The notes under the pieces are model-generated. The model made no database searches, was not told where the DNA came from, and was given only the letters and a program-made list of their open reading frames with translations. The position numbers and the translations under genes were made by a program. A stretch of 63,484 nt of DNA, filler included. It is 4 parts of 4 records of this genome, joined end to end, with 100 filler letters (N's around TTAATTAATTAA, not from the genome) between each part and the next. Parts side by side here need not be neighbours in the genome. Positions count along the whole stretch, not along the records: positions 53,308 to 63,484 come from DRR723986_8367; 3 more parts are not named here. One strand, written 5' to 3'. Shown piece by piece: positions 1 to 63,484 of this stretch (position 1 is the stretch's first letter; each line of letters opens with the position of its first letter).

Positions 1-429
1 ATAGGTGCCGTCGGTGAAGGACATATGCGGGTGGTGCAAATCACCGTTGTCGTAGGTTTTCATGCCCTTGGCGGCCAGAAACTCCTTGGTTTCGGGCATC
101 AAGCCTTCGGTCAGGATCTTCAGGCTCTCGTTGGTCTGGCCCCAGCCGGTGGCGGAGCAACGGTTGAACACCGGAATACGCATCAATTCGCGCATGGAAG
201 GAAAGCCGAGAATGCGCACTTCACCCGTCTGACCGGACGACCAGAAGCCGTAGTACGGGTCCAACTCACCAGGGGCGAGGTTCACTTTGGACGCACCAGC
301 CGCCGCAGCAGGCTTGGCAGACCCAGGGACGAAGCCGGACGCCAGACCGGCACCAGCAGCAGCAGCGGCACCCGCTGTCAGCACACCGCGCCGCGAGAAG
401 CCTTTTTTCCGGGTTTCTTCAGCAGACAT
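1..429 (-). CDS. nosZ: Nitrous-oxide reductase, clade I (Tat-exported), 5' part; truncated by window start
   Basis: Manual translation from ATG at 429: [17 protein letters not shown] (twin-Arg signal)...[45 protein letters not shown]...[14 protein letters not shown]; directly downstream of nosR. Not in the ORF track. Confidence 0.96.
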
Positions 430-487
430 AACTCTCTTCCTTTTTTCAGATATTGAATCTTGAATATGTTTCCGAGATTCGGTAACA

Positions 488-2710
488 TTAGGGACTGAGT
501 ACTTGGGTCGATTCTTTCTGTCTTTGATCTGGGACAACAAATGCATTTGGATGATTCGCTTTGTCACGCGCCCGGCGCACGGCCTTCTTGATGCAGACAG
601 GACAATCCTTTTCACTTTGATACAGAACCTGACAGTGCAGGCACTGATGGCATTCGTTTGGATTGATATTCCCTTCAGGATGAATGGCTTGCACCATGCA
701 TTCCTTGGCACAACGCTGGCAGGGGCTGCCGCATTCCTTGTACCGTTTCAGCCAATCAAACATCCGCAGACGCCCCGGTATCGCCAGCGCCGCGCCCAGC
801 GGGCAGAGGTAGCGACAATAAAACCGTTCGATAAATAGCCCCGCCCCAAGCAGAGCCACCGCAAACAGAACATAGGGCCATGAGCGTTGGAATTTGAGGA
901 TGATCGCGGTCTTGAACGGCTCCACCTCGGCGTATCGTTCAGCCATCTCAAGCGAATAAAGCGACAGGCCAAAGAGCCCCAGAAAGATCATGTATTTGAT
1001 CGGCCAAAGCCGCTCATGCAGGCCCCATGGCACGGTGATCTGCGGCACCTTGAAGAACCGCGCGATCTTGTTGGACAGTTCCTGCAACGCTCCAAACGGG
1101 CAGAGCCAGCCACAAAACACACCCCTGCCCCAGAACAATACCGACGCCGCCACCGAGAACCACAGGATAAAGACCAGCGGATCCATCAGGAACGCGGACC
1201 ACGAGAAATCTGCGGTCACAGCTGCAAAGAACGCCAGCACATTCACCACCGACAATTGCGCGTTGGAATACCAGCCAAGGACAAACAGGGTGAAGGTAAG
1301 AAACCCGATGCGGAACCAATAGGCAAACCGTGCATTGCGGGTCACCTGCATCTGGAAAAAGAACACCACCGTCAGTACCCCAATGGCCGCCACCAGCAGT
1401 GCCACTTCGATCTGTTTCTGCTCCCAGATGCGCAGCCACAGATGGCTCAGTTCATCAGGATCACTTGCCGCCGCAGGTGATGTGGTATCTGTCGGGGCCG
1501 CCGCCGGGGTCACGACTTCGAGGTATCGGTCCGGCAGGCGGTAGCCCAGATCGAAAGTGATAAAGGTCTTGTCAATTGCCCCCACGGCCCGCTGCACCAG
1601 CAGTTGCAGGCGAAAGGGCTCAGCGGGGTCAAAGTCGATATCAGCAGGTATCTTGAAGATGTCCAGTTCGGTGAAGGATGGCGCATCATCCGGGGCCAGC
1701 CGACCAAGCCGGCGTTGCTGTTTGTCAAAGAACCGCGCAGAATTGTCCTGCTGGATCAGTTGTATCCGGTCAAAAATGCCGCCGCGCACATAGCCTGATC
1801 CTTTGAACGAATACTTGCCCCGGCCCAGTACAAGGATCGCCTCTTCGCCCTCCTCCAGCCAGTCTTGCAGGTTCGCATATTCATCATCGCCCAAAAGAGT
1901 GCGCCCGATTTCCGGTACACTGGCCAGGGCGACGTGCATCTCGATAAAGGTGTCTTCTGGCGCCCCCTTGTCGGGCCGCGCGATGGCGCGGGCATCGCCG
2001 CTGTCGATAAAGGCCTGATTGACCTGTCCCACGTCCAGTCGGAGCGTCCGTATGGAGCCATCCCCGTCAAGGGTCTGCCAATCGGACACCGGCGCCTCGG
2101 CACCCTCAGGCCGCTTGATGGTCTTTTGCGGGCCAGTGTTGCGCAGGGTTGGCTGCAAACCGCCAAGGCCAAGCTGCCGCGCAACTTTGATACCTGCCCG
2201 CACGATAGAATCGTCGATAACCATGATCGTCACCGTGGCCCCCGACACGATATCCAACTCATGCGCGCTCCCACCGCTCGCGGCTTCTTCGGTCAGATCC
2301 ATGCCTTTATAGCTTTCGGTGACGGCTCTGATCTCGGAGTTCGGAATGCCGATCAGAACAATCGGTTCGGAGTGTTTGACAAGATTCACCCCCGTCACCT
2401 TGGCATCGTTGTCCACCCCCATCAGCACATGAATGGGCTTGCCCGAATAGCCTGTCGTGGTCACAAAATCCGAAGTCAGAAAAACATAACCAATTGTTTT
2501 TCCGCCCTTTTGTGCAGGCAGAACCGGCAAATCCGCGTGCATAGGCCCATAGGCATCTGCCCCCGGCACCAACTCGTCGATGGGAACTTTGGCAATGAAC
2601 TTTTCGACAATCGGATCACTTTGTGCGGTCCCGGCCAGGACCATCAAACACAGCAAGACCGGGCCGATCATACCAATGATTGCCCTGCCCCAATTCTTGC
2701 AACCCGACAT
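488..2710 (-). CDS. nosR: NosR, FMN-binding/4Fe-4S membrane protein
   Basis: GYSGKPI and DIVSGATVT (FMN-Thr) motifs, C-terminal TM helices with CGWLCP and CRYLCP, ferredoxin-like Cys clusters; upstream of nosZ. Confidence 0.96.
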
Positions 2711-2787
2711 GTCATTTTTCCTTTGTTCAGACGGCTCGACAGCCGCTTTTCTGAACGTCGGTCTAATGGCTTTGCGGCGGGGCCACG

Positions 2788-2801
2788 TTGATCCACATCA
2801 A
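2788..2801. promoter_or_regulatory. FNR/DNR/NnrR-type binding site upstream of nosR
   Basis: Perfect TTGAT-CCAC-ATCAA about 80 bp upstream of the nosR start. Confidence 0.85.
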
Positions 2802-2820
2802 GGGATTGCAACAATTGGCC

Positions 2821-3696
2821 TCAGCCCGATGTAGGACAACCGACCTCCAACGTGGAGATAACCTCGCGGACAAAGCGGACATCGGCAGGCATCGATAGAT
2901 TTGGCGCATGACCGCAGCCCTGCACCGTGGTCATTGTCGGGCGCGGACCATTGGCGCACATGCGCTGAACGATTTTCGGCGGCAGGATATCAGATGTTGC
3001 GCCCTGAATCACATGCATGGGCAACGCAATCCGGTCATAGCGGTCCCAAGACAGCAGTTCTTCGGCCGAGGCCGTAAATTGCACAAGAATTTTAGGATCA
3101 TAATGCAAAGTCAGCTTGCCGTTGCCTTTTCGCCTGAGCGATGTCGCGGCCATGCGTTGCCAGAAGGCTTCCTCCGCCACGCCAAAGGGGGCGTAAGTGG
3201 CCCTCAGCCAACGATCCGCCTCTGCGACAGTGTCAAAGCAGGGCAACTCGGCCGCATAGGCCAATATCCGATCAATGGCCGGTTGCGGCACTTCGGGGCC
3301 AATGTCGTTGATAACCAGATAGTTCAGCCGATGCGCCATAGGCCCGGATGCAATGCGCATTCCGATCAAACCGCCCATTGAGGTGCCAAACCACCCCGCC
3401 TGTTCCATCCCGTAATGCTCCATCAACCCCAGCGCGATCTGGGTGTAGTGTTTGATGGAGTATTCGGCCTCTGGATGTTGCGACCAACTGGATTGCCCGC
3501 GGCCAATGGTGTCGGGGCAAATCACAAAATGATCGCGGGCCAGCTCTGTCGCCAGCTCATCAAAATCGCGGCTCGTGCGGGCCAGCCCGTGCCACATCAC
3601 CAGCGGCGGCGCGGATCGGTCGCCCCATTCCGCGACATAGATCTCATGACCCAGCACAGGCACAAAGACATGGCGTGGCTGTGATCTCTGGCTCAC
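2821..3696 (-). CDS. Alpha/beta hydrolase resembling PhaZc/PhaY-type 3-hydroxybutyrate-oligomer hydrolases
   Basis: HGLARTSRDFD, GTSMGG nucleophile, NDIGP, LHYDP, GHAP. Confidence 0.8.
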   Translation of the reverse strand: MSQRSQPRHVFVPVLGHEIYVAEWGDRSAPPLVMWHGLARTSRDFDELATELARDHFVICPDTIGRGQSSWSQHPEAEYSIKHYTQIALGLMEHYGMEQAGWFGTSMGGLIGMRIASGPMAHRLNYLVINDIGPEVPQPAIDRILAYAAELPCFDTVAEADRWLRATYAPFGVAEEAFWQRMAATSLRRKGNGKLTLHYDPKILVQFTASAEELLSWDRYDRIALPMHVIQGATSDILPPKIVQRMCANGPRPTMTTVQGCGHAPNLSMPADVRFVREVISTLEVGCPTSG

Positions 3697-4775
3697 CGAG
3701 GCGCCCCTTTGGCCATCACCGTGCCTGCAATGCCCTTGGGAAAGAAATAGACCAGCAGGATAAAGATGATGCCCAGCCAGAACAGCCAGCGATCAGGGTC
3801 CAACACATGCGGCAGGATCGGAATGTCCACTGTGGCCTTGGCCGCCGCCCCCATCAGATCGCGCAGGTAGTATTGCGCCAGCACCAGCATCGTTGCACCA
3901 ATGACGGCGCCCCACATCGTGCCCATGCCGCCAATCACCACCATCAACAGGATGTCGATCATGATTGCAAAGCTCAGCGCGGTGTCCGGCCCGGTGTATT
4001 TGAGCCAGATCGCATAGATCGTACCCGCCAACGAGGCCACCAAAGCGGCAATACAGAACACAAAGGTCCGGTAACTGACCACACGGTATCCAATCGCCTC
4101 GGCGCGCGCTTCGTTTTCTCGGATCGCCTTGAGGACGGTGCCAAGCGGCGATCCCACCATACGCAGCATCACCACAAACAGGGCAAGACAGCTAAAGAAC
4201 ACAAAGTAATAGGCCGCCAGCTTGCCGTTGATCTTGACCCCGAACACCCGCAGCACCTTGCCGTTTTCATCCAGCATCAGCTTGGTCGCGGTCTTGAACA
4301 GCGCCGGTGCGCGGTAGGTGATGCCATCTTCGCCGCCGGTAAACTCGCTCAGCTGTGAGGCCAGAACCAGCGCCACGCTGGCCGTGGCAAGGGTGATCAT
4401 CGCAAAGAAGATCGCCTTGACCCGCAGGGACAGCAGGCCAATCGCAACCGCCACAATCAGTGAGACCCCCATCCCCGCCAAGGCACCAACCAGAACAGCA
4501 TCCCACCCCGGCCCCATCTGTTTGAGGCTGATCGCAGCGCCATAAGCGCCAAAGCCAAAAAACATCGTATGGGCAAAGCTGACGATCCCGGTATACCCGA
4601 TCAGCAGGTCATAGCTGGCCACCAGAACGATAAACACACAGACCCGCGCCGCAACTTCCAGCGCCCGCACATCCTGAAACAGGAAAGGTGCAAACAGCAG
4701 CAGGGCAAAGATCAACAAAACGGCGGCTTTCACGGCCTTGGTGCCGCTGATGGTGGCTTGGGATATCGCGTTCAT
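3693..4775 (-). CDS. HAAT (branched-chain amino acid family) ABC permease, LivM-like
   Basis: GYTGIVSFAH, AIRENEARAEAIG, VVIGGMGT motifs; polytopic. Confidence 0.9.
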   Translation of the reverse strand: MNAISQATISGTKAVKAAVLLIFALLLFAPFLFQDVRALEVAARVCVFIVLVASYDLLIGYTGIVSFAHTMFFGFGAYGAAISLKQMGPGWDAVLVGALAGMGVSLIVAVAIGLLSLRVKAIFFAMITLATASVALVLASQLSEFTGGEDGITYRAPALFKTATKLMLDENGKVLRVFGVKINGKLAAYYFVFFSCLALFVVMLRMVGSPLGTVLKAIRENEARAEAIGYRVVSYRTFVFCIAALVASLAGTIYAIWLKYTGPDTALSFAIMIDILLMVVIGGMGTMWGAVIGATMLVLAQYYLRDLMGAAAKATVDIPILPHVLDPDRWLFWLGIIFILLVYFFPKGIAGTVMAKGAPR

Positions 4776-4776
4776 C

Positions 4777-5772
4777 TTATTTCACCGCCGGTTTGAGGCC
4801 ATTGGGCCGCCACAGAAGGATCGCCACCATCAGGATCATGTTCGACGCCAGCGCCAGCTTGGGCGCAAGATACCCGATGTAGTTGGCCATCAGCCCGACC
4901 ATGATCGCGCCCAGCAATGTGCCCTGGATCGACCCGAGCCCGCCAATGATCACCACGATGAAGACCACGATCATCATTTCCGCGCCCAGCGCAGGCGTGA
5001 TCAGCGTTTCATAGCCCGCCCACATCGCGCCGCCCAAGGCCGCGAGAGCAGAGCCAAGCATGAACACCGCCACAAAAAGCCGGTCCACGCGAAAGCCCAG
5101 TGCCTCAACCATTTCGCGGTTTTCCACGCCGGCCCGGATCAGCAAGCCAATGCGCGTCCGGTTCAGCGTCAGATACAGCGCGGCATAGACCCCCAGCCCT
5201 AGCAGAAAGGCAAAGATCCGGTAAATCTCAATCGTGATGTCCCCGATCAGCAGCGAACCTTCCAGAAATTCGGGGCGCGGCACGGACACGGGGGTGCCGC
5301 CCCAGATTGCCAGGATCATCTGTTCGGCCACAATCAATGCGCCCATAGTGATCAGAATCTGGCGCAGGTGGTCTTTGTAAACCGGTTTGACGATCACGGT
5401 TTCAAAGAACCATCCGGCCACCAGCCCAAAAAGAATCGCTGCGCCAAAGGCCAGAAACAGGGCGGCAATATTGAGCGAGACCGCATCCGCCTCCAACCAG
5501 CCGGAGAGCCAGGCCAGCACGCTGGCCGCGATGAACGCGCCAAAGCTGACAAAGGCCGAATGACCAAAGTTGAGCACATCCATCAGGCCAAACACCAACG
5601 ACAGGCCCGAGGCCATCAGGAAAATCATCATCCCCATCGCCAAACCGGCCACCGTGAGCGTCACCCAAGACGACGGCGCACCGATCATCACAAAGGCCAG
5701 CGCCGCCACCACCACAGGCAGCAGGTAAACCCTGCCCAATCGGCCTGCAAAATCGTTTATCTGTTGCATCAT
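4777..5772 (-). CDS. HAAT ABC permease, LivH-like
   Basis: GLSLVFGLMDVLNFGH, VIIGGLGSI, RPNGL motifs. Confidence 0.9.
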   Translation of the reverse strand: MMQQINDFAGRLGRVYLLPVVVAALAFVMIGAPSSWVTLTVAGLAMGMMIFLMASGLSLVFGLMDVLNFGHSAFVSFGAFIAASVLAWLSGWLEADAVSLNIAALFLAFGAAILFGLVAGWFFETVIVKPVYKDHLRQILITMGALIVAEQMILAIWGGTPVSVPRPEFLEGSLLIGDITIEIYRIFAFLLGLGVYAALYLTLNRTRIGLLIRAGVENREMVEALGFRVDRLFVAVFMLGSALAALGGAMWAGYETLITPALGAEMMIVVFIVVIIGGLGSIQGTLLGAIMVGLMANYIGYLAPKLALASNMILMVAILLWRPNGLKPAVK

Positions 5773-5778
5773 TCTTCC

Positions 5779-6483
5779 TCAGGCTGACAGGCTCAACAGC
5801 CGGTCTTGCAGTGCCGTATCTGCGGCGAAATCGGCCATCGTGCCGCTGTGGGCAATCCGGCCATCGTCAATCACCGCCATGTCGCGGCCCAGCGATTTGG
5901 CAAATTCAAAGTTCTGTTCGACCAGCAGGATTGTCGTGTTCTGCGCGATCTCGCGAAAGGCATCGGCCATCGCATCCACAATCGCGGGCGCTAACCCTTT
6001 GGTCGGCTCGTCAATCAGGATTAATGCACGCGGCTCGACGATTGCGCGGGCCACGGCCAGCATTTGTTTCTGCCCGCCTGACAGCGCCCAAGCCTGTTTG
6101 GTCCAAAAGGTCTCAAGCGCCGGGAACAGCTCATAAATGCGGTTCAGGCGGGCGGGATCAAAGCGGCCTTTGGCGGTGGCAAGGATCAGGTTCTCCTCAA
6201 CCGTCAGCCCGCCAAAAACGCCCATGTTTTCAGGCACAAACGCAATATCCAGCCGGGCGATATCCGCTGTGTGCATCGCAGTGATATCCTGGCCCTTGAA
6301 CAGCACCGAGCCCGGCGAGGGTCGCCAGAGCCCCATGATAGAGCGCAGAGTGGTCGTCTTGCCCGCGCCATTGCGGCCCAGAAGAACAAACACGCCCCCT
6401 TCAGGCACTTCAAGGGTCACGTCATGCAACACGGCATATTGGCCGATATTGGTTTTCATCGCATTCAGGGACAAAAGGCTCAT
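5779..6483 (-). CDS. HAAT ABC ATPase, LivF-like
   Basis: Walker A GRNGAGKTT, LSGGQKQ, DEPT, LVEQN. Confidence 0.92.
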   Translation of the reverse strand: MSLLSLNAMKTNIGQYAVLHDVTLEVPEGGVFVLLGRNGAGKTTTLRSIMGLWRPSPGSVLFKGQDITAMHTADIARLDIAFVPENMGVFGGLTVEENLILATAKGRFDPARLNRIYELFPALETFWTKQAWALSGGQKQMLAVARAIVEPRALILIDEPTKGLAPAIVDAMADAFREIAQNTTILLVEQNFEFAKSLGRDMAVIDDGRIAHSGTMADFAADTALQDRLLSLSA

Positions 6484-7247
6484 GCGGGCACCGCCGATTT
6501 GCCAAGGTAGACATCGCGCACGATGTCACTCGACATCACCCTATCTGGCGCACCATCGGCAAGCAGTTCACCATTGTGCAGAACGATAATCCTGTCGGCG
6601 AGGCTGCGCACGACATCCATTTTGTGTTCAACCAAAAGCACGGTTTTGCGGGTGTCTTTCTTGATGCCTGCAATCAGGTCCAGCACGTCCGGCGCATGAT
6701 CAAGAGACATGCCCGCGGTGGGTTCATCAAACATATAGATATCCGGCTCCATCGCCATCAAAAGCGCCACCTCCAGCTTGCGCTGATCGCCGTGAGGCAA
6801 GGCCGCGGCTGGCAGATGCGCGACCCCGCTCAGCTTGGCGGCTTCAAGGTAATGCTCGGCTTGCTCGGCCAGATGTCTCAGGCCCGCAACCTGCCGCAGG
6901 ATGCGCCAGCCGTCACCCGAGCGGGCCTGCACCGCAAGGCGGATGTTCTCAAGCACCGACAATTGCGGAAACAGATTGGTCAGCTGAAACGCCCGGCCAA
7001 TGCCGCGCTGCGCCCGTGCGGAGGGGGACATACGCGTCAGGTCGGTGCCGGATTTGATGACCTGCCCCTGCGACGCGGCCAGCTGTCCTGAAATCAGGTT
7101 GAAATAGGTCGTTTTGCCTGCGCCGTTTGGGCCGACAATCACGGTCAATTCGCCGGGGTGAAAGGCGCAAGAGACCGCGTTCACGGCCACATGGCCGCCA
7201 AAACGGATCGTCAGATCACGCGTTTCCAAGGAAGGTTGCATTGTCAT
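6480..7247 (-). CDS. HAAT ABC ATPase, LivG-like
   Basis: GPNGAGKTT, LPHGDQR, DEPTAG, VEHKMD; start trimmed to MTMQPSL. Confidence 0.9.
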   Translation of the reverse strand: MTMQPSLETRDLTIRFGGHVAVNAVSCAFHPGELTVIVGPNGAGKTTYFNLISGQLAASQGQVIKSGTDLTRMSPSARAQRGIGRAFQLTNLFPQLSVLENIRLAVQARSGDGWRILRQVAGLRHLAEQAEHYLEAAKLSGVAHLPAAALPHGDQRKLEVALLMAMEPDIYMFDEPTAGMSLDHAPDVLDLIAGIKKDTRKTVLLVEHKMDVVRSLADRIIVLHNGELLADGAPDRVMSSDIVRDVYLGKSAVPA

Positions 7248-7300
7248 GAATTCTATCCGGTGGCTGTCCGGCCCCGGCAAAGGGGCCGGATGCATTGGGT

Positions 7301-8497
7301 TTAGTTGTTGCGCCCGATGGGGATGTTCATCTCGTCGGCAGTGATTTCGCGCACCAGATCAGGGATCGCCCACGCCACGTCATCATCCACCCGAATCTTG
7401 AAGTGGTACATGGATTGCAGCGCCTGATGGTCTTCGGGACGGAAGGTCATGGTGCCTTTGGGTGTTTCCCAGCTCATCCCCTCCATCGCGGTGATCAGGG
7501 CTTCGGTTTCCCATTCATCGGCTGTTTCCAGCGCTTTGACCACGGCCAGTGCAGCGGCCATGCCACCTGCGGTGAAGAAATCAGGCGGGCCGTCGAAACG
7601 TTCCTGATGGGTGGTCACCAACCATTCGTTCACCGGGTTCTTGGGCATCTCATAGTAGTAGTAGATCGCCCCTTCCATGCCCGGTGCCCGTTTGTAGGTC
7701 GGCAAGACCGGCAAGATGTGGCCGCCAGTGGAGATCTCGATGCCGTGGCGTTCTGGCTGCATGGCCAGGATTTTGCCCATCGGATCGCCGCCGCCCGCCA
7801 CATAGATCAAGATAACCTTGCGGCCTTCTTTGTCTTTCAGCGCATTGAACATGCGTTCCGTTGCGGCGGTGAAGTCTGTGGTGCCTTGCGGGGTGTATTC
7901 TTCGGTCACGATGGTCGCGCCCGATCCGTCCAGCGCCGTTTTGAATGCGGCAATCCCGTCGCGGCCAAAGGCATAGTCTTCGGCCAATGTCGCCACAAAG
8001 AGGTTTTCATCGGGTGCCAACGCCAAAGCCTGCGCCTGCATGTCCATCGATGAGTTCCGCGAGGTTTTGAACACATAGCGGTTGCTGTCTGGCCCGGTCA
8101 GGCTGTCGGCAACGGCGGGTTCAATAATCAAGATACGCTCATATTCCTCGGCAATCGGCAGCAATCCCTTGGTCACACCCGAGGATGTCGCGCCAACCGC
8201 CAGCAAGACCTCATCATCCCCATATGCTTCGGCCAGCACAGCGCGGGCCACGTCCGGTTTGAACTGCGTGTCCTTGTGAATGATTTCGATCGGATGACCC
8301 TTGACCATATTTGTGCCGCCCGTGGCATATTCGATGCCCAGCTCAAACCCGGTTTGAGCCTGCTTTGAGAACACCTCAAACGAGTGACCCGAAATGCCAT
8401 GCACCAGCGCGATCTTGACCGGATCTTCGGCCTGCGCCGTGGTCGCAATGGCCAGACCAAACAAGGCGGCCCCAAGCCGCCGTGTGAATAATTTCAT
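7301..8497 (-). CDS. HAAT ABC substrate-binding protein
   Basis: Signal peptide MKLFTRRL...AQA after a GGGAGAGAG RBS; DYAFGRDG, PKGTMTFRPEDHQALQ. Confidence 0.9.
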   Translation of the reverse strand: MKLFTRRLGAALFGLAIATTAQAEDPVKIALVHGISGHSFEVFSKQAQTGFELGIEYATGGTNMVKGHPIEIIHKDTQFKPDVARAVLAEAYGDDEVLLAVGATSSGVTKGLLPIAEEYERILIIEPAVADSLTGPDSNRYVFKTSRNSSMDMQAQALALAPDENLFVATLAEDYAFGRDGIAAFKTALDGSGATIVTEEYTPQGTTDFTAATERMFNALKDKEGRKVILIYVAGGGDPMGKILAMQPERHGIEISTGGHILPVLPTYKRAPGMEGAIYYYYEMPKNPVNEWLVTTHQERFDGPPDFFTAGGMAAALAVVKALETADEWETEALITAMEGMSWETPKGTMTFRPEDHQALQSMYHFKIRVDDDVAWAIPDLVREITADEMNIPIGRNN

Positions 8498-8607
8498 TTT
8501 CTCTCTCCCTACAGTGACCCATCCCACGCAGGCATTGCGCCCATGTGATCGGTCCCTTACTTTCTGTAAGTAGAAATGTTTCAGGTCACGGGATTGGGCG
8601 CAATATT

Positions 8608-9201
8608 GTGGAAACACGTATAGACGACAGCTTTCGTGACGGGCAGTTTGCAGAGCTGGCCTATCTCTATGCGCCTGTGGGTCTTGTGGTCACGGAGAAT
8701 CGCGTGATCCGCGATTGCAACCATGCGTTTGCGCAGATGTTCGGTTATGAAATCAAAGACTTGCGCGATCAGGTTTTTGCCGTGCTTTACCCCTCGGACG
8801 AAGAGTTTGCCAATATCCGTGATCGCGGCGTCAAAGAGTTGCAGACCACCAACCACTATTGGGACGAACGGATTATGGCCCGCAAGGATGGCAGTCTGTT
8901 CTGGTGCCGGGTGCGCGGACATTCCTTCACCCCGGACGCCCCCTTGGGCCGCGCGGTGTGGAGTTTTGCGGATCTGTCCGAGGTGCGCCCCTACAAACCG
9001 CTGACCCGCCGCGAACGCGAGATCGTGTCGTTTCTGGCGCTGGGGCTGACCAGCAAAGAGATCGCGCTGAAACTCGATATTTCCTACAGAACGGTGGAGA
9101 TCTACCGCGCCAAGCTGCTCAAGAAATTCGGTGTCGCCAACACCAGCAGCCTGCTGCAATCGCTGGGCGAGGTGGATTCTGTTCACGTTGTCGGGCGGTG
9201 A
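8608..9201 (+). CDS. PAS domain + LuxR HTH transcriptional regulator
   Basis: PAS (FAQMFGY...RKDGSLFWC) plus LTRREREIV...GLTSKEIA...TVEIYRAKLLKK; divergent from the ABC operon; start uncertain. Confidence 0.88.
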   Translation: METRIDDSFRDGQFAELAYLYAPVGLVVTENRVIRDCNHAFAQMFGYEIKDLRDQVFAVLYPSDEEFANIRDRGVKELQTTNHYWDERIMARKDGSLFWCRVRGHSFTPDAPLGRAVWSFADLSEVRPYKPLTRREREIVSFLALGLTSKEIALKLDISYRTVEIYRAKLLKKFGVANTSSLLQSLGEVDSVHVVGR

Positions 9202-9308
9202 TCCAACCTTGGGCCTGTTTCATCTGGGCCGGCGCGGTTTTGGCCTATGCCGCGCACCGCAGTCGGTTCTTTAGGCATATGATCCGGCGCGGACAGAGGA
9301 GCCTCCCC

Positions 9309-10757
9309 CTACCCGCGTTTGATCCGCAGCCGCGCCGAGACGCCAACAGCCGTGTCCTCAAACGACAATGTACCTCCGTGCAAATGGGCGATGGTGGCCA
9401 CGATGGTCAGGCCAAGGCCGTAGCCATCAATCGTGGCCGTGTTCTCACCCCGTTGGAACGGGGCCAGCAAGGCCTCGATGTCCTTGGCGGAACTGTCTGA
9501 TCCTTCGTCCTCGACAATGATCGTGGCGCTGCCTGCGTCTGCCTCAAGCGAAACGGTCGCACGCCGTCCGTATTTCAGCGCATTGTCGATCAGATTGGCC
9601 ATCGCGCGTTGCAGGGCAATGGGCCGCCCGGTGACGGTGATTTGGCGATCCCCTGCCATCACACTTTGACCCTGGCGGGACATGAACACCGATCCGCCCC
9701 CCTGCATCACCACGTCTTGCGCCGCGCGGAAACTGACGGCGCGGCCCATGTCCTGATAATCCGTCACAACCGCATCAATGAGCGCATTGAGCGACAGCTT
9801 GCGCGGCTCCTCCACGTTCATCTCGGCGCGGGTGTAGGTCAGAACGCTTTCGATCATGCCGGTCATGCTGTCGATGTCCGCGTCCAGTTTGCCGCGCAGT
9901 TCGGGATCGCCAATGAGCGCCGTGCGCAGCCGCAGCCGTGTGGCGGGGGTGCCAAGGTCATGACTGACCCCCGACAAAACTGCCGCACGATTGGCCAGCT
10001 GCGCCCGTTCCGCCTCAAGATAGCTGTTCACCGCCGCGACGATATCCTGAAGCTCTTGCGGGCCGGGCAGATCATAGCTGGCAGGCCCGCCCACCCTGCG
10101 GCGGTCGCGCAACTGTGCAGCAAAACGGGCAAAATCGCTGGATTGATTGAGCGCGATGGTGATCAAAATGCCAAAAGCGACAATGGCAAAGAGAACCGCA
10201 GGCAGGCGCAGGTCAGCGGGCGCCGCATCGCAGCCCCAGACCGGCGCACCGTCAATCCGCACCCATGGCGCTTGGCCCATCTGGGCCACCACCACAGGAT
10301 CGCTGCAATAGGAGGCCAGAAGCCGCAGCACCGCCCCAGTGGTTTCCGCCGCAGTTTGCCCGTCGCGGTGCGGCAGTCCGGCCAAACGGTAGGTCAGGTC
10401 GGGCGACAGGATCGCCAATGTCAGCGGCTTGCTGGTTGTGCGGTTCAGGGCATCTGCAAGGATCGGCACATTGGTGATCCGCGCGCCATTGGGTGCTCCA
10501 CTGATCTGGTGAAAGGCGCCGGCCTCTGCGTGGGTTTGATCCTCCGCTGACAAGGGCGTGACGCGAACGCCATCGGGCGGGGCGGTGCCGTTTTGCATCG
10601 CATAATAAAGGGTTGTGCCCGCCAGTTGCGCCTGCGCCAGATGGGATTTCCAGTTTTGGGTCGATTGCATCCACAGGCCAACCGCGACCGCCGCCGCCAC
10701 AAAGGCCGCCAGCACCAAGGCGCTGACGATCGCGCGGAGGCTGTGCAAGGCTTTCAC
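9309..10757 (-). CDS. Sensor histidine kinase
   Basis: Two TM segments, H-box VSHDLGTP, N-box NLIDNALKYG, G-box GYGLGL. Confidence 0.93.
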   Translation of the reverse strand: MKALHSLRAIVSALVLAAFVAAAVAVGLWMQSTQNWKSHLAQAQLAGTTLYYAMQNGTAPPDGVRVTPLSAEDQTHAEAGAFHQISGAPNGARITNVPILADALNRTTSKPLTLAILSPDLTYRLAGLPHRDGQTAAETTGAVLRLLASYCSDPVVVAQMGQAPWVRIDGAPVWGCDAAPADLRLPAVLFAIVAFGILITIALNQSSDFARFAAQLRDRRRVGGPASYDLPGPQELQDIVAAVNSYLEAERAQLANRAAVLSGVSHDLGTPATRLRLRTALIGDPELRGKLDADIDSMTGMIESVLTYTRAEMNVEEPRKLSLNALIDAVVTDYQDMGRAVSFRAAQDVVMQGGGSVFMSRQGQSVMAGDRQITVTGRPIALQRAMANLIDNALKYGRRATVSLEADAGSATIIVEDEGSDSSAKDIEALLAPFQRGENTATIDGYGLGLTIVATIAHLHGGTLSFEDTAVGVSARLRIKRG

Positions 10758-11491
10758 TGGTCCTGCACCGTGACGTCTGCGGAAAAGACATAACCAACCC
10801 CGCGTTCGGTGCGCAGGATTTGCGGATCCTTGGGGTTTTTCTCAATCTTGGATCGCAGCCGCCCGACCAGCACATCAATGGCACGGCCCGTGGCATCGGC
10901 TGTCTGGCCCGCCTCGCCCGTCACATCCAGCGCTGCGGCGATCTCTTCGCGGGTCAAGGGGATATGCGGGTTGGCCACCAGCGTTTGCAGCAAAGCCAAC
11001 TCGCGCCGGGACAGGGTGACCTGAATGCCCGCTGGCGACAGAACCTCACCGCGCTTGGCGTTGTAGACCCAGCCATGGAATTCAAATGTCTTGGTGTTGC
11101 GCCGATGCACCAGCGACGAAGACCGCCGCGCCCGCGACAGGACTGCCTTGACCCGCGCCAACAACAGATCGGGGTTGAAGGGTTTGGCGATATAATCATC
11201 CGCGCCGACCTCATAGCCTTCCATACGCTGATGATCCGCAGACAGGGCCGAGACCATGATGATCGGCACATCCTGTTCACTGCGGAGCCGCGCGCAGATC
11301 TCAAGCCCGTTTTCATCGCCCAGCATCACATCGAGCAAGATCAGATCCACCCGCCCGCCATCCAGATGTTTGCGCACGTCCGCCTCTGTCCCCGCAGGCA
11401 GGGCCATCGCACCGTTCTGGCGCAGGAATTGCGTCACCATCTGGCGCACGTCCTGGTCGTCATCAACCACAAGAATCCGGGGGATTGTCAC
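10754..11491 (-). CDS. OmpR-family response regulator
   Basis: VVDDD, LLDVML, GADDYIAKPF, RAIDVLVGRLRSKIE, RTERGVGY. Confidence 0.95.
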   Translation of the reverse strand: MTIPRILVVDDDQDVRQMVTQFLRQNGAMALPAGTEADVRKHLDGGRVDLILLDVMLGDENGLEICARLRSEQDVPIIMVSALSADHQRMEGYEVGADDYIAKPFNPDLLLARVKAVLSRARRSSSLVHRRNTKTFEFHGWVYNAKRGEVLSPAGIQVTLSRRELALLQTLVANPHIPLTREEIAAALDVTGEAGQTADATGRAIDVLVGRLRSKIEKNPKDPQILRTERGVGYVFSADVTVQDQ

Positions 11492-11542
11492 CTGGGTCTC
11501 TCCTTTGGGGCGGGCCGTTCTGGCCGCCGGTGATGCAATTCA

Positions 11543-11589
11543 TGTAACACAATGCAACAAAATCGAGGGCTATGTAACAACCGGTAACG
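11543..11589. promoter_or_regulatory. Direct-repeat boxes, probable OmpR-type regulator site
   Basis: TGTAACA (11543), TGCAACA (11553), TGTAACA (11573), GGTAACG (11583) in 10-bp phase, between the divergent regulator and SBP genes. Confidence 0.55.
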
Positions 11590-11715
11590 GCGCTGCTGTT
11601 TAAATGCCATTTCAGGGCCCAGCGCCGCTATAAGTGGATTGCATGGCGGGCGATCAATCCCACAGACTTGCGCCATCATGACCGCTTTTGCGGATAATTC
11701 TGGGAGGAAACACAC

Positions 11716-12960
11716 ATGAAATCCTATGCTTTGGGCATTGCCTGCGGTGTCGCATTGGGCACATCCGGCGCGGCCTTTGCCGAACCGCAAGCCGAAGTGC
11801 TGCATTACTGGACATCTGGCGGCGAGGCCAAATCCGTTGCCGTGTTGCAAGAAGAGTTTGCCGCAAATGGTGGCACATGGACGGACATGCCTGTGGCAGG
11901 CGGCGGCGGTGATGCCGCAATGACCGCGCTGCGGGCACGGGTTCTGTCGGGCAATGCGCCCACCGCCGTTCAATTGAAAGGCCCCGCCATTCAGGAATGG
12001 TACGAAGAAGGCGTGCTGGCCGATATCTCTGCCGTTGCCGAGGCCAACAATTGGGAGGCCGTTCTGCCAGCCTCTATTGCGGGGCACATGAAATGCGAGG
12101 GCAGCTGGTGTGCCGCACCGGTGAACGTTCACCGCGTGGATTGGATTTGGGCCAACGCCAATGTGCTTGAGGCCAACGGCATCGAAATGCCAACCAGCTG
12201 GGAGGCATTCAACGCCGCCGCAGACAAACTGCAAGCGGAGGGTATCATCCCATTGGCCCATGGCGGTCAGGCCTGGCAGGACGCCACGGTTTTTGAAGCA
12301 GTTGCCCTTGGCATTCTGGGCGCCGAAGGTTTCCACAAGGCCTTTGTAGAGCTGGACAAAGACACGCTGACCTCTGACGCGATGGTCGCCACCTTTGACC
12401 AGATGCGCAAAATGCGCGGTTATGTTGATCCGAACTTCTCGGGCCGCGACTGGAACCTGGCCACCGCCATGGTGATGAACGGCGAGGCGGCGTTTCAGAT
12501 CATGGGCGACTGGGCCAAGGGCGAATTTATGGCAGCGGGCAAAGCGCCCGGCGCGGATTTCCTCTGCGCCTCGACCCCCGGTGACGGTTTCCTCTACAAC
12601 GTTGACAGCTTTGCCATGTTCGAGGTGGGCGGCGCGGACAAACAGGCGGGCCAAGCCCTGCTGGCCGAGCTGGTTGTCGGCAAGAACTTCCAAAAGGTGT
12701 TCAACCTGAACAAAGGCTCAATCCCTGCACGCACGGACGTCCCGCTCGACGAGTTTGACAGCTGCGCGGTTCTGTCTGCGGCAGATATGGCGGCCAGTTC
12801 TGACAACGGATCACTGTTGCCCAGTTATGCGCACGGCATGGCCCTGCGCGGCGCACAGGCCGGTGCCATTACCGATGTTGTGACGGCACATTTCAACTCT
12901 GACATGTCCTCTGCGGATGCGGTTCAGATGTTGGCCGAGGCTGTTGCAAACAGCATGTAA
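11716..12960 (+). CDS. Sugar (glucose/mannose-type, GtsA-like) ABC substrate-binding protein
   Basis: Signal peptide; EVLHYWTSGGEA, AGGGG, PVNVHRV, MGDWAKGE, KGSIPAR, typical of glucose-binding CUT1 proteins. Confidence 0.9.
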   Translation: MKSYALGIACGVALGTSGAAFAEPQAEVLHYWTSGGEAKSVAVLQEEFAANGGTWTDMPVAGGGGDAAMTALRARVLSGNAPTAVQLKGPAIQEWYEEGVLADISAVAEANNWEAVLPASIAGHMKCEGSWCAAPVNVHRVDWIWANANVLEANGIEMPTSWEAFNAAADKLQAEGIIPLAHGGQAWQDATVFEAVALGILGAEGFHKAFVELDKDTLTSDAMVATFDQMRKMRGYVDPNFSGRDWNLATAMVMNGEAAFQIMGDWAKGEFMAAGKAPGADFLCASTPGDGFLYNVDSFAMFEVGGADKQAGQALLAELVVGKNFQKVFNLNKGSIPARTDVPLDEFDSCAVLSAADMAASSDNGSLLPSYAHGMALRGAQAGAITDVVTAHFNSDMSSADAVQMLAEAVANSM

Positions 12961-13019
12961 ACCACGCTGCCGCCCCGCCAATTGGCCGGGGCGGCAGATT
13001 TTCCGGGGGGATAAAGTTC

Positions 13020-13892
13020 ATGACAAAATGGCTTGAAGAAAACACACCCAAACTGGTGCTGGCGCCCTCTTTCATTGCCATTCTCGTGTTCGTCTACGGC
13101 TTTATCGCCTGGACAGCATGGGTTTCGATGACGCGCTCGCGGCTGTTGCCCAAATACGAGATCGAAGGGTTTATCCAGTATGAACGGCTGTTTGCATCGC
13201 CGCGCTGGGACACGGCCTTTGGCAATCTGTTTATATTTGGCACCCTGTTCATTGTGATCGCGATGATCCTCGGGCTGGTGCTGGCGATCTTGCTGGATCA
13301 GAACATCCGCACCGAAGGCGCGATCCGTACGATTTACCTATATCCCATGGCGCTGTCGATGATTGTCACCGGCACCGCTTGGAAATGGATTTTGAACCCT
13401 GGTCTGGGCCTACAGGCCATGGTGCGCGGCTGGGGATTTGAGGACTTTACCTTCGACTGGCTGGTTGATCCCGACATGGCGATCTACACCATTGTGCTGG
13501 CCGCTATCTGGCAAAGCTCGGGTTTTGTGATGGCGCTGTTCCTCGCGGGTCTGCGGTCCGTGGACGAAGAGATCATCAAAGCCGCGCAGGTCGATGGCAT
13601 CCCCACGTGGCGTGTCTATACCGCGATCATTATTCCCTCGATGGCGCCGATTTTCCTCTCCGCGTTTATCGTGCTGTCACACCTTGCGATCAAAAGCTTT
13701 GATCTGGTTATCGCGCTAACCGGCGGCGGCCCCGGCTATGCCACCGATCTGCCCGCAACATACATGTACGCCATGGCGTTTTCGCGCGGTGATATCGGTC
13801 AGGCGGCCAGTTCTGCGATGATCATGATGTTGGTCGTCTTCGCTATTGTGGTGCCCTACCTTTACTCAGAATTGAGGTCCAAAGATGGCTGA
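13020..13892 (+). CDS. Sugar ABC permease
   Basis: EAA-like loop LRSVDEEIIKAAQVDG; TGGGPG. Confidence 0.92.
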   Translation: MTKWLEENTPKLVLAPSFIAILVFVYGFIAWTAWVSMTRSRLLPKYEIEGFIQYERLFASPRWDTAFGNLFIFGTLFIVIAMILGLVLAILLDQNIRTEGAIRTIYLYPMALSMIVTGTAWKWILNPGLGLQAMVRGWGFEDFTFDWLVDPDMAIYTIVLAAIWQSSGFVMALFLAGLRSVDEEIIKAAQVDGIPTWRVYTAIIIPSMAPIFLSAFIVLSHLAIKSFDLVIALTGGGPGYATDLPATYMYAMAFSRGDIGQAASSAMIMMLVVFAIVVPYLYSELRSKDG

Positions 13893-14784
13893 TCTGTCTG
13901 CCTCCGCCGCCTCCCCCACGGGGCAAAGCCAAACCGGCAAAATTGCCCTGCGCTGGTCGCTTTATACGCTGCTGTGCCTGTTTGCGCTGTTCTATCTGCT
14001 GCCGCTTTTTGTGATGATCACCACCTCACTGAAAAGCCTTGATGAAATTCGCACAGGGGATCTGATTTCCCTGCCCCGCGAAGTGACATTCGACGCATGG
14101 CGGACCGCGTGGTCCGGTGCCTGCACCGGTATCCAATGCGAAGGGGTGCGGCCCTATTTCTGGAACTCCGTCCTGATTGCCATTCCCGGCGTGGCCATCT
14201 CAACCCTGCTGGGTGCGATGAACGGCTATGTTGTGGCGCAATGGCGGTTTCGCGGGGCCAATATCATCTTTTCGCTGATGCTGTTTGGCTGCTTCATCCC
14301 GTTTCAGGTGGTTTTGCTGCCGATGGCACGGGTGCTGGGCATGATGGGGATGGCCGGGACTATTCCGGGCCTGATCTTTGTGCATGTGATTTATGGCCTG
14401 GGCTTTACCACGTTGTTTTTCCGCAACTTCTATGTCTCGATCCCGGCGGATCTGACCAAAGCTGCGAAAGTCGATGGCGCAGGTTTCTTCCGCATCTTCT
14501 GGTCGATCTTCCTGCCGCTCTCGCTGCCGATCATCGTTGTCACCGTAATTTGGCAATTCACCCAGATCTGGAATGATTTCCTGTTTGGTGTCTCCTTCAG
14601 CCAGGCCGGAACCCAACCAGTGACGGTCGCGCTGAACAACATCGTCAACTCCACCACCGGCGTCAAAGAATACAACGTTGATATGGCCGCCGCGATCATC
14701 GCTGCGCTGCCGACCCTGCTTGTTTATGTCGTTGCCGGCAAATATTTCGTCCGCGGCCTGACCGCCGGATCCGTGAAAGGATAA
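13885..14784 (+). CDS. Sugar ABC permease
   Basis: IPADLTKAAKVDGAG, WNDFLF, FVRGLTAGSVKG. Confidence 0.92.
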   Translation: MADLSASAASPTGQSQTGKIALRWSLYTLLCLFALFYLLPLFVMITTSLKSLDEIRTGDLISLPREVTFDAWRTAWSGACTGIQCEGVRPYFWNSVLIAIPGVAISTLLGAMNGYVVAQWRFRGANIIFSLMLFGCFIPFQVVLLPMARVLGMMGMAGTIPGLIFVHVIYGLGFTTLFFRNFYVSIPADLTKAAKVDGAGFFRIFWSIFLPLSLPIIVVTVIWQFTQIWNDFLFGVSFSQAGTQPVTVALNNIVNSTTGVKEYNVDMAAAIIAALPTLLVYVVAGKYFVRGLTAGSVKG

Positions 14785-14789
14785 TCCCA

Positions 14790-15446
14790 ATGGCAAACAT
14801 CCTGAAAATCGAACATCTGTTCAAGAATTACGGGTCTGTCGAGATCCTCAAAGACATCAACGTGGAGATTGAGCAAGGCGATTTCCTTGTTCTGGTCGGC
14901 CCGTCCGGCTGTGGCAAATCCACCTTGCTCAATTGCATCGCCGGGCTTGAGCCGATCAGTGGCGGATCGCTGCACATTGGCGGGCAGGATATGACCGCCG
15001 TCAGCCCCAAAGACCGTGACATTGCGATGGTGTTCCAGTCCTATGCGCTCTACCCCACTATGACAGTTGCCAAGAACATCACCTTTGGCATGAAAGTTCG
15101 CGGCGTGGATCAAGCGACGCAGGACCAAAAGCTGGCCCATGTGGCGCAGCAATTGCAGATCGAGAACCTGCTTAAACGCAAGCCCGGCCAGCTTTCGGGT
15201 GGCCAGCGGCAGCGCGTCGCCATGGGCCGTGCCCTGGTGCGTGATCCCAAGCTGTTCTTGTTTGATGAGCCGCTTTCCAACCTTGACGCCAAACTGCGCG
15301 TGGAGATGCGCACAGAGATCAAGCAGCTGCACCAACGGCTTGGGGCCTCCATGGTTTATGTGACCCACGACCAGATCGAAGCGATGACGCTGGCCACCAA
15401 AATCGTGGTGATGAAAGGCGGGGTGATCCAGCAGATCGGCACCCCG
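14790..15446 (+). CDS. Sugar ABC ATPase (MalK-like), truncated at contig end
   Basis: GPSGCGKST, LSGGQRQR, DEPLSNLDAKLR, YVTHDQIEAM. Confidence 0.93.
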
Positions 15447-15546
15447 NNNNNNNNNNNNNNNNNNNNNNNNNNNNNNNNNNNNNNNNNNNNTTAATTAATT
15501 AANNNNNNNNNNNNNNNNNNNNNNNNNNNNNNNNNNNNNNNNNNNN
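15447..15546. other. Artificial contig linker
   Basis: N44 + TTAATTAATTAA (stops in all six frames) + N44. Confidence 0.98.
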
Positions 15547-16836
15547 TGCCGCTTCGATGGTGGCGTTGAGGGCCAGCAGGTTGGTCTGCTCGGCAATCGC
15601 CTGGATGAGCGTTACCACTTCGCCGATCTTGGAGGCGGAGGCTGCAAGGCCTTCCACCTTTTCGTTGGTCATGCGGGTGCCTTCGGTTGCCCGGCCAACA
15701 ACTTCCGTCGTCTGGGCCACCTGGCGGGAAATTTCGCTGATGGACGCGGAGAGTTCTTCTGCGGCGCTGGCCACGGTCTGAACGCTCGATGTTGCTTCAT
15801 CGGCAGAGTTCAGGGTTTCCGTCGCGCTTGAGGCGCTCTGGCCGGACAGGTCGGAGAGGTGTCCCGCGGTGCCTTCCAGGCCATGAACGGTTTCGTTGAC
15901 CGAGTTGAGCACGTTGGAGACATTTGTCCGGAAGGTTTCGATCAGACCCTGAACACGGTTCTGACGGTCGATCGCAGCGGCTTCGGACGTGCGCTGGTGC
16001 TCGGTCAGTTCGATCCGCTCGACGGCCCTGTCACGCAGGGTGCTGACGGCCTGCGCAAGCGTGCCGATCTGGTCGGAGCGTTCCTTGAAGGGGACTTCGT
16101 CTGCGAGATTGTCCTGCGCAATCTGGTCCGTGATTTCCGCAAGGCGCGTAATCGGACGCAGCTGGCGGCGAATTGCGAGGATCAGAAGGACCACCGAAAC
16201 GGCGACGACCGGCAGCACCAGCATCGCGTAGCGGCTGGTCAGTTCCCATGCGTTGGCTTCGACTGCAGCCTTTTCCACGCCGGCATAAAGGATGCCGAGA
16301 ATATCGCCCTTGGAAGAGAAGATCGGCTGGTAAACAGTGAAGTAGTCCTTGCCGAGAATGGTGGCCTGCCCGTGGAAGGTCTTGCCCTGGGTAACGACAG
16401 GATAAACCGCGCCGTTCTGGCCGAGCTGGGTTCCGACGGCACGCTTGCCGTCACCCTTGATGATGTTGGTGGTCTTGCGCCAGAAATCCTTCGTTTCCGG
16501 ATCCCAGGCAAAAACAGTCGCGGTTTCACCTGTCATGCGCCCGACGGCGTCGATCATGTCATGGTTTTCGAACACCGGCATTTCGGCCAGTTCGATCCGC
16601 TTGACGTTGTTGTTCGCGTCCCAGCTGACCTTTGCACCGTCGATGCGATCCTGAAACAGCGTCGCTGCCACGCGAAGGTTGATATCCTGTTTGACGAGGG
16701 CACGGTCCTGAGCCTGGCCAAGGGCGACCTGATACAGGATAACGCCCACAACAATCATCGATATTCCAAGCACGCTGGCAGAAATAATTGCGAGCGTCGA
16801 AGTCACGCTTAATCGGGACAAGAACTTCTTCATCAT
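15547..16836 (-). CDS. Methyl-accepting chemotaxis protein (Cache sensor, HAMP), 3'-truncated
   Basis: TM-Cache-TM-HAMP, then IAEQTNLLALNATIEAA. Confidence 0.94.
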
Positions 16837-17100
16837 TTCCCCCAAGGTCATAATTGGGATCATCTTTGTCGATTTGCGTAAATTAAGAATGAAAGAAAAT
16901 TCGCGTAAAAATAGCAGTGATAATCACAGTTTAGTGAGCGTTTCATAGTTCCGTGAAAGGGCTGCAGTTTATGTTGTTTTTGTGTATTTTCTCCGCATGA
17001 TCCATCTCTGTACCGATGGAGTTTCTGTCTTGTCGCTTTCCTGAAGCTGAACTGAAATGAGCAGAAACCCTCGGTCAGTTACAAGAATGCTGGAGGAAAC

Positions 17101-18135
17101 ATGACGCGCCTGGCCGCTATTTGCCTTTTCCTGCTTTGCATTTCGGGGACGTCCGTCCTGGCGCGAAGCGTTACCGATTCCGCGGGTCGTACGGTCGAGA
17201 TCCCGGATACGGTGACCCGGGTGTTTGCTGCCGGGCCTCCGGCGTCCATTCTCGTCTACGCGCTCAAACCGGAAGCGCTGCTCGGCTGGCCGAGAGCGCT
17301 TCGGGACTACGAGAAGCCATTCATCGCCGAAGCCTTTCGGGACCTGCCCGAGACCGGCCGCCTGACCGGACGCGGCGGGGAGGCAAACCTGGAGCAGGTT
17401 CTTGCCCTGAAACCCGATCTGATCATCGATTTCGGGTCCGTCCGCGATACCTATATCGATCTTGCCGACCGTGTGCAGGAACAGACAGGGATTCCCTATC
17501 TCCTGGTCAACGGCCGGTTCGATGAAACCGCCGGCGCGTTGCGTCTTGTGGGCGAAGCGCTTGGCGTTCCGGAGCGTGGAGATCTTCTGGCCGCAGATGT
17601 CGAGGCAACCTTCACCGCGCTGACGTCGGCACTCGGTGCCGTACCCGAGGCGGACAGGCCGCGTGTCTACCTCGCCCGTGGGGCGGATGGACTTGAAACA
17701 GGCCTGAAAGGGTCGATCAACACCGAAATCATCGAAAAGGCCGGTGGACGCAACGTTGCCGATGTGCCTGGGCAATACGGACTGGTGCAGGCAAGTCCCG
17801 AGCAGATTATCGTTGCCAATCCGGACACAATCGTGACGTGGGATCGTAGCTTCTATGAAGCTGTCTGGCAGGATCCCCTGTGGCAAGGCATTGCCGCGGT
17901 ACGTGAAGGCCGGGTTTTCCTGTCACCAACGGCCCCTTTCGGCTGGATCGACAGGCCGCCGTCCGTCAATCGGATGATGGGTCTGAAATGGCTTGCAGGT
18001 CTATTCTATCCCGAACTCTGGGATGGGGAGCTGCGTCAGGAAACCGCCGACTTCTATAAGTTGTGGTATCATGTGGACCTGAGTGAAGCAGAGCTCGACA
18101 CTCTGCTGGAATGGGCAAAGGGGCGGGCTCCCTGA
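17101..18135 (+). CDS. Iron-chelate/cobalamin-type ABC substrate-binding protein
   Basis: VTDSAGRTV, EQVLALKPDLI, PFGWIDRPP. Confidence 0.88.
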   Translation: MTRLAAICLFLLCISGTSVLARSVTDSAGRTVEIPDTVTRVFAAGPPASILVYALKPEALLGWPRALRDYEKPFIAEAFRDLPETGRLTGRGGEANLEQVLALKPDLIIDFGSVRDTYIDLADRVQEQTGIPYLLVNGRFDETAGALRLVGEALGVPERGDLLAADVEATFTALTSALGAVPEADRPRVYLARGADGLETGLKGSINTEIIEKAGGRNVADVPGQYGLVQASPEQIIVANPDTIVTWDRSFYEAVWQDPLWQGIAAVREGRVFLSPTAPFGWIDRPPSVNRMMGLKWLAGLFYPELWDGELRQETADFYKLWYHVDLSEAELDTLLEWAKGRAP

Positions 18136-19154
18136 CCGGCAAATCTACTTCTTTCGCGCGTTCCGGCTTGTTCGTATGGCTTGGCCTCGCGCTTGTTCTT
18201 GGCAGTTTCGCGGCTCTTCTGATCGGTCCGTTTCCGCTTACGCCGTCCGAGGCCGTCGGTGTGCTGGCGCGCGTCGTGTCCGGCGCACAGCCTTCGGGAA
18301 CGCAGGACACGGTCCTGCTGTCGATCCGTCTGCCAAGGGTGGTTGCCGCGCTGCTGGTCGGCGCTTCGCTTGCCGCCGCCGGTGCATGTTACCAGACCCT
18401 TTTCCGCAATCCGCTGGTGTCACCGGATATTCTCGGTGTTTCCGCCGGTGCGGGGCTCGGCGCCGTGCTCGGCATATTCCTGTCTCTTCCTGTCGCAGCA
18501 ATCCAGCTGATGGGTTTTGCCGGCGGTCTTGCCGCTGTTGCTCTCGTCGGTTTTGTTGCCGCAACGGTGCGCGGAGGAGACAGCACGCTTGTCCTTGTGC
18601 TCGCAGGCGTCGTCGTCGGTGCATTGGCGGGGGCGGCGACATCCTTGCTGAAAGTGCTGGCAGATCCGTATGACCAGCTTCCGGCGATCACTTTCTGGTT
18701 GCTGGGCAGTCTGGCAGGGGTGAAGGCTGGCGATATCCTGCCGGCGGTACCTGCAGTTCTGTTCGGGCTTGTCCCGCTGTTTCTGTTGCGCTGGCGGATC
18801 AACGTCCTGTCTCTGGGGGATGAAGAAGCGAAGGCGCTTGGTGTGGAGGCCGGTCGGCTGCGGCTTGTTGTCATTTTCTGCGCGACCTTGATCACCGCAA
18901 GCGTCGTCGCCATTGCCGGTGTCGTGGGCTGGGTGGGGCTGGTGATACCGCATATCGCCCGGATGATCGTTGGCCCTGGTTTCGGGCGCCTGTTGCCGGC
19001 AGCAGCCTTGCTTGGTGCGGGATACCTTCTTGCAGTCGACACGCTGGCACGCACGCTCTCGGGAACCGAAGTCCCGCTCGGCATTCTGACCGCCGTTGTC
19101 GGTGCGCCATTTTTCCTGTGGCTGCTTGCCAGGGGGAGGCGGGCATGGGCGTGA
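18111..19154 (+). CDS. FecCD-family permease
   Basis: RLPRV, FRNPLVSPDILGVSAGA, GWVGLVIPHIAR, GAPFF. Confidence 0.92.
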   Translation: MGKGAGSLTGKSTSFARSGLFVWLGLALVLGSFAALLIGPFPLTPSEAVGVLARVVSGAQPSGTQDTVLLSIRLPRVVAALLVGASLAAAGACYQTLFRNPLVSPDILGVSAGAGLGAVLGIFLSLPVAAIQLMGFAGGLAAVALVGFVAATVRGGDSTLVLVLAGVVVGALAGAATSLLKVLADPYDQLPAITFWLLGSLAGVKAGDILPAVPAVLFGLVPLFLLRWRINVLSLGDEEAKALGVEAGRLRLVVIFCATLITASVVAIAGVVGWVGLVIPHIARMIVGPGFGRLLPAAALLGAGYLLAVDTLARTLSGTEVPLGILTAVVGAPFFLWLLARGRRAWA

Positions 19155-19945
19155 AGCTGAGGGCTGAAAACCTGTCCATCGGCTATCTGGGCCACGATGT
19201 CGGGAGCGAGTTGAACCTGACCGCTTCTACTGGCGACGTCTATTGCCTGCTGGGGCCCAACGGGTCCGGCAAGACTACTCTTTTCAAGACGCTTCTGGGG
19301 CTGTTGCCGGCGCGTGACGGCACGGTGCTGGTGGAAGGACGACCGCTGAAATCGCTGTCCCGTGCGGATATCGCGACTCGGATCGCCTACGTTCCACAGG
19401 CACACGCCGCGCCCTTTGCCTTTCCGGTCCTGGAAGTCGTGCTGATGGGCAGAACCGCAAGACTGCGTGCCTTTCAGCAGCCCGGCCCGCGCGACAGGGA
19501 CGTTGCGTTGGCGGCGCTGGAAAGGCTCGGTATCGAGGCACTCGCCGGCGCAGACTATACGCGGCTTTCCGGCGGACAGAGGCAGCTGGTGCTGATCGCC
19601 AGGGCACTCGCGCAGGAAACACGTGTCCTCGTGATGGATGAGCCGACAGCCAGTCTCGATTTCGGGAATCAGGCGCTGGTGCTTTCCGAAGTTGCAGGTC
19701 TTGCGGCGGACGGCTTGACCGTTGTGCTGTCGACCCACGACCCTGATCACGCCTTTGCAATCGGAACCAGGGTGGCTTTGCTTCACGATGGTCGCATCAA
19801 GACGGATGGTCCCCCAAAGGAAGTGCTGACAAGCGCTGCTCTTTGCAAAGTCTATGGTGTCGATGTGCGGATCGAACAGCTCGCCGATGGCCGCACCGTC
19901 TGCCTGCCGTCACTTGCGCGCAAGCGGGAAGCGGTGCAGGTCTGA
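19145..19945 (+). CDS. Iron-chelate ABC ATPase
   Basis: GPNGSGKTT, LSGGQRQ, DEPTASLD, STHDPD. Confidence 0.92.
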   Translation: MGVKLRAENLSIGYLGHDVGSELNLTASTGDVYCLLGPNGSGKTTLFKTLLGLLPARDGTVLVEGRPLKSLSRADIATRIAYVPQAHAAPFAFPVLEVVLMGRTARLRAFQQPGPRDRDVALAALERLGIEALAGADYTRLSGGQRQLVLIARALAQETRVLVMDEPTASLDFGNQALVLSEVAGLAADGLTVVLSTHDPDHAFAIGTRVALLHDGRIKTDGPPKEVLTSAALCKVYGVDVRIEQLADGRTVCLPSLARKREAVQV

Positions 19946-19960
19946 ATTGTGTCTTGACTC

Positions 19961-20011
19961 ATTCATAACTCCGAGGTTATCAATTCAATCAATAACCGTG
20001 GAGTTATGAAT
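19961..20011. promoter_or_regulatory. Tandem palindromic operators overlapping the arsR-family promoter and start codon
   Basis: ATAAC-N6-GTTAT at 19965-19980 and 19992-20007; 12-bp outer inverted repeat ATTCATAACTCC/GGAGTTATGAAT. Confidence 0.6.
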
Positions 20012-20338
20012 TTGAGTGAGCCAACACCTGACCTTCTGTTTCGGACACTGGCCGACCCGACCCGGCGGGCGTTGTTCGAGCGGCTTTGCCGCGAAGGCGA
20101 GCTGACGGTGCGGGTGTTGACTGACCAGGCCGGCGTGTCCCAGCCCGCAGTTTCCAAACATCTTGGCGTCCTGAAGGAGGCCGGGCTTGTCACGGACCGC
20201 CAGGAGGGCAGGCAGTCGCACTATAGCGCCAGGCCCGGAGCGCTCGCACCGCTGGTCGACTGGACTCAGCGCATGAACGTGTTCTGGGAATGCCGGTTCG
20301 ACGATCTGGAAGACCTTTTGAGAAGAATGGACCAATGA
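20006..20338 (+). CDS. ArsR/SmtB-family regulator
   Basis: FRTLADPTRR, SQPAVSKHL, GLV..RQEGR. Confidence 0.92.
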   Translation: MNLSEPTPDLLFRTLADPTRRALFERLCREGELTVRVLTDQAGVSQPAVSKHLGVLKEAGLVTDRQEGRQSHYSARPGALAPLVDWTQRMNVFWECRFDDLEDLLRRMDQ

Positions 20339-20763
20339 GTTTCTCGGACGAAGATACCCTTGCTGTTGTCGTGGAACGGGAAATTCCCTTTCCCGCAGAA
20401 AAGATCTGGCGTGCTTTGACCCAGCCCCACCTGATCGAGGAATGGCTCATGAAAAATGCCTTCAAACCGGTTGTCGGTCACCGCTTCGACCTGAGTGCCG
20501 ACTGGGGAATGGTCGATTGCGAAGTCCAGTCGATCGAGCCGCATAAAGCGCTGGCCTACAGCTGGAACACCAAGGATCTTCGAAGCACCGTGACCTGGAC
20601 ATTGACCCCGACGGATAACGGCACCCTTCTACGTATGGAGCAAATCGGCTTCACGCAGGAACAACTGCCCTACTATCGCGGTGCAAGCGCCGCCTGGCCC
20701 CGCTTCATGGAAGCGCTGGAAAACGTTGTTGCGCGGCTGGACGATGCCGGCAAAGACGCCTGA
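20335..20763 (+). CDS. SRPBCC/AHSA1-domain protein
   Basis: EKIWRALT..LIEEW, LAYSW, VTWTL; ATGA-coupled to arsR. Confidence 0.88.
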   Translation: MSFSDEDTLAVVVEREIPFPAEKIWRALTQPHLIEEWLMKNAFKPVVGHRFDLSADWGMVDCEVQSIEPHKALAYSWNTKDLRSTVTWTLTPTDNGTLLRMEQIGFTQEQLPYYRGASAAWPRFMEALENVVARLDDAGKDA

Positions 20764-20783
20764 TAACCGCAAGGAAGACGACC

Positions 20784-21197
20784 ATGGACAATCAAATGTC
20801 CCCCGCGCAGCAGATCGACGCCAGGATCGCAGAACTTGACGACTGGCGTGGACGCACACTGGCGCGGATGCGCGCCCTCATTCACGAAGCGGTTCCCGAA
20901 GTCGAGGAAACCTGGAAATGGCGCGGTGTTCCCGTCTGGGAAAAGGACGGCATCATCTGTACTGGAGAGACTTACAAGAAAGCCGTGAAGCTGACGTTCG
21001 CAAAAGGCGCGTCACTTGATGATCCGGCTGGTCTCTTCAATTCCAGCCTGGACGGCAACACGCGCCGGGCAATCGACCTGTTCGAGGATGCAGTCATCGA
21101 TGAAGCGGCGCTGAAAGCCCTCGTTTGTGCAGCCGCCGAGCAGAATGCCACTGCCTCGGCTGCCAGGAAAACGCGCAGGAAATCAGCCCAGGTCTGA
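20784..21197 (+). CDS. DUF1801 (YdhG-like) protein
   Basis: DWRGRTL, WKWRGVPVW, VKLTFAKGASLDDP..LFNSSL. Confidence 0.85.
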   Translation: MDNQMSPAQQIDARIAELDDWRGRTLARMRALIHEAVPEVEETWKWRGVPVWEKDGIICTGETYKKAVKLTFAKGASLDDPAGLFNSSLDGNTRRAIDLFEDAVIDEAALKALVCAAAEQNATASAARKTRRKSAQV

Positions 21198-21306
21198 CAG
21201 TCCGCCACGTGGCGGACTGAGCGCACTCCCCCAACTCTCAAGAACCCTTTGCTGACGGATCTTTCCGGCAGGCGGGATCTTGCGTCGTGATTACCAGGAG
21301 CAAACC

Positions 21307-21519
21307 ATGAATTGGAACAAGATCATCCGTCAGCTGCACCGCTGGCTGTCCGTAGCCTTTACGCTGGCCGTGGTTGTCAATCTGGCTGCCATGGGGCAGT
21401 CCGAGCCGGCACTCTGGATCGGTTTACTGGCGTTGGTGCCATTGATCTTCTTGCTGGTATCGGGACTTTACCTTTTTGCCCTGCCTTATGCCGAAAGGTG
21501 GCGTCGGCAGGCACGGTAA
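21307..21519 (+). CDS. Small membrane protein (PepSY-TM-like)
   Basis: RQLHRWLS, two TM helices, SGLYLF; AGGAG RBS. Confidence 0.7.
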   Translation: MNWNKIIRQLHRWLSVAFTLAVVVNLAAMGQSEPALWIGLLALVPLIFLLVSGLYLFALPYAERWRRQAR

Positions 21520-21596
21520 CGGGCAGTCGATTGGAGGATAGCCCGAATTCGGCTTCCAGGCGCCGTTGGCCGTCAGGCCAACGGCATTGGTGTGCC

Positions 21597-22097
21597 CTAT
21601 CCTGGAAACTTTATCGTGAAATAGGGGGCAGGGGCGTTTTCCCCCGGCGCAATCAACCCTGGAACGGGATTTTCATCCGGTGTCAGGGACTGCAGGTAGC
21701 TCGCAAGAGCTTCGGCGTCCTGTGTGGTCAGTCCGGCGTAGGCAGGCCAGGGCATAACGGGAATGAGCAACCGTCCGTCTGGTCGAACGCCGGTCGTCAG
21801 GGCCGTTACGATTTCTTCCGTACTCCAGGATCCCGCCCCGCCATTGGCGGGCGTGAGGTTCGGGCCCCAGACAATACCTGCCTGCGGAATTTCAAAGCCG
21901 ACATTGCCGCCGATGAGCCCGGCTTCAGGCATTGGCGCGCCGTTCGGTCCGCGCGGACTGTGACAATCGGCGCAAGCCATGATCCGGGCAAGATAGGCTC
22001 CACGTGCAGCCTTGTTCTCATCCGCGGACGCGGATCCTGAAAAGGCCGCGAGCACCGCAAAAGCCAGAATGGTTCTCTGGAAGACCAAGCAGATCAT
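21597..22097 (-). CDS. Periplasmic monoheme cytochrome c
   Basis: Signal peptide, RGAYLA..CADCH, NLTP, MPW. Confidence 0.88.
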   Translation of the reverse strand: MICLVFQRTILAFAVLAAFSGSASADENKAARGAYLARIMACADCHSPRGPNGAPMPEAGLIGGNVGFEIPQAGIVWGPNLTPANGGAGSWSTEEIVTALTTGVRPDGRLLIPVMPWPAYAGLTTQDAEALASYLQSLTPDENPVPGLIAPGENAPAPYFTIKFPG

Positions 22098-22106
22098 TGC
22101 CGCCTC

Positions 22107-22565
22107 CTAAGCCGCAGCCTGACCTGGAAGCATTTCCAGGCCGTAGTCGGGAGCAAGTTCCATGAAACGTTCTGCACCTTGCGTGCCGGCTTCGGCAGCA
22201 CGTGCGAACATCGTTTCGAACCCGCCGGGCGTAACGGTCACATCGAGCCAGCCCTCGACATCGCCGACATTGCGGAACGCATGCGGGACACCGCGCGGCA
22301 GGACGACGACATCACCTGGATGGACGTCGAAGACTTCATCGGCGCACCAGATGCGGAAATGACCTTCGCGGACATTGAACATCTCGTCTTCCTTGTGATG
22401 GATGTGCAGGGGCACACCTTCTCCGGGCGGAACGATTTCCTCAAAAAATCCAAGCCGTCCGCCGGTATCGGCACTCCGCACCCTTAAGCGGCGGAAGCCG
22501 AGTATTTCGTTTTCGCAAGCGTCCCGGTGCGCCGCGATTGCGGCTGCATTAAAAATTGCTGTCAT
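22107..22565 (-). CDS. Cupin-domain protein
   Basis: PLHIHHKEDE...PRGVPHAF. Confidence 0.85.
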   Translation of the reverse strand: MTAIFNAAAIAAHRDACENEILGFRRLRVRSADTGGRLGFFEEIVPPGEGVPLHIHHKEDEMFNVREGHFRIWCADEVFDVHPGDVVVLPRGVPHAFRNVGDVEGWLDVTVTPGGFETMFARAAEAGTQGAERFMELAPDYGLEMLPGQAAA

Positions 22566-22676
22566 AATGGGTCTCCTCAAGCCGCAAACTGCGGCGAGGG
22601 CAAAAAATACGACTTTCCCGAAATTGCGGAAGTGGTGATACTCCGGACAGTTTGTCCGGTTTCACAGGACGTTCGC

Positions 22677-23669
22677 ATGGCACTCTTTGATGCAATCGAG
22701 ATCTTCGCCCGGGTGGTTGAAGCCGGAAACATTACCCGGGCTGCCGAGCAGCTCGGCTTGTCCAAATCCCGTGTCAGCGAATGTGTCATTGCCCTGGAAA
22801 AACGTCTGGGGGTACGCCTTCTCGACCGGACCACCCGTCACGTTTCTCCAACCGAAGCCGGTGTGATCTTCTACCAGCGCTGTACCCGTGCACTGGAAGA
22901 GGCACACGCAGGCGTAACTGAAGTGATGGCGTATCAGGAAACTCCAGTTGGCCATATGCGGATCGGTGCGCCTGAAGCTTTTGCTGACCGGTTTATCATT
23001 CCGGCACTCGGGTTTTTTCTTGCAGAGAATCCGCAAGTGACAGCAGAAATCGTCGAAGACATGCGCATGGTCAACCTCGTTGAGCAGCGTCTCGACCTGT
23101 CGATAAGGATCGTGCGTGAACCGGAGCCTGCGACGATTGTCCGTAAACTCGGCATGTCCGAGGTCCTCGTCTGTGCCGCACCGGACTACATCGCAAGGCA
23201 TGGGGTGCCGCAACATCCTGTCGACATTCCGGACCACAAGTGCATCGGGTTCGCTGCGCTCTACTGGGCACGGGAATGGCCGTTCTTGTCGCCACAGAAA
23301 CACACCGTTTCACTGTCTCCCGTGATGATTTGCAACAGCACGGCATCGCTACGGTCAGCGGTCGTGTCGGGTATCGGCCTGGCGGCACTCCCCCGTTGGG
23401 CGGTTGTCACTGAGCTGAATGAGGGGGGCCTGGTCAGGGTAATGCGGGACTGGACGCTACCTGAAAGCGGCATTTATGCCGTCTATCCTTCAAACCGACT
23501 GGTGACGGCGAAGGTGCGCCGCTTTGTCGATCACCTGGCGCCGATCCTGCGCCAAAGTCTAAGCGACATGCCGGACATGGACGTAGCGCAAGATGGATGT
23601 CCCGCAGATGGCGTAAATGTGATTTCGGATGGTTCGCGCCCCGACGAACAGGCCGCCAGTTTGCGTTGA
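22677..23669 (+). CDS. LysR-family regulator
   Basis: FARVVEAGNITRAAEQLGLSKS..LEKRLGVRLLDRTTR. Confidence 0.93.
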   Translation: MALFDAIEIFARVVEAGNITRAAEQLGLSKSRVSECVIALEKRLGVRLLDRTTRHVSPTEAGVIFYQRCTRALEEAHAGVTEVMAYQETPVGHMRIGAPEAFADRFIIPALGFFLAENPQVTAEIVEDMRMVNLVEQRLDLSIRIVREPEPATIVRKLGMSEVLVCAAPDYIARHGVPQHPVDIPDHKCIGFAALYWAREWPFLSPQKHTVSLSPVMICNSTASLRSAVVSGIGLAALPRWAVVTELNEGGLVRVMRDWTLPESGIYAVYPSNRLVTAKVRRFVDHLAPILRQSLSDMPDMDVAQDGCPADGVNVISDGSRPDEQAASLR

Positions 23670-24037
23670 TCTGCGCTCATTACCGTTCGGTTTTTAGCGG
23701 CCGAAAGGCGCTGCTTGGCCGTAAATCGATGCTGACGCCTGTTCCTGTCATTGAGGTGTTTGTTGCAAAAATACACCCAGTGGTAGTAATTCAGGCGAGG
23801 TTGAGGAGCGAGTTTAAGTAAATTTTTCGAAAAAAGTACCGATGTATTCCCCAGATGGGGAATAGGAGATATGCCGTAGGGGCATAAGATCTTCCTGGCT
23901 GCGTCGGGGCGGTATGGCTGTTTAAGCTGGAACGTCTTGTTTGGTGTCAGCTGTGTTTTTGCCGGTTGCTTACTCGAGGGGCGGTCGGTCCTCGAAATTC
24001 GTTTCGGGTGTTTTTTAAACTATCGATACTGGCGTTA

Positions 24038-24107
24038 GGGAGCCGGGTGAGGTCGGAACTACCCGCTTGCAGCCCGCTGCAAAGTACCGGTTCGAATCCG
24101 GCTCCCA
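24038..24107 (+). ncRNA. Candidate tRNA-like structured element (not a canonical tRNA)
   Basis: GGGAG/CTCCC closing stem, GGGT/ACCC arm, TTGCAG-CCCG-CTGCAA arm, CCGG-TTCGAAT-CCGG T-arm. Confidence 0.35.
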
Positions 24108-24160
24108 TATTCCTCTCACACTTGTAGATCCATTGTTCCGATCTGCCAACGTCCTTTTGC

Positions 24161-25054
24161 CTAGCTGGCAAAAAGCAGCGCACTGCCTGCCACAACACCT
24201 GCCGCGCCTACCCAGGCGCCGAGTGCCGGTGCTTCCCCGGTTCGCCACCACATCATCGGTAGCATGAGGACGGGTGTCGTTGCCGACAGGGTTGCGATGA
24301 TACCGACTTCTCCGCCGGACAGCGCGAACAGGATCAGCGTCATGCCGAGACCCATGCCGAGCAAGCCGGAGATGGCGATCAGGCCGACGACCGGAAGCGT
24401 AAAGTTTCCCGCCGGCTTGACCCAGCTGACCGGAAGGCGTGTCAGAAGCAGCAGCCCCACAGCTGCAACGCCGACGCGTATGCTGGAAGCTGCGACCGGG
24501 TCAGCGCCGGTTTCCATGATAGGACGGGCAATGAGGGAGCCGACCGACTGGGACAGTGCCGCGGCAAGGCCGAGAAGCACGCCAATCCACACCGGACCCT
24601 TGATGTTTTCCCATTTGTGAAGCTGGGACTTGCGCTTGCCGAAACGGATGGCCAGCAGGACCCCCAGAAAGGTAAGGCCGATACCGACCATCTGCGTGGG
24701 GCTGAGGTCTTCGTTCAAGAGCAGCCAGCCGAGGATCGCCGACATGGGGGCATTCAGAGAGAACAGCATTGCGGTCCGGCGTGGTCCCATGCGGTTCAGC
24801 GTCAGGAAAAGCGCGGTGTCGCCAAGAAAGATGCCGACGAAACCGGACAGGACTAGAGGCAGCATCTGCGCGTCGCCGATGGAGCTCCACCCCGTGGTCA
24901 GGAACACCCAGGCGCACAGCATCAATGCCACAAGCACCATGCGGGTACAGTTGAAGGCAATCGCGCCGAGATGCTGGGCGGGGCCGGTGGACAGCAGACC
25001 TGTCAGCGCCCACAGGGCAGCCGCGCCGAGGGCTGCGGCTTCATAGAGAAACAT
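24161..25054 (-). CDS. DMT/EamA-family transporter
   Basis: About 10 TM helices in two EamA repeats. Confidence 0.88.
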   Translation of the reverse strand: MFLYEAAALGAAALWALTGLLSTGPAQHLGAIAFNCTRMVLVALMLCAWVFLTTGWSSIGDAQMLPLVLSGFVGIFLGDTALFLTLNRMGPRRTAMLFSLNAPMSAILGWLLLNEDLSPTQMVGIGLTFLGVLLAIRFGKRKSQLHKWENIKGPVWIGVLLGLAAALSQSVGSLIARPIMETGADPVAASSIRVGVAAVGLLLLTRLPVSWVKPAGNFTLPVVGLIAISGLLGMGLGMTLILFALSGGEVGIIATLSATTPVLMLPMMWWRTGEAPALGAWVGAAGVVAGSALLFAS

Positions 25055-25058
25055 CGGG

Positions 25059-25799
25059 TCAGGTCCGTAACAGATCGTCCTCCGGACCGGGCACTTTGCC
25101 GGTCCAGGCGGCTTCGAAGAAGGCGACTTCCAGTTTGCTCATTTGGCGGAAAAGGCCCGCAACGCGGGCTTGCTCGGGTTCCGGCAGAGTGGGGCCGATC
25201 CGGTCCATTTCCGCCCGGATCCAGGTCACGAAGGCCTCGAAGCCAGGCACGGCGTGCAGGTCAATCCATTCGGCGAGATAAAACGCATCCGGGCGCGGTT
25301 TTCCAGCTTCGCGCTGGCCCCAGGTCAGGTAGCACCATTCCGCGCAGAGAAGGCATGCAAGCCCTTCGGCGTAACTGCCTTGTCCGGACGATTTCAGCAG
25401 GAGCTGCGAGAAGGCGCGGGTCACGGGGCCCTGTGCTGCGGTCTCGTAAACTTGCGGCTCCACACCGAGCGCCTCGAACGAGCGCAGGAAGTAGTCGTTT
25501 TCCTCCGAGGTCAGCAGAGCCAGGAAACCGGAGAGCCGCGACTTGGCAGGCATTTCGGGGGCTTTGGCGACGAGATATCCCAGAGTGGAAGCGAGATCCG
25601 TGACGAAGGTGTAATCCTCGATCAGATAACGCGCATAGGCTTCCTCCGGCATGGTGCCATCGCCGATCGCAACGGTGAAGGGGTGGTTGCACGCATCGCT
25701 CCAGTAAGGCTCTGCGCAAGCTGCCAGCCAGTCGGTGAAGCGTCCGCCGGGAGTGCTTTCAAGGAAGTCGGTGAACGACCCGTCAAATTCAGAGGGCAT
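25059..25799 (-). CDS. TenA-family protein
   Basis: HPF....GDG, YLIEDY.FV, AEWCYLTW, EWIDLH, LEVAFF; start trimmed to MPSEFDG. Confidence 0.85.
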   Translation of the reverse strand: MPSEFDGSFTDFLESTPGGRFTDWLAACAEPYWSDACNHPFTVAIGDGTMPEEAYARYLIEDYTFVTDLASTLGYLVAKAPEMPAKSRLSGFLALLTSEENDYFLRSFEALGVEPQVYETAAQGPVTRAFSQLLLKSSGQGSYAEGLACLLCAEWCYLTWGQREAGKPRPDAFYLAEWIDLHAVPGFEAFVTWIRAEMDRIGPTLPEPEQARVAGLFRQMSKLEVAFFEAAWTGKVPGPEDDLLRT

Positions 25800-26100
25800 G
25801 GGAGAAAACTCGTTGGCGACCTTTGCGAACGCCGGGAATAGGGGATGACAGAGGTGATGCTGTTTTCGCAGCCTGTCAACATCAAAACCTGTCGGTCGCC
25901 GGCAATGTTCGGGTTTGTGGCGCTGAGCTGGGTGTTGTCGCTTCAACGCTCGACATAGCGCGTTGAGCTTCCCCGCAAAGAGGAAATCCGGGGCCTGGAT
26001 CGATGGCTCGGGGGGCTGCCCGGTAGGGTGTCGGGAACGCGGTTCCCGCTTCAGGACCTTCGCAGTGCGGTCGACCGGATGGCAGCCGGCAGGCCACAAG

Positions 26101-26126
26101 AAAACGGGCGCCCGAGGCGCCCGTTT
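26101..26126 (-). terminator. Intrinsic terminator after asd
   Basis: AAACGGGCGCC/GGCGCCCGTTT hairpin with a T tail on the minus strand. Confidence 0.7.
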
Positions 26127-26136
26127 GAACTGTCGA

Positions 26137-27171
26137 TCAGGCTGCTGCCTTTTTCGGCGTGATCAGGCCGCGGTTGACGAGAACCTCGGCGATCTGGACG
26201 GCGTTGAGCGCCGCGCCCTTGCGCAGGTTGTCGGAAACGACCCAGATGTTGAGGCCGTTTTCAACGGTTGCGTCCTCGCGGATGCGGGAGATGTAGGTCG
26301 CATCTTCGCCGGCACTTTCGTACGGCGTGATGTAGCCGCCATCTTCCTGCTTGTCGATGACGAGGCATCCCGGAGCTTCGCGCAGGATGTTGCGGGCTTC
26401 TTCAGCGGTGATCTCGTTTTCGAACTCGATGTTGACGCTTTCCGAATGGCCGATGAACACCGGTACGCGCACGGCGGTACAGGTCACCTTGATGGCCGGA
26501 TCGAGCATCTTCTTGGTTTCCGCCAACACCTTCCATTCTTCCTTGGTGTAGCCGTCTTCCATGAAGCTGTCGATGTGCGGGATCACGTTGAAAGCGATGC
26601 GCTTGGTGAACTTGCTCGGCTCGATCGGATCGTTCACGAAAACCGCACGGGTCTGGTTGAACAGCTCTTCCATCGCTTCCTTTCCGCCGCCGGAAACCGA
26701 CTGGTAGGTGGAAACGACGACGCGCTTGATCTTTGCGTGATCATGCAGCGGCTTCAGCGCCACGACCAGCTGGGCGGTGGAGCAGTTCGGATTGGCAATG
26801 ATGTTCTTTTTCGTGAAACCGGCAACGGCGTCGGCATTCACTTCCGGCACGATCAGCGGCACATCCGCGTCGTAGCGCCATGCGGAAGAGTTATCGATGA
26901 CAATGCAGCCCTTGGCAGCGATCTTCGGCGACCATTCCTTGGAAACGGTGCCACCGGCGGACATCAGGCAGATGTCGGTGTCGGAGAAATCGTAGTTCTC
27001 CATGGCCTGAACCTTCAGCGTCTTGTCGCCGAAGGAGACTTCGGTGCCCTGGGAACGGCGGGAAGCGAGGGCGACGACTTCGTCTGCCGGAAAGCCGCGC
27101 TCAGCGAGAATGTCCAGCATCTCGCGTCCGACATTGCCGGTAGCGCCTGCAATTGCGATCTTGAAACCCAT
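26137..27171 (-). CDS. asd: Aspartate-semialdehyde dehydrogenase
   Basis: GATGNVG, NPNCST catalytic Cys, STYQSVSG, DNLRKGAALNAVQIAE. Confidence 0.97.
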   Translation of the reverse strand: MGFKIAIAGATGNVGREMLDILAERGFPADEVVALASRRSQGTEVSFGDKTLKVQAMENYDFSDTDICLMSAGGTVSKEWSPKIAAKGCIVIDNSSAWRYDADVPLIVPEVNADAVAGFTKKNIIANPNCSTAQLVVALKPLHDHAKIKRVVVSTYQSVSGGGKEAMEELFNQTRAVFVNDPIEPSKFTKRIAFNVIPHIDSFMEDGYTKEEWKVLAETKKMLDPAIKVTCTAVRVPVFIGHSESVNIEFENEITAEEARNILREAPGCLVIDKQEDGGYITPYESAGEDATYISRIREDATVENGLNIWVVSDNLRKGAALNAVQIAEVLVNRGLITPKKAAA

Positions 27172-27281
27172 CTTTGACTAGTCCTTGTCCGTCTCCCCGC
27201 TTCGCCAGCCGCCCGGTTCTGGATGGGCGTGGCCGGCTCCCGGCGCCTCCCATCCCCGGGGAGGCGGGATGAGCGGCACCG

Positions 27282-27389
27282 TCAAGCGGTGGTCTTGGTG
27301 GTCTTGGTAGTGCGTTTAAGAGCGGTTGCGGCAGCCGTCCGGGGCTCGCCGCGCATGAAGGTAGCGCTGGCAAGGGCCTGGGACATCAT
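27282..27389 (-). CDS. Putative Thr/Lys-rich leader peptide of asd
   Basis: Manual translation MMSQALASATFMRGEPRTAAATALKRTTKTTKTTA*; ends 110 bp upstream of asd (alternative start 27356). Confidence 0.6.
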   Translation of the reverse strand: MMSQALASATFMRGEPRTAAATALKRTTKTTKTTA

Positions 27390-27627
27390 ATCCAGAATGT
27401 CGGCTTTCAGCCGGGTCATCGGGGCTCGCAATCGTCAAAACTTGAGACGGCGGTGTTTTTGCCCGGAAATCCCCGCGAGTCAACAAGGAATAGGCGGGTG
27501 TTGCCAGCTAAGTGAACGAATTGATGCCGTTCGGGAACAGTCGAATAGCTGCAGCCTCGGCAATTTCACCGAAAGAAGACCTTCGCCAGCCTTGTGTTCT
27601 GGCGTGGATGTGTGCGTTTTTTGCAGG

Positions 27628-28371
27628 TCAGGTGGCAAAAAGCCGTCCCGGTCCACGGTCTGCCGTCGGCAGGTCCGCCAGATGCATCATGTGCCATGCG
27701 AGCGCCAGGTTGGAGCTGATGACGGGTTTGGAGAGACGTTTCTCGCAGGCTTCAATGACAGGCATCGTGCGCAAGTTGGTGCAGGAGGCAAAGACGGCTT
27801 CTATCTCCGGATCCTTGCCAACCTCGCAGATTGCCTCTTCCACGGACTGCAGGCTGATCCTTGCAACCACGGCTTCTTCCGCTTGCCCGAAAGAACCGAC
27901 ACTCAAGGGCGTTATGCCGTTTTCTTCCAGGAGACGGCAGAGTGCGTCGGAGACTTCCTCCACATAGGGCGAGACGATGGCAATCCGTGAGACACCAAGG
28001 TGTGCAAGGGCTGCAAGGACTGCGCGGGCGGGGTCGGTCACGCGTGCGCCAGGATGAGTTGCCTGGATCGCACCGGCGACCTGATCCGATCCGATCACCG
28101 TTGCGCCGGACGTGCAGGCATAGGCAATGACGTCGGGTGGGCGCGTTCCCGGCAAGAGGGCTGCGGTGTCCGTCAGCCGAGCTTTCATCTGCATGAGTTT
28201 TTCCGAGGTGACTTCGGAAGCGCTCTCGATTCTGGCGTGAAGCAGCGAGACGCCTTCCTGATCAAAGAGAGGCCGAAACTCGCTCTCGATGGTTTCGTCA
28301 ACCGACAGCAAGATCAGGCCGAAAGCCGCTTTGGTTGCCGATCCCCTGTCGCAGTCGAAGGAAAGTTTCAT
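27628..28371 (-). CDS. Asp/Glu racemase / maleate isomerase family protein (EutA-like)
   Basis: YACTSG and FASCTNL catalytic Cys pair; KPVISSN. Confidence 0.85.
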   Translation of the reverse strand: MKLSFDCDRGSATKAAFGLILLSVDETIESEFRPLFDQEGVSLLHARIESASEVTSEKLMQMKARLTDTAALLPGTRPPDVIAYACTSGATVIGSDQVAGAIQATHPGARVTDPARAVLAALAHLGVSRIAIVSPYVEEVSDALCRLLEENGITPLSVGSFGQAEEAVVARISLQSVEEAICEVGKDPEIEAVFASCTNLRTMPVIEACEKRLSKPVISSNLALAWHMMHLADLPTADRGPGRLFAT

Positions 28372-28389
28372 GCCGCGGTTCCAGGTGTT

Positions 28390-29532
28390 CTAGCGGGTGA
28401 TAACCGGAATGTCCGGTCCTGTCGGCACGGTCAGGAATTCGGGCGATCCGTCTCGAATGACGATGTTTTCCTCGTGAACCATCATCCTGCCGAGGCCGAG
28501 CGAGAGGCTCGGCTCCAGTGTCAGCACCATGTTTTCTCGAAGTGGGGTCTCGTCAAAGCCTGTCAGGCTGGGCGCTTCGGTGAGCTGCATGCCAAGGCCA
28601 TGGCCGAGCCGGCCGACATCGCCTTCTCCCTCGCCCAGAACCCCGGCCATCGCCCGGAACAGATCGGCACAGGTCCGGCCCGGACGGGCAATTGCGGCGG
28701 CGGCTTCAACGGCCCGCACGAGCGTTTCATGGGCGGACCTGACGGCATCACTGGCCTGGCCGATCGCAAAATTGCGGTCAAAATCGCAGAAATATCCGCT
28801 TTTGGTGGCACCCGTATCAAGCATCAGGACGTCCCCTTCCTGTAGGGGCCGGGCCGAGGGGGGAGAAATGACATCGCCGTAGCCGTCCTGTCCGGCTCCG
28901 CCGACCAGATAAGGCACATCGTCCGCACCTTGCTTCAGAAGCTCGATCCGGAAGGACCGGAAAACCTCGTTGAGCTGTTGGCCGGTGTGGAAAAGCTCCG
29001 GTGCCCTGGCAAATGCTTCCGAACCGATACCGCAAATCTCGCGCAGGAGAGCAATTTCACGTTCAGATTTCACCATCCTGAGGCTCTGGATCAGACCGGT
29101 TCCGTCCAGATATTCAGCGTCGTTTGTGAGATCTCGAAGGCGCTGAAAGTCGCGAAGTGGCATGCGAAGCACGCTTTCCCGCCCCATCGGCATGGCGATT
29201 TTCGTGAAGTCCTTGAGGGTGTCCGCGAGCAGGGCGATGCCGTCATCGACGGGGTGCGGGGCGGAAAACACCCGGATATCGTCAATCCAGGTATTTGCCA
29301 TCAGGTGCGCGCCGATCTGCGGAATGACCGCAATCGGCTTGCCGTTTACCGGCACCACGAGGAACCAGGGCCGCGTGGGGCTCTGCCAGAACAGGGTCCG
29401 GAACCCGGTGAAATAACGCATTTCGGCTTCGGTCGTGAAAAACAGCGCGTCGATGCCCTGGGAATGCATGGCTTTTTGGGCTGCTTGCGTGCGCGCGGCA
29501 AATTCGTCTTCAGGAAAATCCTGTTCAGACAT
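28390..29532 (-). CDS. M24 Xaa-Pro peptidase family hydrolase
   Basis: Creatinase-N domain plus LDTG..DFDR, GHGLG, LEP, HEEN metal ligands. Confidence 0.88.
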   Translation of the reverse strand: MSEQDFPEDEFAARTQAAQKAMHSQGIDALFFTTEAEMRYFTGFRTLFWQSPTRPWFLVVPVNGKPIAVIPQIGAHLMANTWIDDIRVFSAPHPVDDGIALLADTLKDFTKIAMPMGRESVLRMPLRDFQRLRDLTNDAEYLDGTGLIQSLRMVKSEREIALLREICGIGSEAFARAPELFHTGQQLNEVFRSFRIELLKQGADDVPYLVGGAGQDGYGDVISPPSARPLQEGDVLMLDTGATKSGYFCDFDRNFAIGQASDAVRSAHETLVRAVEAAAAIARPGRTCADLFRAMAGVLGEGEGDVGRLGHGLGMQLTEAPSLTGFDETPLRENMVLTLEPSLSLGLGRMMVHEENIVIRDGSPEFLTVPTGPDIPVITR

Positions 29533-30610
29533 CTTCCGGTCCTTCGGAAAGATAGCAGAGCACCCGGGCTTCCGGTCCGAGGCCGAGGGTCGATGCCCCG
29601 CCACCTGCGTGTCGAACGGCTGTGATACCGCCCGCACCGGATGGCGTCGTCGCAATGCCGTTGTTGCCCAGCCAGTCGACCGTTTCAGCCGCTTCGCTGT
29701 CGGAAACGGTCACGAAGAAATCGGCTTCCCTGGCCAGGTACTTCAGCGCCAGATGCGAGGGTTCCTTGCAGTCTAACCGGCCCATGTTCGACACCGGGCC
29801 GGGCGCCGTGACGGGCTTTCCGGCTTCGATGCTGGCCATAAGGGCGGGTGCGTATTCTGGCTCCACCACGACGATGGTGACATCGCGGCCCCAGGTCAGG
29901 CGCGCGCCGACGGCACAGGCGGCGGCAAGTCCGCCGACACCCGCCTGCAGGAAGACATGCGTGGGCGGTGTCTTGATCTGCCGGGCAATTTCCGCGGCCA
30001 TCACAAGATAGCCCTCCATGACGTCGTGTCCGGCGGCGGTCATGCCCGGCCAGGTGCTGTCCGGCAGCAAGGTCCAGCCTTCGGCCTCGGCGCGCCTCTG
30101 GGCTTCCGTCATGCTGTCTTCATAGGTGGCTCCGGCCCGGACAACATCAGCGCCCCGGGCCTTGAGGCGGGCCTCAAAGGCGCTTGGTACAGTTTCGGCA
30201 ACGAAGACGACAGCCCTTGCCCCAAACAGCGGAGCGCCCGCGGCAAGGGACATGCCGTGGTTCCCGGCACTCGCACAGACAAAGGTTCTGCCGGTCAGCG
30301 CGGAAGCGTGAGACTGGGTCAGTCCGCCCCGAACGCGGCTGTCCGCCAGTTTGGCAATCGCATAGGCCGCGCCAAGTGCCTTGAAGCTTCCAAGACCCAT
30401 GCGTTGCCGTTCGTCCTTGAGGGCAAGGTTGCCGATAGCAAGACCGACCGCGAGGTCATTCGCAATCAGCAGCGGGGTTTCATCCGCACGCGGGCATTTC
30501 CGAAAAAGGTTCTCTGCTCCGGCGACGTCCTGTGAGACGGATCCATCCGCAAGCCCGCTTTGCTCGGGAAGGCCTTTGCCGAGGAACGGATTCTTCAGTG
30601 TTTTCATCAT
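29525..30610 (-). CDS. PLP-dependent fold II lyase, diaminopropionate ammonia-lyase-like
   Basis: KDE..RMGLGSFKALG, SAGNHG, QAGVGG. Confidence 0.85.
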   Translation of the reverse strand: MMKTLKNPFLGKGLPEQSGLADGSVSQDVAGAENLFRKCPRADETPLLIANDLAVGLAIGNLALKDERQRMGLGSFKALGAAYAIAKLADSRVRGGLTQSHASALTGRTFVCASAGNHGMSLAAGAPLFGARAVVFVAETVPSAFEARLKARGADVVRAGATYEDSMTEAQRRAEAEGWTLLPDSTWPGMTAAGHDVMEGYLVMAAEIARQIKTPPTHVFLQAGVGGLAAACAVGARLTWGRDVTIVVVEPEYAPALMASIEAGKPVTAPGPVSNMGRLDCKEPSHLALKYLAREADFFVTVSDSEAAETVDWLGNNGIATTPSGAGGITAVRHAGGGASTLGLGPEARVLCYLSEGPEDV

Positions 30611-30772
30611 CTGCCCCGCGCGGTTTCCCAGGCAGGTCAGCAGCTCTGAAGGCCGGTTGCAAGCGACTTGCTGAAAATGACGGTTACGAACCAGATCGGG
30701 CCGTGTCCGAGATGTTGCGCCTGGTTGCGAAAAAGACTTGCCTGTTTCTGATGAATCGAAATATCATGAATT

Positions 30773-31111
30773 ATGGATATGAAAGATGCACTGAGCGCCT
30801 TTGGGGCGCTCAGCCAGAAAACCAGACTGGAAGTCTTCCGGTTGTTGATCCGGGCTGGTGACGCAGGAATGACCGCCGGCGAGATCGGTGAGGCTCTGGA
30901 CGTTCGGCAGAACACCATGTCGGCGAACCTTGCTGTTCTGCTTCAGTCCGGGCTGGTCCGAAATGAACGCGAGGGGCGGTCGATTCGCTACTTCGCGGAT
31001 CATGACGGCATACGCGAGTTGCTGACGTTTCTGATGGCCGATTGCTGTGGTGGTCATCCGGAACTTTGTGCGCAGGTCATCGAGACGATTGCCTGCGGAG
31101 AGACCTGTTGA
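30773..31111 (+). CDS. arsR: Arsenic-responsive ArsR with C-terminal CC motif
   Basis: ALSQKTRLEVFRLL, REGRSIRY, DCCGGHPELC. Confidence 0.88.
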   Translation: MDMKDALSAFGALSQKTRLEVFRLLIRAGDAGMTAGEIGEALDVRQNTMSANLAVLLQSGLVRNEREGRSIRYFADHDGIRELLTFLMADCCGGHPELCAQVIETIACGETC

Positions 31112-31127
31112 GGTTAAGGGGGATCAA

Positions 31128-31637
31128 ATGTCCGGCGATGTCTACAACGTGCTTTTCCTGTGCACTGGCAATTCCGCCCGGTCGATCATGGCGGAGGCGA
31201 TCCTGAGCCGGGAGGGGCAGGGCCGCTTCAGGGCGTTTTCTGCCGGGTCACAACCGGCTGGAGCGGTGCGTCCGGAAGCACTTGCCTTGCTCAGCAAGCT
31301 CAATTTCAAGACGGATGAGCTGCGCTCGAAGGACTGGGCCGAATTCGCTGAGCCGGATGCCCCGGTCATGGATTTCGTCTTTACCGTTTGCGACAATGCG
31401 GCGAAGGAAACCTGCCCTGTCTGGCCTGGCCAGCCGATGTCAGCCCATTGGGGCCTGCCGGATCCGGCAGCCGTTTCCGGAAGCGACAGCGAAAGGGCTG
31501 TCGCATTCAACGATGCCTTCCGGATGCTCAGCAACCGGATCTCGGTGTTCGTGAGCCTGCCGATGTCTTCGCTTGACCGTTTGTCCCTGCAGAAGAAACT
31601 CGATCAAATCGGGCAGTCCGCCGAAGAGCCCGTGTAA
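31128..31637 (+). CDS. arsC: Arsenate reductase (LMW-PTP type)
   Basis: LFLCTGNSARS, TVCD, CPVWPG, HWGLPDP. Confidence 0.92.
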   Translation: MSGDVYNVLFLCTGNSARSIMAEAILSREGQGRFRAFSAGSQPAGAVRPEALALLSKLNFKTDELRSKDWAEFAEPDAPVMDFVFTVCDNAAKETCPVWPGQPMSAHWGLPDPAAVSGSDSERAVAFNDAFRMLSNRISVFVSLPMSSLDRLSLQKKLDQIGQSAEEPV

Positions 31638-31672
31638 GGCTGCTCCGGCGTACCTGTTTCGGGAATATCACC

Positions 31673-32872
31673 TCAGGCGACGGCCTGGCCTTCGCGCGAC
31701 GTGCGCAGGGTCAGCAGTGCGATGACCAGGGCGATGAGCGCACAGGCGGCAACCGCGCCAACCAATGGCAAAGCTGTCCGGTCGAAGAACGGGCTGCAGA
31801 CGAGGATCATCACGCCACCGGCAACCATCTGGAAGGTGCCACCGAGGGAGGATGCCATGCCGGCATGTTCGCCATGTTCTTCCAGCGCCATGACCATCAC
31901 CGGAGCAATGACCTGGCCGAGGCAGGTGTTGCCGATGAAGAAGAGCGCCATCAGAACCGGCAGGTCGTCGATGCCGCTCCACACAAGGATGACCAGCAGG
32001 ACGTTGGCTGCCGCAAATCCGCTGACGGCCATCAATGCCACTCTGCCCATGCCGAAGCGCTCACCAAGCGAGGCGGCAAACTGGGAAGACGCAAAGAAGC
32101 CGATCGCGTTCAGCGCGAAAACAAGGCTGAAGGCTGTCGGCGTCAACTGGTACTGGGTCATGTAGACCAGCGGTGCGGCAGCGATGAAGACGAAGAAACT
32201 CGCCAGCGAGAAGCCACCGATCAGCGTCAGACCCATGAACCTGCTGTCACGCATCAGGTAGATGGCGCTGCGCAGCATTGCTGTCGGGTAGATCTTGCCC
32301 CGGCGCTCGGCCGGTAGCGTTTCGGGCAGTAAGAAGGCCATTTGCAGCATGGCGAGAAGCGAAATCACGCCCAGGGCCACAAAGATCAGGCGCCAACTGC
32401 CGAACTGGATGATCAAGCTGCCGGCGAGCGGTGCAAGCATCGGCGAAACGCTGAAGACCAGCATCACCAGAGCCATCAGCCTGGTCGCCTTTGGTCCGGT
32501 GTGGAGGTCGCGGACCACCGCCCGCACGATGACCATCGGCGCGCCGGCACCAAGCGCCTGCACGAAACGGCCGAATGTCAGGGCTGAAACGTCGACCGCA
32601 GTCGCGCACATGACCGATCCGATGAGGAAGACGATCAGGCCCAGGAAGGCGGGCAGCTTGCGTCCAAACCGGTCGGCCAGCGGACCGTAGATCAACTGGG
32701 CTAGCCCGAAAGCGATGAAATAGACCGTGAAGGTCATATGAACCGCAGCGTCGTCCGTCTGCAATGCCTGCACGATTTCCGGCATGGCGGGCAGATAGAG
32801 GTCGATGGCAAATGGACCGACAGCAGCGAGAAGCCCCAGCACAATGGCGGAGCGGACAAAACCGATCTGCAT
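31673..32872 (-). CDS. Bcr/CflA MFS drug-efflux transporter
   Basis: PFAIDLYLPAMP, GPLADRFGRK, PETL. Confidence 0.9.
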   Translation of the reverse strand: MQIGFVRSAIVLGLLAAVGPFAIDLYLPAMPEIVQALQTDDAAVHMTFTVYFIAFGLAQLIYGPLADRFGRKLPAFLGLIVFLIGSVMCATAVDVSALTFGRFVQALGAGAPMVIVRAVVRDLHTGPKATRLMALVMLVFSVSPMLAPLAGSLIIQFGSWRLIFVALGVISLLAMLQMAFLLPETLPAERRGKIYPTAMLRSAIYLMRDSRFMGLTLIGGFSLASFFVFIAAAPLVYMTQYQLTPTAFSLVFALNAIGFFASSQFAASLGERFGMGRVALMAVSGFAAANVLLVILVWSGIDDLPVLMALFFIGNTCLGQVIAPVMVMALEEHGEHAGMASSLGGTFQMVAGGVMILVCSPFFDRTALPLVGAVAACALIALVIALLTLRTSREGQAVA

Positions 32873-33003
32873 TGGAAAATCCGATGAAAAATGCGCCGGA
32901 GGCACAAATGCGGGAAAGTCTGGAAGATGGAGGTGGCGGAGATCACCGCCCGGCCTTGATATGATGTAAGTGCTCGAAATGCAAATTCAAGGCTTGCTGA
33001 GTG

Positions 33004-33044
33004 TTGTCATGAAAGCTTCATGCAACTGTCACCGATATTGTAAT
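33004..33044 (+). promoter_or_regulatory. Pho box (PhoB repeats)
   Basis: TTGTCAT-N4-GCTTCAT-N4-CTGTCAC-N5-TTGTAAT, roughly 11-bp phasing. Confidence 0.7.
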
Positions 33045-33099
33045 CAGGGCCACTAGCTTGCGCGCACCATCAACCCGATATTTTGTGGGAGCGAGTGCA

Positions 33100-35319
33100 A
33101 TGGCGGACCTTCGTGGGCGCTTTTTAAAAGGTGTCAGCCTTTCAGTCCTGTTCGGCCTTGGCGCCGTGTCGGCAGCACAGGCAGAGTATTTCGAGCGTAT
33201 CAACACATTCCCGGTCTACAAGACCCTGCCGGAAGGCGTGGATCAGGCCACCGAAACCGTTGCCGAAATCATCTACGCCACGAAGGACGGCCGCACGCTC
33301 GTCTTCACCGACAGCCCGGGCGAAGCCATTGTTTTCGTGAATGCGGCCAACCCGCTGAACCTGCAGCCGATGGGCCGCACCGCCCTTGGTGGTGAGCCTA
33401 CTTCGGTCGCCGTCGGCGAAACATTCGCCTATGCCGGCGTCAACACGTCCGAAGACTACGTCAATGCGTCCGGCCATCTGGCCGTGATCGCTCTCGATGG
33501 TCTTGGCATCACCGCGAAGTGCGATGCCAAGGGTCAGCCGGACAGCGTTGCCATCTCTCCGGACGGCAAGTTCGTTGCGATCGCCATCGAGAACGAGCGC
33601 GACGAAGATCTGAACGACGGCGTGATCCCGCAAATGCCGGCCGGCCATCTCGCGATCTTCGATCTGGACGAAACCGGCACGCCGACCAACTGTGACGCGG
33701 TCCGCATTGTTGACCTGACGGGTCTTGCAGAAGTCGCGCCGACCGATCCGGAGCCGGAGTTCGTTTCGATCAACTCCCAGAACCAGGTTGTCGTCACGCT
33801 GCAGGAAAACAACCATATCGCCGTGGTTGATCTGGCCTCCGGTGAAGTTGTCAGCCATTTCTCCGCCGGTACGGCTTCGGCTGAAAACATTCCGGTTTCC
33901 AAGGCGCGCATGAGCGATGCCTCCGGTTCGACCGAAAACGTCAAGCGTGAGCCGGATGCGGTTGCCTGGATTGATGACGAGCGTTTCGTGACCGCCAACG
34001 AAGGTGACTACGAAGGCGGTTCGCGCGGCTTCACCATCTGGAACACCAAGGGCGAGGTCCTGTTCGACAGCGGTAACCAGATGGAACACCTTGGCATGGC
34101 CAACGGCCACTATCCGGCCAAGCGCGCGTCCAAGAAGGGCACCGAGCCGGAAGGTGTGACGGTTGGTGAATTCGGCGGTGAAACGCTGATCTTCGTCAAT
34201 TCCGAACGCGGCAACTTCGTCGCTGTCTACAAGGACACCGGCGCCGAGCCGGAATTTGTCCAGTTCCTGCCGACCCACGTCGGTCCGGAAGGCTCACTTG
34301 CGATTCCGAGCCGTGACCTGTTTGTGGTTGCCAACGAGGTCGACAGTGCGGAAGACAACGTTCGTGCGCAGGTCTCCCTCTACAAGTTTGGTGCGGACGC
34401 TCCGTCCTACCCGATGGTCGTGTCCGAAACCGACCCGGAAAAAGGCGCACCGATCGGCTGGGGCGCACTGTCCGCACTGGCTGCAGACCCGGAAGACGGC
34501 AACAAGCTCTACGCCGTCAGCGACAGCTTCTATGACGACGCCCGCATCTACACGCTGGACATCTCTTCCAAGCCGGCAAAAATCGTGGCCTATGCAACCG
34601 TTCAGGGTGGCAAGCAGGCAAAACTGGACCTGGAAGGCATCTCTGTTGCCAAGGATGGCGGCTTCTGGCTGGCTTCCGAGGGCAATCCGGAAAAGGAACT
34701 GCAGCACCTGCTGCTGAAAGTCGGCACCGACGGTCAGGTTCAGGAAGAAATCACGCTTCCGGAAGAGCTGAACGCCCAGTCCGCGCGTTTCTCCTTTGAA
34801 GGCGTTGCCGAGTTCGAAATGGACGGCAAGACGCTGGTGGCCGTCGCCGTTCAGCGTGAGTGGAAAGACGACCCGAAAGGCATGGTGAAGCTGGCTATCT
34901 ACAACCCGGCCGAAAAGTCCTGGGGCTTCGTTCACTATCCGCTCGACAAGCCGAAGAGCGCAGCCGGCGGCTGGGTCGGCCTGTCGGAAATCGTCTCCAT
35001 GGGCGACGGCAAGTTCGCCATTCTGGAGCGCGATAACAAGGGTGGTGAAGACGCAGCCATCAAGCAGATCACCACGATCTCCCTGGAAGGTGTGACCCCG
35101 GCTGCCTACGGATCTGAGCTCCCGGTGGTCCAGAAGCATTACGCCATGGATATCCTGCCGGCTCTGGCCGAAGGCAAGGGCTGGGTACTCGACAAGCCGG
35201 AAGGCCTGACGATCACGGCCGATGGCCGTCTGATCCTGGTCACCGACAATGACGGTGTCGACGATGCGCCGGGTGAAACCCGGTTGATCAACCTCGGCCC
35301 GGCAAGCCGCCTGAACTAA
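33100..35319 (+). CDS. Secreted beta-propeller protein with an esterase-like-activity-of-phytase domain (alkaline-phosphatase-like)
   Basis: Signal peptide; GQPDSVA, EPE, ANEGD, DLEGI, ERDN, KPEGL, DNDG; Pho box upstream. Confidence 0.8.
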   Translation: MADLRGRFLKGVSLSVLFGLGAVSAAQAEYFERINTFPVYKTLPEGVDQATETVAEIIYATKDGRTLVFTDSPGEAIVFVNAANPLNLQPMGRTALGGEPTSVAVGETFAYAGVNTSEDYVNASGHLAVIALDGLGITAKCDAKGQPDSVAISPDGKFVAIAIENERDEDLNDGVIPQMPAGHLAIFDLDETGTPTNCDAVRIVDLTGLAEVAPTDPEPEFVSINSQNQVVVTLQENNHIAVVDLASGEVVSHFSAGTASAENIPVSKARMSDASGSTENVKREPDAVAWIDDERFVTANEGDYEGGSRGFTIWNTKGEVLFDSGNQMEHLGMANGHYPAKRASKKGTEPEGVTVGEFGGETLIFVNSERGNFVAVYKDTGAEPEFVQFLPTHVGPEGSLAIPSRDLFVVANEVDSAEDNVRAQVSLYKFGADAPSYPMVVSETDPEKGAPIGWGALSALAADPEDGNKLYAVSDSFYDDARIYTLDISSKPAKIVAYATVQGGKQAKLDLEGISVAKDGGFWLASEGNPEKELQHLLLKVGTDGQVQEEITLPEELNAQSARFSFEGVAEFEMDGKTLVAVAVQREWKDDPKGMVKLAIYNPAEKSWGFVHYPLDKPKSAAGGWVGLSEIVSMGDGKFAILERDNKGGEDAAIKQITTISLEGVTPAAYGSELPVVQKHYAMDILPALAEGKGWVLDKPEGLTITADGRLILVTDNDGVDDAPGETRLINLGPASRLN

Positions 35320-35407
35320 GGCACTTCAGATAAAGGTCCTCCCAAGACCTGAGCGAAGGTCCGGCCGCTTTACGCAGCCGGGCCTTTCCTTTTCTGCATT
35401 GCCATTC

Positions 35408-35902
35408 TCAAGCCGTGAAACTTCGTCTTTGCCAGTGCCACAGGGCAGCAAGGCTGTGCAGTCCGGTGAGTGTTGCAAGCAAAAGCGCCGCGGCATGGTG
35501 CAGGCCTGCCGGTGGCAATCCGGCGAAAGCCGCAAGTCCCGGCAATGTGCCATTCGCAATCATTTCCAGGCTACCGGATATGACGATCATGCCGACACCG
35601 CTGACCAGAAGCAGAAGCGGTACGAGGCGCAAGGCGGCGTGGACGCCCTTGCCGATAGCTTGCTGCAACCCGGAACGAACGGCGAACACCGGCTGAGGGG
35701 CCCCCTTTGCCAGCCAAAAGATCGTGCGGACAAGAGCGAGCAGGCCCGCAGACAAGCCAAGTCCCAGATGGGTCCTCAGAAGGTCTGGCGAAAACGGTTC
35801 GTTGTTCGTCAGGGCATAGCCGGTAGCCAGGGCGCTGATGGTTAGAGCGGCAATCGTCCAGTGCAGCAGCCTGTTTCCGTTTACGGGCAAGGCCGCCATC
35901 AC
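35408..35902 (-). CDS. Cytochrome b561-like membrane protein
   Basis: RLLHW, H..LG, GVH, LHH...LH heme-ligand His residues across 4 TMs. Confidence 0.8.
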   Translation of the reverse strand: MMAALPVNGNRLLHWTIAALTISALATGYALTNNEPFSPDLLRTHLGLGLSAGLLALVRTIFWLAKGAPQPVFAVRSGLQQAIGKGVHAALRLVPLLLLVSGVGMIVISGSLEMIANGTLPGLAAFAGLPPAGLHHAAALLLATLTGLHSLAALWHWQRRSFTA

Positions 35903-36297
35903 TCATCCTCCCGAATGACGTTGTAGAGCGCAGCATGAAAGCTGATGCCCTTGAATTCCGCGACAATGCCGCTTTTGCCGAGTTTGTGGATGGCGGCCTG
36001 ATAGGCATCGGGACTTTCCCAAAGCGCGATGTTGACCAGCTGGAACTTCGCCTGCGGAGACAGGGACTGGTGCAGGCGCGTGGTGATGTAGCCGGGCTGC
36101 TCTTTCAGGAAGTCGCGCGCCTGTTCCCAGCTGCGAACTGCGTCGGCAAGACGGTCTTCGGGAACTTCGAAGGAATTGATCAGCGTTACCGGGGTGTTGG
36201 TGTTGATTTCACTCGCCATGGCGGAGACTCCCAGGTTGGCGGTCAGGAAGGAAAGTGCTGCCAGATGAATGGCACGACGTGTCCAGAGTGATGTCAT
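35899..36297 (-). CDS. Antibiotic biosynthesis monooxygenase (ABM) family protein
   Basis: LINSFEVP, QPGYITTRLHQS, VNIALWES. Confidence 0.82.
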   Translation of the reverse strand: MTSLWTRRAIHLAALSFLTANLGVSAMASEINTNTPVTLINSFEVPEDRLADAVRSWEQARDFLKEQPGYITTRLHQSLSPQAKFQLVNIALWESPDAYQAAIHKLGKSGIVAEFKGISFHAALYNVIREDE

Positions 36298-36357
36298 TTC
36301 GAACCTCTAATTATATAGCAAGCTATGTTTATTTATATAGGGTGCTATCTATCGTAT

Positions 36358-36816
36358 ATGCAAGGGATGACCTTCGAAAAAGATTCCTCCGCCGGGTATC
36401 TGGCAAACCACATGGCACGGCTGTTTGCCGCCGGTCTCCATCGCCGCATCCGGCCGCTAGGCCTTTCGCCGGGCCAATTTCCGGCACTGGTCGCCCTTTG
36501 GGCAAAGGAAGGACGCACGCAAAAGGAACTCGTGCAGTTGCTTGATATCGAACAGGCAACGCTGGCAAACACCCTGGCCCGGATGGAACGGGACGGCTTG
36601 ATCACCCGCCGGGCGAGTGAAGAAGACGGCCGGGTTCAGGAAATATTCCTGACCGACAAGGCCAAGGTTTTGGAAAAGGAAGCCATCGCGTCTGCGATTG
36701 CCCAGAACGGAGAGGCGCTGGAGGGGTTTTCGGAACGGGAAAAGGCGCAGTTCCTGGATTTCATGCACAGAGCCATTTCAGCCATGCAGAAAGCCCAGAC
36801 CGGCAGTTCCCGATGA
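36358..36816 (+). CDS. MarR-family regulator
   Basis: TQKEL..IEQATLANTLARMERDGLI...DGR; ATAG-N4-CTAT repeats upstream. Confidence 0.9.
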   Translation: MQGMTFEKDSSAGYLANHMARLFAAGLHRRIRPLGLSPGQFPALVALWAKEGRTQKELVQLLDIEQATLANTLARMERDGLITRRASEEDGRVQEIFLTDKAKVLEKEAIASAIAQNGEALEGFSEREKAQFLDFMHRAISAMQKAQTGSSR

Positions 36817-37244
36817 GTGCCAGCTTGCTGGGCCTGTTCGGCGTCTCCTTTCTGGCTGCCACCCTGCTGCCCGCCCAATCCGAACTTGGCCTTTCCGGCC
36901 TGATTGCGCTTGGAACGGAACCTGTCGTTCTGCTGGTTGTGGCGGCAAGCCTTGGCAATACGCTCGGATCAATGGTCAATTGGGGCCTCGGCAGGGCCGC
37001 AACCGCCTGGTCGACCGCTTCCTGGTTTCCGGTCAAGCCTGACAAGCTCGCCAAGGCAACGGGCTGGTATCACCGCTACGGACGATGGAGCCTGCTGCTC
37101 AGCTGGGCGCCGATTATCGGCGATCCCCTGACATTGGCGGCAGGTGTGCTCAAGGAGCCCTTCTGGAGCTTCACCCTGCTGGTCGCAATTGCAAAGACAG
37201 CACGCTATGTCGCTGTCGCGTTGATCACGTTGCAGGTTATCTGA
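36813..37244 (+). CDS. YqaA/DedA-family membrane protein
   Basis: FLAATLLPAQSE, GNTLGS, LLSWAPIIGDPLT, K..RY. Confidence 0.9.
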   Translation: MSASLLGLFGVSFLAATLLPAQSELGLSGLIALGTEPVVLLVVAASLGNTLGSMVNWGLGRAATAWSTASWFPVKPDKLAKATGWYHRYGRWSLLLSWAPIIGDPLTLAAGVLKEPFWSFTLLVAIAKTARYVAVALITLQVI

Positions 37245-37292
37245 GACTGCGGGCCAGCCGGGGGAATGCGAAACCTTCGCTGCGCGGGACGC

Positions 37293-37688
37293 TTAACCCT
37301 CAAAACGCTCGATCAGATCCCACTCGTTGCCGAAGGGGTCCTGGAAGACGGCAACTTTGCCATAAGCCTCGTGGCGTGGTGTTTCCAGAAAAGTGACGCC
37401 CGTCGAAAGCATCGCCTGATGATCGCGATCGAAGTTGTCGGTGTGCAGGAACAGGAACACACGGCCGCCGGTCTGGTTGCCAATGGCGGCGTGATGATCG
37501 TCACCGTCGGCTTGCGCCAGCAGGAGGCGTGTCTCGGAGCTGCCCTTGGGCGCGACCAGTACCCAGCGCTTGCCGCCGCCAAGGTGTGTGTCTTCGACCA
37601 GGTCGAAGCCAAGCTTGCCGACATAAAAGTCGATGCCCTGGTCATAATCCGGCACGATGAGGGCGATCGCTCCAATCATCTGTTTCAT
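37293..37688 (-). CDS. VOC/glyoxalase family protein
   Basis: VPDYDQGIDFY, GNQTGGRV, FQDPFGNEWDL. Confidence 0.88.
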   Translation of the reverse strand: MKQMIGAIALIVPDYDQGIDFYVGKLGFDLVEDTHLGGGKRWVLVAPKGSSETRLLLAQADGDDHHAAIGNQTGGRVFLFLHTDNFDRDHQAMLSTGVTFLETPRHEAYGKVAVFQDPFGNEWDLIERFEG

Positions 37689-37701
37689 GGCAGGCCGTTT
37701 C

Positions 37702-38121
37702 CTACTGCGCGCGCCGGTAGACGGACACGTTCGTGTAGCTTGCAACGTCGACCAGGTGGACGGTTTGGGTCACGGTCAGCGTTCTGCCGTCGTCGGACAG
37801 TTCCCGGTCGGCTTTCATGATCGTCAACCCTCCGCGGCGGGCTTCCGAAATGAGGTTGCGATCTCCCTGGAACACGAGACGCATGGCGTCGACCAGGCCG
37901 CTTTTGCCAAGACGCACTTCCGGACCGTCCGGCATTGCCTCGAAAGTGTCGTTGGTGACTTCGCCGTCGAAGGCCACCTGGTTCATCGTGAAGACGGCAA
38001 CGCCGAAGTTCTCATCGATCTTGAGCGTGGCGCTGCGTGGCGGTTCGCCTTGTTCGAAGTCGCTTTCCTCCGTGTCGAGGATCCAGGTGCCGAGAAAGGG
38101 GGCGAGTTTGTCTTCGATCAT
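37702..38121 (-). CDS. Hypothetical beta-barrel protein
   Basis: FLGTWILD..ESDF N-terminus; codon usage matches neighbours. Confidence 0.65.
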   Translation of the reverse strand: MIEDKLAPFLGTWILDTEESDFEQGEPPRSATLKIDENFGVAVFTMNQVAFDGEVTNDTFEAMPDGPEVRLGKSGLVDAMRLVFQGDRNLISEARRGGLTIMKADRELSDDGRTLTVTQTVHLVDVASYTNVSVYRRAQ

Positions 38122-38201
38122 GGGACCAGCGGAATCTTGAAAAGGGAAAGCCGCCACCGGGATAACCGGTGACGGCTCTGCTTGCAAATGGCGATTGCCT
38201 G

Positions 38202-39314
38202 TCAGGCGCTCAAGGCGTCCAGTTCGGCGATGATGGCGTCGCCCATTTCCACGGTGGAAACGGTGGCCTGGCCAGGCGCTGCGATATCTTTCGTCCGCAG
38301 GCCCTTGTCGAGAGCGTTGGCGATGGCCTTGTCCAGTTTGTCGGCGGCTGCAACTTCCTCGAAGGAGTAACGCAGCGCCATGCCGAAGCTGGCAATCATG
38401 GCGATCGGGTTGGCAGCGCCCGTGCCGGCAATGTCCGGAGCCGAGCCGTGGACGGGCTCGTAAAGCGCCTTGCGCTTGCCGGTAACACCATCCGGTGCGC
38501 CGAGGGATGCGGACGGGAGCATGCCGAGCGAACCGGTCAGCATGGCGGCAACGTCGGACAGCATGTCGCCGAAGAGGTTGTCCGTCACAATGACGTCGAA
38601 CTGCTTGGGCCAGCGGACAAGCTGCATGCCGCCGGCGTCAGCCAGCATGTGCTCCAGCTGAACATCCTCGTAGCCGTTCTTGTGCGTCTGGGTAACGACT
38701 TCGTTCCACAGTACGCCGGACTTCATCACGTTCCGCTTTTCCATGGACGTGACCTTGTTGCCGCGCGTGCGCGCCAGCTCAAAGGCGACACCGGAAATGC
38801 GCTCGATCTCGTAAGTGTCGTAGACTTGCGTGTCGATACCGCGTTTCTGGCCGTTGCCGAGGTCGATGATTTCTTTCGGTTCGCCGAAGTAGACGCCGCC
38901 GGTCAGCTCGCGCACGATCAGGATGTCGAGACCTTCGATCACGTCCTTCTTCAGCGAGGATGCATCGGCAAGCGCCGGGTAGCAGATGGCCGGGCGCAGG
39001 TTGGCGAACAGCTGCATGTCCTTGCGCAGGCGCAAAAGGCCGGCTTCCGGGCGAACTTCGTAAGGAACGTCGTCCCACTTGGGCCCGCCGACGGCACCGA
39101 AGATGACCGCGTCGGCAGCCATGGCCTTCGCCATGTCTTCTTCGGAGATCGACTGACCATGCGCGTCATAGGCGGAACCACCCACCAGGCCTTCGTCGGT
39201 TTCAAAGGACATGCCGCCCTTTTCGTTGAACCAGGCAATGACCTTTTTCACTTCCTGCATGATTTCCGGGCCAATGCCGTCACCCGGCAGAAGCAGAAGT
39301 TTTTGTGAAGCCAT
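38202..39314 (-). CDS. leuB: 3-isopropylmalate dehydrogenase
   Basis: [41 protein letters not shown]. Confidence 0.97.
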
Positions 39315-39494
39315 GGGTGTTCCATCCCGCATTTTGAGAAATCTGATGGCGATGGGTTAGCGTGTCGGCCGTTGTCTTTCAAGATGAAGCCAGTTGCGAA
39401 GAACTCAAGCAAGCCGTGGGGAAAGGTCAAGAACGGCTGAAGGGCCCGGAGAGCTGCGGGATTGAAGCCGGTTTCAGGACTGCTCCTGCAAGGA

Positions 39495-40265
39495 TCAGCC
39501 GAGCCAGCCCCGCACTGCCTGGAACAGGAGGTTCAGCGCCAGCGCGGTCATTACCCATCTGAAGCCGGTCTTGAAGCTCTTCTCGTCCATTCGGCCGAGC
39601 AGGCGGCTGCCGGCGAGTGTGCCGAGAAAGCCGCTGGCGATCATCAGGACAATCAGTCCCAGCCAGGGCGCAAAGGCGAAGCCGAGCGCGCCGAACGCAA
39701 TGATCTTGAAGACGTGCATGATCAGCGCGGTGATTGCCTGGTTGGCGACGAACCCGTGGCGCGGCAGGCCGAGGGTCGACAAGACGGCACCGCCGATGGG
39801 GCCGGCCGCACCGAAGAACATGGACAGGAACGTGGAGGCAAAACCCGCCGCCGCCATGACCCGTTTCGGTGCCTTGCCGAAGTGAGGCGCCTTGCCCCAG
39901 ACGACCCAAAGCACGAACAGGCCGATGCCCGCCTTTAGAACCGCCGGTGGCAATTCCACCGCGATGGCGCCGCCGACGGCCGCGCCAATTGCCGCCCCGA
40001 CTGCGAACCAGAGCGCAATCAGCCAGTCGACATGTTTCAGTTGCACCAGCGCACGCCCGGCGTTCGATCCGAGCTGAACGACACCGTGGACCGGCACCAG
40101 GGCACTGGCCGGCATGACGGTTGCCATGATCGCGATCAGCGCGACCCCGCCGCCAAGGCCGACGGCCGCTGTCAGGGCCGAGGTGAAGAAACTGGTGACG
40201 ATCAGTGTCAGCGATGCAGCAAGGTGCAGCTGATCGGGAAAGAAGAAGCCGGCGATGTCCGACAT
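39495..40265 (-). CDS. TauE/SafE sulfite exporter family protein
   Basis: GLGGG, VPVHGVVQLGSN, GAAGP; about 8 TMs. Confidence 0.85.
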   Translation of the reverse strand: MSDIAGFFFPDQLHLAASLTLIVTSFFTSALTAAVGLGGGVALIAIMATVMPASALVPVHGVVQLGSNAGRALVQLKHVDWLIALWFAVGAAIGAAVGGAIAVELPPAVLKAGIGLFVLWVVWGKAPHFGKAPKRVMAAAGFASTFLSMFFGAAGPIGGAVLSTLGLPRHGFVANQAITALIMHVFKIIAFGALGFAFAPWLGLIVLMIASGFLGTLAGSRLLGRMDEKSFKTGFRWVMTALALNLLFQAVRGWLG

Positions 40266-40266
40266 G

Positions 40267-41061
40267 TCACGACCATCTCTTGTTGGCGTAGTTGACCGCT
40301 TCGCGGACATCCAGTGCGCGGGTGGAATTGCCGCTGCGCAGATAGAAGACCGAGGCCTTGTTTTCTTCCAGATAGACGGCGCGGGGTGCCGGGCTGACGA
40401 TGACCATGGCGACGTCCTTGCCGTCCACCCTGGAAAACACCGTGTGGATGTAAGGGCAGAGATCTCCGCCGAGTGTCTTGGAAACGATGTCGTTGACGGT
40501 GCGCTCGAACGAATCGAGGTCCGGGCTTTTCAGCGTTGCCAGGTCCTTGTCGAGACCAAGCGGTGTGCCGTTGTCGTCAACACCGATCAGAAGATGGCCG
40601 CCATCGGCATTGAAGAAGCCGGCAAGGGTCTTGGCGATGACCTTTTCCAGGGACCGGTTGGTCCGGTTTTCCTTCAGGTCCCAGCGCAGCGACGACTTGA
40701 ACTCCACGCGCCGGTTCTCGCCCTGTTTCAGAAGATCGGGAATGAGCGCGGTCTGCTCTTCACGCAGGGACCGGTAGGCTTCGGACGTTCGCATGTAGTT
40801 GCGGGTGAACATGCCGAAGGCGAGGCCGACAACTGCGCCGAGGCCGGTATAGGCAACCGCAACATCCAGATGCCGGGGAAGCAGCACCAGCCACAGGCGC
40901 GCTGTCAGAAATTCAAGGAGGTTCGGAGCCGTTTCCGAAAAACGTGCCAGTTCCCACCAGACCACCACAAGGTTCAGCGGGTGGATGACCAGGACACCGA
41001 CAATGGCCCCGACCACGACATAGGCTGCCAGAAAGGGAAGCTTGAACGGGGAAAGAGCCAT
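40267..41061 (-). CDS. Two-TM membrane protein with a C-terminal Schlafen/AlbA_2 domain
   Basis: GENRRVEFKSSLRWD, KTLAGFFNADGGHLLIGVDD, FYLRSGNST. Confidence 0.85.
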   Translation of the reverse strand: MALSPFKLPFLAAYVVVGAIVGVLVIHPLNLVVVWWELARFSETAPNLLEFLTARLWLVLLPRHLDVAVAYTGLGAVVGLAFGMFTRNYMRTSEAYRSLREEQTALIPDLLKQGENRRVEFKSSLRWDLKENRTNRSLEKVIAKTLAGFFNADGGHLLIGVDDNGTPLGLDKDLATLKSPDLDSFERTVNDIVSKTLGGDLCPYIHTVFSRVDGKDVAMVIVSPAPRAVYLEENKASVFYLRSGNSTRALDVREAVNYANKRWS

Positions 41062-41126
41062 ATTTGAAAATCCAAATGAAAACGCCGGTCGGAACCGGCG
41101 TCACTCTTAATCCAAAACCTTCCCGC

Positions 41127-41176
41127 CGTCATCCCGGCCCGTCGTCCCGGGTCGGCATCGTGCGAACCGGAATGAC
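41127..41176. repeat. REP/RIME-like palindromic element
   Basis: CGTCATCCCGG...CCGGAATGACG inverted repeat in an intergenic region. Confidence 0.45.
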
Positions 41177-41197
41177 GATGAAGGTTCTCACAGGCGG

Positions 41198-42068
41198 TCA
41201 GGCCGCCGCGGGCAGGGCCGTTTCGACCAGTTTCACCCAGTAGGAACAGCCGACCGGGATCAGGTCGTCGTTGAAGTCATAGGCCGGATGATGCAGGCCC
41301 GCGCTGTCGCCGTTGCCGGCGAAGATGAACGCGCCCGGGCGTTCTTCCAGCATGTAGGAGAAATCCTCCCCGCCCATCATCGGCTCGATCTCGCGATTGA
41401 CCTTGCCGACCCCGGCAATGCCTTCGGCGACGGCCGCCGCGAAATCCGTCTGCTCGTCGTGGTTCGCCGTGACCGGATACCCGCGAGTGAACTGCAGAAC
41501 TGCCTTTGCGCCAAACGCATCGCCAACAGAGCTGACGATGGATTCCATCCGTGCCTGGGCGAGATCCCGCATTTCCGGGCTCAGCGTGCGTACGGTGCCG
41601 CGCAGCAGCACTTCCTGCGGAATGACGTTGAAGGCGTTGCCACCCTGGAAAACGGTCACCGACACAACAACCGAATCGAGCGGATTGGCATTGCGGCTGG
41701 CGATGGTCTGCAGCGCGGACACCAGTTGCGAGCCGATCACGATCGGATCGATGGTCTCATGCGGCTTGGCGGCATGGCCGCCCCGGCCGGTGATGGTGAT
41801 GCGGAATTCGTCGGTCGCGGCCATAATCGGGCCCTTGCGGATGGCGAATTCGCCCACCGGCATGCCCGGGAAGTTGTGCATGCCGTAGACTTCCTCGATC
41901 GGCCAGCGGGTCAGAAGACCATCGTGGATCATCGCCTTCGCGCCTGCGCCACCTTCTTCGGCGGGCTGGAAGATGACGACGACGGTGCCGTCGAAGTTGC
42001 GGGTCTCGGCGAGATATTTTGCAGCGCCCAGCAACATGGCGGTGTGGCCGTCATGGCCGCAGGCATGC
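41198..42068 (-). CDS. M20D amidohydrolase (hippurate hydrolase-like), 5'-truncated
   Basis: HACGHDGH at the contig edge, FQPAEEG, GGHAA.PH, GEDF, LHHP.YDFND. Confidence 0.92.
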
Positions 42069-42168
42069 NNNNNNNNNNNNNNNNNNNNNNNNNNNNNNNN
42101 NNNNNNNNNNNNTTAATTAATTAANNNNNNNNNNNNNNNNNNNNNNNNNNNNNNNNNNNNNNNNNNNN
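42069..42168. other. Artificial contig linker
   Basis: N44-TTAATTAATTAA-N44. Confidence 0.98.
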
Positions 42169-43440
42169 CTTACCATCTGGATCATCACCACCTGGCTTTT
42201 TACCATCTGGATCACCGTAAGGATCCAATCCGCGGTTGATCATGTCCGCAGCTGCAATCGCAGCACGTTCGGATTCTCTTTTAATGCGGTCCAAAGTTTC
42301 CTGGGAGCGCTCTCGTCGGATGATCGTTTGAGCTATCTCATCCCCAATTGTCCTGTCATACTCGCCTTGCGCAAGCATCGGAATGTCACGTCCTGGCGCA
42401 TCAATCGTCACCGTAATTTCGTGCAACATTGGCTTGGCAGGCGGCACATACGATACGCGGTAATAGTTGCGCAGGCTCAAGTACAAGTCGCGGAATATGG
42501 CCACCAGCTCTTCACGAGAATACGCTTTGTAGAACTTACCTGCTGTTTTGCGCGCCAGTTCACCCAAGACATCGTCGTTGGTGTACCCAAATCCAATCGG
42601 ATAGATACTGACGTCATTTTCAATAGCCAGTTCGTAAACCGCCTGCACATCCGCTTCCGAGTAATTATCCTCGCCATCTGAAAAGAGGACTAACACACGT
42701 GGACTGCCGGCAGGTTGATTAACAAGTTGTTTAACACCCACCATGGCCGCATCGTACATCGCGGTGTATTTTCCATACTCGTCAAGACCAGCTTTTTCAT
42801 CGAGCGCACCGAGTAAAACTTCACGACTGCTGGTTAACTCGGCGATGATATCCGGTGTGTTACTAAAGGTCAAAAGCGCCATGCGGTCGTAGGAACGTTT
42901 CATTTCAACGAAAATCTCAGCACCTTCAATCAGTGCGTCAATTGTTCCGCCCATGGATCCACCATGATCGAGCACCAGGGAGACTGCAAAAGGAATGGAG
43001 TCACCGTCACTGTACTCGCGCACCACAAAGTCGTTTATGTCGTGTATGCTGCTGTATGCTTCAAAATAGCTGAGCTCTTCGCGCACTTTGCGCCAGTGAG
43101 TTTTATAGGCGTCAGGCCCCTGGAAATGTGGCGGCCCCATGCGGGTAACGAAATTGTTCTGGCTGTCCAGAACCCTCACAAATGCGTGCACGGAATCAGG
43201 GTAGTTCGTATCATCGACTTTCCAAACGTCAGCCCGCAATGTGGTGGGGCTAACCTGATCGATGGGTACCGTGCCTTCAAGGTAGACAGTTTCGGAAGTA
43301 TGCTCGCGCTCGGAAGCGACCGCGTAATCTTCTCGATTGAGTTCGAATTCGCTGCTGCGCCCAGAAGAGCAGGCCATTGCACTTATTACCAGTGTGGCAG
43401 ACAACACGATTCGGATTAGGGAGCTAGGGATAGCCTTCAT
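42169..43440 (-). CDS. VWA-domain lipoprotein, 3'-truncated in a DPDGK repeat
   Basis: Lipobox-like SAMAC, MIDAS-like DHGGSM, TAMYDA, FSDGEDN. Confidence 0.8.
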
Positions 43441-43458
43441 TTTTGCAAACCGGCAATA

Positions 43459-44106
43459 TTACAACTTCACCCCCATTGCCATCCCATCTCCGACGGGAAC
43501 AAGACATGCCTGCATACCTGGATGTTCAGCCAAAGCACGATTAAACACCTGCATGCCACGCACGTCGGGTTCATCGGTATCTTCATGGCTAATCTTGCCC
43601 CAGGCAAGGGCATTATCTCCGGCAATGACGCCACCTTGGCGCACAAGGGGGTAACTAAGGTCCATATAGGCCTTGTATTGTGGTTTATCCGCATCAATGA
43701 ACACAAAGTCGAACGGTTTTTCATCCGCAAGCCCACGCAGGGACTCAAGGGCATCACCCTGAATGACTCGAATTTTGCTGGACAGGCCAGCCTCTTCGGC
43801 TTTGCGGCGGATAAATTGCACAGACTTTGGTTCGAGTTCAAGGCAAATAAGCGTGCCGTCATCCGGAAGCGCGCGTGCCATGCCTATTGCAGAGTAACCT
43901 GCCAGTGAACCAATCTCCAGAACGCGCTTAGCGCCTGTGCTGCGCAGATACACCTGCAAAAATGCCAGCTGCTCAGGAGAAATATGTATTGGCGGAATTT
44001 CAGCAGCCTCAGCCTCGCGGTTTAGCTCTCGCAAAAATTCGTCTTCAGCCGGAAATGTTCGGCAAACATAGTCGTACGTGTCGTCGGTCAGCGGAGTACC
44101 CTTCAT
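43459..44106 (-). CDS. Class I SAM-dependent O-methyltransferase
   Basis: LEIGSLAGYS, FDFVFIDADK, GDN, VGDG. Confidence 0.9.
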   Translation of the reverse strand: MKGTPLTDDTYDYVCRTFPAEDEFLRELNREAEAAEIPPIHISPEQLAFLQVYLRSTGAKRVLEIGSLAGYSAIGMARALPDDGTLICLELEPKSVQFIRRKAEEAGLSSKIRVIQGDALESLRGLADEKPFDFVFIDADKPQYKAYMDLSYPLVRQGGVIAGDNALAWGKISHEDTDEPDVRGMQVFNRALAEHPGMQACLVPVGDGMAMGVKL

Positions 44107-44191
44107 TCAGGCTCTACCCTCAAATATTGAAATGTACGGATTGGCAGTTTGATCCAATAGCGTCCAAAAAATTATCTGCGTGCTCAATCTG

Positions 44192-45139
44192 TCAGGGTCG
44201 CGACCCAATGCGGACGTTCGTATTCAGACCGTGTTTGCGCACATGATTCACAAACTTCTGCAGCGCGCTCAGCGTTTCTTCCATGCGCTCCGCCATTTCT
44301 TCATCATACATCAGCTTGTTTACGAGGCTCTTGTTCGTCTTAACGTCGTTAACAAGCCCGCTGATATCTGCCATAAGCTCATCGGCACCAGCCAGCGTGC
44401 CGTCCAGTCCGTCCAGCGTTGCATCCGCACGCGCCACTACATCGTTCAAGTTGGTAAGCAATGTATCGACTTTGGGCGAATTGGTTTCGACTGCGGAACG
44501 CAATTCGGCAACCAAAACGCGCGCATCGTCAAGAACTGCTTCCAGTTCAGGTCTGCTCGTTTCAACGAAGTCTTGCACCTCCGCGAGCAGATTGTTGGCA
44601 CGTGATGCCGCTTGTTTGATATCACCTACAAACACGGAATCGGTAACGATATCTTTGGCCGCACCGCTGAGCGTGTCAAGGTTATCAACTACACGAACTA
44701 CAACTTCGCTTAGTTCGCCGGCTACGGCAATCAACTGCGAAATATCTAGGGCTGTCTCCCCCACAATGCGCACTTTGGGATCCAAAGCTGTCTGTGATCC
44801 ACCGGGCTCAATTTCCAGCTTTTTACCGCCGGTAATCTCAAGCATAGTAATACTTGCGCGCGCATCAGAATGTAGATCATCGATGCGGTCCAGTGCTACC
44901 TGCACCAGAACACCTTCATCAATGTTTTTGACTTTGGTCACCTGACCGCGGCGAACGCCATTTACCGTCACAGGATCTGTGACGTTCAGGCCGTTACTGC
45001 GTGGAAAGACGATGGAAATCGGAGCAGCTGTGCCCGTTACTGCCCAGCCTTTTGCCAGCGCAATACCGACAATGGCCAAGAGAATCGCGACAATACTAAC
45101 GACTCCGACTTTGATTTCAGTCGAACGGGAAGTTCGCAT
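44192..45139 (-). CDS. MlaD/MCE family protein
   Basis: EIKVG TM anchor, GL...PVTVNGVRRGQV, helical tail. Confidence 0.88.
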   Translation of the reverse strand: MRTSRSTEIKVGVVSIVAILLAIVGIALAKGWAVTGTAAPISIVFPRSNGLNVTDPVTVNGVRRGQVTKVKNIDEGVLVQVALDRIDDLHSDARASITMLEITGGKKLEIEPGGSQTALDPKVRIVGETALDISQLIAVAGELSEVVVRVVDNLDTLSGAAKDIVTDSVFVGDIKQAASRANNLLAEVQDFVETSRPELEAVLDDARVLVAELRSAVETNSPKVDTLLTNLNDVVARADATLDGLDGTLAGADELMADISGLVNDVKTNKSLVNKLMYDEEMAERMEETLSALQKFVNHVRKHGLNTNVRIGSRP

Positions 45140-45232
45140 GTAGGGTAGATTTCGTCCAATAACAGAAAAAGCCCTTTGCGGGCTTTGCACTATGCCGGTT
45201 TAGCTTGCAAAAATACGAAGATTCGGCGGGAA

Positions 45233-45673
45233 TTAAAACGGCAAATCGTCGTCGAGATTTTTCTCGTGATGCGAAGATCCGGATGTAAATCCGGCCATCG
45301 GGTGGCGATCAGCCAAAGAGTCTTCACTGCCGCCATGTGAGCGCGGCCCTAAAAGCAGCAAGTTTTCAGCTACAACTTCAGTGATATATCGTTTATCACC
45401 ACTGCGATCTTCAAATGAGCGCGTTTGGATTCGGCCTTCAACAAACACGCGCGAGCCCTTGTGTACCAACTCCTGAATAATCTCAGCAAGCTTGCGCCAT
45501 GCAACGATGTTATGCCAGTCTGTACGTTCCTGAATATGACCTTCTTTATCGCGCCAGACTTCCGAAGTCGCCAAAGGAAACGTTGCGACCGGATCACCCT
45601 TTGATGTGTAACGGACGTTGGGTTCTTTGCCGACGTTACCTATCAAAAAGACTTTGTTCAAACTCCTGGACAT
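45233..45673 (-). CDS. ssb: Single-stranded DNA-binding protein
   Basis: LNKVFLIGNVGKEP, WHNIVAW, C-terminal DDDLPF. Confidence 0.96.
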   Translation of the reverse strand: MSRSLNKVFLIGNVGKEPNVRYTSKGDPVATFPLATSEVWRDKEGHIQERTDWHNIVAWRKLAEIIQELVHKGSRVFVEGRIQTRSFEDRSGDKRYITEVVAENLLLLGPRSHGGSEDSLADRHPMAGFTSGSSHHEKNLDDDLPF

Positions 45674-45862
45674 ACTCCACCCTACTCGTATATTTCCGCT
45701 AATTCATCTCAAGCTGTCCATCGAACCGAAAAAGACCTAAACAATGCAGTACATTCCGATTTCTGAATAGTCCGGACTCAAAGTCATTGAGTCCTACGGA
45801 CGGGCAAGTATAGAAATTTTTCTGCCAATTGCCAAAGTCTATTTACGGCAGTTTTTAAACCC

Positions 45863-45889
45863 AAAAAGCCGGACTGAGTCCGGCTTTTT
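45863..45889. terminator. Intrinsic terminator after the flagellar cluster
   Basis: AAAAAGCCGGAC/GTCCGGCTTTTT. Confidence 0.75.
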
Positions 45890-45945
45890 GCCAAATTTCA
45901 CGTAAGCTCACACCTGCTACGGGGAGCTTAGTCAGAGAAAAATTC

Positions 45946-46236
45946 TTAAGACGTGGCGCGGCGTACTTCAGAGCTCAAATCTTTGTTGATCTGCACTGCT
46001 GTCTCACGGATTACTTCTGGCCGATTAAAATAGCCTGCATTAATCTGTGACTGAATCTGCGCGAGGGATTCGCTGCGCTGTGTATCGCGGATATCCTGCG
46101 CCTCGTTTGAGAGTTCCAAGGTATCACGGCGTTCACGCGCCTGCGTTTCGCTTGCCGGCTGCTGCTCATCCACACGCTGATTAGACTGCGTGCCGATGCT
46201 TGGCGCCTGAAGGGGATTTACGGAGTTGACATTCAT
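45946..46236 (-). CDS. flgM: FlgM-like anti-sigma-28 factor
   Basis: DTLELSNEA and LAQIQSQINAGYF motifs; flagellar context. Confidence 0.65.
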   Translation of the reverse strand: MNVNSVNPLQAPSIGTQSNQRVDEQQPASETQARERRDTLELSNEAQDIRDTQRSESLAQIQSQINAGYFNRPEVIRETAVQINKDLSSEVRRATS

Positions 46237-46595
46237 GTCTGATGCCCCCTGGAATATAACAGAAGGAATTTGCGTTTGTTGAGATCAACGAGTTCACGCT
46301 GCAGTTTGTCGCGCATCACAGGAACTTCCTGCATGAGTTGCGCATCACTATCCTGAAGCTGTTGCGAGAGAGTTTGCCACTCGGACTGGAAGTCCTGATG
46401 CTCAAATTCTTCCGCATTTACTCGTCGCCAATTGTCAATTGCTTCAAGGATTTTACCCCTCTTAGAGTATCTATCGGCTATTTCTCCAACAAATTGAGGA
46501 TTTTTTTCGCCAATTAGCAAAAAAAGTTCGTCAGTCAGCGAATTTGCCGCTTTAAACAGAGCAAAAACGTGATTTTGTGCCTCAAACTTTGGCAT
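46233..46595 (-). CDS. Helical flagellar chaperone-like protein (FliT/FlgN-like)
   Basis: 120-aa helical protein ending in Y; coupled between flaG and flgM. Confidence 0.45.
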   Translation of the reverse strand: MPKFEAQNHVFALFKAANSLTDELFLLIGEKNPQFVGEIADRYSKRGKILEAIDNWRRVNAEEFEHQDFQSEWQTLSQQLQDSDAQLMQEVPVMRDKLQRELVDLNKRKFLLLYSRGHQT

Positions 46596-47001
46596 CGGTC
46601 ACCTGACCTTGCTCAAAGCTCTCGGTAATAAACTGTGCGATTTTCAAGGATTCTTCAGCCGGAATCTGGCGAACGACTTCCTGCGTGTTGATATCGACAA
46701 TCGACATCACAACGCGTTTAGTTGTTTCATCCACGCTGAAACGCACCGTGGTATCATTATTAAGCAACTCCTGGAGGCGGTCAGATATTTGGCTGAAATC
46801 TGTTCTGGATGCAAAAGCATCACCTTCAGGCTGCTGAACTTCTACATCCTGCTGTGAAGCCTGAGTCTCCAAATTCGCTGCGGCTCGCTCGGCCTGCGCA
46901 TCTCTGAGGCGGTTAGAATCAGTGTCATCACTGACGGCGCTCCGCGCTGGATCAAGCGCAGTTACTACAAGCGGCGATATTCCTTGTACATTCTCAATCA
47001 T
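46582..47001 (-). CDS. flaG: FlaG family protein
   Basis: VRFSVDETTKRVVMSIVD..TQEVVRQIPAEE. Confidence 0.88.
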   Translation of the reverse strand: MIENVQGISPLVVTALDPARSAVSDDTDSNRLRDAQAERAAANLETQASQQDVEVQQPEGDAFASRTDFSQISDRLQELLNNDTTVRFSVDETTKRVVMSIVDINTQEVVRQIPAEESLKIAQFITESFEQGQVTDAKV

Positions 47002-47109
47002 AAGATGTTCCCGTCTTGTCAATGAGAAAGAGCCGGGCACTACTTGATTACTTCTCTGCTCACTTTTCAGTCACTAATGAAGCGACGAGATGAAACGAGC
47101 AACATTTGA

Positions 47110-48543
47110 TTATTGAGCTGAAGTGCTGTTGGCATTGAACGAAGATATTAAAGAAAATTGTGATTGGGCCTGTGTGTAGATCAGCTGATAGGACTCATAC
47201 TGCTTCCGCAATGATTCAGCCTGGACGTCTACACGAGATTCAAGCGTATCCACTCTCCGGTCGATGTTGTTGATCTGATCGCTGAGTGAATCCTTACGTG
47301 CAGTAATTAAACCACCATCGCCCAGCAAGTTGCTGATGCGACCACTAATGCTTTCAGAAAATGCTGCGATTAAATCAGATACCGCCTGAGCATCCTGCTC
47401 AACTGCATTCTCAAGAGTCGAAAGGTCACTTAACCGTAGACTTCCATCCGGATCAAAAGATAAACCAATATCGGATAAAAATTTGAATGTTCCATCCGTC
47501 AACTGGTCACTGGCAGCTTGGCGCACCGAACTGCGCAGCGAGCGCAAGGCCACATCCCTGCCTGTATCACCCTTCGGATTGTTGAGCACTCCCAGCAGGT
47601 CATTGTAGTTGTCCAGCAATGGATTAAGATTGTTGCGCACGCCCTCGGGGTCCACTTCACTTCGTATCGAAACCGCCGGATCACCATCTTCCTGCGCTTT
47701 GCGCAGCGTGAAAGTCAACCCCTCAACCACATCATCAACTACGTTCGATGAACGTGTGATATTGATGCCGTTCAATTGGAAGGCGGCATCCAGGTTGCCG
47801 GAATCAGAAGTGCGGTAGCCCGCCGAGTTATCATCAAACGCCGTACGGTTGTTTGCATCTGCAAACAGGTCCGCCGTCAGCCCCAGGCTGGCCAGCACAC
47901 CATCGGTATCATTAAATTCGATGCGGTTCTCCGCACCTTCCGAAGTTGAAGCCAGTGAGAGTCGCGCCGTTGTAGCCGTATCCCGCACCACACTGGCCGA
48001 GACGTCAATCTCATCATCGGCATTAATTGCTGATGCAATTTTGCCAAGCGCGGTTTCAAAGTCTTCGGTACCATCGAATTCAACCTGAATCGTACGCGTT
48101 GAATCACCTACGGTCAAATCAAATTGCGACTGCCCTGCGGCAAAACCGGATGCATCAGCAGATGTGAGCCGATCGCCCACCAGAATATCATTCGTGGCCA
48201 GCCGGTCAACCCGTATCGTGGTTAAGCCGGCAAATGCGTCTGCATCTGCACTGGCAGAAACCACCGAGGAGTCAGAAGAACTGGCTTTTTTACTGCGGAA
48301 GGCATCAAGCGAGTCACCAGCATTGCTAAACTGCTCAAGTGAGTCAGTCAACGATTCCAGGCTGGAACGCAGCGTATTAAAATAGACCTGATTGCTTTCA
48401 AGTGTAGACTTTCTGGCATTCAGGTCATCAATTGGTTTGGATTGTGTCCGCCGGAATGCATCCAGCAAGGCATTAACAGGCGGCTCTCCCGATTGGGAAA
48501 GTCCGTTTGTTATACCTAGTGTTGCACCTAATAAATCCGACAT
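47110..48543 (-). CDS. fliD: Flagellar filament cap protein
   Basis: FliD_N (VDRLAT) and FliD_C (NGINITRSSN..DVVEGLTFTL; LSDIGL) signatures. Confidence 0.9.
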   Translation of the reverse strand: MSDLLGATLGITNGLSQSGEPPVNALLDAFRRTQSKPIDDLNARKSTLESNQVYFNTLRSSLESLTDSLEQFSNAGDSLDAFRSKKASSSDSSVVSASADADAFAGLTTIRVDRLATNDILVGDRLTSADASGFAAGQSQFDLTVGDSTRTIQVEFDGTEDFETALGKIASAINADDEIDVSASVVRDTATTARLSLASTSEGAENRIEFNDTDGVLASLGLTADLFADANNRTAFDDNSAGYRTSDSGNLDAAFQLNGINITRSSNVVDDVVEGLTFTLRKAQEDGDPAVSIRSEVDPEGVRNNLNPLLDNYNDLLGVLNNPKGDTGRDVALRSLRSSVRQAASDQLTDGTFKFLSDIGLSFDPDGSLRLSDLSTLENAVEQDAQAVSDLIAAFSESISGRISNLLGDGGLITARKDSLSDQINNIDRRVDTLESRVDVQAESLRKQYESYQLIYTQAQSQFSLISSFNANSTSAQ

Positions 48544-48550
48544 CTACGCC

Positions 48551-48904
48551 TCACTTCAAGTTAAAAGCATTTGCCCAGGTCTCACGCAAGTCGCGAATAA
48601 TCACGAGTGCTTCATCATAGCGCTTGCGCATGATGCAGTTCTGGCAATACTCATACATTCGATACAAACGCGTCGCCTGCTCCTGGTACTCAAAATCGAG
48701 TGCCGTCATCAGGGAAGTTAAGACGCGATTCATCTTGGCAATATCTCGCTGACGGCAGGAAACTATGAAGAGATCATACATTTTCAGAATAATCTTTTCG
48801 GCACTCCACTGCTGAACTTCCTGTTCCATGTAGCCGGAGACGGCTTTGCCTGAGGCTCCATCTCCATAAACACGCCGCGCGGCGGCCTGTTGTGCTGGGG
48901 TCAT
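48551..48904 (-). CDS. fliS: Flagellin chaperone FliS-like protein
   Basis: ILKMYD, LMTALDFE, LYRMYEY, LRETW. Confidence 0.8.
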   Translation of the reverse strand: MTPAQQAAARRVYGDGASGKAVSGYMEQEVQQWSAEKIILKMYDLFIVSCRQRDIAKMNRVLTSLMTALDFEYQEQATRLYRMYEYCQNCIMRKRYDEALVIIRDLRETWANAFNLK

Positions 48905-49076
48905 ACGTCCTGTACCTTTGTTTTGTGATAAGGAGCCAAGAAATCCATCTACTCCCCAGAATGCCGGAGGCGGATTTCGATTCTCCGCCTCCGCCATCGT
49001 AATTCATACGGCCGGGAGACACGCGCACTTGCTCAAAGTATATTCCGCAAATCAGCCGTAAAACGGCGATCGCGGC

Positions 49077-49991
49077 TTAACCGAGCAACTGCAAGAAGGT
49101 ATTCGGGTTCTGGTTGGCCTGGGCCAAGGAAATGATCGAGGTCTGCTGCAAGAACTGCGACTTGATCAATTCCAGTTGTTCCTGTGCCACATCAGCATCT
49201 TCAATCCGCGAAATAGCAGCGTTGAAGTTGGTAATCTGTGACTGCAAGGCCGTCTCCTGAGATGAAAGTCGATTCGTAACACCACCAATAAAGGCCGCAA
49301 ACGAGTTGACATTCTCAAGAGCCGTAGAAATGCTGGTTAATGTGGCTCCGATGTTTGACGTCGAAAACACCCCGAGATCTGAGGAGGCTACCGAGCTTAA
49401 GCTCGAAAGGTCCAAGCCAGATACACCGGCAAAGTCAGTATTACTACTCGTGTTAACGTTCGCATAGAACGAATTGGTCGATGATAAGTCTAACCCGAGT
49501 GAGATCAGCGAGTTATCGGCGCTAAACCCAATTACAAAGTCAGAGTTAAACGACCCGCCAATCAGTTCCTGACCACCGAAGACTGTTGAGTCAACGATTG
49601 TCTGAATTTGATCGGTCAGCCGCGAGGCGGCCTGAGCAAGCGATACTTTCTCATCGGTTCCCAATGCGCCGGAGGCGGCAGAAGAAATCGAATCCTTAAT
49701 CTGCGTCAACAGTGAGTTGACGTTGTCGAGACCATCTTGAGCGATTGCGGCGACGTTTTTGGCGTCTCCAACTGCGTTCAAGGCGCTCCGCAGTGATCCA
49801 ACACGTGAGGACAATGAACGCGACGTGATGTAGCCAGCTACATCGTCAGACGCCGAGTTGATGCGTTTACCCGTCGCGAGACGAAGTTGACGCAAGGCGA
49901 GGTTGTCATTGGCCTGAGTGAGAGAGTTAAAAGCATTTTCAGCAGGCGTATTGGTTCCAATACGGCCACCGCCGGATATTGCAGTGGGCAT
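49077..49991 (-). CDS. fliC: Flagellin (304 aa)
   Basis: RLATGKRINSASDD, SRIEDADVAQE, LAQANQ. Confidence 0.95.
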   Translation of the reverse strand: MPTAISGGGRIGTNTPAENAFNSLTQANDNLALRQLRLATGKRINSASDDVAGYITSRSLSSRVGSLRSALNAVGDAKNVAAIAQDGLDNVNSLLTQIKDSISSAASGALGTDEKVSLAQAASRLTDQIQTIVDSTVFGGQELIGGSFNSDFVIGFSADNSLISLGLDLSSTNSFYANVNTSSNTDFAGVSGLDLSSLSSVASSDLGVFSTSNIGATLTSISTALENVNSFAAFIGGVTNRLSSQETALQSQITNFNAAISRIEDADVAQEQLELIKSQFLQQTSIISLAQANQNPNTFLQLLG

Positions 49992-50057
49992 ATTATCCTC
50001 CGCGATTCATCCTTAAATTCAACGAAGGGCATCCTGCCTAAACTGAATCCGTTAATG

Positions 50058-50084
50058 GTATCGGCGCGCCAAAAAGAATCTTGA
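50058..50084 (-). promoter_or_regulatory. Sigma-28 promoter of the downstream flagellin
   Basis: Minus strand TCAA-N15-GCCGATAC. Confidence 0.7.
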
Positions 50085-50203
50085 GTTTTTTTTTCTCCCA
50101 AATCGAATATTTTTTTTGTCAGGCCCCTGACTCATGCGCTCAGAACTGCTCGGCACGCTATGCGGTGGACTATAATGCGCTTGAATTCTATCCCGGTGAC
50201 TAA

Positions 50204-50236
50204 CAAAAAAAGGCTGTTCCCCTCAGGAAACAGCCT
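50204..50236 (-). terminator. Intrinsic terminator after the upstream flagellin
   Basis: AAGGCTGTT hairpin followed by a T7 tract on the minus strand. Confidence 0.7.
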
Positions 50237-50279
50237 TGGTAAGAATGCGATCAGCCACTTAGACCAAGCCCAAAAGAGC

Positions 50280-51197
50280 TTACTGCAGAAGCTGCAGGAA
50301 TGTCTGTGGATTTGAGTTCGCCTGAGCGAGTGAAATGATTGACGTCTGCTGCAAGAACTGAGATTTAATCAACTCAAGCTGCTCCAGTGCCACATCAGCA
50401 TCTTCAATACGAGAGATAGCTGCATTGTAGTTGGTAATCTGCGATTGCAACGCAGTTTCCTGTGAATCAAGACGATTCACAATACCACCAATATATGAGG
50501 CAGTCCGGTTTACATTGTTCAATGCTGTCGAAAGGCTCGTCAGCGTTGAAGCAATCTGGTCGGAGCCAAACACACCCAGATCCGATTCGGAAACTGAGTT
50601 GAGTGCTGAGAGATCAAACCCGGTAACACCAGCAAAGGTTGTATTACTTTCCGAATTGACATCAAAGTAGAAGCTATTGCCGGCTGTAGTCAGGTCAACT
50701 TCAACGGACAGTAGCGAGTTTGTAGCGGAGAAACCAATAACGAAGCTACTTGAGAAGCTACCGTTAATCAGTTCTTCACCACCGAATACGGTAGAATCAA
50801 CCACCGTTTGAATTTGGTCAACAAGTCGCGTGGCAGCCTGTGCCAACGAAACTTTTTCATCCGTTCCCAACGCACCAGAAGCAGCAGTTGAGGCTGCATC
50901 CTTGATTTGTGTCAGAAGCGTATTAATGTTGTCCAACCCATCCTGGGCGATAGCTGCGACGTTCTTGGCATCACCAACAGCATTCAAAGCCGATCGCAAC
51001 GATCCAACACGCGATGAGAGAGCACGAGATGTAATGTATCCCGCGACATCATCGGATGCGGCGTTAATGCGCTTACCTGTAGATAGGCGCAATTGGCGAA
51101 GGGCAATGTTGTTGTTGGCGCCGGTAAGAGCGTTAAATGCGTTTTCCGCCGGTGTATTGGTGCGAATGCGCGCACCACCGCTCAAAGCGCTAGGCAT
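50280..51197 (-). CDS. fliC: Flagellin (305 aa), paralog
   Basis: RLSTGKRINAASDD, SRIEDADVALE, LAQANS. Confidence 0.95.
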   Translation of the reverse strand: MPSALSGGARIRTNTPAENAFNALTGANNNIALRQLRLSTGKRINAASDDVAGYITSRALSSRVGSLRSALNAVGDAKNVAAIAQDGLDNINTLLTQIKDAASTAASGALGTDEKVSLAQAATRLVDQIQTVVDSTVFGGEELINGSFSSSFVIGFSATNSLLSVEVDLTTAGNSFYFDVNSESNTTFAGVTGFDLSALNSVSESDLGVFGSDQIASTLTSLSTALNNVNRTASYIGGIVNRLDSQETALQSQITNYNAAISRIEDADVALEQLELIKSQFLQQTSIISLAQANSNPQTFLQLLQ

Positions 51198-51284
51198 GAC
51201 GTACCTCCATGTACCTCAGTTTGCGATAATCAAAGGAACGGAACCTGCGAGCTTCCCTGCATCATCAGTTTCCGTCTACACCAG

Positions 51285-51311
51285 TAATCGGGAATCCGCA
51301 CTAAATCTTTA
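51285..51311 (-). promoter_or_regulatory. Sigma-28 promoter of the upstream flagellin
   Basis: Minus strand TAAA-N15-CCCGATTA. Confidence 0.65.
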
Positions 51312-51581
51312 GAAAAAAGTTTCGAATTAACCTCAGTTAAGCCCAAAAACATGGATTCGCCGATTGTAGAACTGAATATGCTCATCCAACGTAGTCACCA
51401 GCTGTGGTTTTTCTCCAACAAAAAAGAGCAGCGCCGGCCGCTTTTCAACGGCTAACACTGCTCTTGCGTAAGAGGGGCAGATCACTTCACGCTAACTAAT
51501 AACAGGTCTGCCGTTCAGACAGACCAAAGACCTTGAGACACCGGCTGCAAACGACCGGCGCCTGCCATGCAGGCACCTGAA

Positions 51582-52889
51582 TCAGCGGACTACAAAAGTT
51601 CCGGAGCTGCGCAGCACGCCGCCAATCAATAACTGGTAGGTGTACAGCCCGGCCGCCAAATCTGCCGATCCAGGGCCGCCCAGCGGGATACGCGGGCTGG
51701 TCACGCTGTGACGCCACACAGCTACTCCGCTCGCAGCATACACGTGGAGTTCAGCCGCGCCCAGTCCGGCCGCAATCAGAGATTCAGGCACGCGAAGCAC
51801 TGCGCCGCGCTCAGCCGGGTGTGGCTGGATTTTGAGTGAAGTCTCCGAATCCAATTGTTCGGCAGCCGAAGTCACCTGATTTTGACGCCGGAAGACGCGC
51901 CCGCCATCCGCAAAGACAAAATCATAAGCGGCTCCACCCGGGCAGACACAGATTGCATCCATATCACCTGCAAACGGCGCGGTGCCACGGCTCCAGGTCT
52001 CACCGCCGTCGCTTGTGCGCAGGAATAATCCATCATAACCACAAGCATAACCTTCAAGGCTGTCGCGGAACTGCATGTCCGTGAAATAAAATGAGGATTG
52101 AGCTTCCCAGTTCGTATTCCAGGTGCTGCCGTCGTCGTCGGAGCTGCGCACAAAACCAAACTGTTCCGCAGGTATTGTCCCGCATACAACAATGCGGCCG
52201 CTTGCGAGCAGAAATACGTCAGTGATGTCAGCATTGGCCCCAAAATCATGCACCTGCCGCCAGTTGCGTCCGCCGTCCGTACTCGCCCAGAGTTCAGTCA
52301 TCCTCAGAAAGTTGGGCCCGCCAAGCGCATAAGCAGTCGAAGCATCAGCACGCACCACGTGGCGGTAGACCATTCCGTCCTGTAAACCCGCACCTTTTGC
52401 CCAGTTTTGGCCACCATCAACAGTCGTCAGAATCTGGCCGTCAGTTCCCGACATCATGCCGTCAAGGTCATCAACAAAACTCAAGTCATAGTACTGAAAG
52501 GCGGCGGTTGATCCTTCATCAAAGTATTGCGGGTCCAGATTGTCAAGTCGGTCCCCTTGCAGCAATACACCGGCAGATGGCGTCTGCGCATGGCCCGCAA
52601 TCAGGATCTCATTATTCCCGAGCACCTCAATTGTCTGCAGGTAGGTATCGCGAATCTGCCAGGATTCCCAGGAGTCGCCCCAGTCGGGGCTGTATGCCAC
52701 ATAAGAATGTGGTCCGGGCGTCCAGGCTGCCACAAACAGTTCACCATCGCGACTGCTGCGGACTTCACGCACCTGGGAGTCAAAGCCGGGAATATCAACG
52801 GCTTCCCATTGAGCCTGCGTCGCTGTCGGCCGGCACAGCAAAAGCGCACCGGCCATTATCACAATCAAACTTCGAATTGATATTTGCAT
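51582..52889 (-). CDS. YCF48/BNR-repeat beta-propeller protein with a T9SS-like C-terminal sorting domain
   Basis: Signal peptide AQAQW; repeated S/TxDGGxxW; C-terminal IQPHPA...LAAGLYTYQL. Confidence 0.8.
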   Translation of the reverse strand: MQISIRSLIVIMAGALLLCRPTATQAQWEAVDIPGFDSQVREVRSSRDGELFVAAWTPGPHSYVAYSPDWGDSWESWQIRDTYLQTIEVLGNNEILIAGHAQTPSAGVLLQGDRLDNLDPQYFDEGSTAAFQYYDLSFVDDLDGMMSGTDGQILTTVDGGQNWAKGAGLQDGMVYRHVVRADASTAYALGGPNFLRMTELWASTDGGRNWRQVHDFGANADITDVFLLASGRIVVCGTIPAEQFGFVRSSDDDGSTWNTNWEAQSSFYFTDMQFRDSLEGYACGYDGLFLRTSDGGETWSRGTAPFAGDMDAICVCPGGAAYDFVFADGGRVFRRQNQVTSAAEQLDSETSLKIQPHPAERGAVLRVPESLIAAGLGAAELHVYAASGVAVWRHSVTSPRIPLGGPGSADLAAGLYTYQLLIGGVLRSSGTFVVR

Positions 52890-53068
52890 TGAACAACACA
52901 TGTTATTTCCAGATTCATTAGCATCATAAAGCGACGACCGTTCAGCCCGCGAGCCGGATGTTGTTATCCGCGCTCCAGCCATCCCTGGCGTCAAAGTGCG
53001 AGGCGTCACGGTGCGCCGATGAGTTTGGTACTGGATCCTTTGTGCGTCTCGTAGTTCTTCAGCAAATA

Positions 53069-53207
53069 TCAGTGCACCCGAAACATTCCGGAGTCGAGTA
53101 CTTTTTGGCCACGCAGAACCTGAAACAGATAGACACCAGCGGCATATTCGGCACGCTTCAGTGTTAATTCTGCAATGTTCTGTGGAGCATTCTGTGGAGC
53201 ATTCTGT
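53069..53207 (-). CDS. C-terminal fragment of a second T9SS-like cargo protein
   Basis: Manual translation QNAPQNAPQNIAELTLKRAEYAAGVYLFQVLRGQKVLDSGMFRVH*; 12-bp tandem repeat TTCTGTGGAGCA at the contig end. Confidence 0.55.
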
Positions 53208-53307
53208 NNNNNNNNNNNNNNNNNNNNNNNNNNNNNNNNNNNNNNNNNNNNTTAATTAATTAANNNNNNNNNNNNNNNNNNNNNNNNNNNNNNNNNNNNN
53301 NNNNNNN
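53208..53307. other. Artificial contig linker
   Basis: N44-TTAATTAATTAA-N44. Confidence 0.98.
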
Positions 53308-53337
53308 GGCGGCGGTCCTTTTGGCGGACTTCAAGGG
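53308..53337. repeat. Terminal direct repeat, copy 1 (circular overlap)
   Basis: GGCGGCGGTCCTTTTGGCGGACTTCAAGGG, identical to 63455-63484. Confidence 0.97.
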
Positions 53338-53368
53338 TATCCGCTTCCCAGATCATGCGGGTTTCCAT
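53308..53368 (-). CDS. 5' end of the prohead protease (continues across the circular join at 63454)
   Basis: ATG overlaps the capsid stop (TAATG); reads METRMIWEADTLEVRQKDRR. Confidence 0.85.
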
Positions 53369-54630
53369 TATGCGCGGTCCTGCACACCAGTCAGTTTGAA
53401 GTAGTGTGTCGCGGCCCGTTGGATCAGCACGTCCACAAAGGCGAACATGGTCAGCGCGACCTTGCCCGTTTTGCTTTCGCTGTACGGATCAACCAGCATT
53501 TCAGGACTGCCCCACGTTGGTACATAGGCGTTGTTCGCACCTGCCCCAAAGTAGACAGTAGACGCCCCTTTGTCGGTTACGTCACGCGCCCCACGGGCCG
53601 AAACCTGACTTGACCAGAGAGGGCCAAAGCCTGCGGATTTCAGGCGGTCCAGTTCTGACACGGCGGTGCCACTGATCAGCGTATCGGCAAGGGTTTGATG
53701 CACGATAGGGGCACCTGCAATGCGCACCCCGGCGGGGTCAGACAGCTTTGCCGTTTCCTGAATTTCCGTTGCACGTAGCAGAAAGTCAGAGAAAGACGCC
53801 ACATCATCAAGGGCGGCTGTGCGGCCCCCTGTCAGTACGGTTTCAAAGCCTGCGGGCTGTTCATCGGCACCAGTGCCTTGGAACACGGCAAGGTCAATAC
53901 CTTCACGCAACACCTCAGACAGATCGCGGCGCAAGATCGCTTCAAGGGCGCTGTTCTGTTTGATCGCTTGGCGGGTCAGCAGATAGCGGCCCGTGGCGGT
54001 GTGGATTGCCGGATTGGTTGCCGTGGTGCTGATCGCGGCGGCATCGGCCCCGGCACCTTCAGCAACCCATGACATACCCGTGCCCCCGGTGATTTCAGGG
54101 AAAGAGGGTGCCCCCGTCACCTGCATCACGTTCACGCCAAACCGTTGCGCGGCAGAGCCTTCAAAGAACCGCTCAAGCGCGTTCATTGTGGGGCGGCTGG
54201 CAAGGTTGCCGGATACGTTGGTTGTGGCATCGGTCGCAACATCGGCACGGGTTTCCATAAGGCTTTCCCATGGAAAACGGACGCCTTTTGAACCTTCGCC
54301 GTGGCGCTGTTCAAGTTCGGCAGACACCTCAGCTTCACGGCCCGTCAAAGCCTTGCCATCGGTCAGAGAGGCAACCAGCCCTGACAGATTGTAACTGCGG
54401 CACTCACGTTTAAAATCAGTCTCAGCCTTATCCGGTTCTTTGATTTCGGCACGTTCTGCCCCCTCAATCAGTAGGGCGGCACGTAGTTCAACCTCGCCAC
54501 CTTCATAGGCTTCTGTCAGGGAACGCAGTTCTGTGCGGCCCTCGTCGTTGATTTCATCGGCCTTTTGGATGTTGGCCATTTTCTCACGGCGCTTGCTTTG
54601 CGCCAGTTGGATTTCCTGCGATTTCAACAT
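53368..54630 (-). CDS. HK97-fold major capsid protein with an N-terminal coiled-coil (delta-like) domain
   Basis: WVAEG, LEAILRRDL..LREGIDLAVFQGTG..QPAG, LVDPYSES..G. Confidence 0.9.
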   Translation of the reverse strand: MLKSQEIQLAQSKRREKMANIQKADEINDEGRTELRSLTEAYEGGEVELRAALLIEGAERAEIKEPDKAETDFKRECRSYNLSGLVASLTDGKALTGREAEVSAELEQRHGEGSKGVRFPWESLMETRADVATDATTNVSGNLASRPTMNALERFFEGSAAQRFGVNVMQVTGAPSFPEITGGTGMSWVAEGAGADAAAISTTATNPAIHTATGRYLLTRQAIKQNSALEAILRRDLSEVLREGIDLAVFQGTGADEQPAGFETVLTGGRTAALDDVASFSDFLLRATEIQETAKLSDPAGVRIAGAPIVHQTLADTLISGTAVSELDRLKSAGFGPLWSSQVSARGARDVTDKGASTVYFGAGANNAYVPTWGSPEMLVDPYSESKTGKVALTMFAFVDVLIQRAATHYFKLTGVQDRA

Positions 54631-54697
54631 GTTATGTTTCCTTTTTCGCTTTTATTTCAATGAGTTACGGGGTTTCGTGTGTGGGTTGCCGTTCATT

Positions 54698-55096
54698 TCA
54701 TGGCGGCACCTCAGGCTTGTGCAAAAGTGCTGACTTGTTGTCTGTGCAAATGATTGCACGAGAATTTTCGAAAATAGCGGCGTGATAGGCGCTGCGGCCC
54801 TTCACCTTTGTGCGGCGGGGGATAGAGCGGTCGGCCTTGGTGTGACCTTCCCAGCGTTCCATGCTTGATTTCTTGTTATGGCAGGGGACACAGAGCCATT
54901 GCAGGTTTGCCATATCCTTAGGATCAATGCCTTGTTCCTCGCATTTGGCGCGGCGGATTATGTGATCGGCATGGCCTTTCATGCCCAGAAAGCGGTTGCA
55001 TTTCTCACACCGGAACCCCGCACGTTCTGCCACGGCACGGCGGATGAATTTCCAGTCTGACTCATCAAGGGTTGATCTGTCCTGTTTGCGGGTCAC
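54698..55096 (-). CDS. HNH endonuclease (HK97 gp74-like packaging cofactor)
   Basis: CEKC...ADHII...NLQWLCVPCHNKKS; GTGA-coupled to terL. Confidence 0.9.
   Translation of the reverse strand: MTRKQDRSTLDESDWKFIRRAVAERAGFRCEKCNRFLGMKGHADHIIRRAKCEEQGIDPKDMANLQWLCVPCHNKKSSMERWEGHTKADRSIPRRTKVKGRSAYHAAIFENSRAIICTDNKSALLHKPEVPP
54744..54759 (-). promoter_or_regulatory. Palindromic operator, copy 1
   Basis: GTGCAATCATTTGCAC on the minus strand, about 115 bp upstream of the capsid start. Confidence 0.65.
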
Positions 55097-56619
55097 AACA
55101 CTGTCACCTCGTATTCAGGGGCGGGCGTGTCCATGTTCCGCACAAGGGCAGAACAGGCCAGCACCAAAGCCTGTGCAACATCAATGCGGGCGTGAGCGTG
55201 GGACTTGTCCAATTGCATGGCCCCGGTTGCCGACACCTTCACGTCAGCTTCGCCCATTGACGCTTCCAGCAAGAGGGACCGTTTCAGCTTGGCCTTGCCT
55301 GACAGGAACAAGCGGCGGGTGCCCCTGATATCGGCGTCACCGTCCTTCGGCCCGGTTCCTCTGAAGGTAATTGGCCAATCAATCTTGGCACGGGCCATTG
55401 CTGACCGAAATTCACCATCGCGGTAACGGTCACAAGATACAGACGCCACCGGATGATTGCCTATCAGGGCCACCAGTTCGGGAAGAAATTCGGCCAGATC
55501 GGTGACAGCGCCAGACGTTTCAATCAGTTCACCACGGTTGGCACATTCAAGCCATGTGGTGCCCACCAGATCACGCTTGCCGCGTTGCACAAGGTCAAGA
55601 TCGCCACCACCGGGGAAGGCACCTAGAACCTTGATCAGGCCACTTTCATAGCAGACAGCGGCGGCGGTCATGCTGGACGTGCCCCCAAGGTCAATCCCAA
55701 CGTGGCAGACTTCACCGGGGTCAGGCTCGATCTGATCGCGGTACGCCTTTTGCAGGGGATTAAGTTCAAGCAGCAGTTGCCGCGTAGGTGACAACTGCAT
55801 GTTTAGGTTCCAGACGTTGAAGTCTGTCATGGAGCCTGATTTCTCAGCCTTGCCGTGAGCGTCTTCCATGTACCGATAGGACTTGATTGACCCTAGGCCG
55901 GGGTTGGCCTTGATCCATGTTTCGGGGTCGCTTGGGTCGTCTTCTTTGTCTGCCCCGTAGAGGTGAACGCTTGTGCGGTCATCGGGGTTGTTGATCATGT
56001 CGTTATAGATCGGACTGTCACCACGGGTGCCCGTGATAAACACAGAACCGTCACGGGCGGCGGTTGCATCAAACACGTTTTGCAGGGTTTCGTTTTGACG
56101 GGACAAAAGGCCCGCTTCATCCACCATCGCCAGATCAAGGTTCAAGCCATGCCCCTGAGTTCTGGCACCGGACAAGATACGAAACTCACCGCCCTGAGGG
56201 CCAATCAATGCCCCCGGCTTGGGCTTGTAGCTTAGGTGCAGATCATCCCGGCCCACAAATTCCAGAAGTTCCAGCGCATACTGTGGGACAATCGCGGCAT
56301 GGCCTTCGGTTGGGGCGGTGATCGCGCCCTTGAACCCCGGCAAAAAGATCGGGCTATCCTCGCACATGCGGCCATTCACGATCAGAGCGCACAGCGTGGT
56401 TTTGCCTAGCTTACGCGGCGTGGACAGAATGGTTGTTCGATAGAGGGGGGAGGTGCCTTCTGTGGCGAGATAGTCCCGCACAACATCCAACTGAAACGGC
56501 TCAAGAACCACGGGATTGCCACGGTTGATACCAGCGGGCACCCGAAAAGTATCAGATACCCAATCAGCAAAGAGCGTGATTGAGTCCTTGGGTTTGGGTC
56601 GTTTGAGTATCAGCGCCAT
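55093..56619 (-). CDS. terL: Terminase large subunit (HK97/Terminase_1-like)
   Basis: LEPFQ, Walker A TPRKLGKTT, Walker B MVDEAG, WIKANPGLG, nuclease GIDLG and RIDVAQAL. Confidence 0.92.
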   Translation of the reverse strand: MALILKRPKPKDSITLFADWVSDTFRVPAGINRGNPVVLEPFQLDVVRDYLATEGTSPLYRTTILSTPRKLGKTTLCALIVNGRMCEDSPIFLPGFKGAITAPTEGHAAIVPQYALELLEFVGRDDLHLSYKPKPGALIGPQGGEFRILSGARTQGHGLNLDLAMVDEAGLLSRQNETLQNVFDATAARDGSVFITGTRGDSPIYNDMINNPDDRTSVHLYGADKEDDPSDPETWIKANPGLGSIKSYRYMEDAHGKAEKSGSMTDFNVWNLNMQLSPTRQLLLELNPLQKAYRDQIEPDPGEVCHVGIDLGGTSSMTAAAVCYESGLIKVLGAFPGGGDLDLVQRGKRDLVGTTWLECANRGELIETSGAVTDLAEFLPELVALIGNHPVASVSCDRYRDGEFRSAMARAKIDWPITFRGTGPKDGDADIRGTRRLFLSGKAKLKRSLLLEASMGEADVKVSATGAMQLDKSHAHARIDVAQALVLACSALVRNMDTPAPEYEVTVL

Positions 56620-56643
56620 GCTGTGTGCCTGTGCGGTTGTTTC

Positions 56644-57023
56644 GTGACATTTCGACAGGTCAGGGTTGGAGGGGGTGACGCACTCGCAATGAGTTTAGCC
56701 CGTTCCACTCCGATAGACGTGAGCCGGGTTCTCCTTACCCGGCAGGGGTCTCCAAGGTGTCGAAATGCCACTAAGAACCGGGACGGATAAGGAAACTGCT
56801 CGCAACCTTGATCAGCCCCGCCAGACTATCGCGCTAGGAGTAATAGCTAACAGGCTGGCGGCACCTAGTGACAGGTCTGATTTAACATAACATGGATTAT
56901 GGGGCAACACTTGATCTCTGGTCGCGGGTGCTGATCAGATAGGTTGGTGCCCCTGCTATCAACTTGGACGCAAACGCCTGAAGGTCAAGTTGATAGGTAT
57001 GGGGCACCATCTCAAAACTATCA
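56644..57023 (-). ncRNA. Densely structured non-coding region upstream of terL
   Basis: 14-bp stem 56644-56657/56758-56771 enclosing inner stems; stem 56818-56824/56855-56861; long hairpin 56945-57009. Confidence 0.45.
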
Positions 57024-57094
57024 GGGAGCCAACAGACTTGAGAGAGCCTTATCTTTACCATCCCCACCCCATGCTTGCAACTGTCTGTGTGTCT

Positions 57095-57110
57095 GTGCAA
57101 TCATTTGCAC
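57095..57110 (+). promoter_or_regulatory. Palindromic operator, copy 2
   Basis: GTGCAATCATTTGCAC in the divergent promoter region, 28 bp before the ATG at 57138. Confidence 0.7.
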
Positions 57111-57137
57111 GAACATACGCCAACAGGAGGTTTTGGC

Positions 57138-57335
57138 ATGTCTAAGGTTGATTGGTCACAGGTACAGCGTGGACGGTTCAAGAACGCGACAGTGCGGCCT
57201 AACACTCAGCCGTTCAATCTGCGGGTGCGGTTAACACCAACAGAAATGGACAGACTGAGGGACGTGGCAGCATTGGAGCAAACCACCATGGGCGATATTG
57301 CTGCAAAGCTGTTGTTGTCCTACCTAGACGACTAG
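57138..57335 (+). CDS. Small ribbon-helix-helix-like DNA-binding protein (65 aa)
   Basis: AGGAGG RBS; LRVRLTPTEMDRLRDVAALEQTTMGDIAAKLL. Confidence 0.7.
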   Translation: MSKVDWSQVQRGRFKNATVRPNTQPFNLRVRLTPTEMDRLRDVAALEQTTMGDIAAKLLLSYLDD

Positions 57336-57338
57336 GCC

Positions 57339-57587
57339 TTAACCTTGGTCTTCACCCATCAAGAAAATCCAGACCTTTATATAAACCCAACTGATCACAA
57401 AAAAGGTCGGTCCGTAGATCACGACGAAAAAGACCCGATCCATGAAGTCTGACAGGCTGTATCGCCCAGTTCGTTCTAGGTAGATCATCTCGGCGGCTTC
57501 ACCCACTGGCACTAGAACGTTCTGGCCAAGCATGATCAAAGTGAGAAGCCAGCATATTATGAATACAGTTGCTAGTAGACCTCGCAA
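57339..57587 (-). CDS. Small two-TM membrane protein
   Basis: Two hydrophobic segments; last gene of the par operon. Confidence 0.55.
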   Translation of the reverse strand: MRGLLATVFIICWLLTLIMLGQNVLVPVGEAAEMIYLERTGRYSLSDFMDRVFFVVIYGPTFFVISWVYIKVWIFLMGEDQG

Positions 57588-57602
57588 ACTTCCCAGCCTT
57601 CC

Positions 57603-57878
57603 TCAATATCCCTTTGACGTCAGAAAATCCTCAAGCAGAGCCTTGACCACGGCACCCTTGCTGATCTGGTGATCTGTGCTGAATTTCTTGAACCGTTGTG
57701 ACAGGCTTGGACTTACATCAACAGTCAGGCGCACCGTGCCTTCTGACTTAGCTTGTGCGGCCTCTTTCAGGGCTGTTGTGAGTGTTGTGCCCTCAATGTG
57801 CTGCACGTCACCTAGATGGCGCTGTGCGGCCTTCTTGTCATAGGTCGGTGCGGATTTGGTTTGCAGTGCTTTAGCCAT
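57603..57878 (-). CDS. ParG-like RHH partition adaptor
   Basis: Flexible N-tail plus VRLTVDVSPSLSQRFKKFS...VVKALLEDFL; overlaps the parA stop. Confidence 0.75.
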   Translation of the reverse strand: MAKALQTKSAPTYDKKAAQRHLGDVQHIEGTTLTTALKEAAQAKSEGTVRLTVDVSPSLSQRFKKFSTDHQISKGAVVKALLEDFLTSKGY

Positions 57879-58494
57879 GTTCCAGACACTCCTTTGTCAG
57901 GTTGGTTATTTCGCGGCGGGCTGGACTGATCGGTGCCCATTCCTGAATTGTCAGGGCTTGGCTGGACGCCTCAGCATGGGCAACACGCTCATGCACGATT
58001 GTGTTTGCCATTGGCAGATCAGGCCACGCTATCGCGTTGTTGATATTGAGATTGGCCCGCACACGGCTTTTCACCATGAGCAAGGGGATAGGTTCGCCCC
58101 GTTCTTGTTCGGCCCATCTTAACTGTTCCTCAGTCATGGCGGTGCCCCATGCGTCCAGACCAGACGCCGGAACCGGAATAATCACCAGATCGGCCAACAG
58201 AATGCAGGTTGCCGCCAGTTCATCACCACGGGGCGGTGCGTCGATCACAACGGCGGTGTTTGGATCATCCTGCATCAGGGCTTTGATTTGAAACGCCAGC
58301 GTGTCGTTTGGCAGGTGCCAGACAGTGAACGGCGCGGGTTCATCCCTGAGGGTGTTCCATGTGTTGATTGATCCTTGGGGGTCAGCGTCAATCAGGACAA
58401 CCTCCCTGCCCTGCCCCGCCAGTTCACCAGCAAGGGCCAGAGACAGGCTAGACTTGCCCGTGCCACCCTTAGAATTGACCACTGTCCAGATCAT
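57871..58494 (-). CDS. parA: ParA/ParF-type (Ib) partition ATPase
   Basis: KGGTGKS, LIDADPQGS, VIDAPP, ADLVIIPV; 207 aa, no N-terminal HTH. Confidence 0.92.
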   Translation of the reverse strand: MIWTVVNSKGGTGKSSLSLALAGELAGQGREVVLIDADPQGSINTWNTLRDEPAPFTVWHLPNDTLAFQIKALMQDDPNTAVVIDAPPRGDELAATCILLADLVIIPVPASGLDAWGTAMTEEQLRWAEQERGEPIPLLMVKSRVRANLNINNAIAWPDLPMANTIVHERVAHAEASSQALTIQEWAPISPARREITNLTKECLEHG

Positions 58495-58500
58495 TCTAAA

Positions 58501-58845
58501 TCACTCCGGTGATAACTGAATTATTTCTGTTACGAACAAGTCTCTACCATGTCCCCTAAAGAGAAATTCACCTCTGAATGTCGCAGTGCATGGCCCTTTG
58601 TGTTCACAAGCAATAATCCGTTGATATTTTGACGGCGACATACCGCTTTTAAGGTCGAAGAAGTATGTCTCTGAGTCATGATCCACGGTAAAAAAAAGTC
58701 CCGCGAGACCCTCACTGACCATTCCCGTAAAAACAACCTCTTGGCCATTTACGTGTGCAAGAAACCCTTGAATGTCCAAGGCTGTATCATCGGCATATAC
58801 TGGACTTGTAAGGCATAAGGCGATTGCTGTGATTAGGCGTTTCAT
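58501..58845 (-). CDS. Exported hypothetical protein
   Basis: Signal peptide MKRLITAIALCLTSPVYA; GGAGGG RBS; more AT-rich than its neighbours. Confidence 0.65.
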   Translation of the reverse strand: MKRLITAIALCLTSPVYADDTALDIQGFLAHVNGQEVVFTGMVSEGLAGLFFTVDHDSETYFFDLKSGMSPSKYQRIIACEHKGPCTATFRGEFLFRGHGRDLFVTEIIQLSPE

Positions 58846-58908
58846 GTCTACCCTCCATGGTGCGACTTGGCCAGCTTACGCCAGCCATGTTGTTTGCACA
58901 AGACAATC

Positions 58909-58930
58909 ACCGTGCAATCATTTGCACGGT
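58909..58930. promoter_or_regulatory. Palindromic operator, copy 3
   Basis: ACCGTGCAA-TCAT-TTGCACGGT with perfect 9-bp arms, upstream of the par operon. Confidence 0.7.
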
Positions 58931-58933
58931 AGA

Positions 58934-59167
58934 TCATAGACAGCTCACAATGGGGGACCGGGGTTCACGCTCACACTCGTAAACCTTGCCTTGATAGACC
59001 ACCAAGATTGTCCATGTGCCTAAGTTCACGTCTTCTGGTCTGCGGTCAGCAGGCACAAACTGTGAGGCAACAACTTTGCCTTCTCCCAAAATCTCAGCGG
59101 ATGATGCAGCAAGGGTGACCGTGGGAAGGCTCAGCAGAGCCGTGGCTAAAACGGTTCTCAAAATCAT
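58934..59167 (-). CDS. Small exported hypothetical protein
   Basis: Signal peptide MILRTVLATALLSLPTVTLA; AAGGAA RBS; C-terminal Cys pair. Confidence 0.6.
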   Translation of the reverse strand: MILRTVLATALLSLPTVTLAASSAEILGEGKVVASQFVPADRRPEDVNLGTWTILVVYQGKVYECEREPRSPIVSCL

Positions 59168-59242
59168 GGTTCAGTTTTCCTTTTCTAGGGCGGGGTTCTT
59201 AGCTCGTTTCATGGGGATTTGTCTTGCCCGCATAGGGCAGGG

Positions 59243-59482
59243 TCATTGGTGCCTCTTTGGTTCGTTGTTTTTCTTGGGATCGGTCAACATTTCTTCCATC
59301 GGCATGGTGTGGATCATCCTCAGGTGCATTTCGATCAGATGGCGGATTGCTACCCTGTGGTGCCATCCCATGCCCTCGCAATAGTTCATCCAAGCGGCTT
59401 TCATGTTCTCGGACATTTTCACCGTGGTCAGGGTTTCACCAGCAGAGCCGGACAAGTCGGGGGGGCTGTGTCGGTCGCTCAT
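59243..59482 (-). CDS. Small putative RHH/CopG-like protein
   Basis: ATGA-coupled to rep; TTVKMSENMKAAW...AIRHLIEMHL beta-alpha-alpha pattern. Confidence 0.5.
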   Translation of the reverse strand: MSDRHSPPDLSGSAGETLTTVKMSENMKAAWMNYCEGMGWHHRVAIRHLIEMHLRMIHTMPMEEMLTDPKKNNEPKRHQ

Positions 59483-60507
59483 CCTTGGAACCCCTTCACC
59501 GCCATCGCCACGGCCTTTTCCTGTTTCTTAGCCTGTGACAGATCAGACAGGTTGCCCGGTTTAGGCTCTATCAGGGTCTGTTCCGTGGTGCCCGGTCCCG
59601 TGCAATTATCGGTCAAATTTTGGGGGGGTTCGCCGGGGGCTTTCTCTTCAAAGTCTTTCTCGGAAACCGAGATTTGAGCGTTTATCTTTACCTTAGGTTT
59701 AAGGTTTATAGGTTTATCTTTAATACAGTGTATCACTGCTGATACATTTTTAGACTGTATCACTGCTGATACGTTTGAAGCGGGTGACGTATCACTGCTG
59801 ATACATTTGGTTTCGTCAGCATCAGAGTTATCCACAACCTCAGTTGAGGCTTGAACCTCAGCCCGTGCCCGTTCCATTGCCTCAGTCAGTTCGGTGTGCA
59901 TCACAGCAGGTTCACGGCCCCCATATGCCAGCAGGGTAGACAGCACTAAGCCCCTCAAAGGCTGGACCGTTTGATCCTCTGGAAACATGGCGGCTTTCAA
60001 AAAGGCACCCTGTGTTTCGTCCTTGGTTTTCTGGAATACGATCAAGGCATGTATCCATTCCATGACAGCCCATGCCCCGGCAGTTGGTCGCCAGTGTGTT
60101 ACCTTGCGTTTGCTGTTGCGGTTGGTCTGCGTGATCCTGCGTTCACAGGTTTCCAGAACGCCCACATGCACCAACAGGTTCTTTGCTGCGCCTACCTTTT
60201 GCCTATCTGCAAAACCTAGATCATCGGCAATTTCATCCTGTGTCAGATACAGCCAAGGGATTTCCCCCATGTGTTGCAGGGTCTTTGATGCAAGGGCGTG
60301 ACGCCTCAGGATATAGGCCAGCACGGCCCGCACCGCTTCTGTGTTTACAGGGCGGGCACCTTTGCGCGGGAACGTCTTATGATCTGGTGTTAACAGGGTG
60401 ATCATACGTTCCGAAAACTCAGGAAAATTCCAAAGTTGGGGGAACGGATATTTCCGCACTGCATCCTGTTGTTGTTGCTTAAACGGGTTCGGGTTCTTCA
60501 AAGCCAT
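59479..60507 (-). CDS. Putative replication initiator (winged-HTH)
   Basis: HTH LTQDEIADDLGFADRQKVGAAKNLL..GVLE; GAGGTG RBS; internal iterons and DnaA box. Confidence 0.7.
   Translation of the reverse strand: MALKNPNPFKQQQQDAVRKYPFPQLWNFPEFSERMITLLTPDHKTFPRKGARPVNTEAVRAVLAYILRRHALASKTLQHMGEIPWLYLTQDEIADDLGFADRQKVGAAKNLLVHVGVLETCERRITQTNRNSKRKVTHWRPTAGAWAVMEWIHALIVFQKTKDETQGAFLKAAMFPEDQTVQPLRGLVLSTLLAYGGREPAVMHTELTEAMERARAEVQASTEVVDNSDADETKCISSDTSPASNVSAVIQSKNVSAVIHCIKDKPINLKPKVKINAQISVSEKDFEEKAPGEPPQNLTDNCTGPGTTEQTLIEPKPGNLSDLSQAKKQEKAVAMAVKGFQG
59680..59836. other. Putative replication origin inside rep
   Basis: AT-rich tract 59680-59729; three GTATCACTGCTGATAC copies (59730, 59757, 59789); DnaA box TTATCCACA at 59828-59836. 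Confidence 0.75.
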
Positions 60508-60551
60508 GTTGGCACCTCATTTTTTTGGTGCGGCTATGACGTCGATGTACC

Positions 60552-60665
60552 TTGAAACGCGCCCCCTTATGGGTTAGTTAGGGGCTGTATAGGGCGGAAG
60601 CTTTCGACGTCTAACCGCTTATTTCAGAGACCCTCGCACGCCAATGCGGGGGTTTCGCTTTTCTA
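60552..60665 (+). ncRNA. Candidate counter-transcribed antisense RNA upstream of rep (promoter included)
   Basis: TTGAAA-N17-TAGTTA; GCGG/CCGC stem; hairpin 60627-60656 with plus-strand G-U pairs, then a T-rich tail. Confidence 0.5.
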
Positions 60666-60721
60666 GGGGTAACGCAAAACCTTGTGTTTGTCACCCCGGT
60701 TCAAACTAAACTATGTGCCAA

Positions 60722-60976
60722 TCACCAGACAATGTGCAGCGTTTCCAGCTTGGGCAATAGGTCTTGCAACTTTTGGTAGGCCACATGCTCAAGGGTGTTT
60801 GTGCTGTAGGCATGAGCAATCTTGCGCAGTTCAAACAGATCAGCCTCAGACAAGCCTGCGTCTAACAGTTCACGGGTTCTGTTTTTCAGCATAAATTCCA
60901 ACAGTTTAGCAAGATCATCGCCGTTACCCTGCACCTGATCTGTGCAAAGTGACATAGGTATGTCAGTTCGTTTCAT
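60722..60976 (-). CDS. Hypothetical helical protein, last gene of the head operon
   Basis: ATGA-coupled to the upstream gene; 84 aa. Confidence 0.6.
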   Translation of the reverse strand: MKRTDIPMSLCTDQVQGNGDDLAKLLEFMLKNRTRELLDAGLSEADLFELRKIAHAYSTNTLEHVAYQKLQDLLPKLETLHIVW

Positions 60977-61368
60977 AGCGTGTTGTTCCTGATTGTTGGG
61001 GCGTCATCTGGCGACAAGGCATTGCAGTCATACCGGACAGAAACCGCCATCGCGTCAGACGAATGCAAACCGTTGATCACGTACAAAGCCCCGTCCAGCA
61101 TGATCATTGCCACGCCGTTTGGTGGCGACTCAGACAGCACAGAAAGCACGTGTGAACCTGTGTAAGCCTCAGCATTGGTGAACAGTGTTTCTTTGGTCCG
61201 GTCCACATAGCCAAAGGTTTCTTCGGCCAGATCAAACTGCAATTCACCTTCGGCTGTGTAGACAGTGGCACCATTATCATGTGCCACCGTGTAGACATTT
61301 GCCCGTTTGTACGCGGGATTGTGCTTTGCGGCCCGTTTCATCATTTGCAGGGGGGATAGCTTAGTCAT
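60973..61368 (-). CDS. Putative head-closure/adaptor protein
   Basis: Size, beta-rich sequence (LDGALYVING) and position right after the portal; function inferred. Confidence 0.5.
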   Translation of the reverse strand: MTKLSPLQMMKRAAKHNPAYKRANVYTVAHDNGATVYTAEGELQFDLAEETFGYVDRTKETLFTNAEAYTGSHVLSVLSESPPNGVAMIMLDGALYVINGLHSSDAMAVSVRYDCNALSPDDAPTIRNNTL

Positions 61369-62374
61369 CGGTCCACCCCGCCAGCTTCATAGCCCTTTCC
61401 AGAGGCACCCCGGCCTTGGTCAGTACACCCACGGCACGAGCGCGGCCCGCCACGTCAGCGGACATCATTCCGTCAAGGCTCAAACCAGACACGCCCAGCT
61501 TGCGCTTGAGTTCCGGTGTGATCTGACGTGCCAGCGGCTTCACCGTTTGCAGGGCAAACAGTCGATAGGCTTCACGCATAGCACCCGCGTTGCCGCTTGA
61601 GGTCAGAAGGGCAGGGGGCAGGCCGCAAGCGGTCATAATGCGCGTATTCAGATCATCGGTGAATTTGTTGGCGTCCAGCTTTTGCAGATCGGGTGTCAGT
61701 TCCACCCGCCTCATTTCTGAACGTTCACCGCCTGTCTGGTGCGCAAAATCAGCCTTTGACGTGACCACGGCCAAGGAACCGGATTGCAGGCCAGATAGAG
61801 CCTTGTCCTTTTCTTCTTTGGCAATGCTGGCGGGCATGGGCAGGAACCCTTTACCAGCCATCGGCATGGCCCCTGACACAGCGTTCTCGATCTCAGCCAA
61901 CAGGGTAGGGGATAGGCCCATAAGCTGAAACGGGGAACGGCCCCGCCATGGCTGTTGAGGGTGCGGATTGATCACCAGCTTGATCACCTCAGGTTCCAAT
62001 GCCCTGACAGTCTCAGTGTTGTTCACGCGGGCAATGTGCAGATGATACTTGCCGTTTCCGAGTTCATCCCAATAGGCCACGGGCACAAGGTCCAGTTCGC
62101 CTTGTGTCAGGCGGATATGCCAACAGCTTTCACCTTTCATCAAAAGATCATGCCCAATCTGCGCCATGGTATTGGCGGGCAGGGGTTCGGGGGCAACGTC
62201 CAGCATGGCAAAGGCAGACTGCCAATAATGGGCAGCGGTTGCGACAGATGCAGACAGGGCAACGTGATCCTGTGACAGCAAGCCTTTGCGGCGTTGGTTC
62301 ACATAGTCCAGCGTAAGGCCAGAGAATGCCCGTTGCTCAAGATCGGGGGCAGGTTTGGGTTTGAACGGCCACAT
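61361..62374 (-). CDS. Phage portal protein (short HK97-like)
   Basis: MWPF..LEQR start, DLLMKGE, WRGRSP, IMTACGLPPALL, TVKPLARQI..EL. Confidence 0.85.
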   Translation of the reverse strand: MWPFKPKPAPDLEQRAFSGLTLDYVNQRRKGLLSQDHVALSASVATAAHYWQSAFAMLDVAPEPLPANTMAQIGHDLLMKGESCWHIRLTQGELDLVPVAYWDELGNGKYHLHIARVNNTETVRALEPEVIKLVINPHPQQPWRGRSPFQLMGLSPTLLAEIENAVSGAMPMAGKGFLPMPASIAKEEKDKALSGLQSGSLAVVTSKADFAHQTGGERSEMRRVELTPDLQKLDANKFTDDLNTRIMTACGLPPALLTSSGNAGAMREAYRLFALQTVKPLARQITPELKRKLGVSGLSLDGMMSADVAGRARAVGVLTKAGVPLERAMKLAGWTDD

Positions 62375-62937
62375 TACAGGCGCACCTCGCTTGTCAGCAT
62401 TGCACCCGCACCAGAACCGTACATCACGCCCATGACAGCCTCACGTGAGAATGACGTGTCACCAGCGGATTGGCTCTTAAACTCACGGCGCACAGGGGCG
62501 TTGATCAACTGATACAGCGCCAGATTGGTGACAGCCTGGACAACCTCAGCGGACGGGGTACGCCCTGCCACTGTGCCCGTTTGTGTCAGGCGGTAGGTGG
62601 TATGGGTTTCAAGGTCCACAAGGCCAAGTTCGGCAACGTACAGGGCAGAGTTTGCCACCCATGAACCGCCAAGCAAGATTTCCACCGTGATTGCAGCGGG
62701 GAACGGGTGGCGCGGCCATTGGTAGGTGTCAAAGCCGGATGTGGTCAGAACCACCTTCCCGGCTGTAATCGGGCGATAGCTGCGGTTTGTGAACGCCTCT
62801 ACCTGTGCCCATGCGGTGCTGATCATGGCTTGCGCCTCAGCTTCTGTGCAATCGGCCTCTAGGGCAATGTCGGTTGCCACAGGGCTTGCCGGATTAGCGC
62901 CAAGGGTGAACGTGGTTTCTAGGTTCGTAATTCTCAT
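62374..62937 (-). CDS. Head-tail connector (gp6-like)
   Basis: AWAQVEAFTNRS and VVQAVTNLALY helices flanking a beta insert; ends LTSEVRL. Confidence 0.65.
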   Translation of the reverse strand: MRITNLETTFTLGANPASPVATDIALEADCTEAEAQAMISTAWAQVEAFTNRSYRPITAGKVVLTTSGFDTYQWPRHPFPAAITVEILLGGSWVANSALYVAELGLVDLETHTTYRLTQTGTVAGRTPSAEVVQAVTNLALYQLINAPVRREFKSQSAGDTSFSREAVMGVMYGSGAGAMLTSEVRL

Positions 62938-63484
62938 GGCAGAATGATCCTTTGCGGCTTGGGTTGCTGGAAATTCATGGCCCGCAATTCGGCTTCTGCG
63001 TCCTGATAGGCTGGACGGGTAACAAGGCTAAGTTCGTACAGAACCAGCTGCGCCAAGGTGCGGATCATCACGGACGGGTTGCCGGGTTCTGGCACCAACT
63101 TTTCAGCATCGGGCACCACGTCTTTGGGGGGCACCTTGAAACCGGGTGAAACCCCACGGATCAAGCCTGCGCCAATCATTGCAAGGGCGTCTGTCACGTG
63201 GGTTGCACGTTCTGCCCCTTCGGGAATGGTGGCGATAAACTCAAGAAAGTCTTCTGTGTCTTTCAGGGTCAATGTGCCTGCCAGTTTTGAGGCAAGCGGC
63301 CTATCAAAGCTGTGCCCCAACAGCAGATTGATTTCCCGTTTGGGATCACCAAGGGCGTAGCTAAACGCCCCCGGCAGTATCGTTTCCTTACGGACTGTGC
63401 CCCTGTCACTCAGGACAGCCAAAGCCTTGTAAGGGAACCGCCCCGCAATGATCGGGCGGCGGTCCTTTTGGCGGACTTCAAGGG
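62934..63484 (-). CDS. HK97-family prohead protease (193 aa when joined across the circle)
   Basis: ETILPGAF, LLLGH, GTLTL, GVSPGF, LYELSLVTRPAY. Confidence 0.92.
   Translation of the reverse strand, partial: LEVRQKDRRPIIAGRFPYKALAVLSDRGTVRKETILPGAFSYALGDPKREINLLLGHSFDRPLASKLAGTLTLKDTEDFLEFIATIPEGAERATHVTDALAMIGAGLIRGVSPGFKVPPKDVVPDAEKLVPEPGNPSVMIRTLAQLVLYELSLVTRPAYQDAEAELRAMNFQQPKPQRIILP
63455..63484. repeat. Terminal direct repeat, copy 2
   Basis: Identical to 53308-53337. Confidence 0.97.

Follow-up and report, generated by a model that had tools for sequence, protein, structure and literature searches.

A 10,147-bp circle pairing phage head genes with a plasmid maintenance module, a probable episomal capsid-forming satellite

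The window, i.e., the whole stretch of DNA that was analysed, holds 63,484 nucleotides in four contigs with N spacers, and its fourth contig, DRR723986_8367 (53308-63484, 10,177 bp, GC 0.545), forms a circle which is probably an episomal capsid-forming satellite, encoding only the phage head and kept as a plasmid. On the best reading of the evidence, it represents the alphaproteobacterial counterpart of the cf-PISP of Vibrio, derived from an independent lineage. The original prediction had joined the logic of the cf-PICIs to plasmid maintenance, and this pairing is partly supported, with the addition that the head block is shared with integrase-bearing, tRNA-flanked islands, and that maintenance genes occupy in the circle the place of their integrase, HTH_17 and initiator-like genes. 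The accompanying premise, that capsid-forming satellites are chromosomal islands only, is out of date, given the episomal satellite-plasmids (cf-PISP) described in Vibrio crassostreae (Nat Commun 2026, PMC13230959). The concept of an episomal capsid-forming satellite is thus already in print, and this lifestyle has so far been described only in Vibrio.

The circle is defined by the two ends of the contig:

53308-63484, no strand: whole contig, in which 53308-53337 equals 63455-63484, an exact 30-bp terminal overlap that gives a 10,147-bp circle

This join is not arbitrary, since the frame of the prohead protease is open across it and the ATG of the protease overlaps the stop codon of the capsid gene (TAATG). 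An intact protease gene spans the join, with a capsid-to-protease spacing of about 32 nt, equal to that of the related locus L002. The same join (63454 to 53308) is bridged in all four of the public runs examined, by contigs 93-97% identical that extend 224 letters or more to either side of it, and the circular closure claimed at the outset is borne out by the overlap, the intact frame and these runs. No public run compared by word content held more than 16% of the circle's words.

The molecule may instead be a transient form rather than a stable plasmid, for instance an intermediate of replication or excision, or virion DNA from the sequenced culture in cos-joined or concatemeric form, considering that a 30-bp overlap looks the same in a plasmid, a concatemer and a circularised packaged genome. 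In 17 of the 101 clusters of the TerL family the longest contig measures 10.0-11.2 kb, and members often assemble as stand-alone pieces, which is neutral evidence, because islands flanked by 43-49-bp repeats assemble likewise. The chances of a transient form are slim, given that the circle encodes no integrase or recombinase, and therefore no route into or out of the chromosome, and that a ParA/ParG-like pair with an iteron origin would serve no purpose except in an episome that is stably inherited.

The genes fall into two modules, of which the first, of about 6.6 kb, comprises eight intact head and packaging genes (TerL, HNH, capsid, protease, adaptor, portal, stopper and an 84-aa protein):

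53368-54630, minus strand: HK97-type major capsid protein, 420 aa (PF05065, 48.8 bits; phrog_617, E 1e-19; TIGR01554)
54698-55096, minus strand: HNH endonuclease, 132 aa, with a gene that overlaps the end of that for TerL (PF01844, 27.9 bits; phrog_333, E 2e-17)
55093-56619, minus strand: large terminase TerL, 508 aa (phrog_9, E 8e-56; PF20441 nuclease domain, 64.4 bits)
60722-60976, minus strand: conserved last gene of the head block, 84 aa (aligned with five island copies, 20-34% identity)
60973-61368, minus strand: predicted stopper or head-closure protein (orf131), 131 aa (AF2 model, pLDDT 82.6)
61361-62374, minus strand: short portal protein, 337 aa (PF04860, 35.9 bits against a cutoff of 39.1; phrog_12)
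62374-62937, minus strand: head-tail adaptor, 187 aa (phrog_442, E 1e-4; 40-60% conserved in islands)
62934-63484, across the join, with its start at 53368-53366, minus strand: prohead serine protease, 193 aa in all (PF04586 S78, 64.9 bits; phrog_80)

The family and profile matches agree with the earlier assignments of TerL, HNH, HK97 capsid, prohead protease, connector and portal. TerL is 55-69% identical to the island copies and 27% to the TerL of HK97, the capsid protein is 54-90% identical to its island copies, and the portal profile also matches the 338-aa PDB chain 9i8c_A, “Phage portal protein” (E 7e-5). The probable closure protein was upheld by structure modelling, which assigns a stopper fold to orf131: the best Foldseek rows of the AF2 model are neck and stopper chains, and ranks 1-31 in VIA-align are phage or phage-like, all of them neck, connector, stopper or virion entries save rank 6, a structural-genomics protein. 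The SPP1 connector leads these matches, with Z 7.2 and rmsd 3.6 over 103 aligned residues. The 84-aa protein has no family or atlas match, and no small terminase was recognised by the Pfam and PHROG scans in the circle or in the islands.

The predicted lack of integrase, tail, tape-measure, holin and endolysin genes stood as well, as none of these families was matched by any scanned ORF of the circle, the unassigned ones included. An ORF scan revealed nothing longer than 152 aa outside the annotated genes, and the ORF inventory leaves no room for a tail or lysis gene. The earlier observation of a circular, head-only, plasmid-type element is confirmed.

The same eight-gene head block was found in 10 related loci of Rhodobacterales, which are islands of about 10.4-11.1 kb adjoining tRNA genes, for which a literature search returned no paper describing tRNA-integrated, head-only islands of this order. 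In a tblastn comparison of nine relatives, the block kept the same order in all of them over the length that each locus covers (L092 stops within the adaptor), and in these nine the protein identity of the core head genes to the circle is 38-90%, with lower values for the stopper. The 84-aa last gene was detected in four relatives by tblastn and in L001 by alignment. A tyrosine integrase was matched in nine of the 10 relatives with flanks (eight above the Pfam cutoff and one, in L004, below it), the tenth, L087, being cut by its contig end, and a tRNA gene lies at the island edge in nine of the 10. Of the seven tRNA-adjacent relatives tested, six have direct repeats at a distance of 10.4-11.1 kb, which in two cases are short (14 and 17 nt). 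The islands thus resemble the circle in the order of the head block and in total size, and differ from it in their tyrosine integrase, HTH_17 (excisionase/AlpA-type) gene, initiator-like genes and att repeats in tRNA genes. The circle encodes ParA, a ParG-like protein and a Rep-like protein with iterons in its gene, and all its genes outside the head block are absent from the islands. Among the head-block relatives the circle alone has partition genes instead of an integrase, and its partition and replication module stands in place of the integrase, HTH_17 and initiator genes of the islands.

These relationships also bear on whether a cryptic small plasmid acquired its head block from a roseobacter island through recombination, in which case the block would be cargo or a decaying remnant that is not, or never was, mobile in capsids. 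The block is mosaic and clearly recombines, since the capsid is 89% identical to those of L002 and L087, with 58% for TerL, while TerL is 69% identical to that of L001, with 58% for the capsid. Defective copies exist, as the related contig of run X7 carries a 1,077-bp deletion fusing the capsid and TerL genes, and the searches recovered neither a small terminase nor a helper. On the other hand, all eight genes of the block are intact in the circle and encode proteins of lengths equal to those of their island homologues, the total of 10.15 kb is close to the 10.4-11.1 kb of the islands, as expected if the capsid constrains size, and copies of one palindrome stand before the capsid gene and before the par operon alike, which leaves a captured, immobile block unlikely, with a modest chance of being correct.

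The second module, of about 3.5 kb, is of the plasmid maintenance type, with ParA, a ParG-like protein, an initiator-like gene, small putative regulators and three uncharacterised small genes:

57138-57335, plus strand: 65-aa ORF, candidate repressor, the only plus-strand gene (ribbon-helix-helix-like by eye)
57339-57587, minus strand: hydrophobic 82-aa protein (ORF, no family match)
57603-57878, minus strand: ParG-like ribbon-helix-helix protein, 91 aa, downstream of ParA (phrog_582, Arc-like repressor, E 0.0016)
57871-58494, minus strand: ParA partition ATPase, 207 aa (NF041546, 146.9 bits against a cutoff of 180; phrog_164, E 4e-35; PF13614/PF01656)
58501-58845, minus strand: 114-aa protein with a signal-peptide-like N-terminus (ORF, no family match)
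58934-59167, minus strand: 77-aa protein with a signal-peptide-like N-terminus (ORF, no family match)
59243-59482, minus strand: 79-aa protein overlapping the end of the Rep-like gene (ORF, no family match)
59479-60507, minus strand: orphan, candidate replication initiator, 342 aa (phrog_9773, O-like, E 0.0022, residues 85-128)
59660-59808, no strand: candidate origin inside the Rep-like gene, with three 26-nt iterons (59724-59808) and an A+T-rich stretch (repeat family D2)

The ParA/ParG-like pair of the original prediction was recovered through NF041546 (below its cutoff) and phrog_164 for ParA, and through phrog_582 for its partner, whose place after parA agrees with that in ParA/ParG plasmids. 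ParA is small, of type Ib by size, with at most 40% identity to plasmid ParAs and 73% to its nearest relative anywhere. As for the predicted wHTH Rep with an internal origin, the origin gained support from the three iterons, which are 77-100% identical with spacings of 27 and 32 nt, in a layout resembling that of phage lambda, where the origin lies inside gene O. Support for the wHTH Rep itself is weak, as the protein is an orphan with an unusable fold model (pLDDT 40): there were no homologues in a word search of 5.8 billion clusters or a HMMER search of 1.84 billion representatives, the atlas leads are HTH_36, Phage_rep_O and RepL, and the match to the initiator-like protein of island L001 is weak (E 0.026). 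The 65-aa ORF has no Pfam or PHROG match, and its role as a repressor is suggested by its sequence pattern.

Both modules carry a shared palindrome, and a further non-coding element lies beside TerL:

54744-54759, no strand: palindrome copy 1, 16 bp (GTGCAA-N4-TTGCAC), upstream of the capsid gene
56690-56765, minus strand: hairpin-bearing non-coding motif, some 100 nt upstream of TerL (aligned block)
57095-57110, no strand: palindrome copy 2, about 30 nt before the start codon (ATG) of the plus-strand 65-aa ORF
58912-58927, no strand: palindrome copy 3, upstream of the orf114-parA-parG operon and part of a 10-pair hairpin

The three palindromes are the only matches in the window, against 0.39 expected, and none of 100 shuffles reached three. 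In the loose ends of relatives X1-X3, a similar palindrome lies immediately before the capsid gene. In the circle, the occurrence of the palindrome ahead of the capsid gene as well as the par operon suggests shared regulation of the two modules. The motif at 56690-56765, which was found by a regular-expression scan in the window and in five of nine relatives and has no Rfam match, is a candidate cos or regulatory site.

The two blocks meet at about 56.6-57.3 kb and 60.5-60.7 kb, and the plasmid half has no match in the other runs or databases searched, so that both junctions rest on one assembly. Given this, they might be a chimera of different molecules joined at short shared words, in an assembly which may be mixed, as identity to genome G001 is 98% for the co-assembled contig 2 and only 64-83% for contig 1. 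Such an artefact is very improbable, as it would take two separate false joins, and the G+C is even along the contig (0.52-0.56), all genes but one are on the minus strand with tight spacing, and the palindrome occurs in both blocks.

If the circle is an episomal capsid-forming satellite, as favoured here, its cycle may proceed in four steps. It would be inherited vertically as a partitioned plasmid, as ParA, the ParG-like protein and the iterons suggest, while a small repressor would silence the head genes by binding the palindromes that precede the capsid gene, the TerL side and the par operon. The growth of a helper phage would then lead to expression of the head genes, whereupon TerL and HNH may cut the DNA at a site of the cos type, so that a single genome length may be packed into the element's own small capsid, a step proposed from the pairing of HNH with TerL in HK97-type phages and the narrow size range of the family, 10.1-11.1 kb. 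Finally, by analogy with the cf-PICIs, the adaptor and stopper would close the head and dock it to tails made by the helper, whose lysis would free the particles, both tails and lysis presumably being hijacked.

An alphaproteobacterial host is plausible, as the named relatives of the TerL family are all from Rhodobacterales, and 13 of the 14 rows with an organism name are roseobacters. The circle is absent from G001, and the TerL family was found in none of 151 sampled kin of this genome and none of 401 genomes of its order. In all five island-bearing genomes, the stopper and adaptor profiles matched only the island's own copy, and this search identified no helper.

The confinement of the family, among named records, to roseobacters, in which gene transfer agents (GTAs) are common, might point to helper-free transfer, with tails and lysis from a host GTA or with tail-less heads delivering the DNA, and the stopper model does align to a GTA virion chain (Z 5.7). 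That chain ranks only 20th, however, among many phage stoppers of similar or higher Z, the five genomes hold no second stopper or adaptor copy, and the order TerL-HNH-capsid-protease-adaptor-portal-stopper departs from the usual terminase-portal-protease-capsid, then adaptor-connector. Helper-free transfer is thus a faint prospect, and the suggested GTA origin of the tails gained no support from the profile searches. The full CtrA-type site (TTAA-N7-TTAA) does not occur in the window, where only 0.23 would be expected.

Among known systems, the cf-PICIs resemble the probable satellite-plasmid in gene content, having HNH, TerL, portal, protease, capsid, adaptor and connector and lacking tail and holin genes, and they share with the integrated Rhodobacterales relatives an integrase, an HTH_17 regulator, an initiator-like gene and the same left-to-right logic. 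The circle, unlike them, is non-chromosomal, has its head genes in another order and no integrase, AlpA-type gene or recognised TerS, and is smaller than their median of 14 kb.

The satellite phage P4, of about 11-12 kb, can persist as a plasmid and uses the virion parts of its helper, as proposed for the circle, but has an integrase and does not itself encode a capsid, portal or terminase. In genomes, P4 is almost always integrated. The phage-plasmids P1 and N15 likewise combine phage structural and plasmid partition genes on one episome, but they are full phage genomes, tens of kb long, that include genes for the tail and for lysis.

The closest parallel is the Vibrio cf-PISP, with which the circle was compared through the published description of TG54 (PMC13230959). 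TG54 is larger (15.8 kb against 10.1 kb), follows the cf-PICI gene order with both terminase subunits, whereas the circle has a different order and no recognised TerS, and carries two regulators, one Stl-like and one ProQ/FinO-like, as well as an additional tyrosine recombinase, the last of which is lacking in the circle. TG54 clusters with gammaproteobacterial cf-PICIs, its authors finding relatives only in Vibrio, while the head block of the circle comes from Rhodobacterales islands and its capsid matched no Vibrio record in PLSDB. Both are small extrachromosomal circles without tail genes or integrase, with parA and rep, and with capsid, portal, maturation protease, head-tail adaptor, closure protein, HNH and terminase, and for both, in the circle from its genes alone, plasmid inheritance and transfer in their own capsids on helper tails are proposed.

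The window consists of four contigs spaced by Ns (1-15446, 15547-42068, 42169-53207, and 53308-63484), the last of which, contig 4, has 10,177 bp and a G+C content of 0.545, and carries the same 30 bases at both of its ends, which leaves a unique sequence of 10,147 bp if the ends are joined. An assembler that works with 31-letter words leaves an overlap of 30 bases on a closed path. Given that a 30-bp repeat around an island could leave the same terminal mark, the join itself was examined. The frame of the prohead protease is open through the join, its ATG overlaps the capsid stop codon, and the capsid-to-protease spacing across the join is, by arithmetic, that of the related island L002. The join (63454 to 53308) is also crossed by a contig of 93-97% identity in all four of the public sequencing runs compared, and this contig extends for 224 letters or more to either side. 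These contigs belong to relatives of the circle and span the capsid and the protease-to-stopper segment, with TerL also spanned in run X7 only, and the share of the circle's words found in any public run was 16% at best. The open frame, the L002-like spacing, and the bridging in the four runs thus indicate that the contig ends are an arbitrary cut through uninterrupted sequence within a conserved operon, which rules out their interpretation as attachment sites. The original prediction that the contig closes into a 10,147-bp circle is upheld by the terminal overlap, the in-gene join, and the bridging and, as read from the assembly, the element is a self-closing contig joined within a gene, not a chromosomal island.

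Every gene of the circle but one is on the minus strand, and the genes are divided here into a head block, from TerL to an 84-aa gene, and a plasmid half, which holds the remainder.

Genes of the circle, with the head block in transcription order
First in transcription order, minus strand: TerL (phrog_9, E 8e-56; PF20441 nuclease domain)
After TerL, minus strand: HNH (phrog_333, E 2e-17)
After HNH, minus strand: HK97-type capsid (PF05065, 48.8 bits)
After the capsid, minus strand: S78 prohead protease (64.9 bits)
After the protease, minus strand: adaptor (phrog_442, E 1e-4)
61361-62374, minus strand: portal, 337 aa (35.9 bits, below the Pfam cutoff of 39.1; its profile matches one PDB portal of 338 aa, E 7e-5)
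After the portal, minus strand: orf131, predicted stopper fold
Last of the head block, minus strand: orf84, without family match
Plasmid half, minus strand: ParA (NF041546, 146.9 bits against a cutoff of 180; phrog_164, E 4e-35)
Plasmid half, ParG position, minus strand: Arc-like protein, 91 aa, candidate ParA partner
Plasmid half, minus strand: Rep-like protein, 342 aa, weak initiator signals
Rest of the circle, minus strand: five small ORFs without any family match
Rest of the circle, plus strand: ORF of 65 aa, ribbon-helix-helix-like by eye only

The portal is unusually short and has the same length in all of the relatives. The only PDB sequence that matches its profile is 9i8c_A, entitled "Phage portal protein", for which no paper was found in the literature, and a PDB sequence search with the adaptor and stopper profiles returned no matches. 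The orf131 product was modelled by AlphaFold from eight homologues (pLDDT 82.6), and the top Foldseek rows for this model were neck and stopper chains. In VIA-align, ranks 1-31 were all phage or phage-like proteins, and all were neck, connector, stopper, or virion proteins except rank 6, a structural-genomics protein. The best VIA-align match was the SPP1 connector complex (Z 7.2, rmsd 3.6, 103 of 109 residues aligned) and, given that the Z values are only moderate, the putative stopper assignment draws on how consistent the list is and on where the gene lies. The 84-aa gene had no usable match in the atlas search.

In Pfam, PHROGs, and NCBIfam, the ORFs of the circle had no match to families of integrases or recombinases, tail or tape-measure proteins, holins, or endolysins, and outside the annotated genes there is no ORF of more than 152 aa, which leaves no coding room for a tail or lysis set. 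These results confirm the inventory proposed originally, from which the same functions were absent, and ParA, which was also part of that proposal, is clear from its family matches. A hydrophobic ORF of 82 aa in the plasmid half (57339-57587) may be a holin. Two other ORFs of this half, of 114 aa and 77 aa (58501-59167), have signal-peptide-like N-termini; these three ORFs had no family, defence-system, or phage match, and they are possible cargo. The PADLOC scan of the circle found no defence family besides one chance-level row. No small terminase (TerS) family was matched by any ORF of the circle or by those scanned in the islands, and TerS, which is a diverse class, could hide among the ORFs of 53-84 aa.

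The TerL search yielded four Rhodobacterales genome loci, one IMG/VR provirus, metagenome contigs, and two further genomes. The head block of the circle has the island order TerL-HNH-capsid-protease-adaptor-portal-stopper-84-aa gene, and this gene set and order are kept in all nine relatives compared by tblastn, as far as each locus extends, with identities to the circle of 55-69% in TerL, 54-90% in the capsid, and 54-69% in the portal; orf84 aligns in five of them. A tyrosine integrase above the Pfam cutoff is located 2-4 kb upstream of TerL in eight of the ten relatives with flanks, while the island L004 has a sub-threshold integrase match together with DUF6538, and the integrase side of L087 is cut off by the end of its contig. 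A tRNA gene stands at the island edge in nine of these ten, and direct repeats of the tRNA end, 10.4-11.1 kb apart, are found in six of the seven tRNA-adjacent relatives to which the repeat test was applied (the islands L112 and L113 were left out), two of them being short, with 14 and 17 nt. In some islands, the stretch between the integrase and TerL also encodes an HTH_17 protein and initiator-like proteins (phrog_270, 345, 678). These relatives are compact islands with the layout of a cf-PICI, the capsid-forming chromosomal satellite, following the definition in the available portion of PMC10085698. None of the non-head genes of the circle had a match in the islands and, among the family members examined, the circle alone has ParA and no integrase; the att repeats and tyrosine integrase at a tRNA gene, which are present in the island relatives, are absent from it. 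No published account of Rhodobacterales head-only islands was found in the literature searched.

A wider protein search extended the TerL family to 101 clusters at E <= 1e-80. An organism is named in 14 rows, 13 of which are roseobacter genera or Rhodobacterales/Rhodobacteraceae bins, with the order confirmed for Albibacillus only, and the family is present in 5 of 401 sampled Rhodobacterales genomes. By our own count, the longest contig measures 10.0-11.2 kb in 17 of the 101 clusters and 9-13 kb in 28, and the closest TerL, P0001 (71% identical), is encoded on a contig of 10,022 nt. These near-unit-length contigs may be free circles or may reflect breaks of the assembly graph at the att repeats of islands, and they are a lead rather than evidence.

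The head block is a mosaic, in which the capsid is 89% identical to that of L002 and L087 but TerL is 58%, and TerL is 69% identical to that of L001 but the capsid is 58%. The contigs from runs X1-X3 are 96-97% alike in the capsid and the protease-to-stopper segment, with no match of at least 85% to TerL and HNH. In X7, an algae metagenome, a contig with a depth of ~140 joins position 54175 straight to 55253, and the deletion of 1,077 bp removes the 5' part of the capsid gene, HNH, and the 3' end of TerL; this contig is either a defective abundant relative or an assembly collapse. The islands L004, L002, and L087 have a two-gene insertion between HNH and the capsid, which in L004 (11868-13045) consists of genes of 176 and 216 aa without Pfam match, and which looks like a cargo slot within the head operon. 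The TerL of L101 (G324:C3:284739-286217) has an in-frame TAG, with the integrase and a tRNA-Ser gene still nearby, and this copy may be decaying.

Replication is the weakest part of the reading. Neither 5.8 billion clusters searched through a word index nor 1.84 billion representatives searched exhaustively with HMMER yielded a homologue of the 342-aa protein, and its single-sequence AlphaFold model (pLDDT 40) was unusable for a fold search. Its residues 85-128 have a weak PHROG match to "replication initiation O-like" (E 0.0022), residues 80-129 align weakly, in a pairwise comparison, with the initiator-like protein that island L001 encodes (E 0.026), and the language-model atlas points, as leads only, to HTH_36, Phage_rep_O, and RepL clusters. 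The 3' part of the gene carries three 26-nt direct repeats, with spacings of 27 and 32 nt, followed by an A+T-rich stretch, and this arrangement, which would be the layout of an iteron origin within an initiator gene, is more telling than the protein signals. In phage lambda, the iteron origin is located inside gene O. The originally proposed Rep with an internal origin is a weakly supported candidate, with the repeats and the A+T-rich stretch in its favour and no homologues of the protein in these searches.

Three copies of a 16-bp palindrome, GTGCAA-N4-TTGCAC, are present in the window, always within the circle (0.39 expected; three or more copies in none of 100 shuffles), and they precede the capsid gene, the small plus-strand ORF towards TerL (by about 30 nt), and the par operon. 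A single small repressor acting at this palindrome would couple the expression of the head to the plasmid functions. At the loose ends of the contigs from runs X1-X3, a similar palindrome is found directly upstream of the capsid gene of these close relatives. Among the distinct relatives, the exact palindrome is present in L001 (two copies) and L003 (one copy) only, the match in L097 being the L001 region again and not a separate locus, and its status as a family-wide feature was rejected, given how few exact copies the islands have. A hairpin-bearing motif located ~100 nt upstream of TerL, which the circle has in common with five of nine relatives, had no Rfam match and may be a cos or control site. 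The Rfam scan of the circle gave no matches, its promoter and terminator counts are no different from those of shuffles, and a scan for full CtrA-type sites found none, which is uninformative with 0.23 expected.

The DNA of the circle had no match in PLSDB, its TerL has at most 27% identity to anything in PLSDB or in phage records, and its exact proteins are absent from a collection of 15 billion proteins. Contig 2 (15547-42068) shares 98% identity with the chromosome of G001, a comparison genome that has neither the circle nor contig 3. Contig 3 (42169-53207), an 11-kb sequence with a G+C content of 0.506 in which the minus strand holds nearly all of the long ORFs, likewise had no match in PLSDB. 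Its products include an SSB and a methyltransferase; it had no match to phage structural families in the 10 ORFs scanned, and is probably another mobile element, not a helper phage. Contig 1 carries nos genes together with those for a sugar ABC transporter; it is just 64-83% like G001, and the closest sequences to it are Rhodobacterales plasmids (~80-83%). Given this divergence beside the 98% of contig 2, the assembly may derive from more than a single organism or include several accessory replicons, and under one reading it is mixed and the owner of the circle is a roseobacter. The TerL family was found in none of 151 sampled kin of G001 and in none of 401 genomes of its order, which would place the circle in a cell of another order if it shared a cell with this chromosome, and under the other reading the plasmid form moved a roseobacter satellite into a different order.

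A bolder proposal, which we consider improbable, is that satellite-plasmids of Alphaproteobacteria had an independent origin, with the integrase of a roseobacter head-only satellite swapped for a partition and replication module, a host of another order, and possibly, in place of a phage, the gene transfer agent (GTA) carried by these bacteria as the tail donor. Under this proposal, the loss of the tRNA integrase would have freed the satellite from the limits of att site and host, and a GTA as the tail donor would make this the first satellite of a GTA. In profile searches of five island-bearing genomes, none had a second copy of the stopper or adaptor, only the island's own copy being matched, and the fold match of orf131 to a GTA chain was no better than that to many phage stoppers; the earlier suggestion of a GTA as the tail donor found no support in either result.

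The circle is, in our assessment, probably a satellite-plasmid of an already published kind, with an independent alphaproteobacterial head lineage. The original reading, which combined cf-PICI logic with plasmid maintenance, was right in substance and not new in kind, given that the available text of PMC13230959 already describes capsid-forming satellites that are episomal. The different head lineage and gene order suggest that the same lifestyle arose separately in Alphaproteobacteria. What is said here of a helper and the hijacking of its tails, and of the circle's packaging signal, copy number, and host, is all inference. If this separate origin is true, the plasmid/capsid lifestyle would be recurrent and not restricted to Vibrio. 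The circle is, in addition, a pointer to head-only islands as a family of considerable size in marine roseobacters, whose integrated and episomal forms, with a head block in common, provide a natural pair for comparing the cost of integration with that of partition to a satellite, and for asking how a genome size of ~10 kb is enforced. Given that this family has no recognisable small terminase, it may reveal another way of selecting DNA for packaging.

Membership of the cf-PICIs was judged by the SatelliteFinder core components. Whereas a cf-PICI has an integrase and an AlpA/MerR/Stl-type regulator beside it, the circle has no integrase match and no HTH_17/AlpA match (with small ribbon-helix-helix-like ORFs instead, unlike its integrated relatives, in which HTH_17 is present). 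The primase-replicase or initiator of the cf-PICIs may have a counterpart in the orphan 342-aa protein with weak initiator signals, and their TerS one among the smallest ORFs, where no TerS family was matched. The HNH, TerL, portal, protease, and capsid of the cf-PICIs are all found in the circle, the portal being below the cutoff and backed by the PDB-portal match; their adaptor and connector have counterparts in the adaptor (phrog_442) and, by predicted fold, the stopper, and the lack of tail and holin genes is shared, judging from Pfam, PHROGs, and NCBIfam matches. The Rhodobacterales islands differ from the cf-PICIs, as these are presented in the available part of the source, in their gene order and in having no recognisable TerS. 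The cf-PICI is a chromosomal island, and in the accessible portion of the satellite census all but three of 969 cf-PICIs were chromosomal (PMC10085698), whereas the circle is a self-closing contig. Phage-plasmids, in turn, are complete temperate phages maintained as plasmids, and they carry a full virion set that includes tail and lysis genes, for which the circle has neither matches nor room.

According to the available text of PMC13230959, satellite-plasmids were first proposed in 2025-26, from one Vibrio population. The element TG54 of Vibrio crassostreae, a circle of 15.8 kb with parA and repA and without tail genes or integrase, was named a cf-PISP (PMC13230959, in the portion available; preprint listed as 10.1101/2025.10.10.681744). 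In the same portion, its authors place its relatives in Vibrio only, and its induction by a helper and its transfer are only proposed (PMC13230959). In the literature searched, no paper linked "phage satellite" with Rhodobacterales, or PICI with Rhodobacteraceae and capsid, and "satellite-plasmid" in this sense was found only for the Vibrio work. The relatives of the circle head block are Rhodobacterales, and its capsid is found in three PLSDB records only, none of them from Vibrio. The cf-PISP is a small extrachromosomal circle, and the element described here may be one too, judging from contig closure (a 30-bp overlap and a natural join); where the cf-PISP has parA and repA, the circle has a clear ParA and a putative rep function that rests on the iterons and weak signals; and both have their own head and packaging genes, without tail genes or an integrase.
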